Positions 1 through 64,000 of a stretch of DNA of 64,000 nt are shown one piece after another (within the stretch, counting starts at the first letter, position 1; each line of letters starts with the position of its first letter). The position numbers and the translations under genes were made by a program. The stretch spans positions 64,001 through 128,000 of IMG/VR virus record IMGVR_UViG_3300037400_003528. One strand, given 5' to 3'. The DNA comes from a virus. The notes below the pieces were generated by a model. It was not told the origin of the DNA. It searched no databases and saw nothing but the letters and a program-made list of their open reading frames with translations.

Positions 1-151
1 GTATGAAGTATAGCGGGTCAAATCTGGCCCTTTAATGTTACACAATAACAAAATAATTTTAGGAAAATCGGGAAGGCTGAGATGCTAATCCGAGCGGAAG
101 TTGTCTTTTAAAAGAGGCAACACGCGCAGAGCATAGGAGAAAAAACTTATT

Positions 152-1168
152 ATGGCAAACAAAAAAATAGTTCCAAAAGAACACCAAGATATTATTATTG
201 ATTTTTATGTAAATAAACAATATGGAATACAAAAAGTTATAAAAGAATTAAAAAAAATAGGTTTAAGTTATGGAGAAAGAGTAATAAAAAGGATTCTTCA
301 AGAAAATAATGTCCATATTCGTAATTTTAATGAAGCTAAAGTAGGAAGATATAAAATAGAAGTTCCTAAATAGCTTTAGCAAGAAATAATTGAATTATAT
401 TAGAGAGGATATGGATTAGAAAAAATTGTAGAAATTTTAAATACGTCTTTTTCTTTTGATAAAGTAAAATCTATTTTAATTGAAAATGGTATTCATATTA
501 GAAATTTACAAGAAGCTTCTTAGGTAAAGGTTATACCTGATTTAAGAAAATATTCTATTAATGATAATTATAATTTTCAAAGTCATAATGGAGCATGGGT
601 TTTAGGAATGTTTGCTTCAGATGGTTATTTACCAATTACTAAAGGGGCTAAGAATCGAATAATTTTAACATTACAAAGAAGAGATGAAGATTGTTTATCT
701 TTAATAAAAGAAGAATTATAGTATACAGGACCTATTAACCAATATAATTCAACTTTAGGGTATCCTAATTCTTCTCTTGCTTTTACTTCTTATAAAATTA
801 GAAAAGAATTTGAAAGTTTTGGTATTGTAAATGCTAAAACATTTAAATTAAAACATCTTCCATAGAATATAAAAGATGAATATATATTAGATTTTATTCG
901 AGGTTATTTTGATGGAGACGGAAGTGTTTATGAGAAAAGAGGATCTATAGCTTCAAGTTTTACTTGCGCTAACAAAACTTTTTTAGAAGATATAAAGAAA
1001 GTTTTATTTTAGAAGTTAAAATTAGAAGGAGGGTCTATTTCCTTAAATCACAATGTATATTCTTTAAAATATGGAAAAGAGGATACTTTAAAAATGTGTT
1101 CTTTCTTTTATGATAATAATTATTTATCTCTTCCTCGAAAAAAGAAAAAATTTAATGCTTTAAGATAA
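152..1168 (+). CDS. LAGLIDADG homing endonuclease (double-motif), 338 aa with 7 in-frame TAG read as sense
   Basis: Two LAGLIDADG motifs are readable: 'WVLGMFASDGYL' and 'ILDFIRGYFDGDGSV'. The frame is continuous from ATG 152 to TAA 1166-1168 only if TAG is translated. Confidence 0.8.
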
Positions 1169-1461
1169 TATCTCCCACGAGCCTAAATATCCCAAAAGGA
1201 TAAAAAGATATGCCGAACTTATACGAAAAAGAAGTATAAGAAGTAAAGATAAAAAACTTTACGATAACAAGAATTTGCAGATTTTAAATTTACGTCACAA
1301 GCTAATCATATTCAAAAATTACAGAAACTAAAATAGCATTATACGCAACAAGGTTTTCATTTACAACGATTATATAAACGTAGAAAAAAAGACGATAATG
1401 GAATATATCGATCTACTTTTGGTACTATAATGTAGAAGCATCCATGGGGAGGTACATCTGT

Positions 1462-1791
1462 ATGTCACAAATGGTTTTAAAAAATGGAGTTTCTATTTAG
1501 TATGAAAGTTTTTTTATAAATATCAAAAGAATTATAAATCAAACATATAAACTTTTACCTATGAGAGAATAGGGAAAAAATTGGATTAAACCGCTTGAAA
1601 CTTTAATTGAAGAACTTTGCGGAATGAAAAGATTAATACCTAATCAAGATGATCTTTTTTTTACTTTATTATGTAAAATGGAGGGATTATTTGATTTAAC
1701 TGATGACGAAAAAGATATGATTCTTTATAGACGAATTATTTTTGAGTGTTTAAGTTTGTTAAATAGTTTAAATACAAATGTTACGATATAA
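1462..1791 (+). CDS. hypothetical protein (109 aa, 1 in-frame TAG)
   Basis: RBS 'ggggagg' lies 9 nt upstream of ATG 1462. The open frame runs to TAA 1789-1791 across one TAG. The start is ambiguous, since the frame is open from 1399. Confidence 0.4.
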
Positions 1792-3076
1792 AAATTTTAA
1801 AAATAGAATTTCAGCTAGAAATGATTAGTATAATCAAGATTTTGAAAATCATAAAGGATTAAACGGTCTACAAAAAAGATTAGCAGTCCGCGGTGGTTCT
1901 GACCAATGGATTAGAATGAGAGAAGATAAACTAAGAAGTTTAAAAAGTGCTTTAGTTGCTTCTTATCAACGTGCTATTGTTCAAAAGTATGATGTTAAAA
2001 AAGATAGTTTAGCAAAAAACATTATTTCAATAATTACTCTTTTACAAGATAAAGTTTAGTTATCTGATTCTGAAATACAATTTTTAAATGGAATTGAAGA
2101 ATAGTATAACTTTATAGAAACAGATAAGGATTCACCGCAATATATAAATCAATTACAAGAAATTGTAGATTCTTTAGTTAATAGCGAACCTTTATTTAAA
2201 TGTTTAATTAATCACGATAAATTAAAAGTAGATTATTAGGATAAAATTATATCTATTCCTTTTATGTAGCCTCCTGTTGGAGAAAAAGAACCTATTGAAA
2301 CTAATTTTCATAATGGTACTGTTTTTAAATGGGTGCATGGAAATAAAGAAGAATGGACTCCAGATACTTATTGGATTGTATATATGCAATACTCAGAAGA
2401 AACTGCTTATTTTAGAGCAGAAATTAGAAAAGCAGATGAAGAAATTGAAATTATAACAATAGATGAAGAAGGTAATGAAAATACTGTTACTTATCATGGT
2501 TGGATGACAGGACCTAATGAAACAACAGCTTTATGGAATACTAAAAAAGGTGTTGTTTGGAATGATATGAATTATACTAAATTACTATATATAACAAAAG
2601 ATGAAGATACATTGGCTTTTTTTCAACGCTTTGATAGAATTATAATTAATGGAAAACCTTGGTAGGTACAAGCCTATAATGAAAGTTATAGTACAAATAA
2701 ACATGGAGATGCGGAAACTGGTATAATTAGAGTAGCATTAAAAGAAACTTATACAGGTACTTCTCAATTTGTAAAAGAAACAATATAGGATTTGGATAAA
2801 CAACAAGCAGATAAATAGGTTTATGATGTTACTCATACATAGGGGTATATTGACGGTCCTATGGTTGCCGCACCTTATGATAGATTGACCTATACAGCAA
2901 AAAATCTAGAACCCGCAGAATGGTCTATATCTGATACCACTCTTGCTAAAATAGTTTCAATATCATAGGATGGAAAAACTATTAAAATAGATATTTTAAC
3001 AGGATTTTCTAATAAAGAAGGTTTTGAAATTAGTTATGGAGATTTAAAGTTGCAAATTCCTATTGTATCTTTATGA
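1778..3076 (+). CDS. virion/tail structural protein, hypothetical (432 aa, ~9 in-frame TAG, ends TGA)
   Basis: ATG 1778 overlaps the upstream gene end. A triplet-by-triplet check found no TAA/TGA until TGA 3074-3076. The frame contains the supplied ORF 2333..2665. Confidence 0.6.
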
Positions 3077-3095
3077 GGGAAAAGGAGAATATTGC

Positions 3096-3728
3096 ATGAG
3101 AAAAGATTTAATATCTTTAAAACCTATCTATTCAACGTTTTTATCATGCGATAAAGATATATAGAAAATTTTAAAAACTCTTTTTGTTTAGAGTCGGCCT
3201 CATAGTGATATATTAAAAAAACTTTTGATTATAAATTCAAAAGATTGTTTAGAGAAGAATGAAGAATATCAACGTGTTATTGACAGTTTTTCTTTAAAAG
3301 ATTTAATTGATAAAGATTATATAAGATTAAATCCTAAAATATCAAGAGGAACACATTAGGAAGTAAAAAGTTATATTATTATTTCTTTAGATAATTTTTC
3401 TCCAAATATAAGAAATTCTTAGTATCGAGATTATTTTATTAATTTTGATATAGTGTGTTATAATGATACTTGGGTATTAAATGATTATAAAATTAGACCT
3501 TTAATGATTTGTGGATATATTTAGGGGATATTAAGAAGTTTAACTTCTTCTAATTCTAAAAATAAAAAATCTTATGATGCAGATATAAAGTTAACAGGTA
3601 TTGGAAAATATTAGTTAATTGGTTGTAAACAAGTTGTTTTAAATGAAGATTTATCTATGTATACATTATCTTTTAGAGGAATGCATTTTACAGAAGATAT
3701 AGGATAGATGAAGAACAATGGAGAATGA
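3096..3728 (+). CDS. hypothetical structural protein (210 aa, 8 TAG, ends TGA)
   Basis: RBS 'aaaggaga' precedes ATG 3096. The frame is open to TGA 3726-3728 only with TAG read-through. Confidence 0.55.
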
Positions 3729-4464
3729 ACTTTTATATTTATCAGGAAACGATATTCCTTTTATAGAAGCTAAAGTAATTATTCATCAACCTACTATTAA
3801 AGAAATTGCTTACATAGGAGAAAAATCTTTCTTTACAGGATGTTAGTTTTTAAATTTTTCAAAAGACAATTTAGAAGAAAAGGACAAAATTATTTCAGAA
3901 AAATTAAATGATTTTGAAATATTAATGAAAATGATAAGACAAAAAGATGCAGTAACTAAAAGTTATAAAGTATGTATGTAGATGGTATTAACTTTAATTT
4001 TTCCTTAGTATAAAATAGATTTTTTACCGTTAAGTATTAGATTGGTAAAAGATAATGAAGAATTTTTTATAGATAAGGATAATTTTGATATATTTAAAAA
4101 TATATTACAAAAAATGTTTTGTTTATATCAAAATAATAATTCATCTAAATACAATCCTGGCGGACCGCAGGCGAAAGCAATTGTTGAAAAATTTAGATAG
4201 AGAGATAGAAAATTAGCAAAATTAAAAAGGCAAGGGGCTGAAGTAGATTAGATTAATATTTTATCTGAGTATATATCTATTTTAACGGTCGGTTAGAAAA
4301 AAGATATGAATTAGTTATTACATTATACTGTTTATCAATTATAGAATGAAATCCGCCGATTTAGATTAAAACAGAATTATGATTTATATATTAAAGCTAA
4401 ATTAGCGGGCGCACAAAATTTATAGGAAGTTAAAAATTGGATGGAAAGAATTTCCACCGATTAA
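3718..4464 (+). CDS. hypothetical tail-assembly/structural protein (248 aa, ~11 TAG)
   Basis: ATG 3718 overlaps the previous gene. The frame was verified line by line to TAA 4462-4464. Confidence 0.55.
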
Positions 4465-4485
4465 AATTTTTAAGGAGGAAAAAAC

Positions 4486-5517
4486 ATGAAGTTTGGTGTA
4501 CGCGAATGTGCAAATATTGTTTTCCGTGCAAAACAAGAGACTGTTATTGGAACTTCAAGATTCCATGTTGGTCAACCAGTACTTTATATTGATACAGCAA
4601 CTACATCTTCAATGGAACAAGCTAGTTCAACTGTATACGCGCAAGGTGGCCGCGGTAACTCACGTTTAATTGCTTGGGAAGGTGATAAAACTCTTACATT
4701 TACTGTTACCGATGCTCTTATTTCACCTGTTTCTTTAAGTATTTTATCTGGAGCAGGTCTTGTAAAAGAGGGTAGTCAGACTGTACATGTGCATGCTACT
4801 ACTGCTGCAACAATGACTGTTTCTGGACAAATTGGTACTATTGATTTAACTGATGCTCTTGTTGAATTTGGTCCTTTAACTGGAGAGAATGCTATTTCTA
4901 TTGATGCCGGTACTGATGCTCCTATTTTTATTATTAGAACTGAAGATGATGGTTCTATTACAGGAGATATTGTTGTTTCTGGAAATACTCAAGAGAAATA
5001 GGTTAAGTATAATTATGATGCTAGTTCTAAAAAGGCTACATTACAGATTGGTGATCCTAAATGGAATTCTGCTAGTGGAACAGCTATTTCAGGAAATGTA
5101 AATGTATTAGTTGATTATTACGTAGTTAAGAAATCTGAAAAAGTTTCTGAAATTCAGCTTACTCCCGCCGATTTTGCAGGTTATTACTATGTTGAAGCTG
5201 ATACTCTATTTAGATCACAGTCTACTGGTGTTGATATGCCTGCTAACTTAACATTCCCTAATGTTAAAGTTCAGTCTGGATTTACTATTTCAATGGCAGG
5301 TACAGGTGATCCTTCTACATTTGATTTTACAATGGATGCTTTCCCTGGATATACTTATTTTGATAAGACTAAACAGGTTCTTTGTGTAATTCAAATTGTT
5401 GAAGATAGCTTATCTGCTACTACTTCTGGACATAGTGTAATGAGAAATGAAGCTCCTGTTGAACATCCTGATGTTTTAGCAGGTGATAGTGACTTATTTG
5501 AAAATGTCTCAGGTTAA
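4486..5517 (+). CDS. major tail (tube) protein candidate, 343 aa, 1 in-frame TAG
   Basis: Strong RBS 'taaggagga'. The reading joins ORFs 4486..5001 and 5236..5517, which share a frame across one TAG. Codon usage is GC-richer and high-expression-like. A strong terminator follows, and the gene sits upstream of the chaperones and tape measure gene. Confidence 0.55.
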
Positions 5518-5531
5518 AGATAATTAATTTA

Positions 5532-5575
5532 ATGGGAAAGGATATATAAAAATATCCTTTCCCATTTTTTGTTTT
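5532..5575 (+). terminator. rho-independent terminator (14-bp perfect stem atgggaaaggatat/atatcctttcccat + T-run)
   Basis: Perfect inverted repeat with a 6-nt loop, followed by 'tttttt'. Confidence 0.8.
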
Positions 5576-5590
5576 ATGGGAGATTATTAT

Positions 5591-6739
5591 ATGGCTGCTT
5601 TTTCTATATCAATTAATAAAAAAATATTATAGCAAATTTCTAATGAAATTGGAGATAGGACTGCTGAAGAATTGAAAGAGATTGGAGATAATCAAAGTTT
5701 ATTTTTAAAAAAGATTGCTTTAGATTATTTACAAGTTGTAGAAAAAAATAAAGAAAAAATAAAAATAATAGAAGATACAGAAAAAAAACTAAAAGAAAAA
5801 AGACATGCTTTAAATTTGAGCAAAAATCCTAAAGATCGTAAATTAGTATAGCAATATAATGAATATAAAGAATAGTTAAAAAATAGTATTCAAATAGATA
5901 CTATTTTAGATGATTTTTTTAAAGCATCCTTAATATTTAATGAATCTATTGTTTAGATTTTAACTGGAAGAAAAACAAGAATTACTATTGTAATACCTAC
6001 AGCAAACGAAGCACCTATAATTAGAGATTATAGTATAGAAGAATTATTAGATTAGAGATCTGGTGTTTCAATAATTCAAGATATTACTTCTGGAAATATT
6101 CCTAGAGTAGCGGGACGATTACAATATGATATTGAAAAAATGAAAAACGATTTTAATATTGCAATTCAAAAAGATACTATGATAAATTTAGAAGAATTAG
6201 ATGCTTTAAATGAAACTTATAATTCTGCTTTATTTGATAATTTTAATAGATATAAACCATATGTATATTGGAAGCCTTTGTCATCTGAAAAATGGTTTAA
6301 AATGAAAATTAGTGGTGGCGCAGGAGATATTTCTGAAGGGTATGCTTATTTTTATTATAAAAGTAATGAAAATAATTTTAATTTTGCTGTTCATCATTTG
6401 TATGATAATTTAGATACTTTTTTTAGAATAGGAGTAGCTTCTGTCAGTAATTTATCTGGATTATATGCAGGAGACATATCAACATCTCAATATGAATATG
6501 CTGTAAAAAGTTTACAAGCATCTTTACCAGGTTATATACAAATGATTAAAATGGCTCAAAAAATTATAAATAATAAAATAAAAGATGTTCCGGCTTTAAA
6601 AAAGATAGCATTAAAAGCTCAATATAAAAATCCTATTTAGAAGACAGGAGAAAAGGGTTTAAGAAATGTAGTTACAGAAGCATTAGAAGAAGATCTTTAG
6701 AAAAAATTAGAAACTGATTTAAAATATAATTTATTATAA
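5591..6739 (+). CDS. hypothetical tail assembly protein (382 aa, ~9 TAG)
   Basis: The frame is continuous from ATG 5591 through ORF 6140..6640 to TAA 6737-6739 when TAG is read through. Confidence 0.55.
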
Positions 6740-6741
6740 AT

Positions 6742-6770
6742 TTGACAAAATAAAAAATTTTTGTTATACT
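6742..6770 (+). promoter_or_regulatory. sigma70-like promoter TTGACA-17-TATACT
   Basis: Exact -35 hexamer, 17-nt spacer 'aaataaaaaatttttgt' and a -10 'tatact'. An RBS and ATG 6812 lie downstream. Confidence 0.7.
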
Positions 6771-6811
6771 ATAAAAAATGAATTAATTTAAATTCAAAAG
6801 GAGATAAAAGG

Positions 6812-7348
6812 ATGAATTATAAAGATTTAAATCTACATATTAATAAAGATACTTATTGTATTGAAATGTAGGGGAAAAAAATTAATATTAAAAAATACCT
6901 TCCTATTAGAGATAAAAAAGATTTAATTGAAATAACTTTACAAAAAGCGGAATAGGCGGACGGTACATATAATGAAATTTTAATTGATATGTATTTTCAT
7001 TTACATCTTATTTATCTTTATACTGATATTGAATTTACAGAGGAAGATAGAGAAGATGAAATGAAACTTTATGATGAATTAGAAAGTAACGGAATACTTG
7101 AAAGGATAGTTAATAAAATTCCTGATGAAGAATATGAAATTTTAATGGATTATTTAAAGACAACACGTAAAGAAATTAGTTCTTATAAGCATAGTGCGGC
7201 AGCTATGGTACAAAAATTAATTATAGATTTACCAAAGAATGCAGAAGCCGCCGCCAAAATTGTATAGGAATTTGATCCAGAAAAATATAAAGAAATTGTT
7301 GATTTTGCTCAACATGCTAATGCAGATAGACCAATTCCTTCAAAATAA
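6812..7348 (+). CDS. putative tail assembly chaperone (178 aa, 4 TAG) immediately upstream of the tape measure gene
   Basis: RBS 'aaaggagat' precedes the start. The frame contains ORF 6989..7267 and ends at TAA 7346-7348. The call is positional. Confidence 0.5.
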
Positions 7349-7376
7349 AATTAGGGCTAAATAATTTAATTTTAAT

Positions 7377-7420
7377 CGCTCTCTTTGTATAATATACAAA
7401 GAGAGCGATTTTTTTATTTT
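7377..7420 (+). terminator. rho-independent terminator (cgctctctttgtat...atacaaagagagcg + T-run)
   Basis: 14-bp perfect inverted repeat followed by 'tttttttatttt'. Confidence 0.75.
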
Positions 7421-7448
7421 ATTTAAAATGTAGAGGAGGAGATAATTA

Positions 7449-10400
7449 ATGGCTCAACAAGGAGGGAAAATAGATTTTTAGATAGGGTTTAAAACAGATA
7501 AAACCGCTATCGAAGAAATTAAGAAAAGTCTTCAAAGTATCCAAAATATAAAAATAACTGATTTTGGAGGAACAAAAGAAGAATTAAAAGATATAAAAGA
7601 TACAGCAGCGGAAGTAGAAAGAGCCTTAAATGAAGCATTTAATCCAAATATAAAATCAATTAATTTAAAGACTTTTGATACTTAGCTAGGAAAATCTAAA
7701 ATAACGATAAATGATATATCAGAAAAATTTTCTAAACTTGGTCCGCAGGGGCAAGTGGCTTTTAGTCAAGTTGCTCGCACCGTTTTAACAACTAATCAGG
7801 AATTAAAACAAACTAGTAGCCTTGTTAATGATTTAGGAACTACTTTTATTAACGCAATGAAATATAATATTGCGGGAAGTATTTTTAGAGGTCTTACAGA
7901 AAGTATTCAAGGTGCTTTTCAATATGTTGAAAGTTTAGAAAAATCATTAACAGATATTAGAATTGTTACAGGAGACTCTCAAGAGAAAATGTAGCAATTT
8001 GCGGATTCTGCTAATAGAGCTGCTCAGGCCATTGGACGTAGTACTATGGATTACAGCAAGGCCGCACTTACTTTCTATCAACAGGGTTTAGATGATTAGG
8101 CTGTTGCTGAAAGAACTCAAACAGTACTACAAGCACAAAATATTACTGGTGCTGGAAGTGAAATGGCTGACTATTTAACCGCAGTATGGAATGGTTATAA
8201 AGTTGCAAATGAATAGGCATAGTTATATGTTGATAAAATGGCGGCAGTTGCAGATACTAGTGCTTCGAACATGAGTTAGTTAGCTATTGCTACATCTAAA
8301 GTTGCATCAACCGCTAGTGCTATGGGAGTTAATGTTGACCAATTAAATGCATCATTAGCTACTGTTATAGCTACAACACGTCAAGCGCCATAGGCAGTAG
8401 GTACTGCTTTTAAAACTATTTTTACTCGTTTAAATGATATTAAAGCTGGAACTGATGATGCGGAAATTAGCCTTGGAAATTATTCAAGTAAAATGGCGCA
8501 ATTAGGATTTAATGTTCTTGATGCAACAGGCCATTTAAGAGACACTGGATAGGTTATAGAAGAAATTGGTTAGAGATGGGATACTCTAACCAGATAGCAA
8601 CAAGTTTACTTAGCTACGACTATGGGTGGTCAAAGACAAGTTAACCAATTAATGGCTTTATTTGAAAACTGGACTACTTATAGTGAATTATTAAATACTT
8701 CTCTTTAGGCGGAAGGTACTCTTGCTGAAAAGAATAGTCGTTATATGGAATCTCTTGGTGCTAAAATGGAGAAGTTAGGTGCAGCAGGAGAACGAGTAAA
8801 AGCTAGTTTAATAGATAGTGAAAGTTTTGGTGGAGTAATTGATATATTAACTACTGGAACTAATTTATTAAGTACTTTTATTTAGGCTATAGGCGGAGGC
8901 GGTTCCGCACTTTTAGGACTTGGTGGTATTGCCACACAAGTTTTTAGCGGAGTTATTGCAAAAGAAATTAATAATGCTATTGTTAATTTTCAAAATATGC
9001 GTTTTAATGCAGAACAAACTAAAATAGAATTACAAAAAACAGAATAGTTTGGACAAATTCAAGGATTAAATAGAGAAGCTATTAATTAGATGTTATTAGC
9101 TAAAAAATAGATGCAAGGTCTTTATTCTGTGATGTCTATATAGGAACGAAATGGTTATAATGCTATTGTTGAAAGTTTAGGTAAAGCTAAATAGCAAGTA
9201 TTGATTTAGCAAGAAAAAGTTAATAAAGCTAAAGAGTATGAAAAGGCTTTAACAGATGTCGCTAATAGTTATGGAATTGATTTTTAGAAACAAAGACTTG
9301 GCGTTATAGATTATGTTGATGCTATAGATAATATGTTGAATAAAATTAAAAAAGGATCTGGAAATTTTGCAGATTTAATAGATTCAACAGAAGAATTAAA
9401 AGTCAATTTAGGCGAATTACCAGAAAGTTTAAAAAATTTATATAATCAATTAGAAAATGCTAAACATGATAAAAGTCTTTCAGAAGATTTATTAAATCAA
9501 ATAAAAAATGATGAAACTGGTACTTTTAAATCTATTTTTGATTAGAAAGAAATTGAAAAACAATTAACTGGTGCTGAAAATATAATTAGAGATAGAATAT
9601 CTAAAATTGTTCAAGAAGTAAGAAATTTAACTGATTTAAGTTTAAATTTAGATATAAATACAGCAAATTTAGAATAGGCTACAAAAAAATTAGAAGATAT
9701 AAAGAAAAAAGTTCAAGATTTACAAAATCAAATTAATCAATCTTTAAATATACGAGGTATTGTTCAAGGTATTGGAAGTATTGGAAGAATTGCTTCAGGA
9801 CTTACTTCTTTATCTAGTGGGATAAAAAATTTATTTAATGAAAATATTTCTGGTTCAGAAAAATTTTTAAAAGTTTTAACAAGTATTGGATATGCTTTAC
9901 CTTCAATTGTTTCTGGTATTACTCAATTAAAAACATTAACTCAAGCACTTTCTGTTGTAACCGTTAATGCTACAAAGGTAGCTGAAGCAAAATTAGCAGT
10001 TGATCAAACTAAACAAATATTAGATTAGAAAACTATAATATTATAGGCAGCAAGAAAAGTTGGTCTTATTGATTTAACAGCTTAGTAGGCGGCAGTTACC
10101 GCAGCAACGGAAGCTCATACAGCAGCAGAAGAAAGATTAGCTGCTGTTATGAGTTTAAATCCATTAGGAAAATATTTAATTGCACTTGCAGCTATTGCAG
10201 GGGCTATTGCATTAGTGGTTAAAGTTGTTGATTAGGTTAATATGTCTATTAAATAGGCAGATTAGGCTATTGATACTTTTAATAAAAAAGTAGAATAGTC
10301 TAATAATAAAATAAAGAATTTTAATTCTAATATAGGTTCATTAAAAGATGCAGAAGAGGAATGGGATAAATTATCTCAACAAGCTGGAGTTTATAATTCT

Positions 10401-13400
10401 ACTATTGATAACTTAACAGAATCAGAAAAACAACGCTATTTTGAATTAAGTAATTTAATTGCTGAATATAATGAAGATGCTGTTGCTGGATATGATGAAC
10501 AAGGTAATGCTATTATTGCAAACAATGAAGCATTAAAAGAAACTATTTAGTTATTAAAACAAAAACGTCAAGAATAGATTAATAATACTTATAATAGTCC
10601 AGAATATCATCAAAGTTAGAGAGGTAGACAAGAAAAATATAAAAAAGCAACAAAAAGCACTTCAGAATTAGAATCTGCTGGAAAAGATATAGTTAATTAT
10701 TTAAATAGATTAAATAATAATATGACTGATGAGCAATCGGAAATAAAAGCTCAAATAGAAGATATAATTGCTCAAGGCAGATAGGGAATTTATAAAAATA
10801 GAGATTAGCTATTAAATCTTATTGAATCTGTTTATTCTAAATTAGATTCTTCTCAAAAAGATTATTTAAATGATAATTTTAAAGAATGGTTATCTACAGC
10901 AAAAGAAAATGAAAAATTAATAGAAGATAGTATAGATGGATTAAAAGATAGCGTTTTAATTGCTTTACAAGCTACAAAAGATTCAAATTAGACTTCTATT
11001 TTTCAAAAAGCTAAATAGGCAGGTATTTCTAATATAGAAGGAATGGTTGCTGGTTATTATGAAGGATTAAAAGAACGGGGTTAGTTAGAAGGAAGATCTT
11101 CTGAAGATATAGCTAAAGAAATTAATGAACAATTAATTCAACCTATGTTAGATACTTTTGGTAAAACAGATTCTAATGGAATATCTCTTTATCAAAAATT
11201 ACTTGATAGTATTTCAAATGATGAAAAACTTCAAAAAGGAGATTTTTTAAATCTTGAAGAAAAAAATCAATATATAAAGGAATTATTAGAAAATTTCTTT
11301 CAAGAAAATTTAGATACTATAAAAGAATTATCTGGTGCTTCAGATAAAACCAAAGCAGCTTTTTAGCAATTATTTGTTAATATGTTTAATATTGACGGTA
11401 ATTTAAAAATTAACTTTGATACGGGTAAAGTTTAGGATGTTATTGTTTCAAAAATAGATACTTTAAGAGAACGTATTTCTAATAAAGTTAGAAAAGATAA
11501 TATTTAGTTAATGCCTTCTAAAGAAGAAATTGCCGCTTTATTACCTTCTGATATAACAAACGAAGAATTAGATAATATTACAGAAAGAATTGAAGAATTA
11601 ATAAATAAAACTGGTTCTTGGAGATAGGCTTTAGCTTTAGCTTTAAAAGATGGTGGAGCATTAGCTAATTTAAATACTAATTTAGATACTGTTGGATTAT
11701 TAAATAAACAAGCGGCAGGTGAAAAATTAAGTGATAAAGAGACTACTGCTTTAAATGAAGGTTTAGATACATTAAAACGTTCTTATTCAGATTTACAGAA
11801 TGAAGTTGCAATTTTAAATACAGAATGGCTCCAAGGAACAAGTCAATATGAAGATGCTTTAAGAAAAGTAAAAGGTGCTTTATTAGAAACTTTAGTACAA
11901 TCTGTTGCAGAAATTTAGGGAGAAGATTAGCGATTACAAAAACAAGAAGAAGTCAATGATAGTATTATAAATATGACTACTTCTATGGAAGATTTACAAC
12001 AAGCATGGTTTGCATTAAATCTTGAAGGTCAACAAAATGCTTTAATAAAAGTTGCTTCAAGTTATGAAAGTTGTAGAAATGAAATTCAAGCATATACTTT
12101 GGCTTTATAGGGAAGTAACGATGAAGAAAAGGCGGCTGCTGCGAATGACTTAGCTAGAGCCGCATATTCTGCAGAAAAAGGGTAGCAATATGGAATAGAA
12201 GCAGAACGTATTTCTGAATTGGCTGATGAATATGCAAGATTAGCAGCTGAAGGACAAGTAGAATATGCAGGATTAGATTAGAATGCTGAATTAGCAGCAG
12301 ATGCTGCAACTCGATATATTAGATTAAATGATGCTATTGCAGATTTACAAAAAAATTATAATAGTATGACCTAGCTTCTAAATGCTTTTGCTTCTAGTTC
12401 TCAAAATATTGGAGATATTATTGCTGATAACTCTGATGCTTATCAGTCATTAAAAAAAGATATTGCTGGTATTATTGATGTATCTGAATAGATGATGGAA
12501 AATTAGGGTTGGGGAGACTGGATTGCTGCTAATGCAGATAAAATTCAACAAGCTATGGAAGGTAGCCAAGAAGCAGTTGATGCTCTTCAAAGAAGTGCAG
12601 CTGAGAAAGCTGATGATGTTTTTAATAATATATCTATAGATGGATTATGGTCTATTTTAGATAAAGCTTATGATTCGGTTGCAGATTGGGCAAACAGCTT
12701 ACCAGAAGGCAAACTTGAAATTAATGATCTTAAATTTTTACAAGGTTTAACAGATGCTTTAGATCAAGCTGGTTATACAGCAGGCCAAATTGAAGATATT
12801 TTTAGTTTAATGGATATTGATGTTGATTTTGCAGATAAAATGGTCGATGCTGGAAATGAAATGATAGATATAGCCAATCAAACTGGTTAGTAGACACAAA
12901 AAGGTCTTATGAAAGGTGCTGTAGATATATAGACAACTTCAAGCACAGCTACCAGCTAGGATGCTGCAGAAGCAACTTAGATTATACCAAGACTAGAAGA
13001 AGAATCTAAACCACTTTCAATTCCAACTTTTAGTCCTACTGTTAGTCCTTGGGGAACTTTTTATAACCAGGTTGGAACCGCAACTCCTATTATGACAACT
13101 TATGGTGTATCTATAGATACTAAACCTGTGGAAGATATATCTAAAAAAGAAACTACTGGCACTGGTTTAAAAGTCATTGGAGCTAATAAATCTGCTGGTG
13201 GTAAAGTAAGTCATAAAAATGCTTCCGGTGGTAATAAAAAATCTAGTGGTGGTGGTAAAAAAGGTAAAGGCAAAAAAGGAGGAGGTAAAAAAGGTAAATC
13301 CTCAACTCCAAAAACACCTAAAGTTTAGAAACCTGTAACTGACAAACCCGATCGTTATCATGATGTAAATCTTAAATTAAAAGATATTGATAATGAATTA

Positions 13401-16214
13401 GATAAAGTTCAAAAGAAACAAGATAAATTAACTGGCAAGGAATTACTTAAAAATCTTGAAGAACAATTAAAATTATTAGAAAAACAAGTAGATACATATA
13501 AACAAAAAATAGAATTAGAAAAACAATAGGCGGATTAGTTACGTAACAGTTTAAGAAAATAGGGATTTAATTTTGATTAGAATGGTAATATAACTAATTA
13601 CGCTACTGGTTTATCGAAAGCTCTTGCTGATTATAATAAAGCAATAGAAAAATATAATAAGATGAGCGCGGAAGACCAGTAGAAAAATAAAAATTTATTA
13701 GATGATGCTAAATAGAAATATGAAACGATTAAAAAGAATATTTAGAGATACGATAAAATTATATCAGAATAGATTCCTGGGTTAGAAAAAAGTATTCAAG
13801 ATGCCTTAGATAAATAGACAGAAATAAATATACAAAAATTTAAAATGAAAGTAGATTTATAGTTAGATTTATCATAGGCAGAAAGAGAATTTAATTAGTT
13901 TAATAAAAAAGTTATTAAACAATTAAGAGATAATGATGTATTAGGACAAGCTAAAGCATCATTTAAAGATTTAAGTTCTTATTATAAAAGTGGATACGAT
14001 GTTATTGAAGGTTTAACTAATCAAGTTTCAGATACATTAAGATAGATTAAAAATATAGATAATAATGGTTTTTCTGCAATTTATGGAAAAGATAGGGCGG
14101 CCGCATTAAAAGATCTAAATGATTATATGGAAACTTTAATGCAAAACCTTGAAGATGTAGAAGATAAAGTTAAAGAAATTAAAGAAGCTATTTTTGATGC
14201 TATTGATAAAGCACAAGATAGTTTCGATTAGCAAAAGAAAGAATATGAATATATTTCAGATTTAATTGACCATAATAAAGAAGTAGTTTAGTTATTATAC
14301 GGATAGGACGCTTATAAAGAATTATAGAAATATTATAAACTACAAGAAAAGAATAATAACAAAGAAATGGATTTCTTACGTCGCCAAAAAGATATGTGGT
14401 ATGATAAAATGCAAGAAGAACAAAAACGTATGAATAGTTTAGATAAAAATTCTAATGCATATTATGAATCACAAGAACGCTTTGAATAGTATAAAAAGCA
14501 TTGGATGGATGCGACAAAAGAATTAAATAGTTTAATGGAATCTTCTATTGAAAATATTGTAGATAAATATTTAAATAATATAGATAAAATATTTAAAAAA
14601 TTAGAAGATAAATTAACTAATAATAAAGGTTTATAGAATATTTCTGAAGAATGGTAGCTAATAAATCAATAGGCGGACATGTATTTAGATAAAGTTAATT
14701 CTATGTATGAAATAGATAAACTAGAAAATGCATATAAGGATGCTATTGATGATAATGAAGGTAATTTAAAGGCACAACAATCTTTAAATAATTTAATGAA
14801 TGAACAGTTAAAGTATTTAAAAGATAAAGATAAATTAACTAAATATGATGTAGATAGAGCAAATGCTTTATTACAAATTTAGATTAAACGATTAGCTTTA
14901 GAACAAGCGCGCCAAAGTAAAACTAAATTACGTTTAAGAAGAGATGCACAAGGAAATTATACTTATCAATATACTGCGGATGAAGATGCTTCAAGAAAAG
15001 CACAATAGGAACTTGCGGAAGCTGAAAATAGTTTATATAATTTAACAAAATAGGCTTATAAAAATAATTTAAATGATTATTATAATACTACAGAATAGTT
15101 TAATGATAAAATTAAGTAGGTTTATAAAGATACTACTTTAAGTGCGGAAGAGCAGAATCAAAAAATTGCTATGTTATATTAGCATTACGGAAATATTATT
15201 AATGGATTAACTCAACAAAATGAAGATTTAAAGAAATTCATGATGGAAGATACATTTAATGAAATGGCTAAAATGTATAATACTGATGTTGAGAATTTTA
15301 AAGCCATGACAGATGAGTAGAAAAATACTCTTATGGAACAAATGATTCCATATTGGAAATCTGGCATCCAAGAAATGGCGGATACTGTTTCTGGCGCAGG
15401 TGGTTTTGTACCTGTCACTAAAGATGCATTTAAAGAATTAAAAGATACTACTAAAGATTATAAAGATTCATTAAAAGAAGTAAGTGAAACCGCAGGTCAA
15501 TCTTTAAATGATATTAAAAAAGGATTAGATAAAAATATTTCCAGAACAGAAAAATTATTAGATAAAAATAAATAGTTAATTAATGGATATAAAGATGAAA
15601 TTTCCGCGGTACAAGATGTAATAAATAATGTTGAAAAATTAGCAGATACTTATTAGACAGCTAAAAAAGCGGCAATAGATGCTACTAAATAGGCATATAA
15701 TTTTATTCAAATACAGAATAAAGATATAGAAAATAAAAATTCTCCTACTTCTAAAACAACTTAGCAATAGACTAAAAGTGGGGGCCAAAATATTAAAGTT
15801 ATAGATAGTAAAATGTTTTCAACAGATACAAATTTATTAATATAGTCTTTATTAAATTCTTCTAAGAAAGTTTCTTTTGATACAGGTGGTTATACTGGAG
15901 CATGGGGTAATACAGGTAAAAATGCAATTGTACATGAAAAAGAGTTAATTTTAAACAAAAAAGATACAGAAAATATATTAACTGCTATACATATTACAAG
16001 AACGTTAGATAATATATTATCTAATTTTAGTTTAAGAAATGATTTTACAAATGCTTTAACTGGTTTATCTACTTCTATGGGTAAACAAGAATTAGATCAG
16101 CATGTTACAATTTCTGCAACCTTCCCTAATGTTAAATAGAAATCAGAAATTTAGGAAGCATTTAAAAACCTTATGAATAAAGCAAGTCAATTTGCTTATC
16201 ATAATAAAAAATAA
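7449..16214 (+). CDS. tail tape measure protein, 2921 aa, on the order of 150 in-frame TAG, ends TAA
   Basis: RBS 'gaggagga' precedes ATG 7449. All seven supplied ORF fragments between 7755 and 15575 lie in frame 0. A triplet check across every inter-fragment segment found only TAG, never TAA/TGA. A TP901-like tape measure core is readable ('MSQLAIATSKVASTASAMGVNVDQLNASLATVIATTRQAP.AVGTAFKTIFTRL'). The protein has coiled-coil character and a Gly/Lys-rich insert at 13190-13320. Confidence 0.8.
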
Positions 16215-16293
16215 TATGGTCAAAAAATAATAAGTAATTATTTTAAATTTTAAATATAATTATAACAATTAAGAGAAAAAAGGAGGTAGTATA

Positions 16294-19200
16294 ATGGGCA
16301 GTGAGCAATACTCCAATGAATTATTATCTGCAATGTCTATAATTGCAAATAGAGCTGTTGAAACTGCTAATTATAATAAAACTATTAAAGCTACGATAAT
16401 ATAGTGTCAAGATGCAACTATAGAAAGATATAAAGTTCAATATCAAGATGGGTATTGGACTGCCTATGGAAATGGTTCAGGAGTTTCTTATACAAAAGGA
16501 ACTCCTGTCTATATTTTAATTCCAAATGGGGATATGTCTTAGCGAAAAACTATTTTAGGTAGTGTAAAACAGTTAGGGATTAATTATATAAATGTTCCAA
16601 CTTAGGAAAATAAATATTCAGAAAATGGAAATAATATTTTAACAGAACAAGAATCAAATTATGGTTTATGTTCTTATAGAAATCAAAGGCAAATAATTTT
16701 TAATGTAGCTAATACTACAAATAATATAAAAATCAATCTTAGGGCTGCTTCTGTTTATATTAAGCAATCTTCTCATTTAAAATGTTCATTTAAAATACAA
16801 ACGAAATTACCATTAGAACAACAGTATAGTGGTAATTATGGAATAATATTTTATTTAGATTTTAAAGATAGAACTACTAATGAAACGGTAACAAGATAGT
16901 ATATTTTTGATACATATTTAATGACTGGAAATCCATATTTATTTAATAATGCTGTCACTCAAACTATGTCTTTTTAGATAGATGGACCAAGATTTGAAAG
17001 AATTTCTAAAATAGAATTATTTACAAAGGATTTTCCTCATAGAAGTATAAAAAATCATCCTGATGATATTTTTATTTTTGATTTAAATATAAAAGGAGTT
17101 ACTTTATTATCGCAAGAATAGATGGATAAAGTTTCTTTATCTTTTGTTGCTAAAAGAGGATATATTTTTACAGAAGAAGACGAAGATAATTAGAGTAAAA
17201 AAATATAGACAATTATAAGGGTGTTAGGTAAAACTGTAACTGATACAAATAGTCAAGATATAAAATTTTATTGGTTTGTTCAAAATATCAGTATTACTCA
17301 AAACAGTATTTTTTATAATAAATATGGTGGTTCTGGTTGGAAATGTTTAAATAAATATAAAGTTTTAAAAAAAGAAGAAGGAAAACCTACAAAAATTGAA
17401 TTCAATTCAGGCTCTTCTTATTTTATAATTAAAAAAGCGGATGTTTTGATTAAAAATCAAAAATATAAATGTGTAGTATTATATGGTGATACTATCCTTC
17501 AAAAAGAATTTACGATAATAAACGATGCCGCTGATTATACAATTAATATTATTTCTAATAAAGGAACTAGTTTTACTCTTGATTCTGGTTATCCTGATCT
17601 TACTTGTGAAATAAGTAATAAAAATGGAACCCCTTTAGGATTACAATATCATTGGGGAATTGTTAATTATCAGGGTGTTTTTAGTAATCTCTCTGAAAAT
17701 TCTACTAATTATAATAATTGGAAAACAGACTTAGAAGATTATAATAAATTAAAAGATGATTTAAATAATAAAACAATTTATAGAAATGGTATATATAAAG
17801 GTACAAATAAAAAAAATATTGATGTATATAATGAATTAAAAGATCAAATTAAAATATGGAATAAAACAGAAATTGTTTATCAAAATTTTATTTATCATGT
17901 AAATATTAAAAATATTGTAAACTTTAGTACATTTATTTGTACTGTTGTAGATAAAAATGCTAATGTTATAGGTTCCGCAGAAATTACGTTAATAAATAAA
18001 TCTTCTTCTAATGGCGGATATTTTTTACGATTAAATAATGGTAAACAAGTATTTAATTATAATTAGGAAGGATTAAGTCCATGTAAAAATCCAAAACTTA
18101 AATATGTAATTCCAGAATTAAGTTTTTCTTTATATAATAATGAAAATTAGGAAATAGATCAAGATTAGATTAATGCAAATAATATTAAATGGTTTATACC
18201 GAAATCTAATGATTCATTATTAACATGTAATTATGAAAATGGTAAAACAGAAGGAAATATGATAGTATATTCTGGTAGAAAAACTTTTGTTTATGGAATT
18301 TTAAATAGATATATTAAAAATCATAATATTAATAATATACAACTTTAGGTTAAATATCATGGTTATACTTTAACTGCTGAAACTAATTTTACTTTTACTA
18401 AATAGGGGTATTCTGGTACTAATGGAACTGGTGTAGTAGTTAGAATAGTTCCTATAGATGAAAATAGTATAGAAATTAATTCATTACCCTATTATACTGC
18501 TAATACTAATACGTCAAATTTTAATAAACTAAAAGTAGAAGTATATAAAGGCGGAGAACAAGTATCAACAAATAATTATACTTGTGTTTGGTCAGTATTA
18601 ATTAATAAAAAAAATAATAAAATAGAAACTACTGGTAAAACAGTAACAGCAATAACATTATCATCTTGTGAAATTATAAAAGTTGCAGTAAGTATGGAGG
18701 GTAAAACTATTTATGCAACTTTACCAATTATATATTGTAATTATGAAGGAAATGGATATAGAATATCTTTAAAATAGAATACAGGTTATCAATATGTTTA
18801 TTATGCAGAAGATGGTACTAACCCTCAATATAATAATAAATATCCTTTTACTTTTATCATTGAAAAAACGATTAATGGTATTTTATAGGATGTTAGTACA
18901 AATACAAATTTTATAAATGATAAAACTTTTCAATATTCAACTTTTGGTAATTTAACTGAAGTAGATAAAGTATCATCAAAATCCAATTCAATAAGAGTAA
19001 ATCCTAAGAGTTATTATAATGGTGATAATGTTATAAATTATATACAATGTATTGTTTTTGATTCTACAATATAGAAAAATAAAAAAGTAGCAACATGTCA
19101 AGTGCCTATTCATATGATGTTAAATAGATATGGGCATGCTGCCTTAAATGATTGGGATGGTAATTCTATTGATATTGGTAAAAATGGATAGACTATATTA

Positions 19201-20802
19201 GCACCTCAAGTTGGAGCAGGAGAAAAAGATAAAACAACTAATAGATTTACAGGAATTCTTATGGGTTCTATTAAAAAAAATAATGTAATTGAGAATGGAT
19301 TATTTGGTTATGGAGATGGAGACAGAACTATTTTTCTTAATGCTTCAAATGGAAATGCTATTTTTGGAAAAGAAGGACAAGGCCAAATAACTGTAAGTCC
19401 AACTAAAAGTTCAATTGAAAGCGGTCAATATAATTGGAGTAATGATAAAAAAGGAAAAGGGTTGAAAATAAATTTTGATAATGACAATCCTTACATTCAT
19501 TTTGGTTCTCAAAAGTTTTATGTAAATTCAAATGGTGAAATGACTGCAAGAGGCGGAGGTCATATTGCTGAATGGGATATTGGTGAGAATGATTTAACAA
19601 AAGGTAAAGTTGGTATTAGTTCTGATAATTCTGAAGATGGAAATATTGCTTTTTGGGCGGGAAATAAAGATCGTACTAAAGCCCCTTTTAGAGTTGATTT
19701 TGGCGGAGCATTTATAAGCACTAAAGGTAATATTGCTGGATGGGAAATTAATAAAAATTCTTTAACAAAAGGTAAGGTTGGTATTAGTTCTAATAATTCT
19801 AAAGACACAAATATAGCTTTCTGGGCGGGAAGTTCAGATAGCACTAAGGCTCCTTTTAGAGTTGATTTTGGCGGAAATTTAGTTATTAATTCTGGTAAAA
19901 TTGGTAGAGGATCATATCCTATTTATATTGGCGGAAAAGGGTCATATGAAAGTGGAACGTTATATAGCGGGACACACAATGTTTTAGACTCTACTGCTAA
20001 AGGTTTTTATTTAGGAACAGATGGTATATCTTTTGGTGGATTTTTTAAAATGGATGCATCTGGTGATTTAACTGCTAAAAGCGGAAAAATAGCTAATTGG
20101 AATTTTGATGCTAATGCTATTTATAATGATGAAGCCAAAAAATATAGTAAACCTGCATATACAAATGATAAAGGTGTTGTTTTAGGTAGAGGAATTTATT
20201 TTGGAAAAGGCGGTCTCCGTATGGGAGAAAATTTCCATGTAAATGAAAATGGAGATTTATATGCTAGAAGTGGATATTTTTAGGGAACTTTATATTCTTC
20301 AGAAGGTAAAATTGGTGGATGGGAAATAAAACCTACTTTATTAAAAGGTGGAAATATGTAGATTAACTCTAATGGTTCTATGAAAGGATCTAATTGGAGC
20401 ATTAATTCAGATGGAAAAGCTAATTTTAGTAATATGAATATTTCTGGTGGAACTATTTCTGGAGGTAGTAGAACAGGCGGTTCTATGTCAGGAGGAACTA
20501 TTCATCCTGGCAGTGTTGGAGTACCTGGTGGAAAAACTTTAAATGAATGGTGTAAAGATATTGTTGCTACAAGTGTAACTGCTGATTATATTAAAGGTAA
20601 AATATCAAGTATAGACATTCTTTCAGTAAAAACTCTTTCGGCACGAAAAATATTAATTGGGGGAAGACGTGGAATTGAAGTTGCTACACAAACATGGGCT
20701 GCACAAATGGTTAATGATAAACTAAAAAATTATGTAAAAAAGGGAGATATACATATACCTACTAAAGTTACTATTAATGGAGTAACTTATCATTTATCAT
20801 AA
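16294..20802 (+). CDS. fused distal-tail / tail-tip (Dit-Tal-like) protein, 1502 aa, ~30 TAG
   Basis: RBS 'aaaaaggagg' precedes ATG 16294. Every line 16321-20761 was read in triplets with only TAG interruptions. The frame contains ORFs 17221..18066, 19261..20283 and 20380..20802. It ends at TAA 20800-20802. Confidence 0.6.
19573..19905 (+). repeat. tandem ~165-bp (55-aa) direct repeat inside the tail-tip gene
   Basis: Two ~85%-identical copies encode '..NSLTKGKVGISS.NS.D.NIAFWAG...TKAPFRVDFGG'. The repeat also creates the spurious minus-strand ORFs 19403..19600 and 19560..19844. Confidence 0.6.
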
Positions 20803-20826
20803 TTTAAAAAGAAAAAAGGAGCTATA

Positions 20827-21057
20827 ATGGAAACAATAAACATTAATAGTGAACAATTTAAAAGAAATCTTTAGAATTTAATAAATTCAAGTAATTTACC
20901 AATTTCTAATATATATTATATAATATCACTTATACAAAAGGAATTGGAATATGAATATTATACTATATTAAATTCAGAATTAGCATAGCAATCACAGAAA
21001 CAAGAGGAAGAAGAGGTATAGAATGAGTAGAGTAACGAAAGTATACAAGAAAACTAA
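20827..21057 (+). CDS. hypothetical small protein (76 aa, 4 TAG)
   Basis: RBS 'aaaggagc' precedes the start. The frame is open to TAA 21055-21057. Confidence 0.4.
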
Positions 21058-22798
21058 TGGTCAATTTGGATAGCCTGTTCCAATAGGTACTTCTTCTTAG
21101 TATGTAACAGTAAATTCAAATGGGACTACTTTACAACAAATATTAGGAGATGTAAATGAATTACAGGAAAAATTAGAATAGGGTGATTTAACATCTTCTA
21201 TTTTAAAAGTTGCGGAATCTAGTGGTGTTAGTATAGGAGAAGCTACCGCAGAAAAATCTGGATTAATGTCATCTACAGATTTTAAAAAGATTAATCCTGT
21301 AATATTAAAATAGGGTGATGATTTAAATGATATTAAATAGATTGGTTGGTATAGAGTATCAACAGATGTTAGAAATAGACCAATTGCTAATTATGTAGGT
21401 TGGTTATAGGTTCAACAATTAGGAAGTGGAAATTTTTTTCAAAGATTTAGAGGATCAAATTCAACAGGTACTTATTACGAAAGACTTTATACAACATCTA
21501 ATTTATGGTCGAACTGGAAACAGCTAGATGCTCCTATGACAGGAGCAACTTCTGCATCTAACGGAAGTGTAGGATTAGTACCTGCTCCTTCTGCGGGAAA
21601 ACAAAATTCTTATTTACGTGGAGATGGTACATGGCAAATTCCACCAAATACTTGGACCGCCAATACATCAACAAGTGCAGGATATGTTGCTGCTGGATCT
21701 GGTCATAATGATAAAGTTTGGATGACAAATAGTTCTGGAACTCCTGCTTGGAGAACAATTACTACCATGACTGGTGCAACTAAAACTACAGCAGGCACTA
21801 AAGGATTAGTACCTGCGCCTGGAAGTAATAAAGAAGAATATCTTTTATCTGGAGCGGGAACATGGATTGCACCTCCTAAGAATAGTTCTGGTACAACTAG
21901 TGGGTTGTTATTAACACAAAGTCAATTTAATACTATTTCTAGTAGAAGTAAGAATTTTAGTAATCATGCTTTAGATTTAATACCAACTTCAAATGCCAAC
22001 TATGGTGGTTATATAGATTTTCATTATAATGGAGCTACAAATTTTACTTCTCGTATTGTAGAAAATACAAAAGGTAAAATTAAAGTTTCTAATGATTTTG
22101 AAGTTGGTGGAGATACTGCTTTAAATAAAACAACAGCAGGAGCAACCATTGTATCTTCATTAACAAATAATGGAAATACAAATCTTAAAGGAACAACCTC
22201 TTTTAATGGTTCTGCTAATTTTAATAAAACAGCTATTTTTAATAAAACAGTAACAGTAAATGATCTTATTGATGTAGTTGGAACTATTAAAATCCCAAAT
22301 CGAGGAAGTGGTAATTTAGGTTATTACCCTGTTGCTTCTTCTGCGGCAGATACAGGAGAAGTTTATATGTTAAATTCTTATTTAGGTAATTGTTTAGAAA
22401 TATAGGGAAACTGGGGAGTAAAAAAAGGAAGAACTGTTAAAAGATTTTATATTACAAATACTTCTGATATAAGATTAAAATAGGATATAAAGGATAGTTC
22501 TATTAGTGGTTTAGATTTAATTAATAAAATTAAAGTTCGTGATTTTAAATGGAAAGAAGACCATCGACATCAAAAAATTGGTTTTATTGCAGATGAATTA
22601 GAAGAATTAGATCCTAATTTAAGTTTAGGTGAAAAACCTTATAATGAATAGGGGCATCCTATATATAAACAAGTAAATAGTTTTTATTTACAAGGATATG
22701 AAGTAAAAGCTATTCAAGAATTATCTTCTCAAAATAAAAAATTATTAGAAAAGATTGAGAAATTATAGAAAGAAATAAAATAGCTTAAAAATAAATAA
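21023..22798 (+). CDS. tail fiber protein with C-terminal intramolecular chaperone / peptidase-S74-like domain (591 aa, ~14 TAG)
   Basis: Gly-rich fiber repeats are present ('[24 protein letters not shown]', '[24 protein letters not shown]'). The C terminus reads '[51 protein letters not shown]', typical of the auto-cleaving chaperone domain. The frame was verified to TAA 22796-22798. Confidence 0.8.
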
Positions 22799-22803
22799 AA
22801 AAA

Positions 22804-22840
22804 AGCAAGTGATTTACAATAAAATCACTTGCTTTTTTTA
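22804..22840. terminator. bidirectional rho-independent terminator where the + and - modules converge
   Basis: Stem 'agcaagtgattt' / 'aaatcacttgct', with an A-run before and a T-run after. Confidence 0.75.
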
Positions 22841-22842
22841 TT

Positions 22843-23325
22843 TTAAAAAGCACTTTTATGCTATTTAATATAAGCCATACCTAAACAAATTGCATCACTT
22901 ATATCATCATTGACATTTATGCCATAAACCATTTTAACTAAACGTTGACTATTAGCTTTTAAAATTTCTCTTTTAATTCCTGGCCCAGTCTGTATTCCAC
23001 ATAATTTTCGCCAATGTCCAGATACATATAAATTTACTTTATATCCTTGTACACCTAAATCTGTAATTACTCTTCCTTGAAGATATATTAATGCTTTATA
23101 TACAGATTGATTTTGTTTAACATCCTATGGTAAAACTTCTTCCATAACAATATCAGTAGGATTATATTTTTTACAAATTTCTACAATTTTACTACTCATA
23201 TTTTTTATTCTTTTATATACGTTTCGATCATTTTCTATTAAACATTCATAATGTATTAGTTTGCCCTACTAAAATATTGCAACTCCGCTAGATTTAGTAG
23301 AGGCGTCTATCGCTAAAGTTTTCAT
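22843..23325 (-). CDS. RuvC-like Holliday junction resolvase (160 aa, 3 TAG including a TAG-TAG tandem at 23266-23271)
   Basis: The N terminus 'MKTLAIDASTKSSGVAIF' matches the RuvC/YqgF fold signature. RBS 'aaggagg' precedes the start. Confidence 0.65.
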
Positions 23326-23354
23326 CGTTAAAACTACCTCCTTAATCTAATTAG

Positions 23355-23383
23355 AGTATATCAAAAATTTTTAAAAATGTCAA
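23355..23383 (-). promoter_or_regulatory. sigma70-like promoter TTGACA-17-TATACT (minus strand) upstream of the RuvC-like gene
   Basis: Minus-strand reading is 'ttgacatttttaaaaatttttgatatact'. Confidence 0.65.
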
Positions 23384-23436
23384 AAAAATAAGAGGATAGC
23401 AATTTATTAAAATTACTATCCTCTTATTTTTTATTT
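23382..23436. terminator. hairpin terminator (aagaggatag...ctatcctctt) flanked by an A-run and a T-run
   Basis: 10-bp perfect stem with a 16-nt loop; bidirectional. Confidence 0.55.
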
Positions 23437-23868
23437 ACTACCAGTACTACCAAAACCGCCATCGCCGCGGACTGTGTCTGAAAGATTCTAAACCTAATTA
23501 AACTATAAATTATATTTAGGTAATAAAGCAAATTGTGCTATTCTTTCATATGGTTTTATAATTTGAGTTTCATATGAATCATTTTGTAATGAAACTAATA
23601 ATTCTCCCCTATAATCGGGATCAATTACTCCAACACAGTTTGAAGGACGAAGATGTTTTTTTGAAGCAATTCCGCTTCTTGGGAAAATTCCTCCCCAGTA
23701 CTACTTAGGAATCTACATAGCTATTCCTGTTCCAATCATTTTTGAACTATGTGGTGGTATAAGTATATCTTCTGCAATATCTGCATAAAGATCACACATT
23801 GCGGCATCCTAACTTCCGCAATAAGGCGTTTTCGCCGTTTCTGTTAATTTTTTAAAATTAATAATCAT
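23431..23868 (-). CDS. dut: dUTPase (145 aa, 5 TAG)
   Basis: Motifs readable: 'VIDPDYRGEL', 'ERIAQF' and C-terminal 'RGDGGFGSTG'. Confidence 0.8.
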
Positions 23869-24112
23869 ATGATAAAGCTCCTCTATCTTGATAGAAAGGT
23901 AAAAGTCTTCCTTCTGGTTCTATTTCTTTACAAAATTCTTTAACAAGAATAACACGAACCCATTCTTCTTCAGTCTTTTTTCTTTCTTTTACTTCACTGC
24001 TACTTTTAATTACTGTATAATCAGCATTCTTCTTTGCTTCCTATATTAAATTTTGTGCTTCTTTCTAGTTTCCGCAACGATATTGTTCAGTTACTTTTAT
24101 AAGTGTAGTCAT
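23858..24112 (-). CDS. hypothetical protein (84 aa, 2 TAG)
   Basis: RBS 'ggagttaag' precedes the start. The gene overlaps the dUTPase start by 11 nt. Confidence 0.4.
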
Positions 24113-24121
24113 CTTAACTCC

Positions 24122-24373
24122 TTAAATTTTATAACAAAAAACAGTAGGTTCTTTATCTGTATACATACTTTGTTCGATTTTATTTGTTTGTTCTTCAATT
24201 TTTTTTAAAAATTTAATAGGGGCGCCATTTAAATAAACTTTATTTATATCTTTCTCTTTTGCAAAAAAAGTTGGAAGAGAACATAGTGGAATACTTTCTC
24301 GTTTCCGCTATCCATTACTAAAAAAAACTGTTTGATAAAAAGTTCCTATATTTATTTTACATGCTGCTTCCAT
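24122..24373 (-). CDS. hypothetical protein (83 aa, no TAG)
   Basis: RBS 'aaggagat' precedes ATG 24373; the ORF ends at TAA. Confidence 0.45.
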
Positions 24374-24382
24374 AATATCTCC

Positions 24383-24766
24383 TTAACATTCTATAACGGC
24401 ATTATCATATGGAAAAAGATAATAAGCAAAAGGTTCATTATTAATTTTTATCCAAATTTCAAAATTTCCATCAGGTTGCTCTTCAATAGAAAGAATATCT
24501 CCCCTATCTGTGCAACATCCTAAACATTCTTTTGCTGCTATTGCGGGAGGGTTTGGATTTTGATTTTCATACATGTGAAAAATAGTAATATCACTTCTTT
24601 CTCTACAATATAACATACCATATGAATCACATTTCATATTAAAAAAATCTTCTATTTTACACTGGGCGGCCGCCAATTCAAGATGATTCATAGGTTTAAA
24701 TAACTATTTATTAGACATTAATTGTTTATTAGCAGCATATAATGTTCCCATACTAAGTTCTGCCAT
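24383..24766 (-). CDS. hypothetical Cys-containing protein (127 aa, 1 TAG)
   Basis: RBS 'taaggag' precedes the start. The reading extends the supplied ORF 24383..24691 upstream across one TAG. Confidence 0.5.
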
Positions 24767-24777
24767 TTATTTTCTCC

Positions 24778-24963
24778 TTATAATTCTATTTTTTTATATA
24801 AACCGCAATGGCATTCACCGAGTCCTTGCTATCTAAATTCTTTACAAATACATTTAGTATCTTCATTTTTTATTGTTTTACAAGGGCAATACCCATTATT
24901 TGTTTTGAGCATTGCCCGTATCTAATTAGCAAGTTCTTTATCTTCCGTTACTTTTATTATCAT
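24778..24963 (-). CDS. small Cys-rich protein (61 aa, 2 TAG)
   Basis: ATGA overlap with the nrdG stop. Contains 'GYCPCK...CICK...CHCG'. Confidence 0.4.
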
Positions 24964-25436
24964 ATTATTAACCTTTCTGCATATTGATTATTACTAGCTA
25001 AATTTACACCCAATGTTTCATCATAATGTTGCTCTTGATTAGGTATAAATCTTCCATATTTTATAATTATATTATCAAAATTTTTTAAAAAAGTCAAATA
25101 CCATTTAATTTCTTCTTTATTATATCCAGTATAGATTATTATATCATCATTAGATACCTATCTAAATTTTTTAATAAAATCTAGTACCTAATAGAAAGAA
25201 TCAAATGGTTCTAATCCTTGAAAAACAATAGCTTCAGAAATATTATTATTTAAATAACTATTTATAATTTCTTTTATAGGTATATTTATTTTCTTTGCGG
25301 AAGCTAGGTCTGAGTTCTGACAGACCTGTTTCCCGCATTCTTTATCACATTTAAATGTGCAACAAGGCATCATTATTGTCATACAAGGTTTTTTATAATT
25401 TATAAAATCTTCATTTATAATATCAATTACTTTCAT
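24960..25436 (-). CDS. nrdG: anaerobic RNR activating protein NrdG-like radical-SAM enzyme (158 aa, 2 TAG)
   Basis: A Cys cluster 'CTFKCDKEC' and 'FQGLEPF' are present. The gene sits immediately downstream of nrdD with an ATGA overlap. Confidence 0.7.
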
Positions 25437-27385
25437 ACTTTTTTTACCGTTTGATTAATAGGCTCCCAGCGTCGCATTTTATATTCTTTTACTCTTGCAT
25501 TTGACCAAGTATTAATTGGAGTATAAAAACCTACAACACGAGTATATTCTGTTTCAACAGGTTTTCCACAAATTGGGCAAGTTCTTCCATAAAAGGCATG
25601 ATTATCTTCACAAGCCTGAATTTTTGTATTAAAAGCAAAATATGTCACACCAGCATCAGCAATATATTTTACCATTTTATAAGCCATTTTATAAGAATTA
25701 AAAGGAGCATCAATATTAACATGAAGAATAGATCCACCATTGCAAAAACTATCAAATAAAGCCTGTACTCTTATTCTCTCTTGCAATGTAGTTTTTATTC
25801 CTAATGGAATAAATTGATTACCATAAAGAGGTAAATCATAAATTGAAGCATTAGGATAAAAGAACATATCTTTTTTCATAAGTTTTGCGGCGGCAGTTTC
25901 ACCAGGAATTTGTTCTGTATTAATCATATAATCACAATTATAAGTTTCAATAAATTCATCAGCAGTTTGTCTCATTACTTTAAAGATTTTTTCTCCAAAT
26001 TTACTTGCCTTTTCTGTATAAAAATTATTTCCTAAATTATCTTTTTTTACATAATGGAAACGTTTCATCGTTTCATAAATACCAATAAAACCAATAGTAT
26101 TATATAAATGTTCAAAATCAACTAATTTATAAGAAAAATTAGGAAGTAATCCTTTATCTACATCACGTTTAATAATATTACGAACTATATCAAGAGCCTT
26201 TAGATTTAAAAGAACTCGTTTTTCTAACTCTTTAAGATATTCTTCTTCTGAATTTGTATCTAAAGCTAATCGTGCTAAATTAATAGTAGAAACTTTTACA
26301 CTACCAACTTTAAGGGCGGTTCCGCCGATTGAGTTAAAGTAGCCTAAATCTCTTATATCACTTTTTAATCTACAACAATTACTTAAACTATTTACACTGT
26401 CATCTACAAAAATATTACTATCTGACCATATCATATTATGTTTGATAGCCCACTTTGCAAAATCAGAATCAACAAAATCTCCGTTTTGATAAAGTAGTGA
26501 AATAGTATTTACAGGAAATGTAAACATATTTTCACTTCTCGTTTTTGCCATCTATTCCATATACCACTTTTGAAACTCAATAATTTCATCTTCATAATCA
26601 ATCATAAAAGTACCATCTGGAAATTCTGCACCACCAAATAATGCTTCAAAATAAGGTTTATCAAATACTGATGTATTGGTAAATGCGGATTGTTGTCCAT
26701 CACGAACATAAGGTTGATTCACCGCATAAATAAAACGTTGAAAGTTTTGACGCGCGTATCCTTCAGCAGACTCTGATGTAGTTATACCAAGGTAGTCCGT
26801 CTATTTATCTTTATTCCAAAAATAAAACATATATGGAATTAAGTTAGGTAAACCTACTGCTCCACTACTTCGATTACTTGCAAAACCAATAAATTCTTTT
26901 ACAAAGTCAACAAAAGTAGTAAGATGCTTTGCGGGCTTATAATTAAACGGATCTCCTATGAAATAAAGACCTTTTTCCGCTAAATCTTTTAAATCGTAAG
27001 CAAAACAATAATGTTTAAATGTAGATGTATCTGAATCATGTAAATATAATTCTCCAACCCACTCCGCACGTAACCATTCATTAGCTGTTTTAAATCCATA
27101 TTTTTTTTGAATTTCATAATAAATTTTATTAAAAGCTAAAAGTTTTCTATGTGGCTTAGGCATTTCAGAAAGTAATGTCACCATATCTTTTCGTCTAACA
27201 TTACTATTTCCATCTATTGAAACATTAGCAACTGTTTTTTCATCAATAAAATTATCTATAAAATCAGTATAACTTAATTGATCATCATCAAAACCATTGA
27301 TTCGTGCAATCTATGTTCCAAACTATCCTTGTAATTTATTATATTGTGTTGTAAAATTTTTTCCAAGTCTAATAGGTATTTGCAT
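25433..27385 (-). CDS. nrdD: anaerobic ribonucleoside-triphosphate reductase NrdD (650 aa, 4 TAG)
   Basis: ORFs 25433..26551 and 26801..27184 share a frame and are bridged by TAG-containing sequence. The C-terminal glycyl-radical region reads 'RVVGFYTP' next to a Zn site 'CPICG'. Confidence 0.85.
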
Positions 27386-27594
27386 TAGTTATAATTCTCC
27401 TTTAACCATTGAATAGCTTGTCCAAAATCTAAAATAGTATTATTTATTTCAAGGGCGGGTGCTGATAAAATACCTAACTATAACATTTTATCAATATCCT
27501 AATTTATTATATATGATATATTATTTTGATTTAATTTTTTCTACAATACTTTACATTTTGGACAATGTGTTGTATATAATATGATATTCATCAT
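27385..27594 (-). CDS. nrdH: NrdH/glutaredoxin-like redoxin (69 aa, 3 TAG)
   Basis: N-terminal 'MMNIILYTTHCPKCK' carries a CxxC thioredoxin-fold motif. The gene is adjacent to nrdD. Confidence 0.7.
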
Positions 27595-27637
27595 TTTTCT
27601 CCTTATTATATTTTTAAAATTATAAAATATAAATTAA

Positions 27638-28192
27638 TTATTTTTGTTCATTTCGAATAATATGAAACAAATCAGATATAATAGGTTGTACCTAATTTGT
27701 TTCATTTAAAATTACTTTATAAGAAAAAGGAAGATTTTTAAAATCTTCTTTATCAGTAAAAAAACGTCTACATATTTCTGAACAATCAGGAGAACTCTAT
27801 CGTGATAATTGTCTTAATAATCTAATTTTATCAGAACAATGTATCATAATAGGTATACACTAGATATTCTATTTCTATAAAATCTAATTAATAGCTCTTG
27901 GAGAAAAAACACCAATATTAATTTTATCTTCTTTTAAATCATCTATTGATGTACCATACCACCAGTTATTGAAACATTGAGACTATATCCACTATTTGTT
28001 TTTAAACTACTAAATAGTTAAAAAATGATAATGGACATTCTATTTTTCATATACTCGCGGAGGTCTTGTAGTAGATGTAATAATCTTATGTAAATGAATT
28101 TTTCCATAAATAGTTTCAAAAAGTCTGGAAAGAATATAATCCTTTCCAGACCCTGCTGGTCCACATAAAGCGATAATTTTATATTTACTCAT
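27638..28192 (-). CDS. guanylate-kinase-like dNMP kinase (184 aa, ~9 TAG including a TAG-TAG tandem)
   Basis: P-loop 'GPAGSGKD' and 'TTRPPR' motif are present. The start overlaps the DNA polymerase stop. Confidence 0.7.
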
Positions 28193-31100
28193 TTATTGCC
28201 TCCATTCCATATCTTGTTGAAGTTAGTTCAATTCTTCTTCCATTTACATTTGTTATCAAATAAAGCTGATGCCCGCCAGTACTTTTATATTTTTTAGCTA
28301 CAAAAGTATCATCACGTCTATATCCTGTAACTAATAATTTATTACCACGAGTAAACCAACCTTTTTCTTTTACTTTTTTGACACCTTCTTCATTCACTTC
28401 ACTTATCTGTCTATTGAACATTGCATAATAATCACGAGTAAATTTAACATTAACAGTTCCTGTTGGTGTTAAAAGAGTAACTATATGACGGGTATCATTT
28501 TTATCAATAACAGTTCCCGCAATTCTTTGTAACTTATAAATAGGAATTTGTTTACCATTACGTTTAAAAAAGTAATCAACCACAGGAGAAGAAGAAAGAT
28601 TATTAAAATCTACAATCCCATAAAAACTATTATCAATATTTTCTAATTCGTGAGCATGATAATAAAAACATAAGGATTTCATTTCCCAGAAAGAAATATT
28701 TCCTTCTGCATATTTATTCCATTCTTCTTCAAAAAGTTTCAAATTTAATTGTTGTAAAACTTCTTGTTGTTCACATTGTAACCATGCTCGTACGTTATCC
28801 ATAATTTTATTATAAATTTTGTCCCATGTTTTTTGTTTTATTACAAAACAATTATTTATAATATCAACATCTTCCATATCGAAATGATCAGAATAAAAAT
28901 TCATACTATATTGTTCTGGCATAACATAATTATCTTGCCATTTCTTTGTTTTTAAATATTTATTAAAAAAGAAAACTCTTTTTTCAAAATCTAAAGATTC
29001 AGGAAAAAGATTATAATTAATTAAAGTTGATACATTTTGAAGATTTAATCGTGTTTTTGGGTTACTTGTAATAGATAAATAATATACCATAGCCCATATA
29101 CGAGGATTTACATTATTTTTTTTAGCTTCTTCTTTTGATAATTCATCAAAAGCACCTGCTTTAATTAAACTAATCATGGCGGTTTTATTTAATTTACACC
29201 TATTCATAAAATCTTTAATAGATTCATATGGACGATTTTGTTTAATCTGGTCAACAACAGATGCTCCTACATTACTTAATGCCTTCATACCGAATAAGAT
29301 TTGATTATTTTCTACATCGGGTTTAAAACCATAATCTGATTTATTAATATCTACTAAACTAACTTCAATACCCGCATTTATAATTTCACCTAATGCTTTT
29401 GCAACCTTACCATAATCAGTTACATTTTCTTTTTTCTTAATAGGCGTATCATCTTCATCATACTCAACATCATCTTCTTCTTCAAGACTTCCACTATTTA
29501 CTACAAGACATGCGGCATCCCAATAAATTGGACTCCAATGTGTAGCAATATAAGCTGTTTGGAAACCGATAAAACTATAAGCAAGAGCATGAATGATAGA
29601 AAATGAGTATCCCATCTGAGGACCGACACCATTTTCCCATACGTATTTACCAAGTTTTTCTGAAGATGCCCGCTCTAAGATTTTTTGATGTAATTCTGGA
29701 ATTTTACTCATTTGTTTCTTACCAACAATTTTTCTTGCGGCGTTTGCTTCCGCTAAGGTAAAGTTACAAATATTCTTATCCATAAGCATTAACATCAATT
29801 GTTCTTGCGAAGGGGGAACTCCATACGATGATTTAAAATACGGTTCAAGATAATCTCTTTCGTCTGGAGTTAAACCAAATATATACATTTCTTTATACCA
29901 AAGGTCAAGATTATTCTTATAACGGATATATTTTTCCATCGGTGTTTCCGCACCCTTTTCCGCAGTCATTAATCTCATAAGACCATTGGCATCAGTTAAC
30001 TCAAGAATTGTTTTCGGTTTAATTTTTTTAGCAGCCTGACTACCAACTTCTGAATCAAACTGAAACACATTTATTACTGAACCATTTTGAATCGCATCCC
30101 ATACATCTTTATCATTTATAGGTAAAACATTTGGATGAAAATATTTATCATAAACAGGACGTAGATTAATTCCAGTATCTTCTATTTCTCCATCCTCTTG
30201 TAAAAATCTAATTGCTTGAGCGAGTTTATCTTGAACTTCTGTAACCAGAAAGTCATATTTAACAAGACCTGCCGCTTCACAATCATGTAAATCATATTGT
30301 GTAATTATTTCTCCCTTTGGAGTTTTCATGAAGCACCCAAATTCATATGGATCTTCGTCAAAAAGAATTACACCAGAAGCATGACTACTACGTTTATTTA
30401 CAAGACCAACAATACCAAAAATAATATCAAGAAGTCCAGGATATTCATTTACTTCTTTAACAAAAACGTGAACAGGTTCTCTATCTTTATCTTTGTTACC
30501 ATTTATAACATCTTCAAGAGGCCACAAAAATCCTCTCTCTGAAGGAATTAATGATGCTATATACTGTGCTTCATCATTATCAATACCATCAGGAAATTCT
30601 TCTGACCTATATCCGCGGCAAGCGGTAAGAACTGCGGACTTAGTTTGTTCTGTACCATATGTGGCTACTAAAGTACAACCTAGATTCTTTCGTGATAAAT
30701 CATCTATATCAGGATTAAATCTGCGGCCGCGCTCTTCTTTTATCTTTCTTACTATTGTTCCTTTTTTCGATGGACAAATATCAATATCAATATCACCTAA
30801 CTCAGTTCTTTCATCATTCATATAACGAAAGAAAGGTAGATTCCATTCAATTGGATCAAGCTGAGTGATACCTAAAAGATAATGATTTAATGCGGCACAT
30901 GATGAACCTCTTCCGGCACCGACAAGACTTCCGCATTCCCATATCATATCAATGTAATATTTTAATGTAATAGGATATTTGAACATATTAGTACCAAGTT
31001 TTTCTCCTATTACTTTTTTAACTCTTGCTTCTTCTTCTAGTTGTTCATAATATTTATCGTTGGTATGATTATAATGTATATGGTCAAACTTTTCACATAA

Positions 31101-32138
31101 TTGATTTACACATTCATGAACCCAATATCTATCATAAATATTATCAGATTCAAACATACCTGCAAGAGTAGGATAATGTTCATGCCAATATGAACTTGCT
31201 GGAACTTTTTCATAATTACTAATAGGAACGCTTGGAATTGTTTGATTATGAAGTAAATCATATATCTGAATTTTATCAAACATTTCCATACTATTAGCGC
31301 ACATTTCTTCTATTAATTCGCCAATAGAAGGTTCAAGATTTTTCTTTAAATCATCTTCATCTTGGAGATACGCATACTCATAGAAAGCATCGGTTTCTCT
31401 TTCTCCACCTTTAGAATTAAGATATGCTTTATGAATATATCTATCTTCTTTTTTAAGATAATGAGCATCATCTCCGATTACAATTTTTTTATCATATGAA
31501 TGTGCAATCTGTACTAATTTTTTATTTGCAATAATTTGTTCTTTAGATGCTCCTGGAGCAACCTCAATATAAAAATCATTACCAAAAATTCTATCAACAA
31601 AATCTATAAAATTAATGATTTGATTTTGTTTAATTGTCACCGTCTCTTCATCTTCCACATGTCTAGCTTTTTCCATTTCTATAATACAACTAGATAGTTC
31701 ACCGCCTAAACATGCGGATGTTGCTATAAGATGACCTGGGTTCCGCATCACCACCTCTTCTAATTCACTTTTGAGAGTTGGTACACGTTCCATACCTCTA
31801 TCCCAATAAGAATTCATCCAAGTGCGTGATGATAATTGACGTAATTGTTTATGGCCTTCCGCATCTTTAGCAATTAATATAAAGTGATAATACTTTATAC
31901 CATTTTGTCTTACATCTGTAAGATATATTTCATTGCCTATTGCTATTTTAAAATCTGGATTTTCTTTTTGAAGTTTACAAACACGAATAGATTGGGCAAG
32001 GGTTTCATGGTCTGTGATAGCCAATCCTGCAAGCCCAATCTCTTTTCCTCTTTTTACGAGGTCTGGTAATTTATTTATACAATCGAGAAGTCTAAAGTTT
32101 GACATCTCTGTATGACAATGTGGAACAAAACGTTGCAT
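28185..32138 (-). CDS. DNA polymerase III alpha (DnaE/PolC family) with N-terminal PHP domain, 1317 aa, no TAG
   Basis: Supplied ORF. PHP motif 'FVPHCHTEMS...ITDHE' at the N terminus; the remainder is large-polymerase-like. Confidence 0.8.
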   Translation of the reverse strand: MQRFVPHCHTEMSNFRLLDCINKLPDLVKRGKEIGLAGLAITDHETLAQSIRVCKLQKENPDFKIAIGNEIYLTDVRQNGIKYYHFILIAKDAEGHKQLRQLSSRTWMNSYWDRGMERVPTLKSELEEVVMRNPGHLIATSACLGGELSSCIIEMEKARHVEDEETVTIKQNQIINFIDFVDRIFGNDFYIEVAPGASKEQIIANKKLVQIAHSYDKKIVIGDDAHYLKKEDRYIHKAYLNSKGGERETDAFYEYAYLQDEDDLKKNLEPSIGELIEEMCANSMEMFDKIQIYDLLHNQTIPSVPISNYEKVPASSYWHEHYPTLAGMFESDNIYDRYWVHECVNQLCEKFDHIHYNHTNDKYYEQLEEEARVKKVIGEKLGTNMFKYPITLKYYIDMIWECGSLVGAGRGSSCAALNHYLLGITQLDPIEWNLPFFRYMNDERTELGDIDIDICPSKKGTIVRKIKEERGRRFNPDIDDLSRKNLGCTLVATYGTEQTKSAVLTACRGYRSEEFPDGIDNDEAQYIASLIPSERGFLWPLEDVINGNKDKDREPVHVFVKEVNEYPGLLDIIFGIVGLVNKRSSHASGVILFDEDPYEFGCFMKTPKGEIITQYDLHDCEAAGLVKYDFLVTEVQDKLAQAIRFLQEDGEIEDTGINLRPVYDKYFHPNVLPINDKDVWDAIQNGSVINVFQFDSEVGSQAAKKIKPKTILELTDANGLMRLMTAEKGAETPMEKYIRYKNNLDLWYKEMYIFGLTPDERDYLEPYFKSSYGVPPSQEQLMLMLMDKNICNFTLAEANAARKIVGKKQMSKIPELHQKILERASSEKLGKYVWENGVGPQMGYSFSIIHALAYSFIGFQTAYIATHWSPIYWDAACLVVNSGSLEEEDDVEYDEDDTPIKKKENVTDYGKVAKALGEIINAGIEVSLVDINKSDYGFKPDVENNQILFGMKALSNVGASVVDQIKQNRPYESIKDFMNRCKLNKTAMISLIKAGAFDELSKEEAKKNNVNPRIWAMVYYLSITSNPKTRLNLQNVSTLINYNLFPESLDFEKRVFFFNKYLKTKKWQDNYVMPEQYSMNFYSDHFDMEDVDIINNCFVIKQKTWDKIYNKIMDNVRAWLQCEQQEVLQQLNLKLFEEEWNKYAEGNISFWEMKSLCFYYHAHELENIDNSFYGIVDFNNLSSSPVVDYFFKRNGKQIPIYKLQRIAGTVIDKNDTRHIVTLLTPTGTVNVKFTRDYYAMFNRQISEVNEEGVKKVKEKGWFTRGNKLLVTGYRRDDTFVAKKYKSTGGHQLYLITNVNGRRIELTSTRYGMEAINE

Positions 32139-32196
32139 TTATTAAACCTCTCTTTAGTTTATTATATAAATATTATATCATAATTTTTATTAATTG

Positions 32197-32391
32197 TCAA
32201 AAGTAAAATTCATCTCTTGTTTTTACTTTTCTTTCAAATTCTTTACAAGTTACATAAAATTCAATTACTTCAGGACAAGATTCATTATCAAGTTTCCCTT
32301 CGACCTTTGAAATAATTTCAGGTACTTCAATTTCTGTATATTTACAAACATTATGTTTTTTACAATCTTCACATTCAAAATTAATATTCAT
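32197..32391 (-). CDS. hypothetical small Cys-containing protein (64 aa)
   Basis: Supplied ORF in the operon position between the nuclease and polymerase genes. Confidence 0.35.
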   Translation of the reverse strand: MNINFECEDCKKHNVCKYTEIEVPEIISKVEGKLDNESCPEVIEFYVTCKEFERKVKTRDEFYF

Positions 32392-32412
32392 ATTTACCTC
32401 ACTAAAACTAAT

Positions 32413-33384
32413 TTATCTTCTTGATTCATAATAATCTTTTTCGTTTTCTGGCGTTAAAAGAAAATGTGTAGTTTCTAATTTTAAATCTTCAAAAGTATAT
32501 TCTGTATCATAGGGGATACGAATTAATGGAATATTATGTTCAAAGCAATATTTATTTTTTAATAAATCATTTTGTCTTGTTACTTTAAAAGTATTTTCAT
32601 TATTCCAAGTATTACCAGAATGATATTTAAAATGTTGTTCTCCATTATATTCAATTATATAAAAATTATCAATAAAAAAATCAAAATATACTGGATAATT
32701 ATTTATTGATTTTAAATCATTAAAAGTTTTTTGTGTAATAAAATTAATATTATTAGTCATTAAAATTTCATTTATATTATATTCTCCGTAAGATAAACCT
32801 AAGCAGCCACAAGATTTTGTAGTTCCTGAAAGTAAATATGCAGCACTTACATTACAATAGTTTCCGCAATCGCATTTACAATGCCAAATAACTCTACCTC
32901 GTTTTCTTTCTTTTGTTTTATATAAAGGTGTTAATTTACCAAATTTTTGATTTGTTAAATCTATAATTTTTTTAGATTCATGTCCACAACTAGTACTTTC
33001 TCCAGATATTAAACTTGAACCTAATACGGATTTTATTATACCACATGAACATTCGCATAACCAATAAGCATGTTCATTTTTAACCTAATTAAATTTTAAA
33101 ACTTTCCAATCTCCGAATGTTTGATTTGATAAATCTTTAATTGGTCTACCACCAGCTTTATTTTCCGTTTTTAAACATCCACAACTTTTAGTATGACCAT
33201 TTTTTAAATGATTGGCTGCAACTGCTAAAATTGTATGTTTATTACATTGACACTAACAGACCCACATAGGTTTTTTACCTTGATTCTAAGTTCTATATAG
33301 TACTTTTAAGCGATTAAATTGTTGTCCCGATAAATTTTTAGCTCTTCCTATAGAAATTTTTGGAAAACCTTTTATTTCTTCCAT
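32413..33384 (-). CDS. putative (homing) endonuclease: three N-terminal Zn-ribbon repeats plus C-terminal Vsr/DUF559-like PD-(D/E)xK nuclease (323 aa, 3 TAG)
   Basis: The N-terminal module 'F..L.V....W.C.C.CG.....L..G.T.SCGC' occurs three times. The C terminus 'YFDFFIDNFYIIEYNGEQHF...IPLIRIPY' resembles Vsr-like endonucleases. Confidence 0.55.
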
Positions 33385-33391
33385 ATTATAC

Positions 33392-34576
33392 TTACCTCAC
33401 TAATACTAATTTGGAACTGGCTCTCGTACACGCTGTATATAACCACCGAGCATGCTCTTCTTTATTAAAAGGAAAGTTTTCTTCTATAACGAGAACTTTC
33501 GACCATTCGCTACCTTGAGCACGATGGGTAGTAATAGCATAACCGTACGTAAATTCATACGGGATTAAATTTTGATATTTAATATTTTTTCCTAATATAT
33601 ATTTCTCCTTTTGAGTTAAAGAGCCTTCTCCTATTAATATATAATTTTTATCCATATTCAATAAACCAAAATTGTCCCCATCTTCTGATATAAAATTACC
33701 AGAAATTATTGGGATAATATTATTAGATTTTTTTACCCAAGGAGGAATTTTATAATATGTTTCATATGAATTAGATAAATATCCCATTGTTCCATTAATT
33801 AAAGGAGCATCAGTATCAGAATAATTATCCCAATAATTTCTTAAACAAGTTAAGCGTTCTCGTTCTCCAATAACTCCTTTTTCAAAACCCATAAGGTCTC
33901 TCATTTGATTATTAATAGCTACGCGTGTTGCATTTGTACCTACTAGTATCTGGTCTGCCCATTTAAGTACACCAGTATTTAAATCTTTTTTAGGCATAAC
34001 AATAGCATCATGGCTAGTAAAATATTCAAATGATTCTTTATTGCGGACTTGCATAGATAGTCTAATAATTTCAGAATCTAAAGCCTGTCGCATAATTTCA
34101 TCAAGGAAAACATCAGGATTATTCAAAAGACCATTATCTTGATTTTTATCTACTGGCGGAAGCTGGAATGGGTCCCCTAAAGCAATTATAAAAACGTTAT
34201 GTGTAAAAAGAAGTTCCATTAACTGTTTAGGAGCCATAGAAACTTCATCAACAATAACAATTTTATAATCTATAAAAGGTTTAGGTTTGCGGAAGAAGGT
34301 TCCATCAGGTTTAGGAATACTTTCATAAAGAAGTTTATGTAAAGTTAAAACATTTTTATTACCTTTTTTAAGAAGAACTTGCGCCGCCTTACCTGTATAA
34401 CAAGCATATACTACATCTTCTTCAAGGTTAATACCTGGAAGATTTTGAACAATAAATTTTACTAATGTAGATTTACCGGCGCCCGCATATCCAGATATAA
34501 CACAATATTTTTCACCGTTAATATATTTCTCAATACAAGTTTTTAAACCTTGCTCTTGCTTTTTTGTTAATATCAT
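33392..34576 (-). CDS. SF1B (Dda/RecD/Pif1-like) DNA helicase, 394 aa
   Basis: Walker A 'GYAGAGKST', 'DEVSM' and 'TTHRAQGSEW' are readable. Confidence 0.8.
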   Translation of the reverse strand: MILTKKQEQGLKTCIEKYINGEKYCVISGYAGAGKSTLVKFIVQNLPGINLEEDVVYACYTGKAAQVLLKKGNKNVLTLHKLLYESIPKPDGTFFRKPKPFIDYKIVIVDEVSMAPKQLMELLFTHNVFIIALGDPFQLPPVDKNQDNGLLNNPDVFLDEIMRQALDSEIIRLSMQVRNKESFEYFTSHDAIVMPKKDLNTGVLKWADQILVGTNATRVAINNQMRDLMGFEKGVIGERERLTCLRNYWDNYSDTDAPLINGTMGYLSNSYETYYKIPPWVKKSNNIIPIISGNFISEDGDNFGLLNMDKNYILIGEGSLTQKEKYILGKNIKYQNLIPYEFTYGYAITTHRAQGSEWSKVLVIEENFPFNKEEHARWLYTACTRASSKLVLVR

Positions 34577-34842
34577 TATTCATGTTCTCCTATTGCTTCA
34601 TCTAAAATTTCACAAAAACGTAGTATATCTCGTTTAGCCACATCATAATATTGAGATTTTTCTAATTTATGATCTCTTGACCATTCTAATTCAGCCATAG
34701 CTTCTCTAGCCCGAATATATCTATACACTAAAGAATCATATTGATAACCTTTTAATTTTTTTTCATCTTTTTTTGTAAATAATTTAAAGACAGTATCACC
34801 AATTCCTATTTCTTTTACTTCAGTATTTACAAATTCTGCCAT
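34576..34842 (-). CDS. hypothetical protein (88 aa)
   Basis: Supplied ORF coupled to the helicase start. Confidence 0.45.
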   Translation of the reverse strand: MAEFVNTEVKEIGIGDTVFKLFTKKDEKKLKGYQYDSLVYRYIRAREAMAELEWSRDHKLEKSQYYDVAKRDILRFCEILDEAIGEHE

Positions 34843-34981
34843 TATTTTTTTCTCCTTTTATTTTATATTATAATTTTATCATAAAAAAATAAAAATTGCA
34901 AAATCGAAATAAAAAAGACCAAAACCTGTTTTTAAATCAGAATCTTGGTCCAGCGCGCGCCCAGCAGATTAAAATACAAAA

Positions 34982-35254
34982 TCACTACGGTATTTTATGA
35001 TTGCTTTCATAATAAAACCCATAAGTATCGTATAATGATTGTGCAACTTTTTTAGCACAATCATGACATAAATAATAAGTTTTCTAATAAAAATCTGCCT
35101 TTTCAAAATAAGAAGGTAAAACTGAAGGATATAAAGAAAGGGTAGGGAAATTATACATACGATAACCTTTATCATTTGATTTCTTCATTTTCCTTGTATC
35201 CAATTCTTTATTACATAAATCACAAAATCCATACGCATAATGTTGTACACTCAT
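34982..35254 (-). CDS. small Zn-finger protein (90 aa, 1 TAG, ends TGA)
   Basis: RBS 'aaggag' precedes the start. Contains 'CDLC...CHDC'. Confidence 0.45.
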
Positions 35255-35264
35255 ATTATACTCC

Positions 35265-37079
35265 TTAAAATACAAAATTGCCACGGTCTATAATCTAATA
35301 ATCCTATATAAAAATTTGAGGAGATATATTTCCCATCCATTCGTTTTGATGTGCTCTTCCTATTATATTTAATTCATAATAACCAGAAGTATTCTGTAAC
35401 ATATAACATTCTTCATCAGTTGCTTTAAATTTAATTAATGATATACCTTGTGGAGTAGTTATCTTTAAAGTATTATTTTTCTTAACATAAACTGTTATCA
35501 TATCTGAAGTTACTTTTAAATGCTAAATACATATAAATGGTTCATCTATATCTTTACCCCATAAATCCTACATATTAGCAATAGTAAGTATATCATTCGG
35601 ATTTATATTATTTCCTTGATAAATATAATCTACATAATACATTGCCTAATTAGGCATGTCTTTTAATAACTCATCTGTTTTTTCTATAAATGCAGGAATG
35701 TTTTCCTACAATATACCTAGACCAAATGCTCCAGGATGACCTACCTAATACATCGTTAAATCTGTGTCCGCGCATATACTTTTAAAATCATTTATTCCTA
35801 CTTTATCACATCCTCTTGCAGAGCCTTGATATGTAGTAACTATCTAAGGAAAAGGCTGTTTTTCTCCTGGAGAAAGATCTGTATAAATAGTAATTTTAGG
35901 TATTTCCACTTTTGTTAATAAACATGTAGGCCGCTGATATTTAGCCATAATTTTATTAGCAATTAAACCTGCAATATTCTTATCAACTTGTCCAGGTTCA
36001 AGTAAAAATAATAATACTTTATGGTCTAAAAGATGTTGCTCCTATATCATTCTTTCTATTGTTTGTAACCCTGCCTCTTGTGCTTTTGTTTGTCTGTTTT
36101 TAACATTAGTAACAACTCGCATAACTTGCTAAACAAGTTGTTCCATTTCTCCAGGAGCATGTCCTCTTTTTGTAGAAGGTAACATTTTAAACGCTTTATG
36201 CTTTAACATAGATTCAAATGTCAATGTTTTTTCTTCTATTGTTCCGCTTCTGCAAATAGCATTAATATAAGGAGCCACATAAAAAGCTACACTCATATGA
36301 TTAATTTTATTATTCATAGAAAAAGCATTTTTTTCAGATAAATTTACAAAGAACGGATTTTTAAGATTATGAAAACCTTTATTAATAAGATGTTTTGTTT
36401 CAATAGATAGCATAGACATCATATCAGCACAGTTACCTAATGCCATTAAATCAGTATAATTATCAGCATTATTAATTTTGAGCAAAGAATCAAGATAACG
36501 ACAAAATTGCCAAACAACACCAGCACCGCTAAAATCTTTATTAGGATAATCTGATAATTGATTGTTTATAACAATAGCATCAGGATTCTATATATCACAA
36601 ATATGATGGTCTAAAATAATTATATTAATATTATTTTGTTTTAAACGAGTACATTCTTCTATATCATTACTCCCTGCGTCTGGGACAATAACAAGAGAAT
36701 ATACTTTAGCTTCAATTATCCAATCTATATGGTCATTTAATCCATGCTGTTTTCCTTTATGTATACAATAATCTAAATTAGTTTCTACCCAAGCGGGAAA
36801 CAGGTCATGTAGATAATTAATCAAGATTGCAGAACTGGTAAAACCGTCAGCATCACTATCTATAATAACTAAACATTTATTATTATTTTTAATATTTTGT
36901 ATTAAAAGACTGGCGGCCGCCTATAATTTTTCTCTATCTAATTCTTTAAAAGAATTTATATCGTTATCTGTTGTATTAAGATAATGATATACTTCATTAT
37001 AAGGAATTCCCCTATTAGTTAAAATTTGTTCTATTGTTGAATAACTCTAATTAATAGGATTTATTAATTGATATTTCAT
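35265..37079 (-). CDS. DHH-family phosphoesterase (RecJ-like), 604 aa, ~13 TAG
   Basis: Motifs 'IIDSDADGFTS' and 'IIILDHH' are present. The frame links ORFs 36588..36824, 36129..36485 and 35304..35501. Confidence 0.75.
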
Positions 37080-37120
37080 ATTTTTTTGTTACCTTTCTTT
37101 TATTATTTTCTCTTCTTTAT

Positions 37121-37149
37121 ATGATAACAAAAAAAATTTGAGTTGTCAA
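37121..37149 (-). promoter_or_regulatory. promoter TTGACA-17-TATCAT (minus strand) inside a 9-bp inverted repeat
   Basis: Minus-strand reading is 'ttgacaactcaaattttttttgttatcat', upstream of the DHH gene. It overlaps the palindrome gagttgtca...tgacaactc. Confidence 0.5.
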
Positions 37150-37163
37150 ATTTATATGACAAC

Positions 37164-38315
37164 TCAAACTGTAATCCTATTTTTAAATAATTCTATAAAA
37201 ACATCAGGCCCATTGTCGATAGGGGACATTTTAAAATCTAATAAATGTTCCTTATCCCATAAAAAACTTATTTGTACTTTTGTACAATATTTTTTATTAA
37301 TATCAATTAATTTCTTAGTCCATTTTTTCCAAGTGTCGTCCCCTATTTCTTCATATTGTCTATCAAAGCCAATTATAATTTCTTGTACTCCAAGAGATAA
37401 AAGCATATCAATTTGATAGTTGATTAAATTACTTCCACATGCGGCAACTGTAATGTCATTCTCGATACCGAAATAACTTTCATATAGAAGCGGACTTTTT
37501 TCACCTTCAAAAATAATAACCTTTTTTATATTACGTATATTATCTTTACTAACGTTAATATTATATAAATTAAAACCTAATGGATGATTATACATTTTCC
37601 CATGAATTATTGCAGGAATATATTTCCCTCTTGCTTCATTTTCTTTAAGGAGCGTCCGCTCTCTAATACCAATTAATTCTCCATTAATATTATAATGAGG
37701 AATAAGTATACCTTGAGTTATAGGATTGTAACGTATATTATGATATTGAATTACTTCTTGTGATATACCTTCTTTAATCCATGGAAGTATAATAGGCTGT
37801 GGAAAATTTTCCAAAAAATCGCATTGAAAAGTATTGAGAGAGACAATTTGATTGCTTGATTTTTTATGTTTTTTTGCTTCTAATTTTGAAAAAATTTGCC
37901 AATCTGGTAATTCTGAATGTTTCTCTGAAAAAATTTCATTTGGCGGCTCAATATTAAAAAAGACTGCAACATAATGAACAGCATCAGGTAAATCCCATGG
38001 ACGAGATACTTTTTTACCTTCTTTAGACCAATATACAACTTGTTCTTGTGCTGTTGCTTTTATTTTTAATGTTAATTCAAAAATATCAAATGTATCATTA
38101 CATTGTGTAAAACATTTAAATAATTTTGTATTATCATAATAATATAATTTAAAAGAACCATGACCAGGCGGATTATGACAAATTGTACGTGATATAATTA
38201 CATCGTGATGAATTTGTGGTTCTCCGCCCATATCAGTAAGGAATTCATATACCTGGTCAATCGTCAAATTGTTCTTTATATCTTCGAGATATTTCTTTCT
38301 TTCTATTTCGTTCAT
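37164..38315 (-). CDS. DNA primase (Zn-ribbon + TOPRIM), 383 aa
   Basis: Zn ribbon 'CHNPPGHGSFKLYYYDNTKLFKCFTQC' and TOPRIM-like 'IIFEGEKS'. Confidence 0.75.
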   Translation of the reverse strand: MNEIERKKYLEDIKNNLTIDQVYEFLTDMGGEPQIHHDVIISRTICHNPPGHGSFKLYYYDNTKLFKCFTQCNDTFDIFELTLKIKATAQEQVVYWSKEGKKVSRPWDLPDAVHYVAVFFNIEPPNEIFSEKHSELPDWQIFSKLEAKKHKKSSNQIVSLNTFQCDFLENFPQPIILPWIKEGISQEVIQYHNIRYNPITQGILIPHYNINGELIGIRERTLLKENEARGKYIPAIIHGKMYNHPLGFNLYNINVSKDNIRNIKKVIIFEGEKSPLLYESYFGIENDITVAACGSNLINYQIDMLLSLGVQEIIIGFDRQYEEIGDDTWKKWTKKLIDINKKYCTKVQISFLWDKEHLLDFKMSPIDNGPDVFIELFKNRITV

Positions 38316-38451
38316 TTTCTTTTGCTTGGACTTGTTTTAGTTTTTTACAACCGTTACAATTATTTTTATTTTTACACCACCAACAATTATCATTTTCCCA
38401 CCAATACCAATGAGGTGGAGATGGTCTAGGCTTACGAAATTTCTTTTTCAT
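38257..38451 (-). CDS. possible small basic Trp/Cys-rich protein (64 aa); overlaps the primase start
   Basis: The supplied ORF reads 'HWYWWENDNCWWCKNKNNCNGCKK'. It is uncertain because of a 59-nt overlap with the primase gene. Confidence 0.25.
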   Translation of the reverse strand: MKKKFRKPRPSPPHWYWWENDNCWWCKNKNNCNGCKKLKQVQAKENERNRKKEISRRYKEQFDD

Positions 38452-38647
38452 CTTCTAATAAAGGTAAAATTTTTATTAAATTTTTAATTAAAATCTTTAA
38501 TTGACATTTATTTAATATAATTTTTATTCGACCTTGATTTAAAAATATTTCAATTGAACTATCAATTGGATCTATACCCATTAAAACACCAAGATTAGAT
38601 TCTTTTTCCCCAATAAAAAGTTCAAGAACATCACTACTATTTAACAT
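38432..38647 (-). CDS. hypothetical protein (71 aa)
   Basis: Supplied ORF. Confidence 0.35.
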   Translation of the reverse strand: MLNSSDVLELFIGEKESNLGVLMGIDPIDSSIEIFLNQGRIKIILNKCQLKILIKNLIKILPLLEDEKEIS

Positions 38648-38667
38648 TATTAAAATACTCCTTATTT

Positions 38668-38895
38668 TTATTTTATATAAATATCTTCATCTTCATCTGG
38701 GATTTTTATAATTTGTATCCACTCAGATAATGGACAAAATGGAAGTTTTCCTATCTCTGGATTAAATTTATACCCTCCAGACATTTTTGTAGCATAACAG
38801 GTAAGATAATCTCCACTGTCATCTAAAAGAGGACATTCACTACAAGTTTTAGAAAAAGGAATATCAATATGTGTTACAACTTTTTTTATCTTCAT
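38668..38895 (-). CDS. hypothetical Cys-containing protein (75 aa)
   Basis: Supplied ORF containing 'CSECP...CYA...CP'. Confidence 0.4.
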   Translation of the reverse strand: MKIKKVVTHIDIPFSKTCSECPLLDDSGDYLTCYATKMSGGYKFNPEIGKLPFCPLSEWIQIIKIPDEDEDIYIK

Positions 38896-40433
38896 TAAAA
38901 TGCGCCTTTCTCTGGAATAACATTAACTTTAAAATCTTCCATTTCAATTAATTCATAAACATATGATGTAGCAAATATAGGATTAATTCTACATGTACCT
39001 AAATCAGCCTTACACCATAAAAGAATATGATTATATCTACCTCGTCTATTTTTATATATAGACATTTTAAGATTAGGAATTTCCATTCCCTTTTCAGAAC
39101 AAAGTTTATTTATAACTTCTTTATCTGCTTCCGTTAAATTTAGAAGAATACTACCTGCATCAATTTTATCGGCAATAGATTTTGCACCACGAAGAAGATT
39201 TTGATCAAAAATTGTAACGCTAGTATAATCACCATTTAATTGTGTACTTGACATAATGAAAATATTATTTTCAACAGCAAGGTCTTTAAGTCTAACGCTA
39301 ATCATAAAAAGAACATTATCTTCTCTTAAACCTTTTACGGATGCGCGAGAAGCTACTTCAGAAAGAATCTTCATGCTACTATGAATATAATCTAAAAAGA
39401 AATAACTAATATTATAGCTTCTAATAGAAGTTTTAACTACATTCTCAATATCCTTTAAAGAAAAATCATGGAGTTCTTTTAAATATAAAGGACTTTTTTC
39501 AATTAAATCAATAGCGTGAAGAACTCTTTCTTCCTCGTCTCCAACATATTTATATGTTAGAATATGCTCTTCATTTACACCAGATAAGAAAGCCCACATC
39601 ATAGTTTGAACTTCATCAAATTCTTGTTCTGTCATAACATACATAGCTGGTTGAGCGGGACCTGTGCTTACCCATTGTTTCTTTTCTAAATCATAAATTT
39701 CATTACAACCTATATAACAAGCATCTGCGGCCATTGCTCTAGATTTACCTACATTAGTTGCTGCTGAACGTAGATAAAATTTACCAAGGCGAGCACCACG
39801 AAACACGGTATTGATAAGTCTCCCATATAGAGGATAACCAATATCAGGATTATTTTTTAATTGTTCAAATAACTGGCGGCCACCCTTACCAGCTTGAATT
39901 ATACCGTCTGCCGCTCCGCCAGAATAAGATATTTTAATATTATCAATTTTCTCGTCAATTAAATCAATAATTTCTTGTTCAGTATGATTATCTAACCAAT
40001 CTTCCTGTGCTTGTTTTTTCTTTTGGTCAAAAATATTATTTAAATCATATAACCAAGATAAGTCCATACCTATCTCTTCATTATATAATCTAAGTAGTGT
40101 CATCTTTTTTAAACGATGATAATAATAATTAAATGCGGCAACCTGTGAATTTTCACTTATCTTTTCAAGATATTCTGACCCACGATTAGCTTTATATACA
40201 GCTAATTTTTTTGGTCTTGATTCAAGATAATCTTCGATATTAGCAGAAGATATTTTTCTAACACCCAATTGATGTAAATTATATATACTACCAAAAATAA
40301 CTTTATGAAATTCTTCTATAAAATCGTCAAGAGTAAAAGTATACTGTTCATCTTCTAATATCTAAGGATTTTGATATACACTGCCTATGATTTGAATTAT
40401 TGCTGATGTATCTGTATATCTAACTTTACCCAT
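38895..40433 (-). CDS. DnaB-like replicative helicase (512 aa, 1 TAG near the N terminus)
   Basis: The upstream extension 'MGKVRYTDTSAIIQIIGSVYQNP.ILEDEQ' gives a DnaB-type N-terminal domain. A RecA-fold Walker A 'SAATNVGKS' is present. Confidence 0.75.
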
Positions 40434-40439
40434 TTATTT

Positions 40440-40940
40440 TTATTCATCTCCTAAATCTAAAAGGCGGGGTGCAGGTCTTTTAGGTTTAGGGGGTACAATA
40501 TTAAACTCAATAACCTGCTGCCGCATTTGCTTGTTACTATTTTGATACTGTGTTGTATATAACTGTTGATAATATTTCCTTACATCTTCATATATGTAAG
40601 GGATAATACCAATTCCGCCATGGCCTTCCTCTAAATTACCATGATTAATATTATAAAACCAATGTAAGCATCCTGTCATACCGCTCCAAGTATAACCATA
40701 TTGTTTTATGAAATTTAATGCTTGTTTATTAATCATTACATAATTATAATCTGGCCCATATATACTTTTTACACATTTAAAAAAATTCTCTTTATCAATC
40801 TCCTCTTGTTTAACACTATCATCTTGAGATTCTGCACATTCTTTATGAGCATATCTTCGTGCTCCTACTTTAACAAAAGGTTCTTTATCTCGGTTAAAAG
40901 ATTTTCCGCAATAAAGACATTTTACCATATGTACAGCCAT
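40440..40940 (-). CDS. Zn-ribbon protein, putative helicase loader/replication accessory (166 aa)
   Basis: 'CLYCGKSF...HKEC' at the N terminus; placed between the DnaB-like and Sak4-like genes. Confidence 0.4.
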   Translation of the reverse strand: MAVHMVKCLYCGKSFNRDKEPFVKVGARRYAHKECAESQDDSVKQEEIDKENFFKCVKSIYGPDYNYVMINKQALNFIKQYGYTWSGMTGCLHWFYNINHGNLEEGHGGIGIIPYIYEDVRKYYQQLYTTQYQNSNKQMRQQVIEFNIVPPKPKRPAPRLLDLGDE

Positions 40941-40981
40941 TTTATTTCCTCATTTTATTTTTATTATATCATTTTTTTTAT

Positions 40982-41016
40982 AAAAAAACAAGATAGTGAT
41001 TTATATCACTACCTTG
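40982..41016 (-). terminator. rho-independent terminator (12-bp stem with one mismatch + T-run on the minus strand)
   Basis: Sequence 'caagatagtgat ttat atcactaccttg', preceded by A7 on the plus strand. Confidence 0.6.
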
Positions 41017-41023
41017 TTACTAA

Positions 41024-42010
41024 TTATTGTCTATCTTTAAATAATTCTTTTAAATCAAAAACAATTAAAGATAACTGTTCTGTTTGGTCTCTTGTAATAT
41101 TAGCAATCTTTTTACCTTTACCTAAATATTTATCAGTAATTTCAGTGATATAAGGTGCATAATGAATTTCTTCTTCTTTTGACAGAGATGATAAAAGGTT
41201 TCGACATTGTGCGTAAAGATCATCAAAACTAACTTCTGTAGAATAAGTATTGACGTTTCTTTCTTCAGTAATAAATTCTTTTCCAGTATATCTTGCTTCT
41301 TCGTCTATTGCATTATTTAAAGCATTAACAAGAGAATCATAAGAAAAATCAACTTCTGGTTGCATGTATTTAAAACGGGATCCACAATCAATTGTTCCAT
41401 CAAGAGAACGTAAAGTTAAAACTCTTTTAGGTTCACCCTCTTTTAAAATGAGATGAGCATAACCATAAATATCTACCATATCTTTAATAATTAAATTATA
41501 GCTATTTCCAAGAGTTGGAACGATTTGATTAAACTCTGTACCATCTTGTCTTTTAAAAGTTTTGTCTTTATCATGGGAAATAAATAATACGGCATAACCC
41601 ATTTGAGTAACTTCTCTAAAAGTATCTTCTAACTATCGTTTTACTCTTGACCATCCTTGACCATATGGAATTTGATTAAGTGTATCAACTCCCGCTTGTG
41701 AAATAATATATTTCTAACATGCGGCAGCTGCTATATCAATTGTATCTATAATAATAGAATGAAACATATCTTTTACTTCTGGTTTTTTTAAATCTCGTAA
41801 AATTATTTTCATATCTGCCCAGGTTGTAACATCTTGTGCATATATATTTGGTAAAGCATTGTAACCCTTCTAAAAAGCTAAGATAAGCGCACCAGGCATT
41901 TGACTTCCAAATGTGGTTTTTCCAATTTTACCAGGACCATATATATAAGTAATATAACCACTTAAATCTCTACTGACTTTATGTGGTTGAAGTTTTGTTA
42001 AATCAATCAT
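41024..42010 (-). CDS. AAA_24 / Sak4-like RecA-fold ATPase (328 aa, 3 TAG)
   Basis: Walker A 'YGPGKIGKTT' and Walker B 'IIIDTID' are present. The reading extends ORF 41024..41602 upstream through TAG. Confidence 0.7.
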
Positions 42011-42060
42011 ATTTTTCTCCTTTACTATTTTCTTATTTCATACTCACAGTAAACACAAAT

Positions 42061-42098
42061 AACATAGAAAGAATATATTCTTTCTATGTTATTGTTTT
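42061..42098. terminator. perfect 30-nt palindrome hairpin terminator
   Basis: Sequence 'aacatagaaagaatatattctttctatgtt' followed by 'attgtttt'. Confidence 0.6.
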
Positions 42099-42106
42099 AA
42101 ATTATA

Positions 42107-43081
42107 TTAAAAATTAAATCCGCCTTCAGGAACTGCTGTTGATGGAGTAGGAAGAGGACCGTTTTGAATATTAGAAGAAGCAGTTGTTTTTCTTTCTGCA
42201 TAATATTTCTTAGTTGCAGCTTTCTGCTCTTCAAGATAAATATTTCTATCAGAAATTGCTTTTTGAAGTTCTTCCTGGGTAATAGTATCAGGTGTATCAA
42301 ATACATAAGGATTAGGCTGTGCCCAAGTGATAATCCATTCTCTTTCATGACGAGGAGTAGAATCAACAATAGCTTCACCAAATGCATTTTCCATAACTTT
42401 AGGAATTACAATTGTAGTATTAGTAATTTCACCTATAACTTTTGTATAAATAGGATTCTTTTCTGAAGCATTAAGACCAAGAAAATAATTTACAGAGCCA
42501 GGTGCTTTAGAATCTTTTGCAATCAAAGAGAAAGGCATAATTGCATTTTTAAAATCAAAAATCGCTGCATTAATTCTTACAAAATCTTCTGGTATATTAT
42601 GTTCAGGATCAGCAGGGATAAGAGTTACTTTATTGATAATAACATCAAAAGTAAACTTTTTTCTGGCTTTTTCATCAGGATTAAATTCTGAAATAAAAGA
42701 AACAAAACCGCCTTCATTTTTTTGAGTAGTTACAAGTAGGTCTCCACCGCCAGGAAAAGAATCCTTTAAGCCAGCAGATGTATTCAAACGAACTTTAAGA
42801 GCTCCATCTTTACCATCCTTAAGCCATGTCTTTCCGCCATCAAGAATCTGCTTCAGATTTACAAAAGTACTACTAACTGCTCCAGCTTTAGTATATTCTG
42901 TTACAAAAGTATAGTGTACAGGGATAACATTCAAACCTTCCTCATCAGTTGCAACATTAAGATTGCCTGAAATAAAGTCAACACCAAAATTTTTTGATGC
43001 TTTATTAGTAACCTTTTTCATCTGAAGTGAATGGTCATATACTCTACCTTCAATAATTTCTTCATTAATATTTTTTCTCAT
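42107..43081 (-). CDS. hypothetical protein, possibly ssDNA-binding partner of Sak4 (324 aa)
   Basis: Supplied ORF with no TAG and an aromatic C-terminal tip '...PEGGFNF'. The SSB assignment is speculative. Confidence 0.4.
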   Translation of the reverse strand: MRKNINEEIIEGRVYDHSLQMKKVTNKASKNFGVDFISGNLNVATDEEGLNVIPVHYTFVTEYTKAGAVSSTFVNLKQILDGGKTWLKDGKDGALKVRLNTSAGLKDSFPGGGDLLVTTQKNEGGFVSFISEFNPDEKARKKFTFDVIINKVTLIPADPEHNIPEDFVRINAAIFDFKNAIMPFSLIAKDSKAPGSVNYFLGLNASEKNPIYTKVIGEITNTTIVIPKVMENAFGEAIVDSTPRHEREWIITWAQPNPYVFDTPDTITQEELQKAISDRNIYLEEQKAATKKYYAERKTTASSNIQNGPLPTPSTAVPEGGFNF

Positions 43082-43125
43082 TAATTTTTCTCCTATTTTT
43101 TATTTTTTCTTTATCTTATATTAAT

Positions 43126-43154
43126 ATTATATAATAAATTTTTATAAAAATCAA
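43126..43154 (-). promoter_or_regulatory. promoter TTGATT-17-TATAAT (minus strand)
   Basis: Minus-strand reading is 'ttgatttttataaaaatttattatataat', upstream of gene 42107..43081. Confidence 0.5.
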
Positions 43155-43160
43155 ATTTTG

Positions 43161-43994
43161 TTAATTAAACAAAATTAATTCTTCAGCATATGGTAATGTT
43201 TTTACCCAATCACAAAAATTTTTTCTCCATTCTGTAAGTTTATGATTTTTACGTTGATTATACATATTTCGTAAAGTTTCATAATTAGCTGTCCAAGTTC
43301 TAGTTTGTAACCAACCATTAGGAAGCCAACGAATTAATTCTTTCCAATACCTTTTATCTTTAGTCTATAAATAACGTTTACGAAGAGTTTCACAAATATT
43401 AATGATATTATCTGCACAATCATTCATTAAATAATCTGGTGTATATGGTTCACCATCAAAAACAATTATATTTGGATTAAAATCTTCTATTTCAAAACAG
43501 TCTTTAGTAATTGGAGTGGTTGCTAATTTATGCATTGTTGACGTTGAATTAGCAACTGTTGCTACTTTGTAGGTATCTGCCTACTTCCACCAATATAATG
43601 GTGCTGTTACATCAACAGAAACAAAGATTTGACGAAGAAATTTCCTATCACTTGAACCAGCCTTAATCATACGTTGCGCAAGATCTAAATCTTTTGGACC
43701 TAATAAGGCTAAATCAAAGATTGTCATTCCATTATCATCTTCTGATAAAACGCTATTTTTTATAAGCCAGTCTATATAACTATCTTCTAATCTACAATAT
43801 TCAAGACTTCCTTCTTCAATTACTTTTTGATTATTTTTTTCTGCTTTAATATTATAATCAGTTATCCATTCATGTGCAGTTAAAAGAGTTACTTCATAAC
43901 TATATTCTTCAGGATACATTCCAAAACTACTATCACTTTTTTTCCAACTTTCAAGAGGATTACGTAAACCGCGGAACGCACCTTCAAAATTCAT
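43161..43994 (-). CDS. hypothetical protein (277 aa, 2 TAG), possibly nucleotide-metabolism related
   Basis: ORF 43581..43994 extends across TAG to TAA 43161. The N terminus 'GAFRGLRNPLESW' was not matched to any known family by eye. Confidence 0.45.
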
Positions 43995-44017
43995 TACTTT
44001 AGTATTCTAAAATTTCA

Positions 44018-44962
44018 TTATTTATTACCTTTCGTCACATTTAAACCAACTTTATTTGATTGATACATCTAAATCCAAAATCGTTCTTTTTCATTTAATT
44101 TATCACGAGTACATTTCTAAAGAATTTCAAAAGTGAAATTCCATACACCATATTTCTGCATGTTATTATAAAGTTTATTTGTTACAGAAGCGTCTATACC
44201 AAGTCCGCATTTTATATGTTGTTTCCATCTATCTGCGATATTAACACTTTGCCCAATATAAATATCACCAGTTTGTTTATTAGTAATTTTATAAATTCCG
44301 CAGATTGTAGTAGATCCTAATACACGATTACACAAATCAGAAGTAGGTTTCATTATGAAAGCAGACCAAATAATTTTAGAAACAATAGAAGGATCATTTA
44401 GTTCATTTTTCCATTCTTGAAGATGTGTAATATCGTTAATTTGTTTTTCAGATATTTTTATACGATAAAATGCAATTTTATCTTCTTCCTCTTGCTATCT
44501 AAGACGTGCGGCGGTTGCAGCCTAATATACTGATTTAAGCTAGTTTAAATTTGATTGAACTTGATCTCGTTGTTGTTGAATATTAATTATCTATTGTTTT
44601 AATTGCTACTAATAATCTTTAGCTTCTTGGGCTTGTGAAATAGAAGCATTATGATAAATCTATTTTATTTTTTTTAATTGTTCTTGATAAGTCTGTTCTA
44701 TCTATTCTAATTTTTTGCCTCTATTTTCTCTTACCTATTCTAAAATAATATATTCTTTTTGTCTTTTATTTGTTAACTATAAAATTGTATTTTGTCTCTA
44801 AGTAATACGTTCATTTAAATCATTTAATTTTTTGTGTCTTCTCTATATCTCATTTATTATCTAATTATTATATTGCTATTTTTTTTTGCCGCTTATTAAA
44901 TACCAACAAAAACAACTAGACTAAATGATAATAATAATAATAAAAATAATAATCATACTCAT
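44018..44962 (-). CDS. GIY-YIG nuclease with an N-terminal hydrophobic segment and a Gln-rich coiled coil (314 aa, ~26 TAG)
   Basis: GIY-YIG core 'GIYKITNKQTGDIYIGQSVNIADRWKQH...YGVWNFTFEIL...ERFWI' lies at the C terminus. The 5' 600 nt have no TAA/TGA and ~24 TAG. The N terminus 'MSMIIIFIIIIII.SSCFCWYLISGKKK' is hydrophobic. Confidence 0.55.
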
Positions 44963-44976
44963 TTTTTAAAAAAGAA

Positions 44977-45002
44977 TGGGTTAAGTAATAAAATACTTAA
45001 CC
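44977..45002. terminator. bidirectional terminator (gggttaagta/tacttaaccc)
   Basis: 10-bp perfect stem with a 6-nt loop, A-run upstream and T-run downstream. Confidence 0.7.
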
Positions 45003-45014
45003 CCTTTTTAAGAA

Positions 45015-45323
45015 TTATTCCATTTCTGGAACAAGTGCGCGGCCCGATTCTGTTAACTTAACAAATTTTACAGATTCATGTTTGATAGAGCCATCTTTTT
45101 GCTCAATTTCTAGTTCGCCTTCAACTCTCTTTGCCCAAGGATCTTTTACCTTTTCTCCATCAACATCTTTCATATGACGAACGAATGCACCAGTAATAAT
45201 ACCATTTACCTGTCTGGGATCTAATCCAAGTGCTGCGGCAATATCCTTTGCAGTAATATCCTCATCTTCATGCTGTTTTAGATACTGAAATACATTATAA
45301 GTGTTTTCCTTAAATTTAACCAT
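45015..45323 (-). CDS. HTH DNA-binding protein, putative transcription regulator (102 aa, no TAG)
   Basis: 'DITAKDIAAALGLDPRQVNGIITGA' is helix-turn-helix-like. The gene has its own consensus promoter and terminator. Confidence 0.5.
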   Translation of the reverse strand: MVKFKENTYNVFQYLKQHEDEDITAKDIAAALGLDPRQVNGIITGAFVRHMKDVDGEKVKDPWAKRVEGELEIEQKDGSIKHESVKFVKLTESGRALVPEME

Positions 45324-45370
45324 TTGTTTTTTCTCCTTTGAAATATATATTTTTTATTTTCATTATAAAA

Positions 45371-45399
45371 ATTATACTAAAAATTTTTATATTTGTCAA
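45371..45399 (-). promoter_or_regulatory. sigma70-like promoter TTGACA-17-TATAAT (minus strand)
   Basis: Minus-strand reading is 'ttgacaaatataaaaatttttagtataat'. Confidence 0.7.
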
Positions 45400-45575
45400 A
45401 CATTTTTAAAATATTGATCCACTATATCATTAATCTACAGTACTTCTGGAAATGATAGTTTAGATAATATTGTTTGAATTTCCTTCATTGTAGTATAATC
45501 TTTAGGATCATTTTTTAATTTTTTCTAAAGGTCTATAATTTGACCTGCCAATATTTGTAATTCTTTTTTATCCAT
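45396..45575 (-). CDS. small hypothetical protein (59 aa, 2 TAG, ends TGA)
   Basis: A short frame read through TAG. Confidence 0.3.
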
Positions 45576-45587
45576 TATTATTCCTTT

Positions 45588-47564
45588 TTAAAAATTATTA
45601 ACTATAGATAATAATTCTTCTTCATTAATAATTTTTACACCTTTTTCTTTTGCTTCTTTATTTTTTGTTGAAGAAGAATTAATATCATTATTTACTAAAT
45701 AATTTGTTTTTTTAGAAATAGAACCCGTTACTTTTCCGCCATTTGATTCAATAAACGTTTTAAGTTCATTTCTATTTTTAAAAGATTGTGTTTTACCTGT
45801 TAAAACAAAAATTTTATTTTGTAACGGTTTTATTTCTTTCTCTTCTGTATCAGGTACTGATGAAATAATTTCAACTATATAATTATCAAAAATACTATCG
45901 GCTTCTGTATAATTAAAAGTAGTAAGAGTTTTTATCATAACTTCACCAATACCCTTGATATTATAGAGTCTATCATCTTCATCAGGGAAATCAACAGCAT
46001 GTCTAAATCCATTATAGGTATGATATACTTTAATTAAATCTTCTGAAGCTACTTTACCTATCTGCGGAATACCAATTGCCGCAATAAATTTAGATGCTGT
46101 ACAATTTTTACTTTCTTCTATTGCTGTTAAAATTTTGTCAACAGAAGCCATACCGAAACCATCTTTTTCAATCCATTCATTACGATGCTCTTGTAATTTA
46201 AAAATATCTTCTAATGAATTAATCCATCCCCAATCAATAAGTTTTTCAAGAGTTTTTTTAGATAACCCTTTTATATCAAGTCCCTTTTTACCGCAGAAAT
46301 GGTCAAGACGATTAATTAATTTACCTGAGCACGCAGGGTTTGTACAATAAAGAACTTCACTATCATAATCTTTTCTTATTTCAGTAGGACTTCCACAATA
46401 AGGACACACTTCAGGAATAGGAATTAATGGAACATTATCAGGTTTATTTATTTGAACATAAGCTACTTGTGGTATAATTTGATTTGCTTTATAAATATAA
46501 ACCCTTTGTCCTGAGAAAGCTCCTTTCATAATGTTTTTCATAACAGAAATATTATGAAGACTTGCTCTATTACAAATAGTTCCATCAATATCAATATCAT
46601 TATAAATTAGTACGGGAGTTAATTGTCCTGTTCTTCCCATAGTCCATTCAATATCTTTTACTTCTGTTTCATATTCATCATCGTAAAATTTATAAGCAAT
46701 CCCGCCTTTAAAGTGATGATCGGTACGACCTGCTGCTTCATATTCAGCAATATTATCATATTTAAAAACAATTCCATCAATAGGATAAGATTCTTCTTCA
46801 CACATGCTCTTTATATCATTAATGACATTTTCATAATCATAATTATGTTTATTAAAATATTCATCATTTAAAAAAGGAACTGTAAGAAACTTCCAAAACA
46901 TTAAAGTAGTAAGAGTATTTGTTAAAAATACAGCTTTTGGTTCTACAATATCCCAAGCCACAAAAGTAAGATTACGTTTCTCACACTCTTTTGAATCTAA
47001 AAGTCTTATGCTACCACTTGCAAAATTTCTTGGGTTTTTATAAGAACCTTTAAAAGCTTCAAAATTTTTATAAGTACAAATAATTTCGCCATCAACAATA
47101 ACTTCTTTTGTTTTTATTGGTATATGTTTAGGAATGGATGGAATTACCATAGCATTATGGGTTATATCTTCTCCTATGATACCATTTCCTCTTGTCTCTG
47201 CGGATACTAATTCTCCATTAACGTATCGTAAAGAACAAGTAAGACCATCCATTTTAGCCATAGCAATCCATTCTTTATTATTAAGGAATGTTTTAATTTC
47301 TTCTATATCTTTTGTTTTTTGAAGAGAAAGCATAGGATGATTATGAGTAACTTTTCTTAATTTATTAACTACACTATAATGAATTGATTGTGTGGGAGAG
47401 TCAGGATAAATAAGATTAGTTTCTTTTTCAAGTTTTTCTAATTTACCGTACATTATATCCCATTCCATATCAGTAAGATATGGTTCTCCTTTATCATAGG
47501 CTTCTGTTGCTTGATTTAATTTATTTATAAAAGTTCTTATATCTTTTGAATTATTTATCATCAT
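45588..47564 (-). CDS. ligA: NAD-dependent DNA ligase LigA (658 aa)
   Basis: Adenylation domain, Zn finger 'CPYCGSPTEIRKDYDSEVLYCTNPAC' and a C-terminal BRCT-like region. No TAG. Confidence 0.85.
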   Translation of the reverse strand: MMINNSKDIRTFINKLNQATEAYDKGEPYLTDMEWDIMYGKLEKLEKETNLIYPDSPTQSIHYSVVNKLRKVTHNHPMLSLQKTKDIEEIKTFLNNKEWIAMAKMDGLTCSLRYVNGELVSAETRGNGIIGEDITHNAMVIPSIPKHIPIKTKEVIVDGEIICTYKNFEAFKGSYKNPRNFASGSIRLLDSKECEKRNLTFVAWDIVEPKAVFLTNTLTTLMFWKFLTVPFLNDEYFNKHNYDYENVINDIKSMCEEESYPIDGIVFKYDNIAEYEAAGRTDHHFKGGIAYKFYDDEYETEVKDIEWTMGRTGQLTPVLIYNDIDIDGTICNRASLHNISVMKNIMKGAFSGQRVYIYKANQIIPQVAYVQINKPDNVPLIPIPEVCPYCGSPTEIRKDYDSEVLYCTNPACSGKLINRLDHFCGKKGLDIKGLSKKTLEKLIDWGWINSLEDIFKLQEHRNEWIEKDGFGMASVDKILTAIEESKNCTASKFIAAIGIPQIGKVASEDLIKVYHTYNGFRHAVDFPDEDDRLYNIKGIGEVMIKTLTTFNYTEADSIFDNYIVEIISSVPDTEEKEIKPLQNKIFVLTGKTQSFKNRNELKTFIESNGGKVTGSISKKTNYLVNNDINSSSTKNKEAKEKGVKIINEEELLSIVNNF

Positions 47565-47761
47565 GCTTCATAATCCTCATAATTTCTATTAACAGATTCT
47601 CCGCAAAAAGGACAAATAGCTGTAATGTACAACTCATTTCTCCAATTATTACGAGTGTAAGAAGAGTTGTCTGCTTCAAAAATACAATCACATTTAGAAC
47701 AAATAAAACGTTTTGTTTCGTTCATTTTTTTTAAAGAACCATCTTTAATAATTTTAATCAT
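47561..47761 (-). CDS. small Zn-ribbon protein (66 aa)
   Basis: 'CSKCDC...CPFCG'. Confidence 0.45.
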   Translation of the reverse strand: MIKIIKDGSLKKMNETKRFICSKCDCIFEADNSSYTRNNWRNELYITAICPFCGESVNRNYEDYEA

Positions 47762-49797
47762 AGTACAATTACGGATTGAACCGTACTCCTTTCTATAATT
47801 TTTGTACCAGAACCATTTTTAGATTGTTCAGATAATTCAGATACAGTTGTACAAATAGAATTAGGTTTACCTACTACTAAAATAGAATCATCTTCTTTTA
47901 ATGGAGCAATAGAAGCTATATAATCATTTTTTTCAAGAGGAATAATATTAATACCTCTACCGTTTCTTTTTTGAATAATAAAGTTATTTATATCTACTTT
48001 TTTACTATTGCCATTACAAGTAAAAACTCCAAGATAACTAATATCTTTAGAAATATAAAAAGCAGAAACTACTTCATCATTTTCTTTTAAAGCAATTCCT
48101 TTTACACCGCTTGTAGCTTTCCCAATAGGTTTAATATCATCTGTTGGTACTTTTATAACATTACCAAATTTAGTAGCAAAAATAACATCTTCTTTATTCA
48201 TAAAAGTAACTGATAATAATTCATCCCCATCTTTAATTTTAATAGCTTGAATACCTGTTGACTTTTTTATAGAAATATATTCTTCTATTTTAGTCTTTTT
48301 TATTAAACCATTTTTAGTAAAGAAAACTACATAATTCGCAGGCTTTTCTCCAGAAATAGCTGTAGCTGTTTGAAACACTTCATTATCAGCAAAAGGAAGA
48401 AGTAAATGTAAATTAGTTCCTCTTGAAGCATTAGTTCCTTCAGGAATTTTATCTACCGCTAATTTATACATTTTACCTTTTGATGTAAATATCATTAAGT
48501 CATCAAGAGTATTAGTAGATATGGTCGTTTTGATTGCGGCATCCACAGTTTTTACACCTTTACCGTTTCTTTTTTGTATTCTAAAACTCTTTTTAGGAAT
48601 ACGTTTAATATCTCCGGTATGGGTAATAATAACTACGACATCTTCAGGAGTTATATCAATTTTTTCTTTTTCTTCTTTTACGTCGTCAATTTGAGTTAAC
48701 TCTGTACGACGTTTATCTCCATATTTATTAACCAAATCCGCCAAACGAACTTTTAACAAATCTATTTGTTCTTCTTTACTATTGATAAGGCTTTCCCATT
48801 TTTGAATATTATAAACTAATTCATTTCGCTCTTTTTCTAATTCTACACCTTCTAATTTTGCTAAACTTGAAAGTCGCATAGCAAGAATGGCTTTTGCTTG
48901 ATTCTCGGTAAAGCCCCATTTTTCAATAAGGGAGATTTTTGCTGTTGCTCCAGACTCACTTTGTTTGATAAGAGCAATGATTTCGTCAATATGAATAATG
49001 GCTCTAAGTAAACCATCAACAATTTCCTTTCTTAATTTAGCTTTTTCTAAATCAAATTGAGTTTCTTTAACGATACATTCGAGATTATGGTCTACATAGA
49101 TTTTTATAGCATCCCGCAAGTTTAATTCAGTAGGAGTTTTATCTACCAAAGCTACCTGATTATAACTAAATGAAGTTTGAAAATTAGTTTTTGCATAAAT
49201 TTGTTTTGCAATTGCATCAGGTGAAAAACCTTTTTGACATGTTACAACAATTCTAATTTCTTTAGAACTTTCATCATGTATATCATGAATACCTTTTATT
49301 TCTTCCTTGTCACAAATTTCACCAAGTTCTGTAATTAATCCTTCTATTGTAGTTCCATATGGAATTTCATAAAAGATAATTTTATTTTTATCTACTTTAT
49401 AACGTGCTCTAATTTTTACAGAACCATGTCCCGTTTCCATAATTTTAGGGATGTCATTTTTATTAATGATTAATCCCCCAGTAGGAAAGTCAGGACCAGG
49501 CAACATAGGAAGAGCACCATCCAAATAATTATATATGGCTTGACCAACATCATACAGGTTGTGAGGAGCCCAGTTACAGGCCATCGCAACACCAATACCA
49601 GTATTAGGATTACAAAGCAAATTAGGAAAGGTACAAGGGAGAGTAATAGGCTCTTTAAGACTTTCATCATAATTTGAGATAAAATCAACGTTATTTTTCT
49701 TAATTCCATTTAACATACCTTCTTCTGATATTTTACTAAGGCGGGCTTCGGTATAACGTGCGGCAGCAGGTCCATCACCTGTAATATTACCATTATT
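47758..49797 (-). CDS. type II DNA topoisomerase A subunit (GyrA/T4 gp52-like), exon 2
   Basis: Begins 'NNGNITGDGPAAARYTEARLSKI', the catalytic-Tyr region of GyrA. It continues as the supplied ORF 47758..49716. Confidence 0.75.
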   Translation of the reverse strand, partial: NNGNITGDGPAAARYTEARLSKISEEGMLNGIKKNNVDFISNYDESLKEPITLPCTFPNLLCNPNTGIGVAMACNWAPHNLYDVGQAIYNYLDGALPMLPGPDFPTGGLIINKNDIPKIMETGHGSVKIRARYKVDKNKIIFYEIPYGTTIEGLITELGEICDKEEIKGIHDIHDESSKEIRIVVTCQKGFSPDAIAKQIYAKTNFQTSFSYNQVALVDKTPTELNLRDAIKIYVDHNLECIVKETQFDLEKAKLRKEIVDGLLRAIIHIDEIIALIKQSESGATAKISLIEKWGFTENQAKAILAMRLSSLAKLEGVELEKERNELVYNIQKWESLINSKEEQIDLLKVRLADLVNKYGDKRRTELTQIDDVKEEKEKIDITPEDVVVIITHTGDIKRIPKKSFRIQKRNGKGVKTVDAAIKTTISTNTLDDLMIFTSKGKMYKLAVDKIPEGTNASRGTNLHLLLPFADNEVFQTATAISGEKPANYVVFFTKNGLIKKTKIEEYISIKKSTGIQAIKIKDGDELLSVTFMNKEDVIFATKFGNVIKVPTDDIKPIGKATSGVKGIALKENDEVVSAFYISKDISYLGVFTCNGNSKKVDINNFIIQKRNGRGINIIPLEKNDYIASIAPLKEDDSILVVGKPNSICTTVSELSEQSKNGSGTKIIERSTVQSVIVL

Positions 49798-50987
49798 CTA
49801 ATCGTTATTAACCATAGGCTTTTTGTCCTATGCTCTGGAGGTTTCCCTCATTTTCATCGAATAGTTAATTCTATTCCAGTATAGCATATCTTTTTAACAT
49901 AATAAACTCTGTTATTATACTACCCGTTAGCGCGGACTCTTGGAGATATTATATTCTTAAATTCGCATTTAAGGTTCAATCTCTATGCGTTGCGTTTGAC
50001 TATATTATTACATATAGCCTTCAATCTCTGATTAGGATGACTAAACCCTTCCAGTTTAATTCCGCGCTGATCATTCTAAATTAATTGGTAGTTTCATTTA
50101 GAACGGCATAATTTTTAACTAAGTCAAATTTTCTTTCAAGATATAATTGATTTTCATTCTCTAATATGTTATGGTAAAATTTTATTATTCCATCTTTATT
50201 AGAAATTCTTAATCTAAAAATAGAATTTATTTGATCTAATTCAATTGGATTAATTTTTATTGTTTTTTCAAGATATTCTTTAATAGATTCGCACAACTCT
50301 TTTGTTCCTGAAATACCTATTTCATGACTATTTTTAGAAAAATAACACCAACCATCCCCGTCGAAAATACCCCTAATAAAAGCATTTTGTAATTTTTCAT
50401 TGTTAAAATTATACATAGGCTCATGATTTAAAGAAATTTTATTTGGAATAATTCCATATTTTAATATTGCATTACACATTTCTCTACTTGAAATGGTTAA
50501 ATTAGCAATAGAATTTTGTTTTCCTTCTGTGAAACCAGAACCATTTTCAATTTTTATAGGAATATTACTTTTTAAACACTGATTGAATTTTTCAAGAATA
50601 GATTTATCATCAGCTTTTAGTCTAAATCGAATAGTTGTTCCAGTATTATTTCCATCTGCTAATAAAAAACCTAACCAGTATGCTTTTTCAGCAGTATCAA
50701 TTTTATTAAAGTATGTTCTATTATAAGAATATTTTTCTCTTTTTGATCGGGAAGGAATATTTAATGCTTTTAGTTTATTATAAAAGGTGCCTCGATCAAT
50801 ATTAAATTTTTTAGCTACATCTGTAGTTGATTCTTCTTCATTTTCTAAATAATACTAGAGAGCTTGTTTATAAGTTTCATTCATTTTAATCATATAAAAT
50901 ATCTCCTTTTTATTTTTGATATTTTATATAAAATTTTACCATAGAAATTTAATCAATTTTTACCTTGAATGTTAAAAATTTTTATTT
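49798..50987 (-). other. putative group I intron (~1.19 kb) splitting the topoisomerase A-subunit gene
   Basis: Exon 1 ends '...RYPLIDWHG' and exon 2 begins 'NNGNITGDG', reconstructing the GyrA motif 'YPLVDGQGNFGS.DGDGAAAMRYTE'. The 3' segment 49798-50080 is GC-richer with P7/P8-like pairings (agtata...tatact) and a terminal G. An endonuclease ORF is embedded. Confidence 0.5.
50081..50893 (-). CDS. intron-encoded LAGLIDADG homing endonuclease (270 aa, 1 TAG)
   Basis: Motifs 'WLGFLLADGN' and 'FIRGIFDGDGW' are present, with its own RBS 'aaaaggagat'. Confidence 0.8.
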
Positions 50988-51287
50988 ACCGTGCCAATCT
51001 ATAAGAGGGTAACGCATAACCCAAGGTTGAGAAAGACGAACCATTGCTCCATAGATTGAACTGTCTCCATGAGGGTGATATTTACCCATAACATCACCAA
51101 CAATTCTTGCCGCTTTAACGTGAGGCTTAGATGAAGTCCGCCCTTCTTCAAATGCTGACCAGAGAATACGTTTTGCAACAGGTTTAAGGCCAGATTTGGC
51201 ATCAGGAATTGCTCTGTCGGTATTAACAGCTACCGCATATTCTATAAAGTTTGTACTTAATTCTTTTGTTAAATCATTCTGTATCAT
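50988..51287 (-). CDS. type II DNA topoisomerase A subunit, exon 1 (100 aa)
   Basis: 'RAIPDAKSGLKPVAKRILW...GKYHPHGDSSIYGAMVRLSQPWVMRYPLIDWHG' matches the GyrA N terminus. Confidence 0.75.
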
Positions 51288-51522
51288 CTATTACCTCATA
51301 TTCTATGCTATCAATCCCACCATAATCTTCTACACTATAGTCATCTATAACTAAATCTAAATCATGAAGAATCTCTTCTTCGTAAACAAATTTTTTAGGA
51401 TTTTCTTGAAGTCTTTTAAACTCTTCTGCTGTTAATTCTAAAACACCCTCTTTATGTCCATAACGAAGATGTCCTACTACATATTCTAATGGAATATCGA
51501 ATTTTACTTTTTTATTCTGCAT
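51274..51522 (-). CDS. small acidic hypothetical protein (82 aa)
   Basis: Starts at an internal ATG with an RBS, overlapping the GIY-YIG gene end. Confidence 0.4.
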   Translation of the reverse strand: MQNKKVKFDIPLEYVVGHLRYGHKEGVLELTAEEFKRLQENPKKFVYEEEILHDLDLVIDDYSVEDYGGIDSIEYEVIDDTE

Positions 51523-52063
51523 TATAAGTAGCCTCCTTACCAATAAACTCCCATCGTAATGGCTCTCCTGTAATAGGATGTTTACCATTTGTTTTTAATC
51601 TTCCTTTTCCATTAGCAACTTGTCTAATGTGGTTTCGATCTCCTCCCTTGCACCATTCTGCAGCTCTACTGGCATTATCAAAAATTTGACCAGTATTTAT
51701 ACAACGTATTTTTTTACCTTTTCCATAATTAGGATGTTTTTCTCCAGATAAATTTTTAGAAATTTTTTCTTTTGTTTCTTCTGATAAGGCTCCTTGAGAA
51801 CTAGCATTTCTTATATTATAACCAAACTGTTTATTTTGAGTATTAAATAAATTTATATATTCTTGTTCTTTGAGGTTAGCTTCTTCTAAAGTTAAGTTAC
51901 TTTCTAAAATTTTAACTGAAAAGTTATCCCAACCATATTTTTGAATGGCCTAGTAAAAAGCAACACAATTTTTATACTTTTTACCTTCTTTACCTGACCT
52001 TTGGTACAAAGAAGAACAAGTTTGTCCAATATATTTTTTATGATTTATTTTATTTTCATACAT
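51512..52063 (-). CDS. free-standing GIY-YIG endonuclease (Seg/I-TevI-like), 183 aa, 1 TAG
   Basis: 'KKYIGQTCSSLYQRSGKEGKKYKNCVAFY.AIQKYGWDNFSVKILE' is a GIY-YIG core. Located between the topoisomerase subunit genes. Confidence 0.7.
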
Positions 52064-52096
52064 ATATATTTTATATATATTCATTAATTTTTCCCT

Positions 52097-53995
52097 TTAA
52101 ATAAGACATTGTGCTTCTATACTGTGTTCTTTAATAAATACTTTTCTCGGAATAATAGCAGTTCCCATTAAATCATCAAATAATTTATCTGTTTCTTCGC
52201 TATCATCAATCGTAATTTGTTTAATAATTCTATTAGCAGGATTTGTAAGAGTCTCTTCTATTTGTTCAACATCCATTTCTCCTAATCCTTTCATACGATT
52301 GACTTGATACTTTCCCGTATAAGTTTTTCTAAATGCTTCAAGGTCATCATCATTCTTTAAATATTTATAACCTTTATTTCCACCAAGAGTAATTTTATAA
52401 AGAGGTGGAACTCCAGCATAAATGATACCGTCATAAATCAATTGAGGACAAAAGTTCCAAATAAAAGTATAAAATAGATTTTTAATATGAGCACCGTCTA
52501 CGTCAGCGTCACTCATAATAATAATTTTACCATAGCGGAGTCCATCACGGTCATATGTAACCCGCATTGTTTTTGTATCAATCTTTAAACCAAACGCTTC
52601 AATCATAGTCATAATCTCAGCATTTTTTTGAATCTTATCTAAGGTAGCTTTTTGTGTATTAAGGATTTTACCACGGACAGGCATTACAGCTTGAAATTCA
52701 TTATTACGTGCCGTTTTTAAACCACCTGCCGCACTATTTCCTTCAACAATATAAATTTCACATCTTTCTCTATCTTCACTATAGCAGTCCGCAAGTTTAC
52801 TATCAAATTTTAAAGCCTTTTCTTTTTTCTTTCCTTGCTCTCTTGCTTTTTCTCTTGCCTTTTTAGCAGCTTCTCTTGCTTTTTTAGCATTAATAGCTTT
52901 GTCTGCAATAAGTTTAATTTCTTTTTCATTATTAGCTAACCAATATTGAAGATTTTCAGTTAAAGCTACATTAAAAGGTTTCATTTCAATTTTAGTAATA
53001 CGAGTTTTAACTTGTGCATCATATGATACATTTGGAGCAGTAATATTAAAAACAATATACATACCTTCTTGTATATCATCACCAGTTAAATTTTCATCTG
53101 TGGATTTAAGCCATTTCTTTTCTTTAAAAAATTTGTTAAATTCACGAGTAATAATAGATTTTACTTGTGTAATATGTTGTCCAGTTTCAGTTAAGCCAGT
53201 ATTAACATATGGAACAATAGTAGATGAATAATTAGAAGTATAGGTAAGAACCATATCCATTTTATTCTTACCTTCTGCAAAATTCATATCAAATCTATTA
53301 TTAATAAGTTCTTTATTTCCAACTGCGGCATCAACTAAATCATTTAAACCTTTATTAGATATATAGTCATATATCTTACCATTCTCATTTAAATGAATTG
53401 TTAATCCGGGGCATAGACAAGAAATAGTTTTAAATAAAGAATGAATTTTATTACTTTCTACTTCTGTATGAGTAAAAAATTCCTCTGAAGGTTGCCATTC
53501 TACTAATGTACCAGATACGCCGCCTGCGCCAGTACTTCTATTTTGAAAAACACCTTCTTTAAAATATATTTCTTCCCATTCTCCGTTTCTTATAGTTTTA
53601 ACTCTTAGCCAATGAGATAAAAATGTAGTAATTTTAGAACCAATACCAAAAGAACCTAATGAAGTTCCTTCATAAGTTCCATCTTCTCTATATTTACCAG
53701 AAGTATTAAGAACACTAAAAGCAGCTTCAAGAATTGTTTTATCGTCTTCTCTAAAATGATTTGGAAGAAAACCTTGTCCATAATCTCTTACAGCAAAAGT
53801 ATCTCCAATTATCGTTACATCAATTTGATTACCATGTCCAAGTCTAAATTCATCAATTGCATTAGAAACAATTTCTATGAGCAACTGAGTTGAATACGTA
53901 GTATCACCTGCATATACACCTGGTTTTAATCTGGTAAATTGTAATGGATCTAATGATTCTATTGATTGTTCTGTATATAAGGTTTTATCTATCAT
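52097..53995 (-). CDS. type II DNA topoisomerase ATPase/TOPRIM subunit (GyrB/T4 gp39+gp60-like), 632 aa
   Basis: Supplied ORF with a GHKL ATPase N terminus and TOPRIM 'EGNSAAGG'. Confidence 0.85.
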   Translation of the reverse strand: MIDKTLYTEQSIESLDPLQFTRLKPGVYAGDTTYSTQLLIEIVSNAIDEFRLGHGNQIDVTIIGDTFAVRDYGQGFLPNHFREDDKTILEAAFSVLNTSGKYREDGTYEGTSLGSFGIGSKITTFLSHWLRVKTIRNGEWEEIYFKEGVFQNRSTGAGGVSGTLVEWQPSEEFFTHTEVESNKIHSLFKTISCLCPGLTIHLNENGKIYDYISNKGLNDLVDAAVGNKELINNRFDMNFAEGKNKMDMVLTYTSNYSSTIVPYVNTGLTETGQHITQVKSIITREFNKFFKEKKWLKSTDENLTGDDIQEGMYIVFNITAPNVSYDAQVKTRITKIEMKPFNVALTENLQYWLANNEKEIKLIADKAINAKKAREAAKKAREKAREQGKKKEKALKFDSKLADCYSEDRERCEIYIVEGNSAAGGLKTARNNEFQAVMPVRGKILNTQKATLDKIQKNAEIMTMIEAFGLKIDTKTMRVTYDRDGLRYGKIIIMSDADVDGAHIKNLFYTFIWNFCPQLIYDGIIYAGVPPLYKITLGGNKGYKYLKNDDDLEAFRKTYTGKYQVNRMKGLGEMDVEQIEETLTNPANRIIKQITIDDSEETDKLFDDLMGTAIIPRKVFIKEHSIEAQCLI

Positions 53996-54033
53996 AGAAT
54001 TAAATTTTATCCTTTCTATAATTTTCTATAATA

Positions 54034-54062
54034 ATTATAGCAAAATTTTTATAAAAATGCAA
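54034..54062 (-). promoter_or_regulatory. promoter TTGCAT-17-TATAAT (minus strand) for the topoisomerase operon
   Basis: Minus-strand reading is 'ttgcatttttataaaaattttgctataat'. Confidence 0.6.
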
Positions 54063-54088
54063 ATGCTTTTTTCTTTGTTTAAGAAAAT

Positions 54089-54116
54089 TTGACATCTCAA
54101 AAATTTTTGATATAAT
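54089..54116 (+). promoter_or_regulatory. promoter TTGACA-16-TATAAT (plus strand), divergent from the 54034-54062 promoter
   Basis: Sequence 'ttgacatctcaaaaatttttgatataat'. Confidence 0.6.
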
Positions 54117-54122
54117 ATAAAA

Positions 54123-54220
54123 AAAGAAAATAAATGACAAAAGTGCGTCTACATTTATATACATATATATCAACAGACAAAAATAAGTGTGTAGTAATAT
54201 TACTACACACTTATTTTTTA
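54123..54220 (+). ncRNA. candidate ~100-nt small RNA (promoter to strong terminator), no convincing RBS/ORF
   Basis: Bounded by the 54089-54116 promoter and an 18-bp perfect hairpin plus T6. Confidence 0.3.
54181..54220. terminator. strong bidirectional terminator (18-bp perfect stem aaataagtgtgtagtaat/attactacacacttattt)
   Basis: Palindrome flanked by an A-run and a T-run. It lies downstream of the endolysin on the minus strand. Confidence 0.8.
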
Positions 54221-54322
54221 TATTATTTCAACATATCTGAAATTAACAAATCCATAAATTTTATTATTAATTTTCACATAATACCAAGTAGTACCATTGC
54301 TTGCTTGAATACTATCACAAAT

Positions 54323-55687
54323 CTAAATAATTTTGTCTTTATAGATATAAGGAATACTTTTTAAAGGATTAAATTCAACCCCTGCCCAGCTTCTTACATA
54401 TAGTGCATTTGCTGTAACTTTAGCTTTAGCATAAGTATCTCGGGCGGGAGACACTTTACCTGTTCTTGTAAATTTAGTTTTAGATGTTGCAATTAATTTT
54501 TTATCAGTATTAACGGGTTTTTCGGGCATCACCTTCTCCGAAGATTGAGGTGCTGCCGCCGCATTCGCATATTTAGGTATAGCATATCCACGAATATTAC
54601 CATTAGCAACTTGTAATGTACGTCGCGCCACCACTCCGCCATTACCTGTATTTCCTTCTATTGTTATGATAATATTTCCCTCAACCTTTTCAATAATACC
54701 AATATGATCTGCAAAACCGTCATTTGGTTGAGTGCCGTCATCCCAATTATAGGTTATAATCCAGCCTGGTTGAGGAGTAACTGAACCATTCTATTCCCAA
54801 ATACCAGCTTTTTTAAACAATTGAATATGTCTCTAAACACCACATTCAGTTCCACCAATTAAATCGACGGCGTTATTCTTAATAAAAGCCGCAGAAAGAG
54901 TAGTATCACAATAGTCATCAGTATATTTAACTTTATAACCAACGGCAAGAGGTTTATGATTATTATAAATATCAATAATATCTCTATGTGTTTGTTTAGC
55001 CATACTTTTTCCAATCCATTCTGCCATTGTGTTAATTATATCTTGCGCAGAAGTACCTTTAGTCTAAACAGATTTTTCCTCTTTCTTTTCCTATTGCTCA
55101 TAGTAGAAATTCATATCTACATTACCTGAAATACCATTTACTTTACCTTTACTTGTATATTGATGATAAACGCAATCATAATGAGGTGTAGTATTATAAT
55201 CCGCTAACCATATAATATATTTTTTTATGGTTGCCGCATCATACCAATTTTTATAATAGTCTTGATTTAAATAAAAACCTACTTTATATCCTTTGCTTTT
55301 AATATAATCACAAAAAACATTGGTAAAATTAATGCAATCAGTTTTTGTTAACTTAACTTTTTTTTCTCTGGCATTATTAACCGTATCATATTCAAAATCG
55401 TAAAAAACAATTATGTCTTTTCCTAACCCTGCTTTCTAAATATTTTTTATACAACTTTTTGCTTCTTCTATTGCATCATTTTTATTTAAAGGATAAGCAA
55501 AATGATAAACACCATGAATATTTATATTAGCTTCTTTAAATTTTTTTACGTTGTTTAAAAAATATTTATCAATTTGTTTTCTATATCCCTAACGAATAAT
55601 AACAAAGTTTATACCATCTTTTTTTACTTTTTCGGCATTTATATTATTACCTTGATGCTAAGAAATATCAATTCCTTTTAAAGCCAT
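54323..55687 (-). CDS. endolysin: GH25 muramidase + CHAP-like peptidase + SH3b-like cell-wall binding (454 aa, several TAG)
   Basis: N terminus 'MALKGIDIS.HQGNNINAEKVKKDGINFVIIR.GYRKQ...GVYHFAYP' is GH25-like. The middle 'GWIITYNWDDGTQPNDGFADHIGIIEKVEGNIIITIEGN' is CHAP-like. The C terminus is SH3-like. RBS 'gaaaggagac' precedes the start. Confidence 0.75.
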
Positions 55688-55704
55688 TTTGTCTCCTTTC
55701 TAAA

Positions 55705-55740
55705 TAAAAAAGCGGGAGATCACTCTCCCGCTTCTTTTTG
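55705..55740. terminator. GC-rich hairpin (agcgggaga/tctcccgct) overlapping the holin stop codon
   Basis: 9-bp stem with loop 'tcac', flanked by A/T runs. It sits between the holin and endolysin genes. Confidence 0.65.
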
Positions 55741-55956
55741 TTCTATCATATTTTCTGAAAGTTTAACTTCTGGAAGTCCTGCTAAACTAGTCATAATTGA
55801 AAGGATACCTGCTGTACAAGCTACCGATGCTACATAAGCCCAATCTACTTCTCTAAAAGCTGCTCCCACCGTAATCATAGAGGCAAAAGTTTGAGCAAAA
55901 GTTTTTAATGCTCTAATACCAGCCGCCTTAATCCATATTTTAGATTTTTCACTCAT
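55720..55956 (-). CDS. holin (78 aa, two predicted TM segments)
   Basis: The hydrophobic segments 'MITVGAAF' and 'VASVACTAGILSIMTSLAGL' are separated by a short linker. The gene is immediately upstream of the endolysin. Confidence 0.6.
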   Translation of the reverse strand: MSEKSKIWIKAAGIRALKTFAQTFASMITVGAAFREVDWAYVASVACTAGILSIMTSLAGLPEVKLSENMIEQKEAGE

Positions 55957-56002
55957 AGTAAAATTCCTCCTTTTTTATATATATACTTAAAAAAGATTTA
56001 TT

Positions 56003-56470
56003 TTACTTTTTATTATTTTGACCTTTCTTTTCTTTAATTTGAGTTAAAAGAAGTTTTCTATGTTCTAAATCTTTATCAATATTTTGGATTTGTTCTTTTA
56101 AAAATTTAATATTATTGGTATGATTTCTAATCATAAAATAGAATCTATTTTCAAGTAATCTTGTTATAGCAAAACAAGTATAATTATCTCCATTATAATT
56201 TTTTACAAAAGGTAAAATATCTTTCTTAACTTCTCTTTCTATTGTTTGGAGTATTAGTCTTTCTCGTTTTAATTCTTCTTTATAAAATTTTTTTGTTGCT
56301 TTCATTTCAGCAATAGATAATCCAGAAAGTTTACTTTGAACTTCTTTATCTTCAGGATGGACTTTTGCTACTCCCTTAAATATACCTCTTTTAGTTTTTA
56401 TTGTTACAATAGATACTCCTGTATTTGGGTTAAAATTAGAATTAAAAAGTTTTGTTTTTAATTGTCTCAT
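56003..56470 (-). CDS. hypothetical protein (155 aa), possibly a regulator
   Basis: Supplied ORF; basic and Lys-rich. Confidence 0.35.
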   Translation of the reverse strand: MRQLKTKLFNSNFNPNTGVSIVTIKTKRGIFKGVAKVHPEDKEVQSKLSGLSIAEMKATKKFYKEELKRERLILQTIEREVKKDILPFVKNYNGDNYTCFAITRLLENRFYFMIRNHTNNIKFLKEQIQNIDKDLEHRKLLLTQIKEKKGQNNKK

Positions 56471-56576
56471 TATTTTTTTTGCTCCTTATTTTTATAATAT
56501 AATTTTTAATAATATATAAACTCATTTCAACAAAAAGAGTTCCAAAAATTCCTACTAAAACTGGATTTACAATCAT
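56442..56576 (-). CDS. small hydrophobic peptide (44 aa)
   Basis: 'MIVNPVLVGIFGTLFVEMSLYIIKNYII...'. ATGA-coupled to the phosphoesterase stop. Confidence 0.3.
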   Translation of the reverse strand: MIVNPVLVGIFGTLFVEMSLYIIKNYIIKIRSKKNNETIKNKTF

Positions 56577-57115
56577 TCTTTTTTCTCCCTATATTTATTA
56601 ATATCTTCAATTATTTGTTCTATTGATACAGGATAACAATTATGAGCATCCATTGCTACATTATAAATACTATATTGTCCAAATTCAAATTTATTAGAAC
56701 TATGAGTATGTCCAGATAGATTCCAAAAGAAACGTTTTTCTTCAAAATTACCTACAAGAGTAGGATAATGAGAAAGATAAAACATTTTCTTTTTATTATA
56801 TTTATAGATTGAAGCAAAACCAAGATATGTCATACCATATTCTGTTTGATATTTATTAAGTTTGTTATTTGTATCATGATTACCCCAAATAACATTTTTT
56901 TCTCCATTTAATACTTTATAGACACGATTCCATTCTTTTTCATTTCCGCTCATACATAAATCGCCAAGAATATAAACAGTATCTTTTGGAGTAATAATAC
57001 TATTCCATCTTTTTAAGATTTCTGTATCATGTTCTTCTATTGAAGAAAAACCGCGCGGCTGCCAGAGAAAATTTTTATCGTGTCCAATATGGAGGTCTGC
57101 TGTAAAATAAATCAT
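56573..57115 (-). CDS. calcineurin-like metallophosphoesterase (180 aa), putative 3'-phosphatase of the RNA-repair cassette
   Basis: 'DLHIGHD', 'GDLCMSGNE' and 'GNHD' motifs. Confidence 0.7.
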   Translation of the reverse strand: MIYFTADLHIGHDKNFLWQPRGFSSIEEHDTEILKRWNSIITPKDTVYILGDLCMSGNEKEWNRVYKVLNGEKNVIWGNHDTNNKLNKYQTEYGMTYLGFASIYKYNKKKMFYLSHYPTLVGNFEEKRFFWNLSGHTHSSNKFEFGQYSIYNVAMDAHNCYPVSIEQIIEDINKYREKKE

Positions 57116-57118
57116 TTT

Positions 57119-57607
57119 TTAATTCCTTTTTAGTGGAACCAATTGATCGTTAACATAAGTAAAAATCATATCAAATGGTTCATTATAAGTAGGTGGTTTT
57201 AAATGTGTATACATATTATATATCTCGTTGGGCGGGACATAAGTTTTAGTTCCTTTTCTAAGGTCATTTCTTTCTAAGCATACTTCAATCGGAGTATTAA
57301 TATATATTGCAATAATATTAGTTTTATGACGATTAATATGGAGTTGATTAAGAAGTTTATAACGACTTTTTGGATTTAAATGGGTAGCATCCGCAATAAC
57401 ATCTTCCCCATTATTAATATGAAGATTTATTTCTTCAAGAAAAGTTTTATACACTTCTTTTTCTTTTGCGAAATAATTATCGTGTTCATTTAATAATGAA
57501 AATCTAATGACATCTCTTGATATATGAATTTTTTTAGGTTGAGCTTTTGCAAAAGTAGTTTTTCCAGACCCAGGAACTCCTATCATAATAAATAAATTAT
57601 TTTTCAT
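57119..57607 (-). CDS. P-loop polynucleotide 5'-kinase (Pnk kinase-domain-like), 162 aa
   Basis: Walker A 'GVPGSGKTTFA', a size typical of the T4 Pnk kinase domain, and adjacency to the phosphoesterase and RNA ligase. Confidence 0.6.
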   Translation of the reverse strand: MKNNLFIMIGVPGSGKTTFAKAQPKKIHISRDVIRFSLLNEHDNYFAKEKEVYKTFLEEINLHINNGEDVIADATHLNPKSRYKLLNQLHINRHKTNIIAIYINTPIEVCLERNDLRKGTKTYVPPNEIYNMYTHLKPPTYNEPFDMIFTYVNDQLVPLKRN

Positions 57608-57633
57608 TTCTTCTCCTTTATTATAACATAAAA

Positions 57634-57672
57634 TTTTATAAAAGGCAAAAAAGTTATAATAACCTTTTTGCC
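57634..57672 (-). terminator. hairpin + T-rich terminator between the RNA ligase and kinase genes
   Basis: Sequence 'ggcaaaaa...tttttgcc'. Confidence 0.5.
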
Positions 57673-57679
57673 TTTTATT

Positions 57680-58915
57680 TTAATTATGATATGTCATCAA
57701 AAATTCATTAGAAACAGCTTTAAAAGATTGAGTTCCATCTTCTGACCGAAATACAATACCTTCACGCATATCTTCGTCAATTTGAGATTTATCAGTAGCA
57801 TAATCAAGCAATTCTTCAACAGTATCAGGGAGAATGAATTTACTATTTACAATAGGGACACAAGGAATATTGTAATAATCTTCAAGCAGTTCTCTCATTT
57901 TAAGAGTATTAAATCTTCCTTTGTCAGAAGTAATAAGATTAAATGCCATAAAATCATGACCAGTTAGATGATAATCTCTTTTTTGTACTCCTGCTCCATA
58001 AGTTTCACCCTGGATAGTAATCCATTCTGCGGCCGGAAATAACGATAGCATTTCAATAAGAGCATGTTCAATATGATACTTTTCCGCCATTTCTGTATAA
58101 ATATTAGTTTCATAAAAACATGTTTTATCAGGCTTATCAAAGCAGACATTACGAGAACAAACATAAAATTCATTTTTATGAGGCCACTTTCCACGTTTGA
58201 TAGTAAAAGTAGTTGAAGAACCATCAATCTTTTCTGTTGCAATCCAAGGGTTCTTATCTTTAAGAATCCAAGGCATATTTTGGATTCTTTCTTCATCAGT
58301 TTTCTTTACCCAAGTGGGCCAGCCTGTTTTGTCTCGCTTTCTACCAAAGAAAATAAAAAGAAGTTTCTTACCCCAGTCGCGCTTCATAAGCCAGCGGAAA
58401 GGCTGCTTTGAAAACAATTTTCCATTACGCTGTGCCATTTTTTTATATTTATCTACAGAAGAGGTCTTACGTTCATTATCTTCTGCTACATAATAAGTTA
58501 CTCCAAGCTGTTTAGTAAGAAAACGAGAATCATTTCCAGCATTGTGTTCAACCCCATTAGAGTCATGAATAGAATAACCATAATTATGATTTTCAATAGT
58601 CCAATTAAGATTAGCAGCAGATATAAGTAAACCTTGACTTAATGATTTACACATCTTTTGAGTCTTTATACGATATTTCTTTTTAACAAGAAAAGTCATA
58701 TCAGTAAAAGGTTCTACTTCAGGAAGTTTTGAATCAATCTCAAAGTAAATAGCGGGGTCACCCACTTTAAATTCACCCTTACCGACAACGATAGTCCATC
58801 CGCCAACGTGCGCCAATTCAACTCTATCGTATCCTTCAATTGGAGTAATATCATCAATAGTTACGACATACGCAAGTTCTCTTTCGTTAGTTTTTGGATT
58901 AAGCAAAGTAGTCAT
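57680..58915 (-). CDS. RNA ligase (nucleotidyltransferase motif I KxDG), 411 aa
   Basis: 'WIATEKIDGSSTTFT' gives motif I. The remainder is covalent nucleotidyltransferase-like. Confidence 0.7.
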   Translation of the reverse strand: MTTLLNPKTNERELAYVVTIDDITPIEGYDRVELAHVGGWTIVVGKGEFKVGDPAIYFEIDSKLPEVEPFTDMTFLVKKKYRIKTQKMCKSLSQGLLISAANLNWTIENHNYGYSIHDSNGVEHNAGNDSRFLTKQLGVTYYVAEDNERKTSSVDKYKKMAQRNGKLFSKQPFRWLMKRDWGKKLLFIFFGRKRDKTGWPTWVKKTDEERIQNMPWILKDKNPWIATEKIDGSSTTFTIKRGKWPHKNEFYVCSRNVCFDKPDKTCFYETNIYTEMAEKYHIEHALIEMLSLFPAAEWITIQGETYGAGVQKRDYHLTGHDFMAFNLITSDKGRFNTLKMRELLEDYYNIPCVPIVNSKFILPDTVEELLDYATDKSQIDEDMREGIVFRSEDGTQSFKAVSNEFLMTYHN

Positions 58916-59069
58916 CTCCTTTCATATTTTCTTCAAAAATAATTCTTTTTATAAAAAATAGTTTTTCTTTATCATTTAAAAAATCTGCTTTTAGAATTTT
59001 TTTAATTTTATTTAATTGATATTCCATTTTGATATAAGTAGGGTCTTCATCAGGGTCAAACATTCCCAT
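58899..59069 (-). CDS. small hypothetical protein (~56 aa)
   Basis: Internal ATG with RBS 'ggaag'. Confidence 0.3.
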   Translation of the reverse strand: MGMFDPDEDPTYIKMEYQLNKIKKILKADFLNDKEKLFFIKRIIFEENMKGDDYFA

Positions 59070-59245
59070 TATTCTACTTCCTCCCAAGTGAAATCAATAC
59101 GATTAAAAATTATATCTACGGCTGCATCAAAAACAAGACGAGGAAGTTCTGCTTCTGATATATCTCCGTTAATTGTAACTATATCTACATCATCAGGAAC
59201 TCCCGCCCAAGGATAACCAATTCTAATTTTTATCTTTTTTTCCAT
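59069..59245 (-). CDS. small hypothetical protein (58 aa)
   Basis: TAATG coupling with the upstream gene. Confidence 0.35.
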   Translation of the reverse strand: MEKKIKIRIGYPWAGVPDDVDIVTINGDISEAELPRLVFDAAVDIIFNRIDFTWEEVE

Positions 59246-59508
59246 TAATCTTCTTCCTTTCCAAGGAAAATTATAAACTCTTCGAAATGTAAATTTAATA
59301 TTTCATCTTCAACATAAAAAATATCTTTTCCATATGTAGTATGATACCAATCTATAAAGATAGATAAAAGTTGACCCATTCGTAATTCAGGACATTTCAT
59401 ATGTAAAAATTTAAAATCGTCCCATAAACTCATAATTTCTATCATTCTTTTACGACAGTTTTCATCATTTTTATTATTAATAGCGTTAAGTCTTAAATTA
59501 TTTTTCAT
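59245..59508 (-). CDS. hypothetical protein (87 aa)
   Basis: Supplied ORF; first gene of the minus-strand module. Confidence 0.45.
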   Translation of the reverse strand: MKNNLRLNAINNKNDENCRKRMIEIMSLWDDFKFLHMKCPELRMGQLLSIFIDWYHTTYGKDIFYVEDEILNLHFEEFIIFLGKEED

Positions 59509-59547
59509 TTTTATTTTCTTCTTTCTTTTTTCTTTTTCATTATATAA

Positions 59548-59576
59548 ATTTTATCAAAATTTTTTAAAAAGGTCAA
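59548..59576 (-). promoter_or_regulatory. promoter TTGACC-17-TAAAAT (minus strand) with an A/T-tract spacer
   Basis: Minus-strand reading is 'ttgacctttttaaaaaattttgataaaat'. Confidence 0.5.
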
Positions 59577-59602
59577 ATATAAGAAAATGATTTTGTGTTC
59601 TT

Positions 59603-59632
59603 TTGAAAAAGAGTAAAAGAAATAAATATAAA
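59603..59632 (+). promoter_or_regulatory. candidate promoter TTGAAA-18-TATAAA (plus strand)
   Basis: A weaker match upstream of the palindrome and RBS. Confidence 0.35.
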
Positions 59633-59635
59633 GGA

Positions 59636-59655
59636 GTAGGAAATATATTTCCTAC
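59636..59655. promoter_or_regulatory. perfect 20-bp palindrome gtaggaaata|tatttcctac between the promoter and RBS (candidate operator)
   Basis: Exact dyad symmetry 16 nt upstream of ATG 59672. Confidence 0.5.
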
Positions 59656-59671
59656 AAAAAGGAGAGAAAAA

Positions 59672-62482
59672 ATGCCAGGAATAAGCAATAATTTATATCC
59701 ACCAATTTTTAAAAAATCTTATGTTCCTGCTTTTGTAGGTTCATGTGAAATATATTTTTCTATTTCTGCTTATAATAGTTAGAGTGATATAAATACACAA
59801 TGTATACAAGTTAGTGTTCAAAATCAAAAAACAAATCAATCTGTTTTAAATAAAAATAAATACCCAAGCGGAGTTATGATAACAACATTAAAAATTAATA
59901 ATGATATTAAAACAGAAAATAAATATTCTATTGTTATTTTAGGTAATGATATAGAAGGTGGATTTCAATATAATCAATATTATAAAGTACAAATACGTTT
60001 TACTGGATCTAATGTTCGTACACCGGTAATGACATCAAATTCTTATAAAATAGATCAATGGATAAATAATAATTTATCTAATTTTTCATAGTGGTCAACA
60101 GTAGTATTAATAAAAGCTATAAGTAAACCAGAAATAAAATTAAAGTATTTTGAATCAGATTCTATTGTTACTGTAACAACAAGTAATTTAACTGTATTAG
60201 GGACAGTAACTAATCATATAAAAGATTATGAACTTTTAAAAAGTTATAAGATTTTAATTTATAATACTTAGGATGTTTTATTAGAAGAAAGTGAAAATAT
60301 ATTATTTGATTCTTCTAATAAAATTGAATATAATTGTAGATACAATTTTGAATCGTAGCATTATTATAAATTGTGTGTACAAATATTAACTAAAAATTTA
60401 TATTTTATGTAGCAATTTTTTGATTTTTATGTAAGTTATTCTTTTTATGGAAATTTTGGCGGACAAATAGAAGCTACTATTAGTGAAAATATTGGATGTG
60501 CTATTATAACTATAAAAAATAATGAATTTTCTTAGTTAGGTACAAATATTGTAATTAGACGAACTTCTAATAAAGATAATTTTAAATATTGGGAAGATGT
60601 TTTTACAACATCAGTTAAACCTAATGTAATGTTAAATTTAGTATGGAGAGATTATACTATAGAAAGCGGAATATGGTATAAATATAGTGTAGTAACACGT
60701 AATAAGAATAATATTAGATCGAATCCAGTTTAGATTAAATATCCTATAATGGGAATTTTTGAAGATATATTTTTAACGACAAAAGATCAACAATTAAAAG
60801 TTCGTTTTGATCCTCAAATAAATAATTTTTCAACAGTGGTTTCAGAATCTTTAACTGAAACATTAGGCTCAAAATATCCTTTTATTAGAAGAAATGGTGC
60901 AGTAAATTATAGAACTTTTTCTTTAAGTGGAACAATAAGTTATTTTATGGACATAGGTCAAAATTTAATGCACGCTTCTTTAGAAGAAAATTATGGAGAC
61001 TATGCTTATTTATATAATGATTATAATCAAAAAAATAATATCAATATGTTTAAAGATATTACCCAGTAGAAAGTCTTTAGAGAAAAAGTATTAACTTTTT
61101 TATATGCTAATGATATAAAATTGTATAAATCTGCGACATAGGGTAATTTATTAGTTAAATTAATGAATATTAATTTAACCCCTAATAATAGTTTAGGTAG
61201 ACAAATTTATACTTTTAATTGTACTGTCTATGAAATTGATAATTTTAATTATTAGAATTGTATAAAATATGGTATTCAAGAATAGGGTGAATATGTAGAG
61301 CAAACCTCCATTACTGTAACTAAACATGGACAAATTTATATTCCACAAAGACAAATCTATGAAATGAAAACAATAGATAATGAGGAAAACAAGGTTTATC
61401 AAATAGACGAAAATCTTTTTTTTGGTACTCAAGATTTATTAACAACTAAAATTGCGGAAAAATATAAAACATTAGCGAGATATAATACTTCTATTAGTGT
61501 TCAAAATTTAACTTATTTAAAAATTTAGTTAACGAATGATCCATATCCTATAGGAATAGAAAGTGGGATTCCGCGAAGATTAGAAATAAGTACAAATAAT
61601 ACTTATTTAGGACATATCGTAATAATTAATGGATAGTATATTATTATTGGAAAAGATGGGATATATGAGTTATCAGGAGATGATATTAGTATTACTAGTT
61701 TATCTTTTGTTTACCCTAATGAACAGGGAATTATAGATTATGAGGTTTCATTAACAGAATCTATAAAGACAGAACAAGATTTTCTAAGAATTACTTCTCT
61801 TTTCAAAACAGGTCAATTATGGGGTACTTTTGCTCTGTAGAATAATTTAATTTATACATAGATAGCTAATAAATATAAATTTGAAGAAGCTAATTTAAAA
61901 TTTAGTCAAGAATTACAACGAATAAAGGGTTTATGTGTACAAGCGGAACCTGGTATGACTTTTTATATAAAATAGAATCAAGATAGTGATTATGAAAAAC
62001 ATGTATTAAATGAAACTGGCTTATTAGAATTTTATAATGATGATACTGATATAAAAGGATTATATTTTATTGGACCTAAATTAACAGAAGTCTCAGCAGA
62101 AGAGCTAAGACAAAGAGGATTAGGACCAAATGAATTTTATGATACAAATTAGGTTATTACAGTAACAGAAATAAATGCACCTCATAATAATTATGTTTAT
62201 CGTATTTCTCCAATGGGTAGAATAGATTCAGATTCTTTAGTAATAGGAGAAGAAGAAATAGATAATTTACCAGAAAATCCTTCTTTTTTATTATGGGATG
62301 TTATGAATACTGTTGGTGAAGATTTAAATTATAGTACGTTAGGACTTTTTTATAGTTCTTTTGGTAAATATATTTATTATCAAGGAACTTGGTATCCTTT
62401 TACAAATAATAATGAAGTAATTATTCCTAATGTAGAAGCTATTGTAGATTATTATTGTGAAATTTTAAGAAAGGAGTATTAA
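59672..62482 (+). CDS. large virion structural protein, hypothetical (936 aa, ~20 TAG)
   Basis: RBS 'aaaaaggagag' precedes the start. All lines 59672-62482 were read in triplets with only TAG interruptions. The frame links ORFs 59876.., 60749.. and 62213.. Confidence 0.65.
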
Positions 62483-64000
62483 TGGTAGGTGAAAAGGAAT
62501 ATTTAAATGATGCTACTTTTTTAAAATACGTTGCTGGATTACATATAAAAAATTATTTAGTTAAAATAACAGTATTAGATTGGGAATAGAATTAGATAAA
62601 AGATATTCATGGTAAAGTTTTAACAGCTTCTATTAATATAGATGGAAATAGTATTATTAGAAGAAGTGCTACTTTAAGTGTATATATTGATGACACTAAT
62701 AATGATATAACTAGTGCTTAGAATATTTTATCTATAAATAAAAAAATTAATTTATAGATTGGCTTTTTAAATAATACTGAATATTATTCAGATTATTCTA
62801 TATTATGGTTTCCATTAGGAATTTATGTTATATTAGGTAATTCTATTTCTTATTCAGAAAGTGGATTAACAGCTTCTCTTCAATTAAAAGATAAGATGTG
62901 TTTATTAAATGGTGAATGCGGCGGGACTTTACCTGCCGCTACTGTTTTTGATAATTATATAACAGTAGATGAAAATGGTGATGAAATTGTTGAACGTCCT
63001 ACTATTTATATGATTATTCAAGAATTAGTAAATCATTTTGGGGGATAGCAATTAGGTAAAATAATTATTTCTGATTTAGATACAAGAGTAAAACAAGTAG
63101 TAAAATGGACAGGAACTTCTCCTTTATTTCTTTATAAAAATGGTAATCAATTTCAATATTCTATGTAGCAAAATAATGGAAATGTATATAAAAATTGGCC
63201 TAAAGAAATGTTTTAGTACGGAGAGGATGTAGGTTTTATTTATACTGATTTTACTTTTCCTGGAGATTTAATAGGTGATGCAGGAAATACTGTTACTGAT
63301 ATATTAGATCAAATTACAGAAGTATTAGGAAATTATGAATATTTTTATGATATAAATGGAAATTTTGTTTTTCAATAGATTAAAAATTATTTAAATAATG
63401 CTCAATCAAAATATATTTTAGATATTTTAAATAATAAGAAAAATAATAATAAAAATACTTTAGTTCCTGATTATATAAAAAATTTAGAAGGAAATAATGA
63501 TTTAAATGCTTATTTAATAGATATTAATAATGGAACTTCTGCCTTTGAGTTTAATGATAGTTTTTTAGTATCTAGTTATTCTAATACTCCTCAATATTCT
63601 GCTATTAAAAATGATTTTGTAGTATGGGGAGTAAGAACTACAACTTAGGGCACTGAAATACCTATACGATATCATTTAGCAATAGATGAAAAACCCTTAC
63701 CTGGAAATACTTATTAGATTTTTTAGTATAAAGACCCATTAGACGGATCTGATAGATGGTATTATCCAATAGCAATAGATTCAATAGAAAGTTTACCAGA
63801 AAAGGGAACAGAAGATGTTTGTTATAAAATAGAAAATAATGTATATGTATGGGATGTAGATGAACAAAAATGGATTAACACAGAAAGTTCACCAACAATA
63901 ATAACAACAGTAGATTGGCGGACATAGTTATTTTGTCAAGGGCTCGTTGCAAATACACTGGGTACAGATTCTAATTATTATTTTGCAGAATTACATAATG
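62482..64000 (+). CDS. structural protein, hypothetical (partial, >=506 aa, many TAG); continues beyond the window
   Basis: TAATG coupling with the upstream gene. The frame is open to the window end with only TAG interruptions. Confidence 0.6.

What the first reader, a model, noticed from the sequence alone, without database searches (positions are those of the whole stretch)
44018..44962. Membrane-anchored, Gln-rich coiled-coil GIY-YIG nuclease with extreme TAG density
A 314-codon frame runs through about 26 TAG (24 of them in the first 200 codons, one every 8) and no TAA/TGA. With TAG=Gln it encodes an N-terminal hydrophobic helix (MSMIIIFIIIIII..CFCWYLISGKKK), then a about 170-aa Q/E/K heptad-like coiled coil, then a compact GIY-YIG nuclease domain. 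Free-standing GIY-YIG homing enzymes normally carry DNA-binding modules, not a membrane anchor plus a coiled coil. A tethered, oligomeric nuclease suggests a different role, such as host DNA degradation at the membrane or injection-associated or defence-related activity. Alternatively TAG may be partly terminating here, yielding a small membrane protein plus a separate nuclease.
Basis: partly seen in the sequence, partly recalled or inferred. Interest (0 to 1): 0.7.

Follow-up and report, generated by a model that had tools for sequence, protein, structure and literature searches.

The report
Membrane-tethered phage nuclease; TAG means glutamate
This is one real gene for a DNA-cutting enzyme held at the inside of the cell membrane on a long helical stalk, kept by every sampled relative in a large group of gut phages, and its many TAG "stop" codons are most likely read as glutamate, a genetic-code change I could not find reported for phages.

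Summary
The ORF is real: minus strand, 44018-44962, 314 codons plus TAA. It has 17 in-frame TAGs, not about 26, and no internal TAA or TGA.

It encodes one protein:
- an N-terminal membrane anchor,
- a helical stalk of about 135 aa with a heptad-like pattern,
- a small helical module,
- an I-TevI-type GIY-YIG nuclease domain with all catalytic residues intact.

It is not a homing endonuclease. It lacks DNA-binding modules, and 43 of 43 independently sampled related phages carry it at the same position in the replication module. By profile search the family has at least 664 clusters at 50% identity and is unannotated.

The closest known system is SNIPE, a membrane-bound nuclease that cuts phage DNA during injection. 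The resemblance is in architecture only. DUF4041, T5orf172 and PD-Lambda-1 models do not match.

Across 134 window TAG sites in three separate gene sets, Glu beats Gln by about 235 nats, while sister phages score as Gln under the same test. "Gln-rich" is therefore overstated.

TAG is avoided in the neighbouring replisome genes but makes up 49% of this gene's Glu codons. That suggests delayed translation.

The function is inferred: a nuclease confined to DNA lying at the membrane.

The parts
44018..44962 (-). Whole gene: 314 sense codons plus TAA (44018-44020). It has 17 in-frame TAG codons, most likely read as Glu.
   Evidence: More than 100 full-length homologues of 291-334 aa. A protein identical over 312 aa, P0001, is in the public collection; the gene caller translated TAG as Q.
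44891..44962 (-). N-terminal transmembrane anchor, residues 1-24 (MSMIIIFIIIIII[TAG]SSCFCWYLIS). Predicted N-out/C-in topology. Codon 14 inside the helix is TAG.
   Evidence: Hydropathy. All 37 family members checked have a single N-terminal hydrophobic segment, an N-tail of 0-8 aa in 36 of them (one has a longer, probably miscalled, start) with 0-1 K/R, and 2-6 K/R in the next 15 aa.
44474..44890 (-). Helical stalk, residues 25-163. Glu/Gln/Lys-rich, with a heptad-like hydrophobic pattern, and it carries 14 of the 17 TAGs. Its sequence and length (about 100-250 aa) vary across the family.
   Evidence: AlphaFold2 helix 2-163. Periodicity 3.5-3.65 and z 5.5 against shuffles. Median identity about 24% where DnaB is about 60%. 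Stalk lengths.
44309..44473 (-). Family-specific helical module, residues 164-218 (FY.I.IS..Q..DI..L..WK..L.DPSIVSKIIWS..I.KP..DLCNRVLG). No match to any Pfam family.
   Evidence: AlphaFold2 helices 170-183 and 189-213. A profile of residues 135-220 finds 664 clusters at E<=1e-3, nearly all about 300-350 aa with the module at the same place. No DUF4041 hit.
44021..44308 (-). GIY-YIG nuclease domain of the I-TevI type, residues 219-314. Counterparts of I-TevI Tyr6, Tyr17, Arg27, His31, Glu75 and Asn90 are present and conserved. TAGs at codons 282 and 298.
44016..44020 (-). TAATG stop/start overlap with the downstream gene. The same one-base overlap occurs in L001, L005 and L007; in L003 the two genes abut without overlapping.
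   Evidence: Sequence. Gene tables.
44968..45003 (-). Intrinsic-terminator-like hairpin (10 bp stem, 6 nt loop) plus a T-run, ending 6-15 nt before the start codon. A hairpin plus T-run is present at the same place in four relatives, with a different stem sequence in L003.
43161..44018 (-). Downstream gene (285 aa, phrog_6721, weak Thy1/ThyX similarity). It is the usual but not obligatory neighbour.
45015..45323 (-). Upstream small gene (102 aa, possible winged-helix protein, no TAG), the constant upstream neighbour. It has a consensus sigma-70-type promoter at 45371-45399.

Best explanation
The region is one gene of a TAG-recoded gut phage. The host is probably a Gram-positive Firmicute. Its product is a bitopic membrane protein. 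A few residues face outside. One transmembrane helix follows, and everything else is cytoplasmic: a rigid amphipathic or coiled-coil stalk of roughly 20 nm, a small family-specific helical module, and a catalytically intact GIY-YIG DNA endonuclease domain of the I-TevI type.

Shown or strongly supported (about 0.9):
- It is a single product.
- It has this architecture.
- It is a vertically inherited core gene of the replication module rather than a mobile homing endonuclease.
- Its TAG codons are sense codons, read as glutamate.

Inferred (about 0.6): the TAG codons act as a translational lock. The first lies at codon 14, and two lie upstream of catalytic residues. No active nuclease can therefore be made until TAG suppression is working. 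The conserved terminator just upstream should also keep transcription into the gene low.

Inferred mechanism (about 0.35-0.4): the tether confines a nuclease of low sequence specificity to a shell under the membrane. It would then cut DNA that is at the membrane and spare the phage's own replicating genome. The main target would be DNA being injected by competing or superinfecting phages, as shown for the bacterial and prophage-borne system SNIPE. This would be a phage-built analogue, assembled from a domesticated homing-endonuclease catalytic domain.

The confidence value given for this explanation (0.4) refers to the whole statement including the inferred mechanism.
For: Single product and architecture:
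-.

Core gene:
- The order GyrB-GyrA-(LigA)-wHTH-TARGET-(ThyX-like)-YorF-AAA24-YorH-DnaB-primase-RecJ holds across the main clade, down to about 32-35% target identity.
- In a sample drawn through DnaB rather than through the target, 43 of 43 loci spanning the interval carry the gene. Three of them have a stop at its invariant Trp, confirmed as TGA in L130.
- The nuclease domain is as conserved as DnaB (60% against 60%). The module is at about 38% and the stalk at about 24%. SNIPE homologues show the same gradient (PMC13190303, section 9).

Not a homing endonuclease:
- Only the catalytic domain matches.
- True GIY-YIG homing genes occur sporadically in the same phages, for example splitting GyrB.

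TAG as a lock:
- The target uses TAG for 17 of 35 Glu codons. LigA, GyrA, GyrB, DnaB, primase and YorF use it for 0-2.
- The same contrast appears in eight Glu-type relatives and in most of the Gln-type relatives.

SNIPE analogy:
- SNIPE's N-terminus (MTQTP-TM-KRIKK) has the same layout, and its N-out/C-in topology was tested experimentally.
- Removing its anchor makes it cut host DNA (PMC13190303).
- The E. coli SNIPE gene I retrieved sits in a lambdoid prophage.

Gram-positive host: r1t-type holin and GH25/CHAP endolysin in a 94%-identical relative.
Against: - There is no sequence homology to SNIPE. DUF4041, T5orf172/MUG113 and PADLOC PD-Lambda-1 do not match, although they match SNIPE strongly. 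hhalign probability is 7%.
- Exclusion genes are usually accessory and fast-evolving. This one is universal and its nuclease domain is highly conserved.
- A gene translated only after suppression starts is late for an exclusion function.
- The module before the nuclease is not basic (net charge about -2 by my count), so it shows no sign of the DNA-binding surface described for DUF4041.
- The gene shares its TAG-using class with a RecJ-like exonuclease, a guanylate-kinase-like kinase, dUTPase and a ThyX-like protein. That fits host-DNA breakdown at least as well.
- Localisation, oligomeric state, substrate and timing are all untested.
- No cultured phage carries the gene.
Confidence: 0.4

Rival explanations
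1. Host-chromosome degradation for nucleotide salvage. The tethered endonuclease nicks or cuts host DNA that contacts the membrane. A RecJ-like exonuclease then digests it to dNMPs. These are recycled by the phage's guanylate-kinase-like kinase, dUTPase, ThyX-like protein and NrdD. It would be a functional analogue of T4 endonuclease II (DenA), which is also a GIY-YIG enzyme.
For: - The TAG-using genes on the replication strand are exactly this set: target 17, RecJ-like 13, kinase-like 11, dUTPase 7, RuvC-like 5, ThyX-like 3. Polymerase, helicases, primase, ligase and gyrase have 0-2.
- The stop overlaps the start of the ThyX-like gene.
- Universal presence and strong conservation of the nuclease domain fit a metabolic role.
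Against: - T4 EndoII is soluble and relies on modified phage DNA for self-protection. No modification system is evident here, and the ThyX-like assignment is weak (E 0.004, below cutoff).
- A membrane tether would limit access to the nucleoid.
- The ThyX-like neighbour is missing in several relatives (L014, L020, L022, L023, L027).
- The TAG-using class also includes lysis and virion genes, so shared timing does not prove a shared pathway.
Confidence: 0.3
2. A role in the phage's own DNA metabolism at the membrane. It could nick or process replication or recombination intermediates, or organise replication at the membrane. The precedent is phi29 p16.7, which has a membrane anchor, a coiled coil and a DNA-binding domain (from my own knowledge, not tested here).
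For: - The position inside the replication module is constant.
- Linkage to the type II topoisomerase genes persists in some distant relatives, for example phAss-1 and L039, where the order is GyrB-GyrA-target.
- Conservation equals that of DnaB.
Against: - It belongs to the TAG-using class, not the TAG-free replisome class.
- The conserved terminator upstream suggests low expression.
- Nothing indicates a structure-specific DNA-binding element.
Confidence: 0.15
3. An ordinary free-standing GIY-YIG homing endonuclease whose N-terminal part is a poorly conserved or non-coding artefact of reading through TAG.
For: The best database matches of the C-terminal 95 aa are homing or intron endonucleases.
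Against: - The anchor, stalk and module are conserved in architecture in 664 clusters.
- No NUMOD, IENR1 or HTH modules.
- A fixed syntenic position in 43 of 43 loci.
- Family members from standard-code phages have the same full-length ORF without any TAG.
Confidence: 0.03
4. Two products: TAG terminates part of the time. This would give a short membrane peptide or stalk fragment, with the nuclease made separately from an internal start.
For: Host release factor 1 presumably still competes at TAG, so truncated products are likely early in infection (inference). GenBank annotates the phAss-1 homologue as two separate hypothetical proteins.
Against: - Met205 is not conserved (Ile or Leu in relatives).
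- The longest standard-code piece (157-281) lacks catalytic Glu291 and Asn306.
- Two TAGs lie inside the nuclease domain.
- Standard-code and TGA-recoded relatives encode the same contiguous protein.
Confidence: 0.05

Closest known systems
[quoted passage not shown]
   Same: - A very short N-terminal tail outside, one transmembrane helix followed by K/R residues, an elongated helical region, a small domain, then a C-terminal nuclease of the GIY-YIG superfamily.
- The same conservation gradient: nuclease above middle domain above N-terminal region, with variable N-terminal length.
- The N-terminal regions of a few members (2-3 of 29) give weak, non-significant matches to DivIC/FtsB and PspB, the kind of similarity reported for SNIPE homologues.
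- SNIPE is also carried by phages; the copy I retrieved is in a lambdoid prophage.
   Different: - No detectable sequence homology.
- The nuclease is I-TevI/PF01541-type, not T5orf172/MUG113-type.
- The middle domain is a two-helix module of about 55 aa, not DUF4041, and it is not basic.
- It is 314 aa against 500 aa.
- It is a universal core gene of large phages that are probably virulent, sitting in the replication module. It is not an accessory defence gene.
- It is gated by a recoded stop codon.
I-TevI and related free-standing GIY-YIG homing endonucleases (PF01541, TIGR01453)
   Same: The catalytic domain matches in fold and in all key residues. It is very likely derived from such a gene, since homologous homing genes are scattered through the same phages.
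   Different: - No linker, zinc finger, NUMOD or HTH DNA-binding region.
- The catalytic domain is at the C-terminus instead of the N-terminus.
- It is membrane anchored.
- It has a fixed position and universal presence.
Phage T4 endonuclease II (DenA)
   Different: EndoII is soluble and discriminates through DNA modification. Sequence similarity is negligible.
Code 15 phages (TAG read as Gln), for example crAss-like phages and phAss-1 (PMC9523058, PMC10607447)
   Same: TAG is used as a sense codon, is concentrated in non-early genes and is avoided in replisome genes. A suppressor tRNA is presumed.
   Different: In this window and its clade TAG matches conserved Glu positions, not Gln. Sister phages of the same family score as Gln under the same test.

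Membership tests
GIY-YIG nuclease superfamily, I-TevI-like (Pfam PF01541; TIGR01453 catalytic part) | GIY and YIG motifs about 10 residues apart | tested here: met
   CGIYKIT...DIYIGQS at residues 221-238. Pfam E 2.4e-9, above the gathering score. All 29 diverse members match.
GIY-YIG nuclease superfamily, I-TevI-like (Pfam PF01541; TIGR01453 catalytic part) | Catalytic Arg, Glu and Asn (I-TevI R27, E75, N90) | tested here: met
   The HMM alignment to 1mk0/1ln0 places family Arg, Glu (NEKERFWI) and Asn opposite them. They are invariant or at least 90% conserved. In two relatives the column of the catalytic Glu is encoded by TAG.
GIY-YIG nuclease superfamily, I-TevI-like (Pfam PF01541; TIGR01453 catalytic part) | GIY-YIG alpha/beta fold | tested here: met
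Free-standing GIY-YIG homing endonuclease | DNA-binding region (NUMOD, IENR1, zinc finger, HTH) attached to the catalytic domain | tested here: not met
   Only the catalytic domain matches: TIGR01453 positions 3-89 of 215, PHROG homing families over about 95 residues. No NUMOD or HTH families in any of 29 members.
Free-standing GIY-YIG homing endonuclease | Sporadic, mobile distribution | tested here: not met
   43 of 43 loci sampled through DnaB have it at the same position. Synteny is kept across the main clade, down to about 32-35% identity.
SNIPE / PD-lambda-1 | DUF4041 (PF13250) middle domain | tested here: not met
   No hit at E<=10 in 3 members or at E<=1 in 29 members. Positive control: SNIPE itself scores E 1.2e-19.
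SNIPE / PD-lambda-1 | T5orf172/MUG113-type GIY-YIG domain and a match to the PADLOC PD-Lambda-1 models | tested here: not met
   No such hits. SNIPE scores E 1e-198. hhalign of family against SNIPE gives 7% probability.
SNIPE / PD-lambda-1 | N-terminal membrane anchor with a cytoplasmic nuclease | tested here: met
   By prediction only: a single N-terminal hydrophobic helix, with the positive-inside rule satisfied in 37 of 37 members.
SNIPE / PD-lambda-1 | Cleaves phage DNA during injection and associates with the entry machinery or tape measure protein | not testable with these tools
   Needs experiments.
Genetic code 15 (TAG = Gln) | TAG occupies positions that are conserved Gln in standard-code homologues and interchanges with CAA/CAG | tested here: not met
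   - Window, replication-module set: 9 TAGs at 124 conserved-Glu columns and 0 at 49 conserved-Gln columns.
- In the four TAG-using genes, Fisher TAG-versus-Gln p = 2e-5 and TAG-versus-Glu p = 1.
- Log-likelihood of Glu over Gln is +75, +29.5 and +130 nats in three separate gene sets.
- Sister loci (L024, L119/L236, L211/L212, L234) do meet the criterion.

The most novel reading that the evidence does not exclude
This phage lineage decodes TAG as glutamate. I found no phage or bacterial report of that reassignment; the only TAG-to-Glu code I know of is the peritrich ciliate nuclear code, table 30 (from memory). Close relatives in the same family use TAG=Gln, TGA=Trp or the standard code. The recoded codon is concentrated in a membrane-tethered nuclease that is a universal core gene. 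The gene would therefore be both a new phage analogue of SNIPE, built from a domesticated homing-endonuclease domain, and a showcase of codon-gated expression.

A possible route to the code change is my inference from known Firmicute biology. These hosts lack GlnRS and make Gln-tRNA by amidating Glu-tRNA(Gln) with GatCAB. A CUA suppressor that escapes amidation would deliver Glu. A small tRNA change could then switch a phage between the Gln and Glu readings.
Probability: 0.75. Interest if true: 0.85.

Novelty: new variant of a known kind. Interest (0 to 1): 0.75.

Why it matters
- **A second, independent design.** If the inferred mechanism holds, confining a nuclease to the membrane to tell foreign DNA from self DNA, shown so far only for SNIPE, has arisen a second time. 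This version uses a different nuclease subfamily and sits inside virulent-type phages as a core gene. That would make it a general principle, not a one-off.
- **A large unannotated family.** The family has at least 664 clusters at 50% identity and is unannotated. GenBank's phAss-1 record splits it into two hypothetical proteins.
- **A correction to translations.** Code-15 gene callers put Gln where this phage almost certainly has Glu. That affects every TAG-containing protein of this clade: 282 TAG codons in this window alone.
- **A system for studying code change.** A family of related phages using TAG=Glu, TAG=Gln, TGA=Trp or the standard code is a natural system for asking how a genetic code changes and how recoding schedules gene expression.

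Tried and rejected
- **DNA search of the region against 50,697 GenBank phage records.** Only a ligase fragment matched. Protein-level search found the module only in phAss-1.
- **Word-indexed search with the module alignment.** It returned only truncated standard-code gene calls. The exhaustive profile search was informative.
- **afdb50 fold library.** Unavailable. PDB and BFVD gave only I-TevI-type hits, plus two unnamed full-length viral proteins.
- **SNIPE homology.** Rejected after positive controls.
- **Identity of the downstream ThyX-like gene.** Unresolved.
- **Bacterial chromosomal or defence-island origin.** Rejected. All 48 hits among GTDB species representatives are MAG or metagenome-bin contigs with phage-type context. 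None is a cultured-isolate genome.
- **Hunt for the suppressor tRNA.** There is none in the window. There is none in positions 44.3k-138.3k of a colinear 142-kb relative either. I stopped there for budget reasons.
- **First TAG-identity test.** Pooling residues opposite TAG in the target family alone was ambiguous (E 25%, Q 12%). It became clear only after separating lineages and using standard-code relatives as the reference.
- **PDB alignments of the NrdD and endolysin TAG sites.** Uninformative. Those of dUTPase and the kinase-like protein pointed to Glu or Asp.
Full report
**1. The observation**

The window is AT-rich (about 28% GC). Open reading frames of 100 codons or more cover 60% of it under the standard code and 105% when TAG is read as sense. 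TAG is therefore a sense codon here.

The flagged frame lies on the minus strand. ATG is at 44962-44960, followed by 314 sense codons and TAA at 44020-44018. The + strand reading is full of stops.

There are 17 in-frame TAGs, not about 26. They fall at codons 14, 29, 34, 40, 55, 62, 76, 87, 101, 118, 119, 124, 141, 147, 156, 282 and 298. No TAA or TGA occurs before the end. With TAA+TGA at 6.2% of trinucleotides, the chance of that is about 2e-9.

**2. Anatomy of the protein**

- **Anchor.** One hydrophobic segment sits at the extreme N-terminus (Kyte-Doolittle 19-residue mean 2.6), and nothing comparable lies elsewhere.
- **Stalk.** An AlphaFold2 model built on 49 homologues (mean pLDDT 82) shows one uninterrupted helix over residues 2-163. 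In 29 diverse members the hydrophobic a/d pattern exceeds shuffles (mean z 5.5), with local periodicity 3.5-3.65. That fits a coiled coil or a long amphipathic helix. The oligomeric state is unknown.
- **Module.** Two short helices at 170-183 and 189-213.
- **Topology.** In 36 of 37 members the tail before the anchor is 0-8 residues with at most one K/R. The next 15 residues hold 2-6 K/R. The stalk and nuclease should therefore be cytoplasmic. SNIPE has the same N-terminal layout (MTQTP, helix, KRIKK), and its N-out/C-in topology was shown with PhoA-LacZ fusions (PMC13190303).

**3. One product or two**

- More than 100 full-length homologues of 291-334 aa exist. Conservation runs continuously from about residue 137 to the end, across the TAGs at 141, 147 and 156.
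- The internal Met205 is Ile or Leu in relatives.
- Under the standard code the longest piece (157-281) would lack catalytic Glu291 and Asn306.
- The stop overlaps the next gene's ATG (TAATG). The same one-base overlap occurs in L001, L005 and L007.
- Many family members come from phages with no in-frame TAG at all and have the same contiguous ORF.
- Three relatives (L129, L130, L136) have the frame interrupted by a stop at the invariant Trp of IW(S/Q)TYY, and in L130 I confirmed that the codon is TGA. These relatives therefore appear to use TGA=Trp.

The two-product idea is therefore unlikely.

**4. What kind of gene it is**

- A profile of the module alone, searched against 1.84 billion representative proteins, finds 664 clusters at E<=1e-3. 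Nearly all are 300-350 aa with the module at about residues 130-220. Twenty-five sampled members all show anchor, stalk (about 100-250 aa), module and GIY-YIG.
- In GTDB species representatives, all 48 loci lie on MAG or metagenome-bin contigs assigned mostly to Bacilli, Clostridia and Mollicutes. None is from a cultured isolate.
- The gene order is GyrB-GyrA-(LigA)-small wHTH gene-TARGET-(ThyX-like)-YorF-AAA24-YorH-DnaB-primase-RecJ. It holds across the main clade, down to about 32-35% identity.
- To avoid sampling bias I fetched 80 IMG/VR loci through DnaB. Forty-three span the interval, and all 43 carry the gene at that position.
- Where DnaB is 55-65% identical to the window's, the nuclease domain is 60%, the module 38% and the stalk 24%. 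YorF, AAA24, YorH and primase are at 40-51%.
- Genuine GIY-YIG homing genes, matching only about 95 residues, are scattered in the same phages. Several split GyrB.

This is a domesticated, vertically inherited core gene, not a mobile element.

A 94%-identical relative encodes an r1t-type holin and a GH25/CHAP endolysin, which points to a Gram-positive host. Among 50,697 GenBank phage records, only phAss-1 (OQ749652, 'Caudoviricetes code 15 clade', predicted Clostridia host) has the module. There the gene is annotated as two separate hypothetical proteins (PMC10607447).

**5. Comparison with SNIPE**

SNIPE (PD-lambda-1) is described as an elongated protein with an N-terminal transmembrane domain, DUF4041 and a C-terminal GIY-YIG nuclease. 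It cuts phage DNA during injection, and its anchor prevents autoimmunity (PMC13190303; PMC9519451).

I recovered an E. coli SNIPE gene through a published primer sequence. It lies in a lambdoid prophage next to ren, P and O.

| Test | SNIPE (control) | This family |
|---|---|---|
| Pfam DUF4041 | E 1e-19 | no hit |
| Pfam T5orf172 / MUG113 | matches | no hit |
| PADLOC PD-Lambda-1 | E 1e-198 | no hit |
| hhalign, family against SNIPE | n/a | 7% probability |

The family is not a member of SNIPE. It does share SNIPE's topology, its elongated design, its superfamily of nuclease and its conservation gradient. It is an architectural analogue.

**6. TAG is most likely glutamate, not glutamine**

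At conserved columns of the target family, TAG sits mostly where other members have Glu. The sequences with TAG at a conserved Gln column form a different set of loci from those with TAG at conserved Glu columns.

*Profile-based test.* The test follows the idea behind Codetta. For each TAG site it scores all 20 amino acids against the residues seen in relatives that have no in-frame TAG.

| Gene set | Reference loci without in-frame TAG | Window TAG sites | Best residue | Glu over Gln |
|---|---|---|---|---|
| 12 replication-module families | 46 | 35 | Glu +31.9 (Gln -43.4) | +75 nats |
| RuvC-like, dUTPase, NrdG, NrdD, kinase-like | 56 | 25 | Glu +6.8, Asp +6.5 (Gln -22.7) | +29.5 nats |
| Virion genes | 22 | 74 | Glu +28.7 (next best, Asp, -82) | +130 nats |

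In every set, other loci score clearly as Gln. Examples are L024 (-37.5), L211/L212 (-59.8), L234 (-48.9) and L236 (-56.3). L236 is the same contig as L119, which was Gln-type in the first set. The method therefore separates the two readings.

*Double dissociation.*

| Lineage | TAG share at 124 conserved-Glu columns | TAG share at 49 conserved-Gln columns |
|---|---|---|
| Window clade | 5.0% of residues | 0.6% |
| Gln-type loci | 0.2% | 8.3% |

*Other support.*
- Within the four TAG-using replication-module genes, the window gives Fisher p = 2e-5 against 'TAG is a synonym of CAA/CAG' and p = 1 for 'TAG is a synonym of GAA/GAG'. L024 gives the reverse.
- TAG aligns with the Glu of GSEDAAG and AVEIP in a solved dUTPase. 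It also aligns with both Glu of NEFIEW in yeast guanylate kinase; by my recollection one of these binds GMP.
- Counting TAG as Glu gives 5-12% Glu in all genes. CAA+CAG Gln stays at 1-5% in all genes except the target and one TAG-free gene (about 7%), whether or not they use TAG.
- In the target, TAG156 restores the family consensus LREQE, TAG282 restores FE(I/L)LE.C, and TAG298 restores FWIEMY.

*Literature and caveats.* I found no report of a phage TAG-to-Glu code. Searchable papers describe Gln, with Trp, Ile or Tyr isotype predictions for some suppressor tRNAs (PMC10879173). The suppressor tRNA was not found in the window, and it was not found in 94 kb of a colinear 142-kb relative either. 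The assignment therefore rests on comparative evidence only.

*A possible mechanism (my inference from known biology).* Firmicutes generally lack GlnRS and make Gln-tRNA by GatCAB amidation of Glu-tRNA(Gln). A CUA suppressor that escapes amidation would insert Glu.

**7. TAG density in context**

With the right synonyms, TAG is 17 of 35 Glu codons in the target (49%).

| Genes in the window | TAG share of Glu codons |
|---|---|
| Target | 49% |
| Guanylate-kinase-like gene | 61% |
| Most other TAG-using genes | 20-44% |
| DNA polymerase, helicases, primase, ligase, gyrase, DnaB, YorF | 0-4% |

The same contrast holds in eight Glu-type relatives and in most Gln-type relatives. So the gene belongs, conservedly, to the class that can only be translated once TAG is being read as sense, even though it sits among TAG-free replisome genes.

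An intrinsic-terminator-like hairpin and T-run ends just before its start codon. The same feature is present in four relatives, one with a different stem sequence. Transcription into the gene is probably attenuated. Both features fit a product that is dangerous if made early or in quantity. That reading is my inference.

**8. Mechanism**

- **Shown:** the architecture, the intact active site, the predicted cytoplasmic orientation, core-gene status, and codon-class membership.
- **Inferred:** the tether restricts a nuclease of low specificity to DNA near the membrane.

I favour attack on incoming foreign DNA, by analogy with SNIPE (about 0.35-0.4). Host-DNA breakdown for nucleotide salvage is nearly as likely (about 0.3). 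It is supported by the shared TAG class with the RecJ-like exonuclease, the kinase-like protein, dUTPase and the ThyX-like protein, and by the stop-start overlap with the ThyX-like gene. A role in the phage's own DNA transactions at the membrane remains possible (about 0.15).

**9. Verdict**

The gene is a new, widespread, unannotated family. It works, as far as sequence can tell, like SNIPE without being related to it. The codon that drew attention to it points to a genetic-code variant I could not find described for phages.

Noticed in passing
whole window (282 TAG codons in the genes listed); tested at 134 sites: TAG behaves as a glutamate codon in this phage and its close relatives, not as glutamine. 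In three separate gene sets Glu beats Gln by +75, +29.5 and +130 nats. TAG falls at conserved-Glu columns and not at conserved-Gln columns. Public gene calls such as P0001 translate it as Q.
   Followed up: yes
related loci: Gln-type L024, L036, L119/L236, L211/L212, L216, L234, phAss-1 (L009); stop at the invariant Trp in L129, L130, L136; about 46 loci with no in-frame TAG: The same phage family, with the same replication-module synteny, contains lineages using TAG=Glu, TAG=Gln or the standard code. Three loci have a stop at the target's invariant Trp (confirmed as TGA in L130), which points to TGA=Trp.
   Followed up: partly
window 22843-58921 (minus-strand block): There are two codon classes. 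TAG-free or nearly so: DNA polymerase 28185-32138, helicase 33392-34579, primase 37164-38336, DnaB 38895-40433, ligase 45588-47567, GyrA 47758-49893, GyrB 52097-54034. TAG-using: RuvC-like 22843-23370, dUTPase 23431-23988, guanylate-kinase-like 27638-28192 (TAG is 61% of its Glu codons), RecJ-like 35265-37088, endolysin 54218-55762.
   Followed up: partly
window 44968-45003 and 45371-45399 (minus strand): The small upstream gene (45015-45323) has a perfect TTGACA-17-TATAAT promoter and a strong terminator of its own. The terminator leaves no room for a promoter before the nuclease gene. A hairpin plus T-run sits at the same place in four relatives.
   Followed up: partly
window 44921-44923 (codon 14 of the target): A TAG (Glu) lies in the middle of the predicted transmembrane helix. 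The same is true in the 94%-identical relative L007, but not in more distant members. It is either a polar residue inside the membrane or simply the earliest possible translational block.
   Followed up: no
window 50081-50923 (minus) and 89-1168 (plus): Both ORFs carry paired LAGLIDADG-like motifs (for example WLGFLLADGN...IFDGDGW and LGMFASDGY...YFDGDGS), so they look like homing endonuclease genes. This rests on reading the translations only.
   Followed up: no
L019, L027, L033, L036, L050, L053 (GyrB region); L001 2649-3458; L003 7739-8377: Free-standing GIY-YIG homing-type genes, matching only the catalytic 95 aa of the target, interrupt or flank GyrB and other replication genes in relatives. 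They are a likely source of the domesticated domain.
   Followed up: partly
window 7446-16214 (plus strand): A single 2923-codon ORF with 92 in-frame TAGs, presumably a giant virion or tail protein.
   Followed up: no
L009 (phAss-1, OQ749652) 6479-7483 and 7785-8046: The GenBank record splits the phAss-1 homologue into two 'hypothetical proteins'. Two tRNA genes with anticodon CUA lie about 400 bp downstream of it.
   Followed up: partly
L058 (E. coli 118UI, NZ_CP032515) 1448-2950: The SNIPE/PD-lambda-1 homologue I retrieved sits inside a lambdoid prophage, between the ren/P/O replication genes and a P22AR-domain gene. A 44-base stretch of this gene is present, 100% identical, in 131 of 5426 complete E. 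coli genomes.
   Followed up: no
window 1-64000; relative IMGVR_UViG_3300021399_000006 positions 44.3k-138.3k (L329, L139, L221, L250): No tRNA gene of any kind was detected in the window. None was detected in 94 kb of the colinear 142-kb relative either, so the source of the TAG-decoding tRNA is unknown.
   Followed up: partly

What the first reader, a model, noticed from the sequence alone, without database searches (positions are those of the whole stretch)
49798..50987. Topoisomerase II A-subunit gene interrupted by a putative group I intron carrying a LAGLIDADG endonuclease
Two in-frame pieces reconstruct the GyrA-type sequence across the break ('...RYPLIDWHG' + 'NNGNITGDGPAAARYTEARL...'). 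The intervening 1.19 kb holds an endonuclease ORF with its own RBS. Its 3' part, 49798-50080, is GC-richer than the genome and contains P7/P8-like elements ('agtata'...'aacagagtttattatgtt'...'aagatatgctatact') and a terminal G. Exon 1 ends in U, as expected at a group I 5' splice site. The split lands in the catalytic winged-helix region, a typical intron/intein target. An alternative reading is that the gene is truly split, as T4 genes 39/60/52 are, and not spliced.
Basis: partly seen in the sequence, partly recalled or inferred. Interest (0 to 1): 0.65.

Follow-up and report, generated by a model that had tools for sequence, protein, structure and literature searches.

The report
Mobile group I intron in phage gyrA
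A phage DNA-gyrase gene is interrupted by a self-splicing-type (group I) intron carrying its own homing endonuclease, a known kind of selfish element already described at this exact site in Bacillus phage AR9; here it sits in a phage that reads the TAG stop codon as an amino acid.

Summary

**The insertion.** Window 50987..49798 (minus strand, 1190 nt) interrupts gyrA between codons HG|NN. Close relatives with 94-97% identical GyrA carry the uninterrupted sequence ...gattggcatggt|aataatggt... at this point.

**Homology.** The 3' 313 nt are about 75% identical to both introns of Bacillus phage AR9 gyrA. One of those sits at the same codon. The same core occurs in at least 119 viral contigs.

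**Structure.** On a structure-blind alignment of 19 homologues, a group I (subgroup IA-like) fold is supported. It runs P1/P1a, P2-P9.2, with the P3/P7 pseudoknot order. 92.8% of cells are paired, and 47 of 66 pairs show double changes. The splice site has a U·G pair, and the intron ends in G.

**The endonuclease.** The LAGLIDADG gene lies in the P1a loop.

**Rfam.** Rfam finds nothing. It also misses the AR9 introns, and it scores the T4 td intron below its own threshold. The negative result therefore does not refute the intron.

- Its P7 assignment was wrong.
- It missed an in-frame TAG at codon 13 of the endonuclease.

That TAG is not a defect: the whole genome uses TAG as a sense codon, apparently Gln.

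**Verdict.** This is a new member of a known kind, of modest interest.

The parts
50988..51287 (-). gyrA exon 1 (100 codons, ends ...W H G; last base U). The last 5 nt, ACGGU (50992..50988), form the exon strand of P1.
49798..50987 (-). Group I intron, 1190 nt. The boundary is ambiguous by up to 2 nt at sequence level (a/aa repeat); it is fixed here by U at -1 and the terminal G.
50971..50980 (-). P1a 5' strand, AAUUUUUAAC. It pairs with 50119..50110; the helix closes the 851-nt loop that holds the endonuclease gene.
   Evidence: The helix covaries in AR9 i1/i2, phiR1-37 and BpSp, where the loop is 15-35 nt in the ORF-less forms.
50890..50931 (-). Predicted 14-bp hairpin. The Shine-Dalgarno AAAGGAG (50909..50903) lies mostly in its loop, and the endonuclease AUG (50893..50891) lies in its 3' strand.
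   Evidence: Analogous start-occluding hairpins with different sequence are predicted in L130, L131 and phiR1-37. Z-scores are modest (-1.0 to -2.6).
50081..50893 (-). LAGLIDADG homing endonuclease gene: 270 codons plus TAA, two LAGLIDADG motifs (LGFLLADGN, IRGIFDGDGW) and an N-terminal HTH-like region. Its last ~13 codons overlap the P1a 3' strand, the IGS and P2.
50855..50857 (-). In-frame TAG, codon 13 of the endonuclease gene. Read as a sense codon, probably Gln.
50103..50119 (-). P1a 3' strand GUUAAAAAUU (50119..50110), then AU, then the internal guide sequence GCCGU (50107..50103). The IGS pairs with exon ACGGU with a U·G at the splice site.
50075..50102 (-). P2 hairpin, UCUAAAU/AUUUAGA.
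   Evidence: all 7 pairs have double changes
49930..50067 (-). P3 (GCGCGGA 50067..50061 with UCCGCGC 49936..49930). It encloses P4 (50054..50051/50031..50028), P5 (50048..50045/50038..50035), P6 (50019..50013/50004..49998), the P7 5' strand GCAUA (49988..49984), P7.1 (49983..49979/49947..49943) and P7.1a/P7.2 (49973..49967/49962..49956).
49884..49929 (-). P8 (outer UAAC/GUUA 49929..49926/49898..49895; inner AUAAUAA/UUAUUAU 49918..49912/49905..49899), then J8/7 AAAAAGA, then the P7 3' strand UAUGC (49888..49884).
49798..49883 (-). 3' domain: J7/9, P9 (49876..49871/49864..49859), P9.1 GAGG-GAAA-CCUC (49849..49838), P9.2 (49832..49827/49818..49813), then GUUAAUAACGAUUAG ending in the terminal G at 49798.
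47758..49797 (-). gyrA exon 2 (679 codons plus TGA). The catalytic Tyr codon TAT is at 49755..49753. The first ATG is at 49716..49714.

Best explanation
**What it is.** The 1190-nt insertion is a mobile group I intron of the phage subgroup-IA type. It carries a P7.1 extension between P7 and P3'. It belongs to a large, sequence-conserved family that includes both gyrA introns of Bacillus phage AR9.

**How it would work (inferred).**
- gyrA is transcribed as one pre-mRNA.
- The internal guide sequence GCCGU (50107..50103) pairs with the last five exon bases, ACGGU, giving a U·G pair at the splice site (P1).
- The core P3-P9 folds. An external guanosine attacks after U50988.
- The terminal G (49798) then docks, and the exons are ligated to ...CACGGU|AAUAAUGGU...
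- This restores an uninterrupted GyrA whose catalytic tyrosine lies 15 codons past the junction.
- Unspliced RNA yields only a 101-aa stub, because a TAA stop lies two codons into the intron.

**The endonuclease.** The terminal loop of P1a holds a two-motif LAGLIDADG homing endonuclease gene. By analogy with other intron endonucleases, its product would cut intron-less gyrA alleles at this site during co-infection. Repair of the break would then copy the intron in.

**The TAG codon.** The host phage decodes TAG as a sense codon, apparently Gln. The single in-frame TAG in the endonuclease gene is therefore read through. That TAG and a hairpin over the start codon may delay endonuclease synthesis.

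**Shown:** the insertion boundaries, the homology, the covariation-supported fold, the polymorphism and the recoding.
**Inferred:** catalysis, homing and the timing of expression.
For: **1. Exact insertion.** IMG/VR relatives with 94-97% identical GyrA (L134-L139) have the uninterrupted sequence gattggca(t/c)ggt|aataatggtaat, 81-85 of 90 nt identical to the joined exons. The joined protein aligns gap-free to solved GyrA.

**2. Homology to known introns.**
- The 3' core is 74.9% identical over 97% of its length to AR9/PBS1 gyrA intron 1. It also matches intron 2.
- AR9 g044 is annotated as a three-piece join. Its second intron sits at LIDAHG|NFGS, the same codon boundary.
- Korn et al. (bioRxiv 10.1101/2020.12.14.422802) state that AR9 gyrA is disrupted by two introns, and that mature AR9 mRNA sequences were determined experimentally.

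**3. Mobility signature.**
- In a 20-kb megablast of the window against 50,697 phage records, the only matching segment is the intron core.
- The 20-mer AATGAGGGAAACCTCCAGAG occurs in at least 119 viral contigs.
- Partial matches to the core lie in split terminase and tail genes of Clostridium and Staphylococcus phages.

**4. Structure.** On a MAFFT alignment of 19 distinct homologues made without structure (A2):
- 92.8% of cells pair, against 71.2% when shuffled.
- 47 of 66 pairs have changes on both sides.
- The covariation score is 0.567, against 0.167 shuffled (0 of 500 shuffles reach it) and 0.06-0.12 with slid partners.
- RNAalifold independently recovers P2, P3, P4, P5, P6, P8, P9, P9.1 and P9.2.
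- In the window sequence every one of the 66 pairs is a standard pair.
- The single-sequence fold has z = -4.1.

**5. P1 and P1a.** U(-1)·G plus 3-6 bp is found in all 10 introns examined. P1a is 10-13 bp and differs in sequence while keeping its pairing in nine of them. Its loop is 851 nt here, and 15-35 nt in ORF-less relatives.

**6. Architecture.** The layout parallels the Rfam alignment of T4 td: P7, then the insertion, then P3', P8, J8/7 and P7'.

**7. Endonuclease.**
- Pfam LAGLIDADG_3 scores 35.5 bits, above the 22.5-bit cut-off. PHROG 4645 'endonuclease' gives E = 2.7e-46.
- Full-length homologues of 270 aa exist. The TAG at codon 13 is kept in four diverged copies whose ORFs are otherwise intact.
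- The L131 orthologue has an ordinary Gln codon at that position.

**8. Recoding.**
- ORFs of at least 100 aa cover 37.9 kb under code 11, and 65.6 kb if TAG is a sense codon.
- NrdD aligns to T. maritima NrdD across four TAGs.
- No gene ends in TAG.
Against: - No RNA data exist. Splicing of this copy is inferred, not shown.
- Rfam RF00028 gives no hit even at E <= 10 on the isolated 336-nt core. The controls show that the model is insensitive to this subclass.
- P7 and P9.1 are invariant in the 19 sequences of the alignment. Covariation can neither support nor contradict them there. One outside relative, L131 intron 2, has GAAG/CUUC in P9.1, which is compensatory.
- P5 needs a register shift in the AGC/GCU variants.
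- No convincing P10 was found.
- The original AR9 paper (Lavysh 2016) could not be read. The statement that AR9 splicing was verified is therefore second-hand.
- If TAG were a stop during endonuclease expression, only a 12-aa peptide would be made.
Confidence: 0.93

Rival explanations
1. Genuinely split gene. A homing endonuclease cassette has cut gyrA into two separately translated pieces that assemble after translation, as with T4 gp39/gp60 or Aeromonas phage Aeh1 NrdA. No RNA splicing takes place.
For: - Exon 1 has its own stop (TAA two codons after the junction).
- If TAG is read as a sense codon, the exon 2 frame stays open upstream to 49893. It then contains in-frame ATGs at 49851 and 49815.
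- Gene callers on related contigs did call such extended downstream ORFs (699, 711 and 708 aa).
Against: - Under the standard code, a TAG stop lies immediately before exon 2. The first ATG (49716) is 3' of the catalytic Tyr codon.
- The two upstream ATGs lie inside the conserved ribozyme helices P9.1 and P9.2. They have no convincing Shine-Dalgarno sequence. They occur in all family members whatever the downstream frame.
- gyrA contains no TAG codon of its own, which suggests it is translated under the standard code.
- A split-gene model does not explain about 300 nt of conserved, covarying RNA structure with a guide sequence complementary to the exon end.
Confidence: 0.03
2. Dead element. The intron and/or its endonuclease are decayed relics, so gyrA is a pseudogene in this phage or is rescued by host gyrase. 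On this view the TAG in the endonuclease gene is a nonsense mutation.
For: - Under code 11 the endonuclease ORF is broken after 12 codons.
- Rfam gives no hit.
Against: - All 66 modelled base pairs are standard pairs in this copy.
- Both exons are intact, and the N-terminal 310 residues of the joined product are 94-97% identical to uninterrupted relatives.
- The TAG is conserved at the same codon in copies that differ at about 46 of 813 nt, and in a 75%-identical copy, with no other stops.
- TAG is demonstrably a sense codon in this genome.
Confidence: 0.03
3. Assembly artefact. On this view the insertion is a chimeric join of unrelated metagenomic reads.
For: None specific. The window appears to be metagenome-derived.
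Against: The same exon 1 - endonuclease - core - exon 2 arrangement is found in independent assemblies from different samples: L004 (ENA), L005 and L006 (Logan), L130 and L131. The boundaries coincide to the base with those expected for a group I intron.
Confidence: 0.01

Closest known systems
Bacillus phage AR9 / PBS1 gyrA (g044) introns 1 and 2
   Same: - The ribozyme family is the same: about 75% nt identity over the 3' core, with the same helices and the same IGS, GCCGU.
- Intron 2 lies at the identical codon boundary, HG|N.
- The host gene is the same.

   Different: - Both AR9 introns lack an ORF (P1a loops of 29 and 35 nt). The window intron carries an 851-nt loop with a LAGLIDADG gene.
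- The host GyrA proteins are only about 29% identical.
- AR9 uses the standard code, whereas this phage reads TAG as a sense codon.
Goe21 and Yersinia phage phiR1-37 gyrA/topo II introns with a LAGLIDADG endonuclease
   Same: - The ribozyme family is the same.
- The endonuclease is homologous (33% and 27% identity) and sits in the same place, the P1a loop.
- The 3' end of the ORF overlaps the IGS and P2.

   Different: - They are inserted at a different gyrA site, G|(E/R)YHPHG, about 31 codons upstream.
- They are annotated in GenBank as separate 'gyrA_1/gyrA_2' or 'topoisomerase II' CDSs, not as introns.
Phage T4 td intron with I-TevI (subgroup IA2)
   Same: - The overall group IA layout is the same: P7, a peripheral insertion, P3', P8, an A-rich J8/7, P7' and P9.
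- A stop codon follows soon after the 5' splice site.
- The endonuclease start is predicted to be occluded by a hairpin. That I-TevI is regulated this way is my recollection of the literature, not tested here.
   Different: - There is no detectable sequence similarity.
- The T4 endonuclease is of the GIY-YIG type and sits in P6a, not in P1a.
- The peripheral insertion here is one extended arm (P7.1 enclosing a second helix) rather than two side-by-side hairpins, so the exact sub-subgroup is left open.
Group I intron endonuclease in an early gene of TGA-recoded 'Agate' phages (Borges et al., bioRxiv 10.1101/2021.08.26.457843)
   Same: An intron-encoded homing endonuclease inside a gene free of recoded stops. 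The endonuclease itself carries in-frame recoded stop codons, which the authors propose delays its production.
   Different: That case uses TGA read as Trp, with statistical enrichment of the recoded codon. Here it is a single TAG (apparently Gln) in a TAG-recoded phage, and the host gene is gyrA.

Membership tests
Group I intron | P1 helix between the 5' exon end and an internal guide sequence, with a U·G wobble at the splice site | tested here: met
   Exon ACGGU (50992..50988) pairs with IGS GCCGU (50107..50103), with U(-1)·G. The same pattern holds in all 10 related introns examined.
Group I intron | Guanosine as the last intron nucleotide (omega-G) | tested here: met
   G at 49798. AR9 i1/i2, Goe21, phiR1-37, BpSp, L130 and L131 also end in G at the junction deduced from protein alignment.
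Group I intron | Conserved core P3-P4-P5-P6-P7-P3'-P8-P7'-P9 with the P3/P7 pseudoknot order, supported by covariation | tested here: met
   - 92.8% of cells paired; 47 of 66 pairs with double changes.
- Covariation 0.567, against 0.167 shuffled (0/500) and at most 0.124 with slid partners.
- RNAalifold agrees for nine helices.
- P7 itself is invariant, so it is untested by covariation.
Group I intron | Guanosine-binding site in P7 and catalytic activity (two transesterifications started by an external G) | not testable with these tools
   P7 (GCAUA/UAUGC) and its flanks are invariant in all 19 homologues. This fits a catalytic role but does not prove one. Splicing is reported for the AR9 homologues only second-hand.
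Group I intron | Match to Rfam RF00028 at the gathering score (a detection criterion, not a defining feature) | tested here: not met
   No hit at gathering or at E <= 10. Controls: AR9, Goe21 and phiR1-37 also give no hit. T4 td scores 40.3 bits, below the gathering score of 50.
Subgroup IA group I introns | Extra helices (P7.1/P7.2 or P7.1/P7.1a) between the P7 5' strand and P3' | tested here: met
   P7.1 (GAGAU/AUCUC) encloses a second helix (CUUAAAU/AUUUAAG). Both have double changes across homologues. The sub-subgroup (IA1, IA2 or IA3) was not resolved.
LAGLIDADG homing endonuclease | LAGLIDADG motif(s) with a conserved acidic residue, and a family profile match | tested here: met
   Two motifs, LGFLLADGN and IRGIFDGDGW. 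PF14528 scores 35.5 bits, above the 22.5-bit cut-off. D80/G81 and D178-G181 are invariant in 14 homologues.
LAGLIDADG homing endonuclease | Intact reading frame | tested here: inconclusive
   The frame is intact (270 codons) only if TAG at codon 13 is decoded. Genome-wide evidence that TAG is a sense codon is strong. The TAG is conserved in relatives. Whether and when it is decoded in this mRNA is unknown.
LAGLIDADG homing endonuclease | Site-specific cleavage of the intron-less allele | not testable with these tools
   A candidate target exists: the uninterrupted gattggcatggt|aataatggtaat in L134-L139.
Mobile (homing) intron | Presence/absence polymorphism at one site among close relatives, and related copies in unrelated genomes | tested here: met
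   - Intron-less alleles occur in relatives with 94-97% identical GyrA.
- Goe21 lacks the AR9 intron 2.
- The core is shared with Bacillus and Yersinia phages and with at least 119 viral contigs; partial matches occur in Clostridium and Staphylococcus phages.
Split gene without splicing (T4 39/60, Aeh1 nrdA type) | Downstream piece with its own start codon and ribosome-binding site that keeps the essential residues | tested here: not met
   - A TAG stop lies directly upstream of exon 2.
- The first ATG (49716) is past the catalytic Tyr codon (49755..49753).
- The in-frame ATGs usable only if TAG is a sense codon (49851, 49815) lie inside conserved helices and have no clear Shine-Dalgarno sequence.
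Intein | Insertion in frame with the host protein and without stop codons | tested here: not met
   A TAA stop lies two codons after the junction, and the intervening ORF is in its own translational unit.

The most novel reading that the evidence does not exclude
Synthesis of the intron endonuclease may be gated twice at the level of translation. One gate would be a hairpin that buries its start codon. The other would be an in-frame TAG that can be decoded only once the phage has switched the cell to its TAG-as-sense code. The ribozyme could then splice early gyrA mRNA undisturbed by ribosomes, and the endonuclease would appear only late, when co-infecting genomes are available as homing targets. 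The free-standing GIY-YIG endonuclease next door (52084..51512) also carries a single TAG and may use the same trick.
Probability: 0.3. Interest if true: 0.5.

Novelty: new member of a known kind. Interest (0 to 1): 0.3.

Why it matters
**For annotation**
- Standard pipelines would report two gyrA fragments, a broken endonuclease and no intron.
- Rfam's group I model misses this whole phage intron family, which occurs in at least 119 IMG/VR contigs and several cultured phages.
- Code 11 truncates the endonuclease.
- A dedicated covariance model for this family, combined with code-15 gene calling, would recover many 'split' phage genes.

**For biology**
- Three intron insertion sites lie within about 35 codons of the gyrA catalytic region in different phages. 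This adds to the evidence that the segment is a hot spot for homing elements.
- The case adds a TAG-recoded example to the proposal that stop-codon recoding delays intron endonuclease production.

None of this changes the current understanding of group I introns.

Tried and rejected
**Rfam searches.** I ran the whole window at gathering score, 1.6 kb at E <= 10, and the isolated 336-nt core at E <= 10. There was no group I hit. I reject this as evidence against an intron. The same library misses the AR9, Goe21 and phiR1-37 introns, and it scores T4 td below its own threshold.

Rejected. It lies 3' of P3', and the pairing is absent or poor in most homologues.

**A dedicated promoter or terminator for the endonuclease.** The scan found 17 promoter-like sites against 14.6 expected. 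Nothing can be claimed.

**tRNAs.** There is no suppressor tRNA in the window.

**Identity of the amino acid at TAG, from NrdD.** The four TAG positions align to non-conserved residues (K, E, K, W) in T. maritima NrdD. This proves read-through but not Gln. The Gln assignment rests on one orthologous position in L131 and on the majority of homologues.

**Solved structures.** The sequence search with the endonuclease gave only chance-level hits.

**Lavysh et al. 2016, the AR9 genome paper.** It is not held in the library.

**Other copies of this intron family in the window.** None were found with two conserved motifs, allowing mismatches.

**P10 pairing.** No convincing pairing between exon 2 and the guide region was found by inspection.

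**Not attempted.** I did not build a covariance model. The MAFFT alignment already gave a clear answer, and the full-length alignment exceeds the 400-column limit.
Full report
**1. What is in the sequence**

On the minus strand the order is:
- gyrB (53995..52097);
- a GIY-YIG endonuclease gene and a small ORF;
- gyrA exon 1 (51287..50988);
- a 1190-nt insertion (50987..49798);
- gyrA exon 2 (49797..47758);
- a small ORF, then an NAD-dependent ligase gene.

Exon 1 ends ...TGG CAC GGT and runs into AAA TAA. Exon 2 begins AAT AAT GGT directly after ...GATTAG. The joined protein (779 aa) aligns without a gap across the junction to solved GyrA structures (4z2c, E = 2.6e-84). The catalytic tyrosine (RYTE, codon 49755..49753) lies 15 codons into exon 2. 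The first ATG of exon 2 (49716) lies beyond it. The two pieces therefore have to be joined to make an active enzyme.

**2. The insertion is exact and polymorphic**

A scan of viral contigs with the joined N-terminus returned many relatives whose gyrA is uninterrupted. The closest (L134-L139, 94-97% amino-acid identity) read gattggca(t/c)ggt|aataatggtaat. They are 81-85/90 nt identical to the window's exon 1 plus exon 2 around the junction. Other assemblies carry the same insertion with the same endonuclease at the same place (L004, L005, L006, L130, L131). This is the presence/absence pattern of a mobile element. It also rules out an assembly artefact.

**3. Homology to known introns**

blastn against cultured phages matched the 3' non-coding 283 nt, and little else, to several phages:
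- Bacillus phages AR9, PBS1, Internexus, Goe21 and BpSp;
- Yersinia phage phiR1-37;
- in part, split terminase and tail genes of Clostridium and Staphylococcus phages.

In a 20-kb megablast of the window, the intron core is the only matching segment.

AR9 gyrA (g044) is annotated as a join of three pieces. tblastn places its introns after ...IIG and after ...LIDAHG. The second is the same codon boundary as here (LIDWHG|NNG against LIDAHG|NFG). Goe21, a close relative of AR9, lacks that second intron. Korn et al. state that AR9 gyrA is disrupted by two introns and refer to experimentally determined mature mRNAs in AR9. I could not read the primary paper.

GyrA of AR9 and of this phage are only about 29% identical, whereas the introns are about 75% identical. 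This points to horizontal spread.

Across the relatives examined there are three intron sites within about 35 codons of gyrA:
- G|(K/R/E)YHPHG;
- HPHG|DSS;
- HG|N(N/F)G.

**4. RNA structure**

The 20-mer AATGAGGGAAACCTCCAGAG (P9.1 and flanks) occurs in at least 119 IMG/VR contigs. From these and the cultured phages I took 19 distinct sequences with an uninterrupted core. I aligned them with MAFFT, with no structural information (A2).

I proposed a structure by hand on the window sequence: P2, P3, P4, P5, P6, P7, P7.1, an inner helix (P7.1a/P7.2), P8, P9, P9.1 and P9.2, with P7 crossing P3 as in group I introns. I projected it onto the alignment. The results were:
- 92.8% of cells are standard pairs, against 71.2% after shuffling.
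- 47 of 66 pairs have changes on both sides.
- The covariation score is 0.567, against 0.167 shuffled (0 of 500 shuffles reach it). With partners slid by 1-3 columns it is 0.06-0.12.
- RNAalifold, run independently, recovers P2, P3, P4, P5, P6, P8, P9, P9.1 and P9.2, and adds a CUG/CAG closing helix.
- In the window copy all 66 pairs are standard.
- The isolated core folds with z = -4.1.

P7 (GCAUA/UAUGC) and P9.1 are invariant in the alignment, so covariation does not test them there. One outside relative (L131 intron 2) has GAAG/CUUC in P9.1, a compensatory change.

The layout is P7, a peripheral arm, P3', P8, an A-rich J8/7, P7' and P9. It parallels the Rfam alignment of the T4 td intron and marks the intron as subgroup-IA-like.

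**5. Splice sites and the position of the ORF**

The guide sequence GCCGU (50107..50103) pairs with exon ACGGU, with U(-1)·G. This pattern is found in all ten related introns examined.

Immediately inside, a 10-bp helix (P1a; AAUUUUUAAC/GUUAAAAAUU) closes a loop of 851 nt that holds the endonuclease gene. The helix differs in sequence while keeping its pairing in AR9 i1, AR9 i2, phiR1-37 and BpSp. In the ORF-less forms its loop is only 15-35 nt. Goe21 is AR9 intron 1 plus an endonuclease in that loop. The last ~13 codons of the ORF overlap the P1a 3' strand, the guide sequence and P2.

**6. The covariance-model test**

Rfam finds nothing at gathering score on the whole window. It also finds nothing at E <= 10 on 1.6 kb or on the bare 336-nt core.

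Controls show it is not one. The AR9, Goe21 and phiR1-37 loci give no group I hit either. The textbook T4 td intron reaches only 40.3 bits, against a gathering score of 50.

**7. The endonuclease and the TAG codon**

The ORF (50893..50081) has a good ribosome-binding site and two LAGLIDADG motifs. It matches PF14528 above its cut-off and PHROG 4645 'endonuclease'. It is 33% and 27% identical to the intron ORFs of Goe21 and phiR1-37.

Codon 13 is TAG. This is not a lesion:
- ORFs of at least 100 aa cover 37.9 kb under code 11, and 65.6 kb if TAG is a sense codon. One 2922-codon frame contains 92 TAGs.
- NrdD (27388..25433) aligns to T. maritima NrdD from residue 9 straight across four TAGs.
- No gene ends in TAG.
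- Genes fall into two classes. One is TAG-free (gyrA, gyrB, ligase, a 1317-codon ORF and others). In the other, TAG makes up 32-39% of TAG+CAA+CAG.
- The endonuclease TAG is kept at the same codon in copies differing at about 46/813 nt, and in a 75%-identical copy, all otherwise open.
- The 50%-identical orthologue in L131 has an ordinary Gln codon there, and carries TAGs at other positions.

The endonuclease gene is therefore probably functional in the phage's own code.

Borges et al. described the same situation for TGA-recoded phages and proposed that it delays endonuclease production. The idea is therefore not new.

A 14-bp hairpin is predicted that leaves the Shine-Dalgarno sequence in its loop and buries the AUG (50931..50890). 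Hairpins with different sequences but the same effect are predicted in L130, L131 and phiR1-37. The z-scores are modest.

**8. Rivals**

*A genuinely split gene.* With TAG as a sense codon, the exon 2 frame is open upstream and has in-frame ATGs at 49851 and 49815. Gene callers used such starts on related contigs. However, these ATGs are part of conserved helices present in all family members whatever the frame. They lack a clear Shine-Dalgarno sequence. gyrA itself avoids TAG. I rate this rival 0.03.

*A dead relic.* This is contradicted by the intact helices, the intact exons and the conserved TAG. I rate it 0.03.

*An assembly chimera.* This is contradicted by independent assemblies. I rate it 0.01.

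**9. Verdict**

It is a new member of a known, widespread phage intron family, at a site already known from AR9.

The points of some interest are practical. Rfam and code-11 annotation both fail here. The case also offers a second, TAG-based example of recoding inside an intron endonuclease.

Noticed in passing
whole window, e.g. 7446-16214 (+), 16273-20802 (+), 59591-62482 (+): The genome uses TAG as a sense codon. A 2922-codon frame has 92 in-frame TAGs, a 1509-codon frame has 19 and a 963-codon frame has 17. Coverage by ORFs of at least 100 aa rises from 37.9 to 65.6 kb when TAG is read through. No gene ends in TAG, and there is no tRNA gene in the window.
   Followed up: partly
window 25433-27388 (-), 28185-32138 (-), 45588-47564 (-), 52097-53995 (-): Genes fall into two classes. 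gyrA, gyrB, ligase, a 1317-codon ORF and several others have no TAG at all. In structural-looking plus-strand genes, a lysin and a RecJ-like gene, TAG makes up 32-39% of TAG+CAA+CAG. NrdD (4 TAGs) and the two homing endonucleases (1 each) are intermediate. This looks like the early/late split described for recoded phages.
   Followed up: partly
window 51512-52084 (-): A free-standing GIY-YIG plus NUMOD3 homing endonuclease gene (190 codons) lies between gyrB and gyrA. It too has one in-frame TAG (FY-TAG-AIQKYG). In the relative L130, gyrB abuts gyrA with nothing in between, so this gene is a separate insertion.
   Followed up: partly
window 50890-50931 (-): A predicted 14-bp hairpin has the endonuclease Shine-Dalgarno sequence in its loop and the AUG in its stem. 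Start-occluding hairpins of different sequence are predicted in L130, L131 and phiR1-37. This recalls the translational control of T4 I-TevI, which is my recollection and was not checked.
   Followed up: partly
window 49940 and 49880 (-); alignment A2 columns 309 and 378: Two unpaired positions covary. The fourth base of CCA(A/C)GAG (before P3') is C when the base in GCUAU(A/G)CUG (after P7') is G, and A when it is A, in 16 of 19 sequences. This may be a tertiary contact. It is not explained.
   Followed up: no
L131 1446-3506; L004 1-1102: Related contigs carry more insertions. L131 has two endonuclease-bearing introns in gyrA (sites HPHG|DSS and HG|NN). In the first, the ORF lies in the P8 region rather than in P1a. 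In L004, a GIY-YIG gene precedes a 192-aa C-terminal gyrB fragment, which suggests that gyrB is interrupted there as well.
   Followed up: partly
window 44018-44965 (-): A 315-codon frame with 17 TAGs has a low-complexity, coiled-coil-like N-terminal part rich in TAG. Its C-terminal part looks like a GIY-YIG domain (GIYKITN...YIGQS...NFTFEIL). I saw this only in the translation and did not run it against profiles.
   Followed up: no
L133 (T4 td, M12742.1) 1501-1731; L001-L003: Rfam RF00028 scores the classic T4 td intron at 40.3 bits, below its own gathering score of 50. It gives no hit at all on the AR9, Goe21 and phiR1-37 gyrA introns. Group I introns of phages are therefore under-called by default Rfam scans.
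   Followed up: yes

What the first reader, a model, noticed from the sequence alone, without database searches (positions are those of the whole stretch)
54034..54226. Divergent promoter pair producing a ~100-nt terminated transcript with no credible ORF
A plus-strand TTGACA-16-TATAAT promoter (54089-54116) is followed within about 70 nt by an 18-bp perfect hairpin and T6 (54181-54220). The only ATG-led frame has no RBS and runs through the terminator. This looks like a small RNA (regulatory, or antisense to the endolysin 3' end) or a transcriptional insulator between the topoisomerase and lysis operons.
Basis: inference. Interest (0 to 1): 0.5.

Follow-up and report, generated by a model that had tools for sequence, protein, structure and literature searches.

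The report
Conserved gene-less promoter facing lysis terminator
Between a phage's lysis genes and its topoisomerase gene sits a strong promoter with no gene behind it, which should make only a 55-100-base RNA before hitting the lysis genes' own terminator. A whole clade of uncultured relatives has kept this arrangement, so it is probably a small boundary or antisense control element rather than chance.

Summary
A 12/12 TTGACA-16-TGnTATAAT promoter lies at 54089-54116 (+). Sixty-two nt downstream is a perfect 18-bp hairpin with a T6 run (54179-54219). The promoter stands back-to-back with the topoisomerase promoter (54063-54034, -).

Two points of context change. First, this phage reads TAG as a sense codon, so the endolysin (GH25-CHAP-GW, 54218-55687, -) ends at a TAA that touches the hairpin. 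The hairpin is therefore first of all the bidirectional terminator of the lysis cassette. Second, lysis and topoisomerase genes are co-directional, not divergent.

The plus-strand promoter belongs to the phage's own promoter family. It is the only family member with no gene after it, and the only one pointing against 36 kb of minus-strand genes.

All 22 relatives in one monophyletic clade that still have the upstream region keep the same three parts in order: lysis-cassette terminator, reversed 11-12/12 promoter, forward promoter. The hairpin and leader sequences differ completely among lineages, and the leader is 16-68 nt long.

There is no conserved ORF, seed, extra structure, iteron or GC-skew change.

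Best reading: a real, short, non-coding transcription unit that acts in cis, like lambda pO/oop. Its existence is well supported; its function is inferred.

Side finding: TAG appears to encode Glu, not Gln, in this lineage.

The parts
54089..54116 (+). Orphan sigma-70/sigma-A-type promoter P(+): -35 TTGACA 54089-94, A5T5-rich 16-nt spacer, extended -10 TG 54108-09, -10 TATAAT 54111-16. Predicted start about 54123.
   Evidence: 12/12 match. 3 perfect sites in the window vs 0.19 expected. Member of the window's promoter family. Kept at 11-12/12 in all 22 clade loci that have the upstream region.
54123..54222 (+). Predicted non-coding transcript of about 100 nt: purine/A-rich leader (54123-54178) plus terminator hairpin and U-tail.
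   Evidence: Inferred from promoter and terminator geometry. Fold z = -5.9, driven by the hairpin. No Rfam family. No consensus structure other than the terminator. Relatives predict 54-69 or 91-103 nt.
54179..54219 (.). Bidirectional intrinsic terminator: 18-bp stem (G/C-containing core 54187-54210), loop ATAT, A5 (54179-83) giving the U-tract for the minus-strand lysis transcript, T6 (54214-19) giving the U-tract for the plus-strand RNA.
   Evidence: T-tail scores 4.0 (+) and 3.8 (-). Every lineage has its own, different, stable hairpin at this position, dG -13 to -21 kcal/mol.
54218..55687 (-). Endolysin (GH25 + CHAP + GW wall-binding domain, 489 codons, 8 in-frame TAG). Its true stop TAA at 54218-54220 overlaps the T-run of the hairpin.
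   Evidence: Pfam hits span the TAG codons; the GW domain covers residues 422-486, across the TAG at 54323-25. That in-frame TAG is conserved in the close relatives and is replaced by D or E in more distant ones.
54034..54063 (-). Forward promoter of the topoisomerase operon, P2(-): TTTGCA-18-TGnTATAAT, back-to-back with P(+), with 25 nt between the two -35 hexamers. It is followed by SD AAGGA and the ATG at 53995.
   Evidence: An equivalent extended -10 promoter lies 25-77 nt from the reversed promoter in every clade member.
54112..54140 (-). Mirror-image minus-strand promoter-like site (TTGTCA-17-TATTAT) sharing the -10 with P(+). Predicted starts are 18 bp apart (54123 vs 54105).
   Evidence: The geometry matches symmetric bidirectional promoters (PMC10268837). 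The minus -35 is kept only in the closest clade, not in L009-type or short-leader lineages, so it is not the conserved element.
52097..53995 (-). GyrB/ParE-like type II topoisomerase subunit (632 aa, no TAG), the first gene downstream of the module.
   Evidence: Pfam DNA_gyraseB, Toprim, DNA_gyraseB_C.

Best explanation
This is a real, conserved, gene-less transcription unit at the boundary between the lysis cassette and the topoisomerase/replication operon.

A host-type (sigma-A/sigma-70) promoter of the phage's own promoter family fires against the direction of all neighbouring genes. After about 100 nt (55-100 nt in relatives) it is stopped by the same bidirectional hairpin terminator that ends the lysis cassette.

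The product is a short non-coding RNA made of a purine-rich leader plus the terminator hairpin. It is the exact complement of the 3' end of the lysis-cassette mRNA.

The most likely action is in cis, as with lambda pO/oop. Two routes are possible and are not mutually exclusive:
- Head-on transcription or a promoter-bound polymerase limits read-through from the lysis cassette into the replication genes.
- Antisense pairing with the 3'-terminal hairpin affects the fate of the lysis mRNA.

Shown: the promoter and terminator anatomy, membership of the promoter family, absence of a gene, and clade-wide conservation of the architecture despite sequence turnover.

Inferred: that the promoter is active, the RNA ends, and the cis mechanism.
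For: 1. Promoter quality and family. The site scores 12/12 with an extended -10. Perfect sites are 16-fold over chance. The family motif TTGACA-N5-6-AAAAATTTTTG-N-TATAAT gives 7 further hits against 0.08 expected. Nine other family-type promoters each sit 25-50 nt before an SD plus ATG; only this one has no gene.

2. Conservation. On a topoisomerase tree, every locus carrying a reversed 11-12/12 promoter next to the lysis-cassette terminator falls in one monophyletic clade. All 22 clade loci that have the upstream region carry it.

3. Sequence turnover around it. Hairpin sequences are unrelated among lineages yet all are stable (dG -13 to -21) with T-tails on both sides. The leader is 16-27 or 62-68 nt long.

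4. Background. Antisense promoters of this quality occur at 0.095 per kb in the loci. Apart from one unrelated weaker site in L024, the class 'orphan promoter plus terminator' occurs only at this site.

5. Neighbours. The upstream gene is always the last gene of a lysis cassette: an endolysin, or a small holin or holin-like membrane protein. A forward extended -10 promoter always lies 25-77 nt behind the reversed one.

6. Capacity to express a gene. In L039, basal in the clade, the same unit carries a real 39-codon ORF with an SD. The unit is therefore a working expression slot, and the promoter has been kept in 21 loci that have no ORF.

7. Precedent. Lambda pO makes the short oop RNA, which is antisense to cII. 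Convergent pO activity lowers pR transcription into the replication genes (PMC3985674).
Against: - There are no transcript data. The phage is uncultured, and its topoisomerase is less than 36% identical to anything in GenBank phages.
- The overlap with the lysis mRNA is only the stop codon plus the terminator hairpin. That hairpin is locked in a stable intramolecular stem with a 3-8-nt A/U loop, which is a poor start for antisense pairing.
- The minus-direction terminators already look strong, so extra insulation is not obviously needed.
- Sister clades in which an endolysin is followed by hairpin, forward promoter and an RNase H gene do without a reversed promoter.
- SD-like purine tracts in the leaders, and the L039 ORF, suggest the unit began as the promoter of a small reverse gene. 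Some retention could therefore be historical.
Confidence: 0.45

Rival explanations
1. Divergent-promoter coupling. The reversed promoter is kept because of what it does for the adjacent forward topoisomerase-operon promoter, for example local negative supercoiling, polymerase recruitment or competition. The short RNA is a by-product that the terminator simply disposes of.
For: The reversed and forward promoters stay together in every lineage, 25-77 nt apart. Insertions (210 nt, about 370 nt, about 1.1 kb) always fall downstream of the forward promoter, never between the pair. The downstream gene is a type II topoisomerase.
Against: The spacing between the two -35 elements varies three-fold, and no conserved operator lies between them. 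A 55-100-nt untranslated unit should generate little torsional stress (established twin-domain reasoning; inference). Nothing here distinguishes this rival from the boundary model.
Confidence: 0.15
2. Vestige. The promoter once drove a small reverse-strand gene, as still seen in L039. The gene was lost and the promoter has no present function.
For: L039, basal in the clade, has a 39-codon Cys-rich ORF with an SD between the reversed promoter and the hairpin. The L018 leader (ATTAAAAGAGGGAG) resembles the L039 5'UTR, and several leaders keep SD-like purine tracts.
Against: All 21 gene-less loci, spanning up to about 20% topoisomerase protein divergence and with unalignable leaders and hairpins, still have 11-12/12 promoters. 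That is as good as or better than the functional forward promoters beside them. Neutral decay should have destroyed some.
Confidence: 0.15
3. Trans-acting regulatory small RNA that base-pairs with host or phage mRNAs through its 5' leader.
For: The unit has its own strong promoter and terminator. The first 20 nt or so of the leader (ATAAAAAAG(G)AAA(A)TAA) are invariant among the long-leader lineages. Lytic Gram-positive phages do make intergenic small RNAs of unknown role (phage K, PMC9241854).
Against: The leader shrinks to 16-27 nt with different sequence in six lineages. No consensus structure exists besides the terminator. The leader is purine-rich (SD-like), not the pyrimidine-rich anti-SD type. 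No Rfam match.
Confidence: 0.08
4. A micro-ORF or leader peptide starting at ATG 54134 is the functional product.
For: The ATG is preceded by AAGGAAAA in L005 and AAAGAAAA in the window, and MTKV is shared by the window, L001-L005 and L019.
Against: The ATG is ATA in L008 and is absent in the L009 group and in all short-leader lineages. L005 is frame-shifted relative to the others. The window ORF runs through the terminator with no stop in the RNA.
Confidence: 0.04
5. Replication origin whose leading strand is primed or activated by the short transcript, in the manner of T4 ori, T7 ori or ColE1.
For: A strong promoter sits next to replication genes, with an alternating-AT stretch (TATATACATATATAT, 54155-54169) in the long-leader lineages. 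Lambda oop was once proposed as a primer (PMC3985674).
Against: There are no direct repeats or iterons. GC skew shows no inflection at 54 kb; the switches are at about 22.8 and 59.5 kb. The AT stretch is missing in short-leader lineages. An A-rich RNA makes a weak RNA:DNA hybrid (inference).
Confidence: 0.04
6. A chance promoter-like sequence in AT-rich DNA next to an ordinary terminator.
For: The genome is 28% GC, and weak promoter-like matches are no more frequent than in shuffles (26 found vs 25.2 expected at 9/12 or better).
Against: Perfect matches are 16-fold enriched. The site carries the family-specific spacer. It is conserved in position and orientation across a whole clade.
Confidence: 0.02

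Closest known systems
Bacteriophage lambda pO promoter / OOP RNA (77-nt antisense RNA between cII and the replication genes O-P)
   Same: A constitutive host-type promoter points against the flow of the operon and lies between an upstream gene and the downstream replication genes. It makes a very short RNA that ends at an intrinsic terminator, and that RNA is complementary to the 3' end of the upstream gene's mRNA. The convergent promoter also lowers transcription arriving from upstream (PMC3985674).
   Different: No sequence relationship. Here the overlap is only the stop codon plus a shared bidirectional terminator, not tens of nt of coding sequence. The upstream gene is a lysis gene, not a lysogeny regulator. 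The host is Gram-positive-like. The leader length is not conserved. Function is untested.
Bidirectional intrinsic terminators between convergent transcription units / excludon-type 3' overlaps
   Same: One hairpin flanked by an A-tract and a T-tract ends transcripts from both strands. The two RNAs overlap at their 3' ends (concept in PMC12288877).
   Different: One of the two 'genes' is only a promoter plus leader with no coding sequence. The overlap is confined to the terminator itself.
Symmetric bidirectional promoters (Warman et al. 2021, as described in PMC10268837)
   Same: In the window, TATAATA lets -11A/-7T coincide on both strands. Predicted starts are 18 bp apart, and there is a -35-like hexamer on each side.
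   Different: The mirror -35 is not conserved outside the closest relatives, whereas the plus-strand promoter is. Symmetry is therefore a local feature and does not explain the conserved element.
Intergenic small non-coding RNAs of lytic Gram-positive phages (e.g. Kayvirus K snc RNAs)
   Same: Short transcripts with their own promoters in intergenic regions of a large virulent phage of a low-GC host; function unknown (PMC9241854).
   Different: Those were detected by RNA-seq, whereas this one is only predicted. There is no sequence similarity. This one has a defined, conserved position at the end of the lysis cassette.

Membership tests
Sigma-70/sigma-A extended -10 promoter | -35 TTGACA, 16-18 nt spacer, TGn, -10 TATAAT | tested here: met
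   12/12 with TG at 54108-09. Enrichment of perfect sites: 3 vs 0.19 expected.
Sigma-70/sigma-A extended -10 promoter | Drives transcription initiation | not testable with these tools
   No transcript data. Indirect support only: nine other family-type promoters precede genes, and the reversed promoter is conserved at this position across the clade.
Bidirectional intrinsic (Rho-independent) terminator | Stable G/C-containing stem-loop followed by a T-run on both strands | tested here: met
   18-bp stem, -21 kcal/mol. Tail scores 4.0 (+) and 3.8 (-). The same holds in 11 other lineages.
Bidirectional intrinsic (Rho-independent) terminator | Lies immediately after a stop codon; structure kept while sequence changes | tested here: met
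   Endolysin TAA 54218-20 overlaps the T-run. Stem sequences are unrelated in different lineages, and all pair.
Lambda OOP-type cis-antisense RNA | Own promoter convergent to the upstream gene and own intrinsic terminator, yielding a short RNA | tested here: met
Lambda OOP-type cis-antisense RNA | Substantial overlap with the coding 3' end of the target mRNA | tested here: not met
   The overlap is the stop codon plus the terminator only. It is therefore an analogue, not a member.
Lambda OOP-type cis-antisense RNA | RNase III-dependent cleavage of the target / reduced transcription from upstream | not testable with these tools
   Needs experiments.
Trans-acting base-pairing sRNA | Conserved single-stranded seed region | tested here: not met
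   Leader length and sequence differ among lineages. Only the terminator is a consensus structure.
Any curated RNA family (Rfam 15) | Match at gathering score | tested here: not met
   0 hits in the window. The best sub-threshold hits are generic hairpin matches, at most 24 bits against cut-offs of 43 bits or more.
Small protein gene | Start codon, frame and stop conserved among relatives | tested here: not met
   ATG lost in L008, absent in the L009 group and short variants, frame shifted in L005. The exception is L039, which has an unrelated 39-codon ORF in the slot.
Symmetric bidirectional promoter | Reciprocal -11A/-7T, divergent starts 18 bp apart | tested here: met
   TATAATA at 54111-54117 gives predicted starts at 54123 (+) and 54105 (-).
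Symmetric bidirectional promoter | Both directions conserved | tested here: not met
   The minus -35 TTGTCA occurs only in the window, L001-L006 and L019; it is TTGTTA in L008 and absent in more distant lineages.
Transcript-primed replication origin | Iterons or an unwinding element, and a strand-composition switch | tested here: not met
   No direct repeats. No skew inflection at 54 kb.
Type I toxin-antitoxin | Small hydrophobic toxin ORF overlapped by the antisense RNA | tested here: not met
   No such ORF on either strand in 53996-54226.

The most novel reading that the evidence does not exclude
The unit is a dedicated lysis-timing device of stop-codon-recoded phages. An abundant short RNA made by host polymerase is the exact complement of the protective 3' hairpin of the holin-endolysin mRNA. 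It (or the head-on polymerase that makes it) keeps lysis-cassette expression low, acting alongside the TAG codons that gate endolysin translation, with the effect lifting late in infection. This would add a second, RNA-level layer to recoding-based control of lysis.
Probability: 0.15. Interest if true: 0.6.

Novelty: new member of a known kind. Interest (0 to 1): 0.4.

Why it matters
If the promoter is active, this is a cleanly defined, clade-conserved example of a phage keeping a promoter that has no gene. The position and orientation of the promoter are under selection, not the sequence of the RNA it makes. That separates 'transcription as the function' from 'RNA as the function', which is rarely possible for phage small RNAs.

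It also sits exactly where the one recoded gene in its 14-kb stretch, the endolysin, meets TAG-free replication genes. It may therefore bear on how recoded phages time lysis.

In practice, it shows that annotating such phages with the standard code misplaces gene ends and makes terminators look like free-standing RNA elements.

Tried and rejected
- Rfam at gathering thresholds on the whole window, and at permissive thresholds on 53900-54400: only generic hairpin noise.
- tRNA/tmRNA scan: none, so the RNA is not a tRNA-like or suppressor gene.
- DNA search of GenBank phages: no match. By protein, the topoisomerase is less than 36% identical to anything there, so no annotated relative could be used.
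- Exact look-up of the topoisomerase protein in public assemblies: not on record.
- RNAalifold on 10 alignable relatives: no structure besides the terminator. MAFFT mis-registers the outer stem, so per-lineage folding was used instead.
- Small ORF at 54134: rejected because the ATG is lost and the frame is not conserved.
- 'By-product of a symmetric promoter': rejected because the mirror -35 is not conserved.
- Origin of replication: no iterons and no skew change.
- The inverted repeat 54107-54124 / 54214-54231: judged an AT-rich coincidence of -10 plus A-run against T-run plus stop region.
- tblastn for the L039 small protein elsewhere: only the self-hit.
- PDB alignments of the NrdD-like and RecJ-like proteins, to find which residue TAG stands for: uninformative, because the TAG codons fall at variable positions. 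The guanylate-kinase-like protein and the relatives were informative.

Full report
**1. What is at the coordinates**

- TTGACA (54089-54094), a 16-nt spacer ending in TG, and TATAAT (54111-54116) form a 12/12 extended -10 promoter on the plus strand. It is the best site in 52-56 kb.
- Sixty-two nt further on is a perfect 18-bp hairpin with a 4-nt loop (54179-54218). A5 precedes it and T6 follows it.
- A transcript from about 54123 to about 54222 would be about 100 nt. It folds at -26.1 kcal/mol, z = -5.9, and almost all of that energy comes from the hairpin.
- Weak promoter-like matches are at chance level in this 28% GC DNA (26 found vs 25.2 expected). Perfect ones are not: 3 in the window vs 0.19 expected, with no shuffle reaching 3.
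- The only ATG-led frame (54134-54364) lacks a real RBS and runs through the terminator.
- A minus-strand TTTGCA-18-TGnTATAAT promoter (54063-54034) lies back-to-back with the plus promoter and precedes the SD and ATG of the topoisomerase gene.

**2.

The window is a phage that reads TAG as a sense codon.
- Treating TAG as sense raises the total length of long ORFs from 12.6k to 21.9k codons and fuses the fragmented structural genes.
- Read this way, the endolysin is a 489-codon GH25-CHAP-GW protein (54218-55687, minus strand) with 8 in-frame TAGs. The GW-domain match runs across the TAG at 54323-54325 to the end of the protein.
- That TAG is kept in frame in the close relatives and is replaced by D or E in more distant ones.
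- The true stop is therefore TAA 54218-54220, inside the T-run of the hairpin.

Three consequences follow.
- The hairpin is first of all the intrinsic terminator of the lysis cassette: an r1t-type holin at 55720-55956 followed by the endolysin. It is bidirectional, with good T-tails on both sides.
- Every gene from 22.8 to 59.5 kb is on the minus strand. Lysis and topoisomerase genes are therefore co-directional, and the plus promoter points head-on at the end of the lysis cassette.
- The endolysin is the only TAG-containing gene between 54 and 59.5 kb. The replication genes downstream, from 45 to 54 kb, are nearly TAG-free.

**3. The promoter belongs to a family, and is the odd one out**

- The window contains a repeated promoter type, TTGACA-N5-6-AAAAATTTTTG-N-TATAAT: 7 further hits vs 0.08 expected.
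- Nine other family-type promoters sit 25-50 nt before an SD and start codon. They begin at 6742 (+) and at 23383, 32200, 37149, 43154, 45399, 54063, 57648 and 59576 (all -).
- The site at 54089 is the only one with no gene, and the only one opposed to the local gene direction.

**4. Relatives**

GenBank phages hold nothing close. IMG/VR holds many contigs of up to about 165 kb whose topoisomerase is 70-93% identical.

On a topoisomerase tree, every locus with a reversed strong promoter forms one monophyletic clade. All 22 clade loci that include the upstream region show the same three parts in the same order:
- the hairpin terminator of the last lysis-cassette gene;
- a reversed promoter scoring 11-12/12;
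- a forward extended -10 promoter 25-77 nt behind the reversed one.

The upstream gene is one of three kinds:
- an endolysin;
- a roughly 100-aa membrane protein that follows a GH25/CHAP endolysin;
- an LL-H-type holin.

Hairpin sequences are unrelated among lineages (GGTGTGTAGTA, GGAGGTAG, AAGGGGAATAGT, AAAGGACAAATAG, GAGGGTAAGTAG, AAGGTGGA, GGGTAAACAGA, AAGGCAAGTAG). All are nonetheless stable, at -13 to -21 kcal/mol.

The distance from the -10 to the hairpin falls in two classes, 62-68 nt and 16-27 nt. These give predicted RNAs of 91-103 and 54-69 nt.

Antisense promoters of this quality occur at 0.095 per kb in these loci. Apart from one unrelated weaker site in L024, the class 'orphan promoter plus terminator' is found only at this site.

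Insertions in some relatives (210 nt, about 370 nt, about 1.1 kb) always lie downstream of the forward promoter, so the promoter pair stays together.

More distant relatives have a different arrangement: endolysin, hairpin, forward promoter, RNase H gene. They lack the reversed promoter.

**5. What it is not**

- **Not a protein gene.** The ATG is ATA in L008, is absent in the L009 group and in all short variants, and L005 is frame-shifted.
- **Not a known RNA family**.
- **No second conserved structure**.
- **No conserved seed across lineages**.
- **Not an origin by the available signs.** There are no iterons and no GC-skew inflection; the switches are at about 22.8 and 59.5 kb.
- **Not explained by promoter symmetry.** In the window the -10 is symmetric (TATAATA), and a mirror TTGTCA gives a minus-strand promoter with the 18-bp start spacing typical of bidirectional promoters. 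That mirror -35 is not conserved in deeper lineages, so it does not explain the conservation.

**6. Origin**

- L039, basal in the clade, has a real 39-codon Cys-rich ORF with a strong SD between the reversed promoter and the hairpin.
- The L018 leader resembles the L039 5'UTR, and several leaders keep SD-like purine runs.
- The gene-less units therefore probably arose by loss of a small reverse gene.
- The promoter has nevertheless stayed at 11-12/12 in all 21 gene-less loci while leader and hairpin sequences turned over. This argues for selection on the promoter itself.

**7. Mechanism**

Shown: a family-type promoter, no gene, a shared bidirectional terminator, and clade-wide conservation of position and orientation but not of RNA sequence.

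Inferred: the unit acts in cis at the lysis/replication boundary. The closest model is lambda pO/oop, a short RNA from a promoter convergent to the upstream operon. It is antisense to the 3' end of cII, and pO activity lowers pR transcription entering the replication genes (PMC3985674).

I give about 0.8 to 'a short transcript is made' and 0.45 to the cis boundary/antisense mechanism. The rivals are:
- coupling to the forward promoter (0.15);
- a functionless vestige (0.15);
- a trans-acting sRNA (0.08);
- a micro-ORF (0.04);
- an origin primer (0.04);
- chance (0.02).

Points against the favoured reading are the small overlap with the lysis mRNA, which is confined to a locked hairpin, and the already strong minus-direction terminators.

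**8. Verdict**

- The element is a new, unnamed member of a known kind: a phage cis-antisense or convergent-promoter unit.
- It is of moderate interest, mainly because the comparative pattern isolates promoter position as the selected feature.

**9. Side finding**

At alignment columns conserved among relatives, TAG codons of this lineage fall on Glu, not Gln.
- The window alone has 8 Glu columns and 0 Gln.
- Across the genomes that group with it, the tally is 24 Glu, 4 Asp, 3 Lys and 0 Gln in 36 columns. This matches the profile of GAA/GAG and not that of CAA/CAG.
- A separate set of related genomes shows 7 Gln and 0 Glu.
- In the guanylate-kinase-like ORF (27638-28192), TAG aligns with the Glu of the FIEWA motif in yeast guanylate kinase, which by my own recollection of the structure is the guanine-binding Glu69.
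- The literature I could search reports only TAG to Gln for such phages.
- The genome classes were defined from the same data, and no suppressor tRNA was found. This needs independent confirmation.

Noticed in passing
whole window; e.g. 27638-28192 (-), 54218-55687 (-), 7449-16214 (+): TAG is a sense codon here, and in this lineage it appears to stand for Glu rather than the usual Gln. At conserved columns the window's TAGs fall on 8 Glu and 0 Gln. Related genomes of the same class give 24 Glu, 4 Asp, 3 Lys and 0 Gln in 36 columns, like GAA/GAG. A sister set of genomes gives 7 Gln and 0 Glu. In the guanylate-kinase-like ORF, TAG aligns with the Glu of the FIEWA motif of yeast guanylate kinase (Glu69 by my recollection). 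The papers I searched report only TAG to Gln in such phages. No suppressor tRNA in the window or in 60 related loci.
   Followed up: yes
54218-55687 within 45000-59500: The endolysin (8 TAG) is the only TAG-containing gene between 54 and 59.5 kb, and the replication genes from 45 to 54 kb are nearly TAG-free (0-2 TAG per gene). This fits the published idea that recoding gates translation of lysis genes (10.1101/2021.08.26.457843).
   Followed up: partly
55710-55733: A second G/C-rich hairpin (AAGCGGGAGA-GTGA-TCTCCCGCTT) has T-runs on both strands. It overlaps the holin stop codon, about 20 nt before the endolysin SD. It looks like an internal terminator or attenuator between holin and endolysin, so the endolysin gene is bracketed by two bidirectional hairpins.
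   Followed up: partly
47758-51287 (-): The GyrA-like gene appears to be split. An N-terminal piece (50982-51287) ends ...PLIDWHGK. The rest (47758-49815) begins ...NGNITGDGPAAARYTEARL. An ORF carrying LAGLIDADG-type motifs (50081-50893) lies between them, which suggests an intron with a homing endonuclease. There was no Rfam group I intron hit at gathering score.
   Followed up: partly
51512-52084 (-): A free-standing ORF with GIY-YIG-type motifs lies between the GyrB-like and GyrA-like genes. The call rests on the motifs alone.
   Followed up: no
L039:2267-2436 (reverse strand of the locus): In this basal relative the reversed promoter drives a real 39-codon Cys-rich ORF (MRKKEVRKCDNCIYYNWYYDWCKKWKCEKNERSVCI.FI) that ends at the bidirectional hairpin. 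It has no homologue in the other 80 sequences searched.
   Followed up: partly
L001:1905-2112, and the equivalent regions of L006, L008, L019: A roughly 210-nt insertion carrying a small ORF (MIYIMSYPTDE...) with in-frame TAGs lies between the forward promoter and the topoisomerase start codon in four close relatives.
   Followed up: no
56573-58906 (-): Just upstream of the lysis cassette lie a metallophosphoesterase-like ORF, a P-loop kinase-like ORF and a ligase-like ORF with a KIDGSS motif. Together they resemble an RNA-repair set (kinase, phosphatase, ligase). This rests on motifs only.
   Followed up: no
7449-16214 (+): With TAG read as sense there is one continuous ORF of 2921 codons containing 92 TAGs. 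Under the standard code it breaks into many fragments.
   Followed up: no

What the first reader, a model, noticed from the sequence alone, without database searches (positions are those of the whole stretch)
56573..58915. Three-gene RNA repair cassette: RNA ligase, P-loop 5'-kinase, calcineurin-type phosphoesterase
Consecutive minus-strand genes encode an RNA ligase (KIDGS motif), a kinase (Walker A 'GVPGSGKTTFA') and a calcineurin-like metallophosphoesterase ('DLHIGHD', 'GNHD'), all without TAG. Together they resemble the T4 Pnkp/Rnl1 tRNA-repair system that counters host anticodon nucleases. Here the phosphatase is of the calcineurin type, as in bacterial Pnkp, not T4's HAD type, and the three activities are separate ORFs.
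Basis: partly seen in the sequence, partly recalled or inferred. Interest (0 to 1): 0.6.

Follow-up and report, generated by a model that had tools for sequence, protein, structure and literature searches.

The report
Phage RNA end-healing and sealing cassette

Summary
Window 56573-58915 (minus strand) holds three intact ORFs with the quoted motifs.

- **Ligase (411 aa):** Rnl5 family (DraRnl/NgrRnl), with every mappable catalytic residue conserved. It is not T4 Rnl1-like.
- **Kinase (162 aa):** belongs to the CthPnk/T4 Pnk clade and has the P-loop and the Asp/Arg acceptor-site pair. Adenylate kinase matches about 16 orders of magnitude worse.
- **Phosphoesterase (180 aa):** a complete binuclear metallophosphoesterase of the Aquifex aq_1665 subfamily, whose function is unknown. 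It is not the lambda-phosphatase/CthPnkp subfamily.

The functional link rests on two comparative results:
- The order ligase→kinase→phosphoesterase holds in 59 of 73 informative viral contigs and 10 of 19 MAG contigs, down to 43% ligase identity. The kinase-to-phosphoesterase gap has a median of 46 nt.
- Five independent database proteins fuse this same kinase family to this same phosphoesterase subfamily.

Cultured phages carry analogous sets built on Rnl1-type ligases (E. coli phage HMD-6; a trifunctional fusion in Staphylococcus Sepunavirus).

All three genes lack TAG (expected about 17), like the replication genes, so they can be translated before the code switch.

The best reading is an RNA end-healing and sealing module, probably acting against host RNA nucleases. 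The substrate is unproven. DNA repair and tRNA processing remain as rivals. I rate it a new variant of a known kind, of moderate interest.

The parts
57680..58915 (-). [quoted passage not shown] It has an N-terminal OB-like domain (residues 14-98), a clade-specific basic/hydrophobic insert of about 50 aa (residues about 150-198) and a nucleotidyltransferase domain (residues 199-408).
   Evidence: Pfam PF21189 and PF09414. PDB best hit is Naegleria RNA ligase 5cot, 4e-31 with the single sequence and 2e-69 with the family profile, against 1e-7 for T4 Rnl2. Invariant residues K229/D231/G232/S234 (motif I), S254-R255-N256 (Ia), Q302-G303-E304 (III), E385-G386 (IV), F398-K399 (V), T206/D207/R210, R12 and D61 map onto NgrRnl Lys170, Asp172, Glu227, Glu312, Lys326, Thr145/Asp146/Arg149, Arg4 and Asp53. 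No in-frame TAG.
57620..57678 (-). Ligase-kinase intergenic region: a terminator-like hairpin (57678-57638, 19 pairs followed by a T-rich tail) overlapping a promoter-like site (TTGCCT-17-TATAAT with upstream TG, 57648-57620).
   Evidence: Consensus scan; sequence. This is a pattern match only. It suggests the ligase and the kinase-phosphoesterase pair may be separate or attenuated transcription units.
57119..57607 (-). Stand-alone 5'-OH polynucleotide kinase (Pnk) domain, 162 aa.
   Evidence: Pfam AAA_33 2e-18 and phrog_505 polynucleotide kinase 2.5e-22. Family profile against PDB: CthPnk 2.7e-19, Pnkp1 1.7e-16, T4 Pnk 4e-16, PSTK 6e-16, adenylate kinase 4e-3. Invariant G10, G15, K16, S30, D32, R35, D73, T75, R82, N114 and R117 correspond to CthPnk Lys21, Asp38, Arg41, Thr80 and Arg120.
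56573..57115 (-). Small binuclear metallophosphoesterase of the aq_1665/phrog_547 subfamily, 180 aa. It is the inferred 2',3'-cyclic-phosphate/3'-phosphate end-healing partner of the kinase.
56003..56576 (-). Two downstream ORFs of unknown function, often conserved with the cassette: a 44-aa hydrophobic peptide (56442-56576) and a 155-aa protein (56003-56470). Whether they belong to the cassette is uncertain; they may instead belong to the adjacent lysis genes.
   Evidence: No Pfam, PHROG, NCBIfam or PADLOC hit. tblastn finds p155 at 27-56% identity downstream of the phosphoesterase in many relatives. The holin (55720-55956) and a GH25-CHAP endolysin follow.
58899..59576 (-). Upstream leader of the same transcription direction: a promoter-like site (59576-59539) and three small TAG-free ORFs of 87, 58 and 62 aa that precede the ligase.
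   Evidence: u87 and u62 are conserved upstream of the ligase in close relatives. The only family hit is a weak DUF7167 match for u58.

Best explanation
The three genes encode a split RNA end-healing and end-sealing pathway.

Proposed mechanism, all steps inferred from family biochemistry:
1. The kinase transfers a phosphate from an NTP to a 5'-OH end.
2. The metallophosphoesterase opens and removes a 2',3'-cyclic or 3'-phosphate, leaving a 3'-OH.
3. The Rnl5 ligase adenylylates itself on Lys229 and seals the resulting 3'-OH/5'-PO4 break. It does so preferentially where the two ends are held together in a duplex or stem, because characterised Rnl5 enzymes are nick sealers that need RNA on the 3'-OH side.

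The genes contain no recoded TAG, so host ribosomes can translate them before the phage's code switch. The most likely job is to reverse cuts that host defence ribonucleases make in tRNA, rRNA or other structured RNA during infection.

Shown here: the family identities, intact active sites, the conserved gene order, the kinase-phosphoesterase fusions and the TAG-free status. Inferred: the enzymatic activities, RNA rather than DNA as the substrate, and the anti-defence role.
For: - **Enzyme identities and intact catalytic residues:**
- **Gene order:** ligase→kinase→phosphoesterase is kept in 59 of 73 informative IMG/VR loci with ligase identity 57-92% and kinase and phosphoesterase identity only 33-64% and 34-94%. 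It is also kept in 10 of 19 MAG contigs, down to 43% ligase identity.
- **Tight pairing:** the kinase-to-phosphoesterase gap has a median of 46 nt and is under 150 nt in 50 of 59 loci.
- **Rosetta-stone fusions:** five representatives, each under 50% identical to the others, join an AAA_33 kinase that is 41-48% identical to this one to this phosphoesterase subfamily.
- **Same activity set in cultured phages:** HMD-6 has an Rnl1-type ligase, Pnk, a phosphoesterase 28% identical to ours, a cRec protein and tRNAs. Sepunavirus gp102 is a kinase-Metallophos-Rnl1 fusion.
- **Cyclic phosphodiesterase determinant:** the GNH histidine, reported as a determinant of 2',3'-cyclic phosphodiesterase activity in this superfamily, is invariant as H80.
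- **Ligase requirement:** Rnl5 enzymes need 3'-OH RNA and a 5'-PO4 (PMC4408790; PMC5397189), which are exactly the ends the two healing enzymes would make.
- **TAG-free like the replication genes:**
- **tRNA neighbourhood:** tRNA arrays abut the ligase in several relatives.
- **Precedent:** calcineurin-like phosphatases are already recognised as occasional healing enzymes in phage RNA repair (PMC7824862).
Against: - No activity was measured.
- The aq_1665 phosphoesterase subfamily has no known substrate. It is very widespread in phages without any ligase or kinase nearby, with matches in 1982 phage records; Kayvirus GH15 is an example.
- The cassette is not obligatory. Eleven loci have the ligase alone. 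Three have ligase plus phosphoesterase with the kinase replaced by unrelated small ORFs.
- A related phage has the fused kinase-phosphoesterase next to gyrase and NAD-ligase genes with no RNA ligase within 6 kb.
- The only physiological data for an Rnl5 enzyme (DraRnl) point to recovery from ionising radiation, meaning genome reassembly, and not to RNA repair.
- A terminator-like hairpin followed by a promoter-like site separates the ligase from the kinase.
- Rnl5 is feeble on single-stranded RNA, so classic anticodon-loop breaks may be poor substrates.
- The host and its nucleases are unknown.
Confidence: 0.6

Rival explanations
1. DNA repair or replication-associated end processing. The kinase-phosphoesterase pair cleans 5'-OH/3'-phosphate DNA ends for the phage NAD-dependent DNA ligase, as mammalian PNKP does. 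The Rnl5 ligase seals nicks whose 3' side is ribonucleotide, such as embedded ribonucleotides or primer remnants.
For: - The cassette sits at the end of the TAG-free replication block of gyrB, gyrA-like, LigA, Pol III alpha and a helicase.
- In a related phage the fused kinase-phosphoesterase directly precedes gyrB-gyrA-LigA with no RNA ligase nearby.
- The DraRnl knockout is radiation-sensitive and delayed in genome reassembly, and the authors leave open DNA versus RNA repair for Rnl5 and Rnl2.
- Rnl5 accepts DNA in the 5'-PO4 strand and the template strand.
- CthPnk and T4 Pnk also act on DNA ends (established knowledge).
Against: - Rnl5 strictly needs RNA at the 3'-OH end.
- The same kinase and phosphoesterase families are found fused or adjacent to Rnl1-type RNA ligases, next to cRec and tRNA genes, in cultured phages.
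- The ligase sits within tRNA arrays in several relatives.
- The matches to PdeM and MPE are far below family thresholds.
Confidence: 0.15
2. Processing of the phage's own RNAs rather than damage repair. The module would mature or recycle phage tRNAs, including the TAG suppressor needed for the code switch. One example would be removing the 2',3'-cyclic phosphate left on tRNA 3' ends by flanking HDV-like 'theta' ribozymes, then phosphorylating or re-joining the 5'-OH products.
For: - Kienbeck et al. 2024 report 'RNA ligase, DRB0094 family' in 54.5% of theta-ribozyme-containing phage genomes, a 140-fold enrichment, and leave its role unexplained (PMC10879173).
- This phage is TAG-recoded.
- tRNA arrays lie beside the ligase in some relatives.
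Against: - The window has no tRNA and no Rfam family above threshold.
- No HDV-like Rfam hit was found in the five tRNA-bearing relatives.
- A structural theta-ribozyme scan, with a working positive control, found none in the window or in any locus held at that point (L001-L097).
- Most tRNAs near the ligase in relatives already encode CCA, whereas only 4.5% of theta-associated tRNAs do.
- The published enrichment is not corrected for phylogeny.
- tRNA maturation has no evident need for a ligase.
Confidence: 0.12
3. Adjacency without a shared pathway. The phosphoesterase would act on something else, such as nucleotide second messengers, Ap4A or phosphoproteins. The P-loop kinase would phosphorylate a small molecule or another RNA such as a tRNA (PSTK-like). 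The ligase would work alone.
For: - The phosphoesterase subfamily is common in phages lacking the other two genes.
- The best NCBIfam hit of the kinase is PSTK (2e-14), slightly better than bacterial Pnkp (7e-12).
- The ligase is stand-alone in Pseudomonas and Sinorhizobium phages.
- There is a terminator-like hairpin between the ligase and the kinase.
Against: - Five independent kinase-phosphoesterase fusion proteins exist.
- The kinase-phosphoesterase gap is very tight across sequences only 33-45% identical.
- The gene order persists down to 43% ligase identity.
- The same trio occurs fused in one polypeptide in Sepunavirus.
- The Pnk-specific Asp/Arg acceptor-site residues are invariant.
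- No PADLOC hit was found.
Confidence: 0.08

Closest known systems
Bacteriophage T4 Pnkp + Rnl1 tRNA repair (counter to the PrrC anticodon nuclease)
   Same: It uses the same three chemical steps: 5' kinase, 2',3'/3' phosphatase and ATP-dependent ligase. It is phage-encoded. The kinase belongs to the same Pnk clade (T4 Pnk 4e-16 with the family profile).
   Different: - T4 fuses the kinase to a HAD (DxDxT) phosphatase; here the phosphatase is a separate metallophosphoesterase.
- The T4 ligase is Rnl1 (PF09511), tailored to anticodon-loop breaks. Here it is Rnl5 (PF09414 plus an N-terminal OB domain), a nick sealer that is feeble on single strands.
Bacterial Pnkp-Hen1 (Clostridium thermocellum) and Pnkp1-Rnl-Hen1 (Capnocytophaga gingivalis) RNA repair systems
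   Same: They pair a kinase with a binuclear metallophosphoesterase and a ligase. The kinase here is closest to CthPnk (2.7e-19) and Pnkp1 (1.7e-16). Pnkp1-Rnl also places the ligase on a separate polypeptide.
   Different: - The phosphatase there is lambda-phosphatase-like, with the GDxxDR arginine. Here it is the aq_1665 subfamily without that Arg.
- The ligase there is Rnl4 or another type, not Rnl5.
- None of the flanking ORFs tested (56003-59508) has a methyltransferase or other family hit that would suggest Hen1.
- Here all three activities are on separate ORFs.
Cultured-phage cassettes: Escherichia phage HMD-6 (RNA ligase / Pnk / phosphoesterase / cRec / SIR2) and Staphylococcus Sepunavirus gp102 (kinase-Metallophos-ligase fusion)
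   Same: HMD-6 has a stand-alone Pnk immediately followed by a stand-alone phosphoesterase of the same subfamily (28% identity, 2e-13), with an RNA ligase next door. Sepunavirus joins the same three domain types in one 778-aa protein.
   Different: Both use Rnl1-type ligases (PF09511). The HMD-6 kinase is only distantly similar to ours, matching over the P-loop only. Neither phage is TAG-recoded.
Rnl5 ligases DraRnl (Deinococcus radiodurans) and NgrRnl (Naegleria gruberi)
   Same: The ligase has the same domain organisation and the same conserved active-site residues.
   Different: [quoted passage not shown] The insert is shared by the gut/rumen phage clade but absent from NgrRnl and from the Pseudomonas and Sinorhizobium phage enzymes.
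- It scores below the TIGR02306 equivalog cutoff (112.6 against 151 bits).
- Here it has end-healing genes as neighbours. DraRnl is co-transcribed with a DEDDh-like exonuclease gene.
Aquifex aeolicus aq_1665 (PDB 1xm7) / PHROG 547 'phosphoesterase'
   Same: It is the closest structure and the closest family for the 180-aa protein.
   Different: aq_1665 has no assigned function. The link to a polynucleotide kinase, by adjacency and by fusion, is what this locus and its relatives add.

Membership tests
Rnl5 (DraRnl/NgrRnl) nick-sealing RNA ligases | Signature N-terminal OB-like domain followed by a nucleotidyltransferase domain, with no C-terminal appendage | tested here: met
   PF21189 covers residues 14-98 and PF09414 covers 223-401 of 411. 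Both NgrRnl domains align. The protein ends 12 residues after the motif V lysine (K399 of 411).
Rnl5 (DraRnl/NgrRnl) nick-sealing RNA ligases | Nucleotidyltransferase motifs I, Ia, III, IV and V with the lysine nucleophile, plus the ATP/metal contacts defined in NgrRnl (Arg4, Asp53, Arg149, Asp172, Glu227, Glu312, Lys326) | tested here: met
   K229, D231, SRN254-256, E304, E385, K399, R210, R12 and D61 are invariant in 13 diverse sequences. They were mapped through the alignment to the residues listed in PMC7261155. Lys121 could not be mapped because of the insert.
Rnl5 (DraRnl/NgrRnl) nick-sealing RNA ligases | Score above the curated equivalog cutoff of NCBIfam TIGR02306 (RNA_lig_DRB0094) | tested here: not met
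   The score is 112.6 bits (E 1.8e-32) against a cutoff of 151.15. TIGR02306 is still by far the best model; Rnl2 scores 25 bits. The shortfall fits the clade-specific insert and overall divergence.
Rnl5 (DraRnl/NgrRnl) nick-sealing RNA ligases | Seals 3'-OH/5'-PO4 nicks only when the 3'-OH strand is RNA | not testable with these tools
   This needs purified protein and nicked duplex substrates.
5'-OH polynucleotide kinase (T4 Pnk / CthPnk clade) | P-loop GxxGxGK[ST], the general-base Asp with its Arg partner in the acceptor site, and a lid arginine | tested here: met
   G10, G15, K16, D32, R35, T75 and R117 are invariant across 17 sequences, including the fused forms. They correspond to CthPnk Lys21, Asp38, Arg41, Thr80 and Arg120 (alignment).
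5'-OH polynucleotide kinase (T4 Pnk / CthPnk clade) | Closer to polynucleotide kinases than to nucleotide or small-molecule kinases | tested here: met
   Family profile against PDB: CthPnk 2.7e-19, Pnkp1 1.7e-16, T4 Pnk 4e-16, adenylate kinase 4e-3. Caveat: the tRNA kinase PSTK is nearly as close (6e-16; best NCBIfam hit).
5'-OH polynucleotide kinase (T4 Pnk / CthPnk clade) | Phosphorylates 5'-OH RNA or DNA ends | not testable with these tools
   This needs a biochemical assay.
Lambda-phosphatase-like 2',3' phosphatase of bacterial Pnkp | Binuclear metal ligands (DxH, GD, GNH, H, GH) | tested here: met
   D7, H9, D52, N79, H80, H116, H136 and H138 are invariant. This feature is shared by the whole superfamily.
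Lambda-phosphatase-like 2',3' phosphatase of bacterial Pnkp | Phosphate-binding arginine of the GDxxDR motif (CthPnkp Arg237, lambda phosphatase Arg53) | tested here: not met
   The sequence is LGDLCMSGNE, with no Arg or Lys at or near that position in any of 19 family members. The residue roles come from PMC3675462.
Lambda-phosphatase-like 2',3' phosphatase of bacterial Pnkp | Closest sequence or structure relatives are lambda phosphatase or the CthPnkp phosphatase | tested here: not met
Bacterial Pnkp-Hen1 system | Trifunctional kinase-phosphatase-ligase polypeptide partnered with a Hen1 2'-O-methyltransferase | tested here: not met
   There are three separate ORFs. None of the neighbouring ORFs 56003-59508 matches any methyltransferase family.
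T4 Pnkp-Rnl1 system | Kinase fused to a HAD/DxDxT 3'-phosphatase, and an Rnl1-type ligase (PF09511) | tested here: not met
   The kinase is a 162-aa single domain. No HAD domain was found in the locus. The ligase is PF09414/Rnl5 and has no PF09511 hit.
aq_1665 / PHROG 547 small metallophosphoesterases | Full-length sequence and fold match | tested here: met

The most novel reading that the evidence does not exclude
In TAG-recoded gut and rumen phages, the Rnl5 ligase with its kinase and phosphoesterase partners is not mainly an anti-defence repair kit. It would instead be part of the phage's own RNA-processing machinery for the code switch. [quoted passage not shown] That would explain the unexplained 140-fold enrichment of DRB0094-family ligases in theta-ribozyme phages and give the Rnl5 family its first defined physiological substrate.
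Probability: 0.1. Interest if true: 0.75.

Novelty: new variant of a known kind. Interest (0 to 1): 0.4.

Why it matters
Phage RNA repair against host ribonucleases is an established idea, and cultured phages already carry cassettes of ligase, kinase and phosphoesterase. The locus is therefore not a new kind of system.

It adds three things:
- **A partner for Rnl5.** The physiological role of the Rnl5 family is described as uncharted (PMC5397189). Here it is tied by conserved synteny to 5' and 3' end-healing enzymes across a large clade of uncultured phages. This argues that at least phage Rnl5 enzymes work on breaks with 5'-OH and phosphorylated 3' ends.
- **A function to test for an orphan subfamily.** The aq_1665/PHROG 547 metallophosphoesterase subfamily matched 1982 of 50,697 phage records in tblastn and has no assigned function. 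Adjacency to, and fusion with, a polynucleotide kinase suggests a concrete activity to test, namely polynucleotide 3' end healing.
- **Expression timing.** The cassette belongs to the TAG-free gene set of a code-15 phage. It can act before the code switch, when a host attack on tRNAs, or processing of the phage's own suppressor tRNA, would matter most.

Tried and rejected
- **Nucleotide search against phage records:** blastn of the 3.6-kb region found nothing. The closest cultured-phage proteins are no more than 30-37% identical.
- **Cultured phages with the ligase:** I looked for the trio in Pseudomonas Y1-MI, phiPMW and Sinorhizobium phiM7. The ligase is stand-alone there. The phiM7 metallophosphoesterase 2 kb upstream is a different subfamily (E 0.46).
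- **Other cultured-phage contexts:** Kayvirus GH15, Clostridium phage Amboise and Phass-1 each have only one of the genes.
- **Defence-system reading:** no meaningful PADLOC hit.
- **Theta/HDV-like ribozyme link:**
  - Rfam at gathering thresholds found nothing in the window.
  - Rfam at E<=0.1 on five tRNA-bearing relatives found only tRNAs and one group I intron.
  - My own structural scan, built from the published ribozyme layout, recovered the positive control. It found no active-site-intact hit in the window or in any locus held at that point (L001-L097).
  - The link is therefore unsupported by the sequence in hand. It is not excluded, because only 64 kb of the genome is visible.
- **tRNAs:** none in the window.
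- **Literature gaps:** the Burroughs and Aravind 2016 RNA-repair survey is not in the held library. I could not check whether this exact trio is listed there.
- **'kinase = adenylate or thymidylate kinase':** rejected on profile scores and catalytic residues.
- **'split or TAG-interrupted kinase' in the lineage lacking it:** rejected. The two small ORFs there are unrelated proteins.


Full report
**1. What is there**

The window is a low-GC (about 28%) piece of an uncultured tailed-phage genome. It reads TAG as a sense codon. ORFs of at least 150 codons cover 27 kb under the standard code and 56 kb when TAG is sense, and the plus-strand structural genes are full of in-frame TAG.

- 57680-58915, 411 aa, containing EKIDGSS
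- 57119-57607, 162 aa, containing GVPGSGKTTFA
- 56573-57115, 180 aa, containing DLHIGHD and GNHD

The gaps are 72 nt and 3 nt. Stop codons are TAA, TAA and TGA, and each ORF has a purine-rich ribosome-binding site upstream. None contains TAG. At the TAG density of the plus-strand genes (22.7 per 1000 codons), about 17 would be expected in 753 codons (P about 4e-8).

The whole stretch 55720-59508 is TAG-free, as are the Pol III alpha, SF1 helicase and NAD-ligase genes; gyrB carries a single in-frame TAG. The adjacent GH25-CHAP endolysin has 8 TAGs and the tail or baseplate gene starting at 59591 has 17.

**2. The ligase**

- Pfam finds the PHA02142 OB-fold domain (residues 14-98) and RNA_ligase PF09414 (223-401).
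- The best solved relative is Naegleria gruberi RNA ligase, the structural prototype of the Rnl5 family. It scores 4e-31 with the single sequence and 2e-69 with a 13-sequence profile. T4 Rnl2 reaches only 1e-7, and no Rnl1 structure appears.
- In an alignment spanning gut/rumen phage homologues and the Pseudomonas and Sinorhizobium phage enzymes, these are invariant: K229-x-D231-G232-x-S234 (motif I), S254-R255-N256 (Ia), Q302-G303-E304 (III), E385-G386 (IV), F398-K399 (V), K205-T206-D207-x-x-R210, and N-domain residues R12 and D61.
- Through the pairwise alignment these map onto NgrRnl Lys170, Asp172, Glu227, Glu312, Lys326, Thr145/Asp146/Arg149, Arg4 and Asp53. Those are the nucleophile and the ATP and metal contacts defined crystallographically (PMC7261155).
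- The motif set is therefore complete.

Two caveats apply. The protein scores below the curated TIGR02306 cutoff (112.6 against 151 bits). It also carries a basic/hydrophobic insert of about 50 residues (FRWLMKRxWGKKLLFxFFGRKRDKK, about 150-198) that is shared by its metagenomic relatives but absent from NgrRnl and the proteobacterial phage enzymes.

Characterised Rnl5 enzymes seal 3'-OH/5'-PO4 nicks in duplexes. They require RNA on the 3'-OH side and are feeble on single strands (PMC4408790; PMC5397189). Their physiological function is described as uncharted.

**3. The kinase**

- Pfam gives AAA_33 (2e-18) and PHROG 505 gives 'polynucleotide kinase' (2.5e-22).
- A 17-sequence family profile ranks PDB chains as follows: C. 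thermocellum Pnk 2.7e-19, C. gingivalis Pnkp1 1.7e-16, T4 Pnk 4e-16, PSTK 6e-16, mammalian PNKP 3e-8, adenylate kinase 4e-3.
- Invariant residues are the P-loop (G10, G15, K16), S30-x-D32-x-x-R35, D73-x-T75, R82, and N114/R117.
- D32 and R35 align with CthPnk Asp38 (general base) and Arg41, and R117 with the lid Arg120 (alignment; roles from PMC3902929).

The one near rival by sequence is the tRNA kinase PSTK. The fusions described below argue for Pnk.

**4. The phosphoesterase**

- Pfam gives Metallophos (8e-7) and PHROG 547 gives 'phosphoesterase' (1e-44).
- Nineteen homologues share invariant D7, H9, D52, N79, H80, H116, H136, H138, D156 and H158, which is a full binuclear metal site.
- The phosphate-binding arginine of the GDxxDR motif (CthPnkp Arg237, lambda Arg53; PMC3675462) is absent (GDLCMSG).
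- The histidine of GNH is present (H80). The same paper cites it as a determinant of 2',3'-cyclic phosphodiesterase activity.

So 'calcineurin type, as in bacterial Pnkp' is true for the superfamily only.

**5. Are the three genes a unit?**

*Synteny.* A scan of IMG/VR with the ligase returned 80 loci at 57-92% identity. Of the 73 with enough downstream sequence:
- 59 have ligase→kinase→phosphoesterase in that order
- 3 have ligase plus phosphoesterase only
- 11 have the ligase alone

The kinase-to-phosphoesterase gap has a median of 46 nt and is under 150 nt in 50 of 59 loci. The ligase-to-kinase gap has a median of 416 nt and often holds an extra small ORF. Order is kept even where the kinase and phosphoesterase are only 33-45% identical to those of the window. 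In GTDB genome contigs, all of them MAG-binned phage-like contigs, 10 of 19 show the same order, down to 43% ligase identity.

*Fusions.* A profile of the phosphoesterase searched against 1.84 billion representatives found 18,922 relatives. Among the top 150, five proteins of 341-348 aa place this domain directly after an AAA_33 kinase domain. That domain is 41-48% identical to the window kinase. The window pair is therefore a split version of a bifunctional kinase-phosphoesterase.

*Cultured phages.* The same activity set recurs in isolated phages:
- Escherichia phage HMD-6 has an Rnl1-type ligase, a 136-aa Pnk immediately followed by a 184-aa phosphoesterase 28% identical to ours (2e-13), a cRec protein, SIR2 and tRNAs.
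- Staphylococcus Sepunavirus gp102 is a single 778-aa AAA_33-Metallophos-Rnl1 protein.
- The jumbo-phage survey of Iyer et al. already notes that calcineurin-like and HD phosphatases occasionally replace the usual HAD enzyme in phage RNA repair (PMC7824862).

**6. Limits of the linkage**

- The cassette is modular. In one rumen lineage two unrelated small ORFs replace the kinase.
- Several lineages have only the ligase.
- A related phage has the fused kinase-phosphoesterase just upstream of gyrB-gyrA-LigA with no RNA ligase within 6 kb.
- The phosphoesterase subfamily is present in 1982 phage records, usually with no kinase or ligase beside it.
- In the window, a 19-pair terminator-like hairpin and an extended-minus-10 promoter-like site lie between the ligase and the kinase. 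The ligase may therefore be transcribed separately from the tightly coupled pair.

**7. Most likely mechanism**

The kinase makes a 5'-phosphate. The phosphoesterase converts a 2',3'-cyclic or 3'-phosphate to a 3'-OH. Rnl5 then seals the break, which is RNA on its 3'-OH side, most efficiently where the ends are held in a helix. The genes are TAG-free, so the enzymes can be made by unmodified host ribosomes early in infection.

I consider repair of host-inflicted RNA cuts the most likely purpose (confidence 0.6 for the healing-and-sealing pathway on RNA). The target is less certain. A nick sealer suits breaks in stems of tRNA or rRNA, or tRNA halves still held together, better than a free anticodon-loop gap.

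Three rivals remain:
- **DNA-end processing and repair (0.15).** It is supported by the replication-gene neighbourhood, the DraRnl radiation phenotype and weak similarity of the phosphoesterase to the nucleases PdeM and MPE.
- **Processing of the phage's own tRNAs (0.12).**
- **Mere adjacency (0.08).**

**8. The tRNA-processing idea**

Kienbeck et al. (PMC10879173) found that 54.5% of phage genomes with tRNA-flanking HDV-like theta ribozymes encode a 'DRB0094 family' RNA ligase, a 140-fold enrichment. They offered only a speculative role. HDV-like cleavage leaves a 2',3'-cyclic phosphate on the tRNA and a 5'-OH downstream (established knowledge). These are exactly the ends this kinase-phosphoesterase pair should heal.

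I tested what I could:
- The window has no tRNA and no Rfam family.
- Relatives with tRNA arrays next to the ligase show no HDV-like Rfam hit.
- Most of their tRNAs encode CCA.
- A structural scan built from the published ribozyme layout, with the positive control recovered, found nothing in the window or in any locus held at that point (L001-L097).

The idea is therefore unsupported here. It stays open because most of the genome is unseen.

**9. Novelty**

The kind of system, a phage-encoded set of RNA end-healing and sealing enzymes, is known, and cultured phages have the same three-ORF or fused layouts. What differs is the ligase family (Rnl5) and the use of the uncharacterised aq_1665-type phosphoesterase as the apparent 3'-healing enzyme, within a large clade of TAG-recoded gut and rumen phages.

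In the searchable literature I found no report linking Rnl5 to polynucleotide kinase or metallophosphoesterase genes in phages.

Verdict: new variant of a known kind, interest 0.4.

Noticed in passing
window 1-64000 (e.g. 7446-16214, 59591-62482, 54218-55687): The phage uses TAG as a sense codon (code-15-like). ORF coverage doubles when TAG is read through. Structural genes carry 12-36 TAG per 1000 codons, including a 2923-codon ORF with 92 TAGs. No suppressor tRNA, or any other tRNA, lies in this 64-kb window.
   Followed up: partly
window 55720-55956 (holin) and 54218-55687 (endolysin): The r1t-type holin gene is TAG-free, but the adjacent GH25-CHAP endolysin has 8 in-frame TAGs. Endolysin synthesis, but not holin synthesis, would therefore depend on the code switch. 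The lysis genes sit inside the minus-strand early/replication block, directly downstream of the cassette.
   Followed up: partly
window 57119-57607 compared with L007-L017 and L040: Among the closest relatives the kinase is much more diverged than its two flanking genes, for example ligase 90%, kinase 61% and phosphoesterase 93% in L007. This suggests allele replacement or faster evolution of the kinase.
   Followed up: no
L088-L091 7474-7999 (also L050, L052, L057): In one rumen lineage the kinase slot between ligase and phosphoesterase is occupied by two unrelated small ORFs of 73 and 100 aa. The second has CxxC...CxxC zinc-ribbon-like motifs.
   Followed up: partly
window 57680-58915, protein residues about 150-198: The ligase carries a clade-specific basic/hydrophobic insert of about 50 aa (FRWLMKRxWGKKLLFxFFGRKRDKK) between the OB domain and the nucleotidyltransferase domain. 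It is absent from NgrRnl and from the Pseudomonas and Sinorhizobium phage Rnl5 enzymes.
   Followed up: no
window 47758-52096: The gyrA-like ORF (47758-49893) appears to lack its N-terminal part. A LAGLIDADG gene (50081-50923) and a GIY-YIG/NUMOD3 gene (51512-52096) separate it from gyrB. This suggests a topoisomerase gene interrupted by homing-endonuclease-bearing elements. A further GIY-YIG-like ORF with 17 TAGs lies at 44018-44965.
   Followed up: no
L064 11643-13207; L081 9092-10182; L065 928-1237: tRNA arrays next to the ligase in some relatives have long spacers of 90-220 nt that contain tRNA-like T-arm and acceptor fragments which ARAGORN does not call. Rfam calls two oversized 'tRNAs' of 106 and 133 nt. 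One tRNA is predicted to have a 4-base anticodon. L065 holds a group I intron.
   Followed up: no
P0167 (502 aa) and P0231 (406 aa): Other architectures of the same phosphoesterase subfamily exist. One is a fusion to a TatD-family nuclease/hydrolase domain (P0167). Another has an unannotated N-terminal extension of about 190 aa (P0231).
   Followed up: partly
L070 9599-10354: A higher-GC phage lineage with the ligase alone encodes a lambda-phosphatase-like metallophosphoesterase (GDCVDRG, GNHE) 2.4 kb downstream of the ligase. No kinase was detected.
   Followed up: no
L087 (Logan SRR12668996); L088-L091 (ENA STEW19 assemblies); L098-L116: The window's exact ligase recurs on a 14.8-kb contig of a public run. 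Relatives come from ENA and Logan metagenome assemblies and from MAG-binned contigs (two titled sheep rumen or ruminal, several from 'Lapin' samples) binned with Bacilli, Clostridia, Erysipelotrichaceae, Lachnospiraceae and Ruminococcus. Together with the r1t holin and the GH25-CHAP lysin, this points to a Bacillota host.
   Followed up: partly
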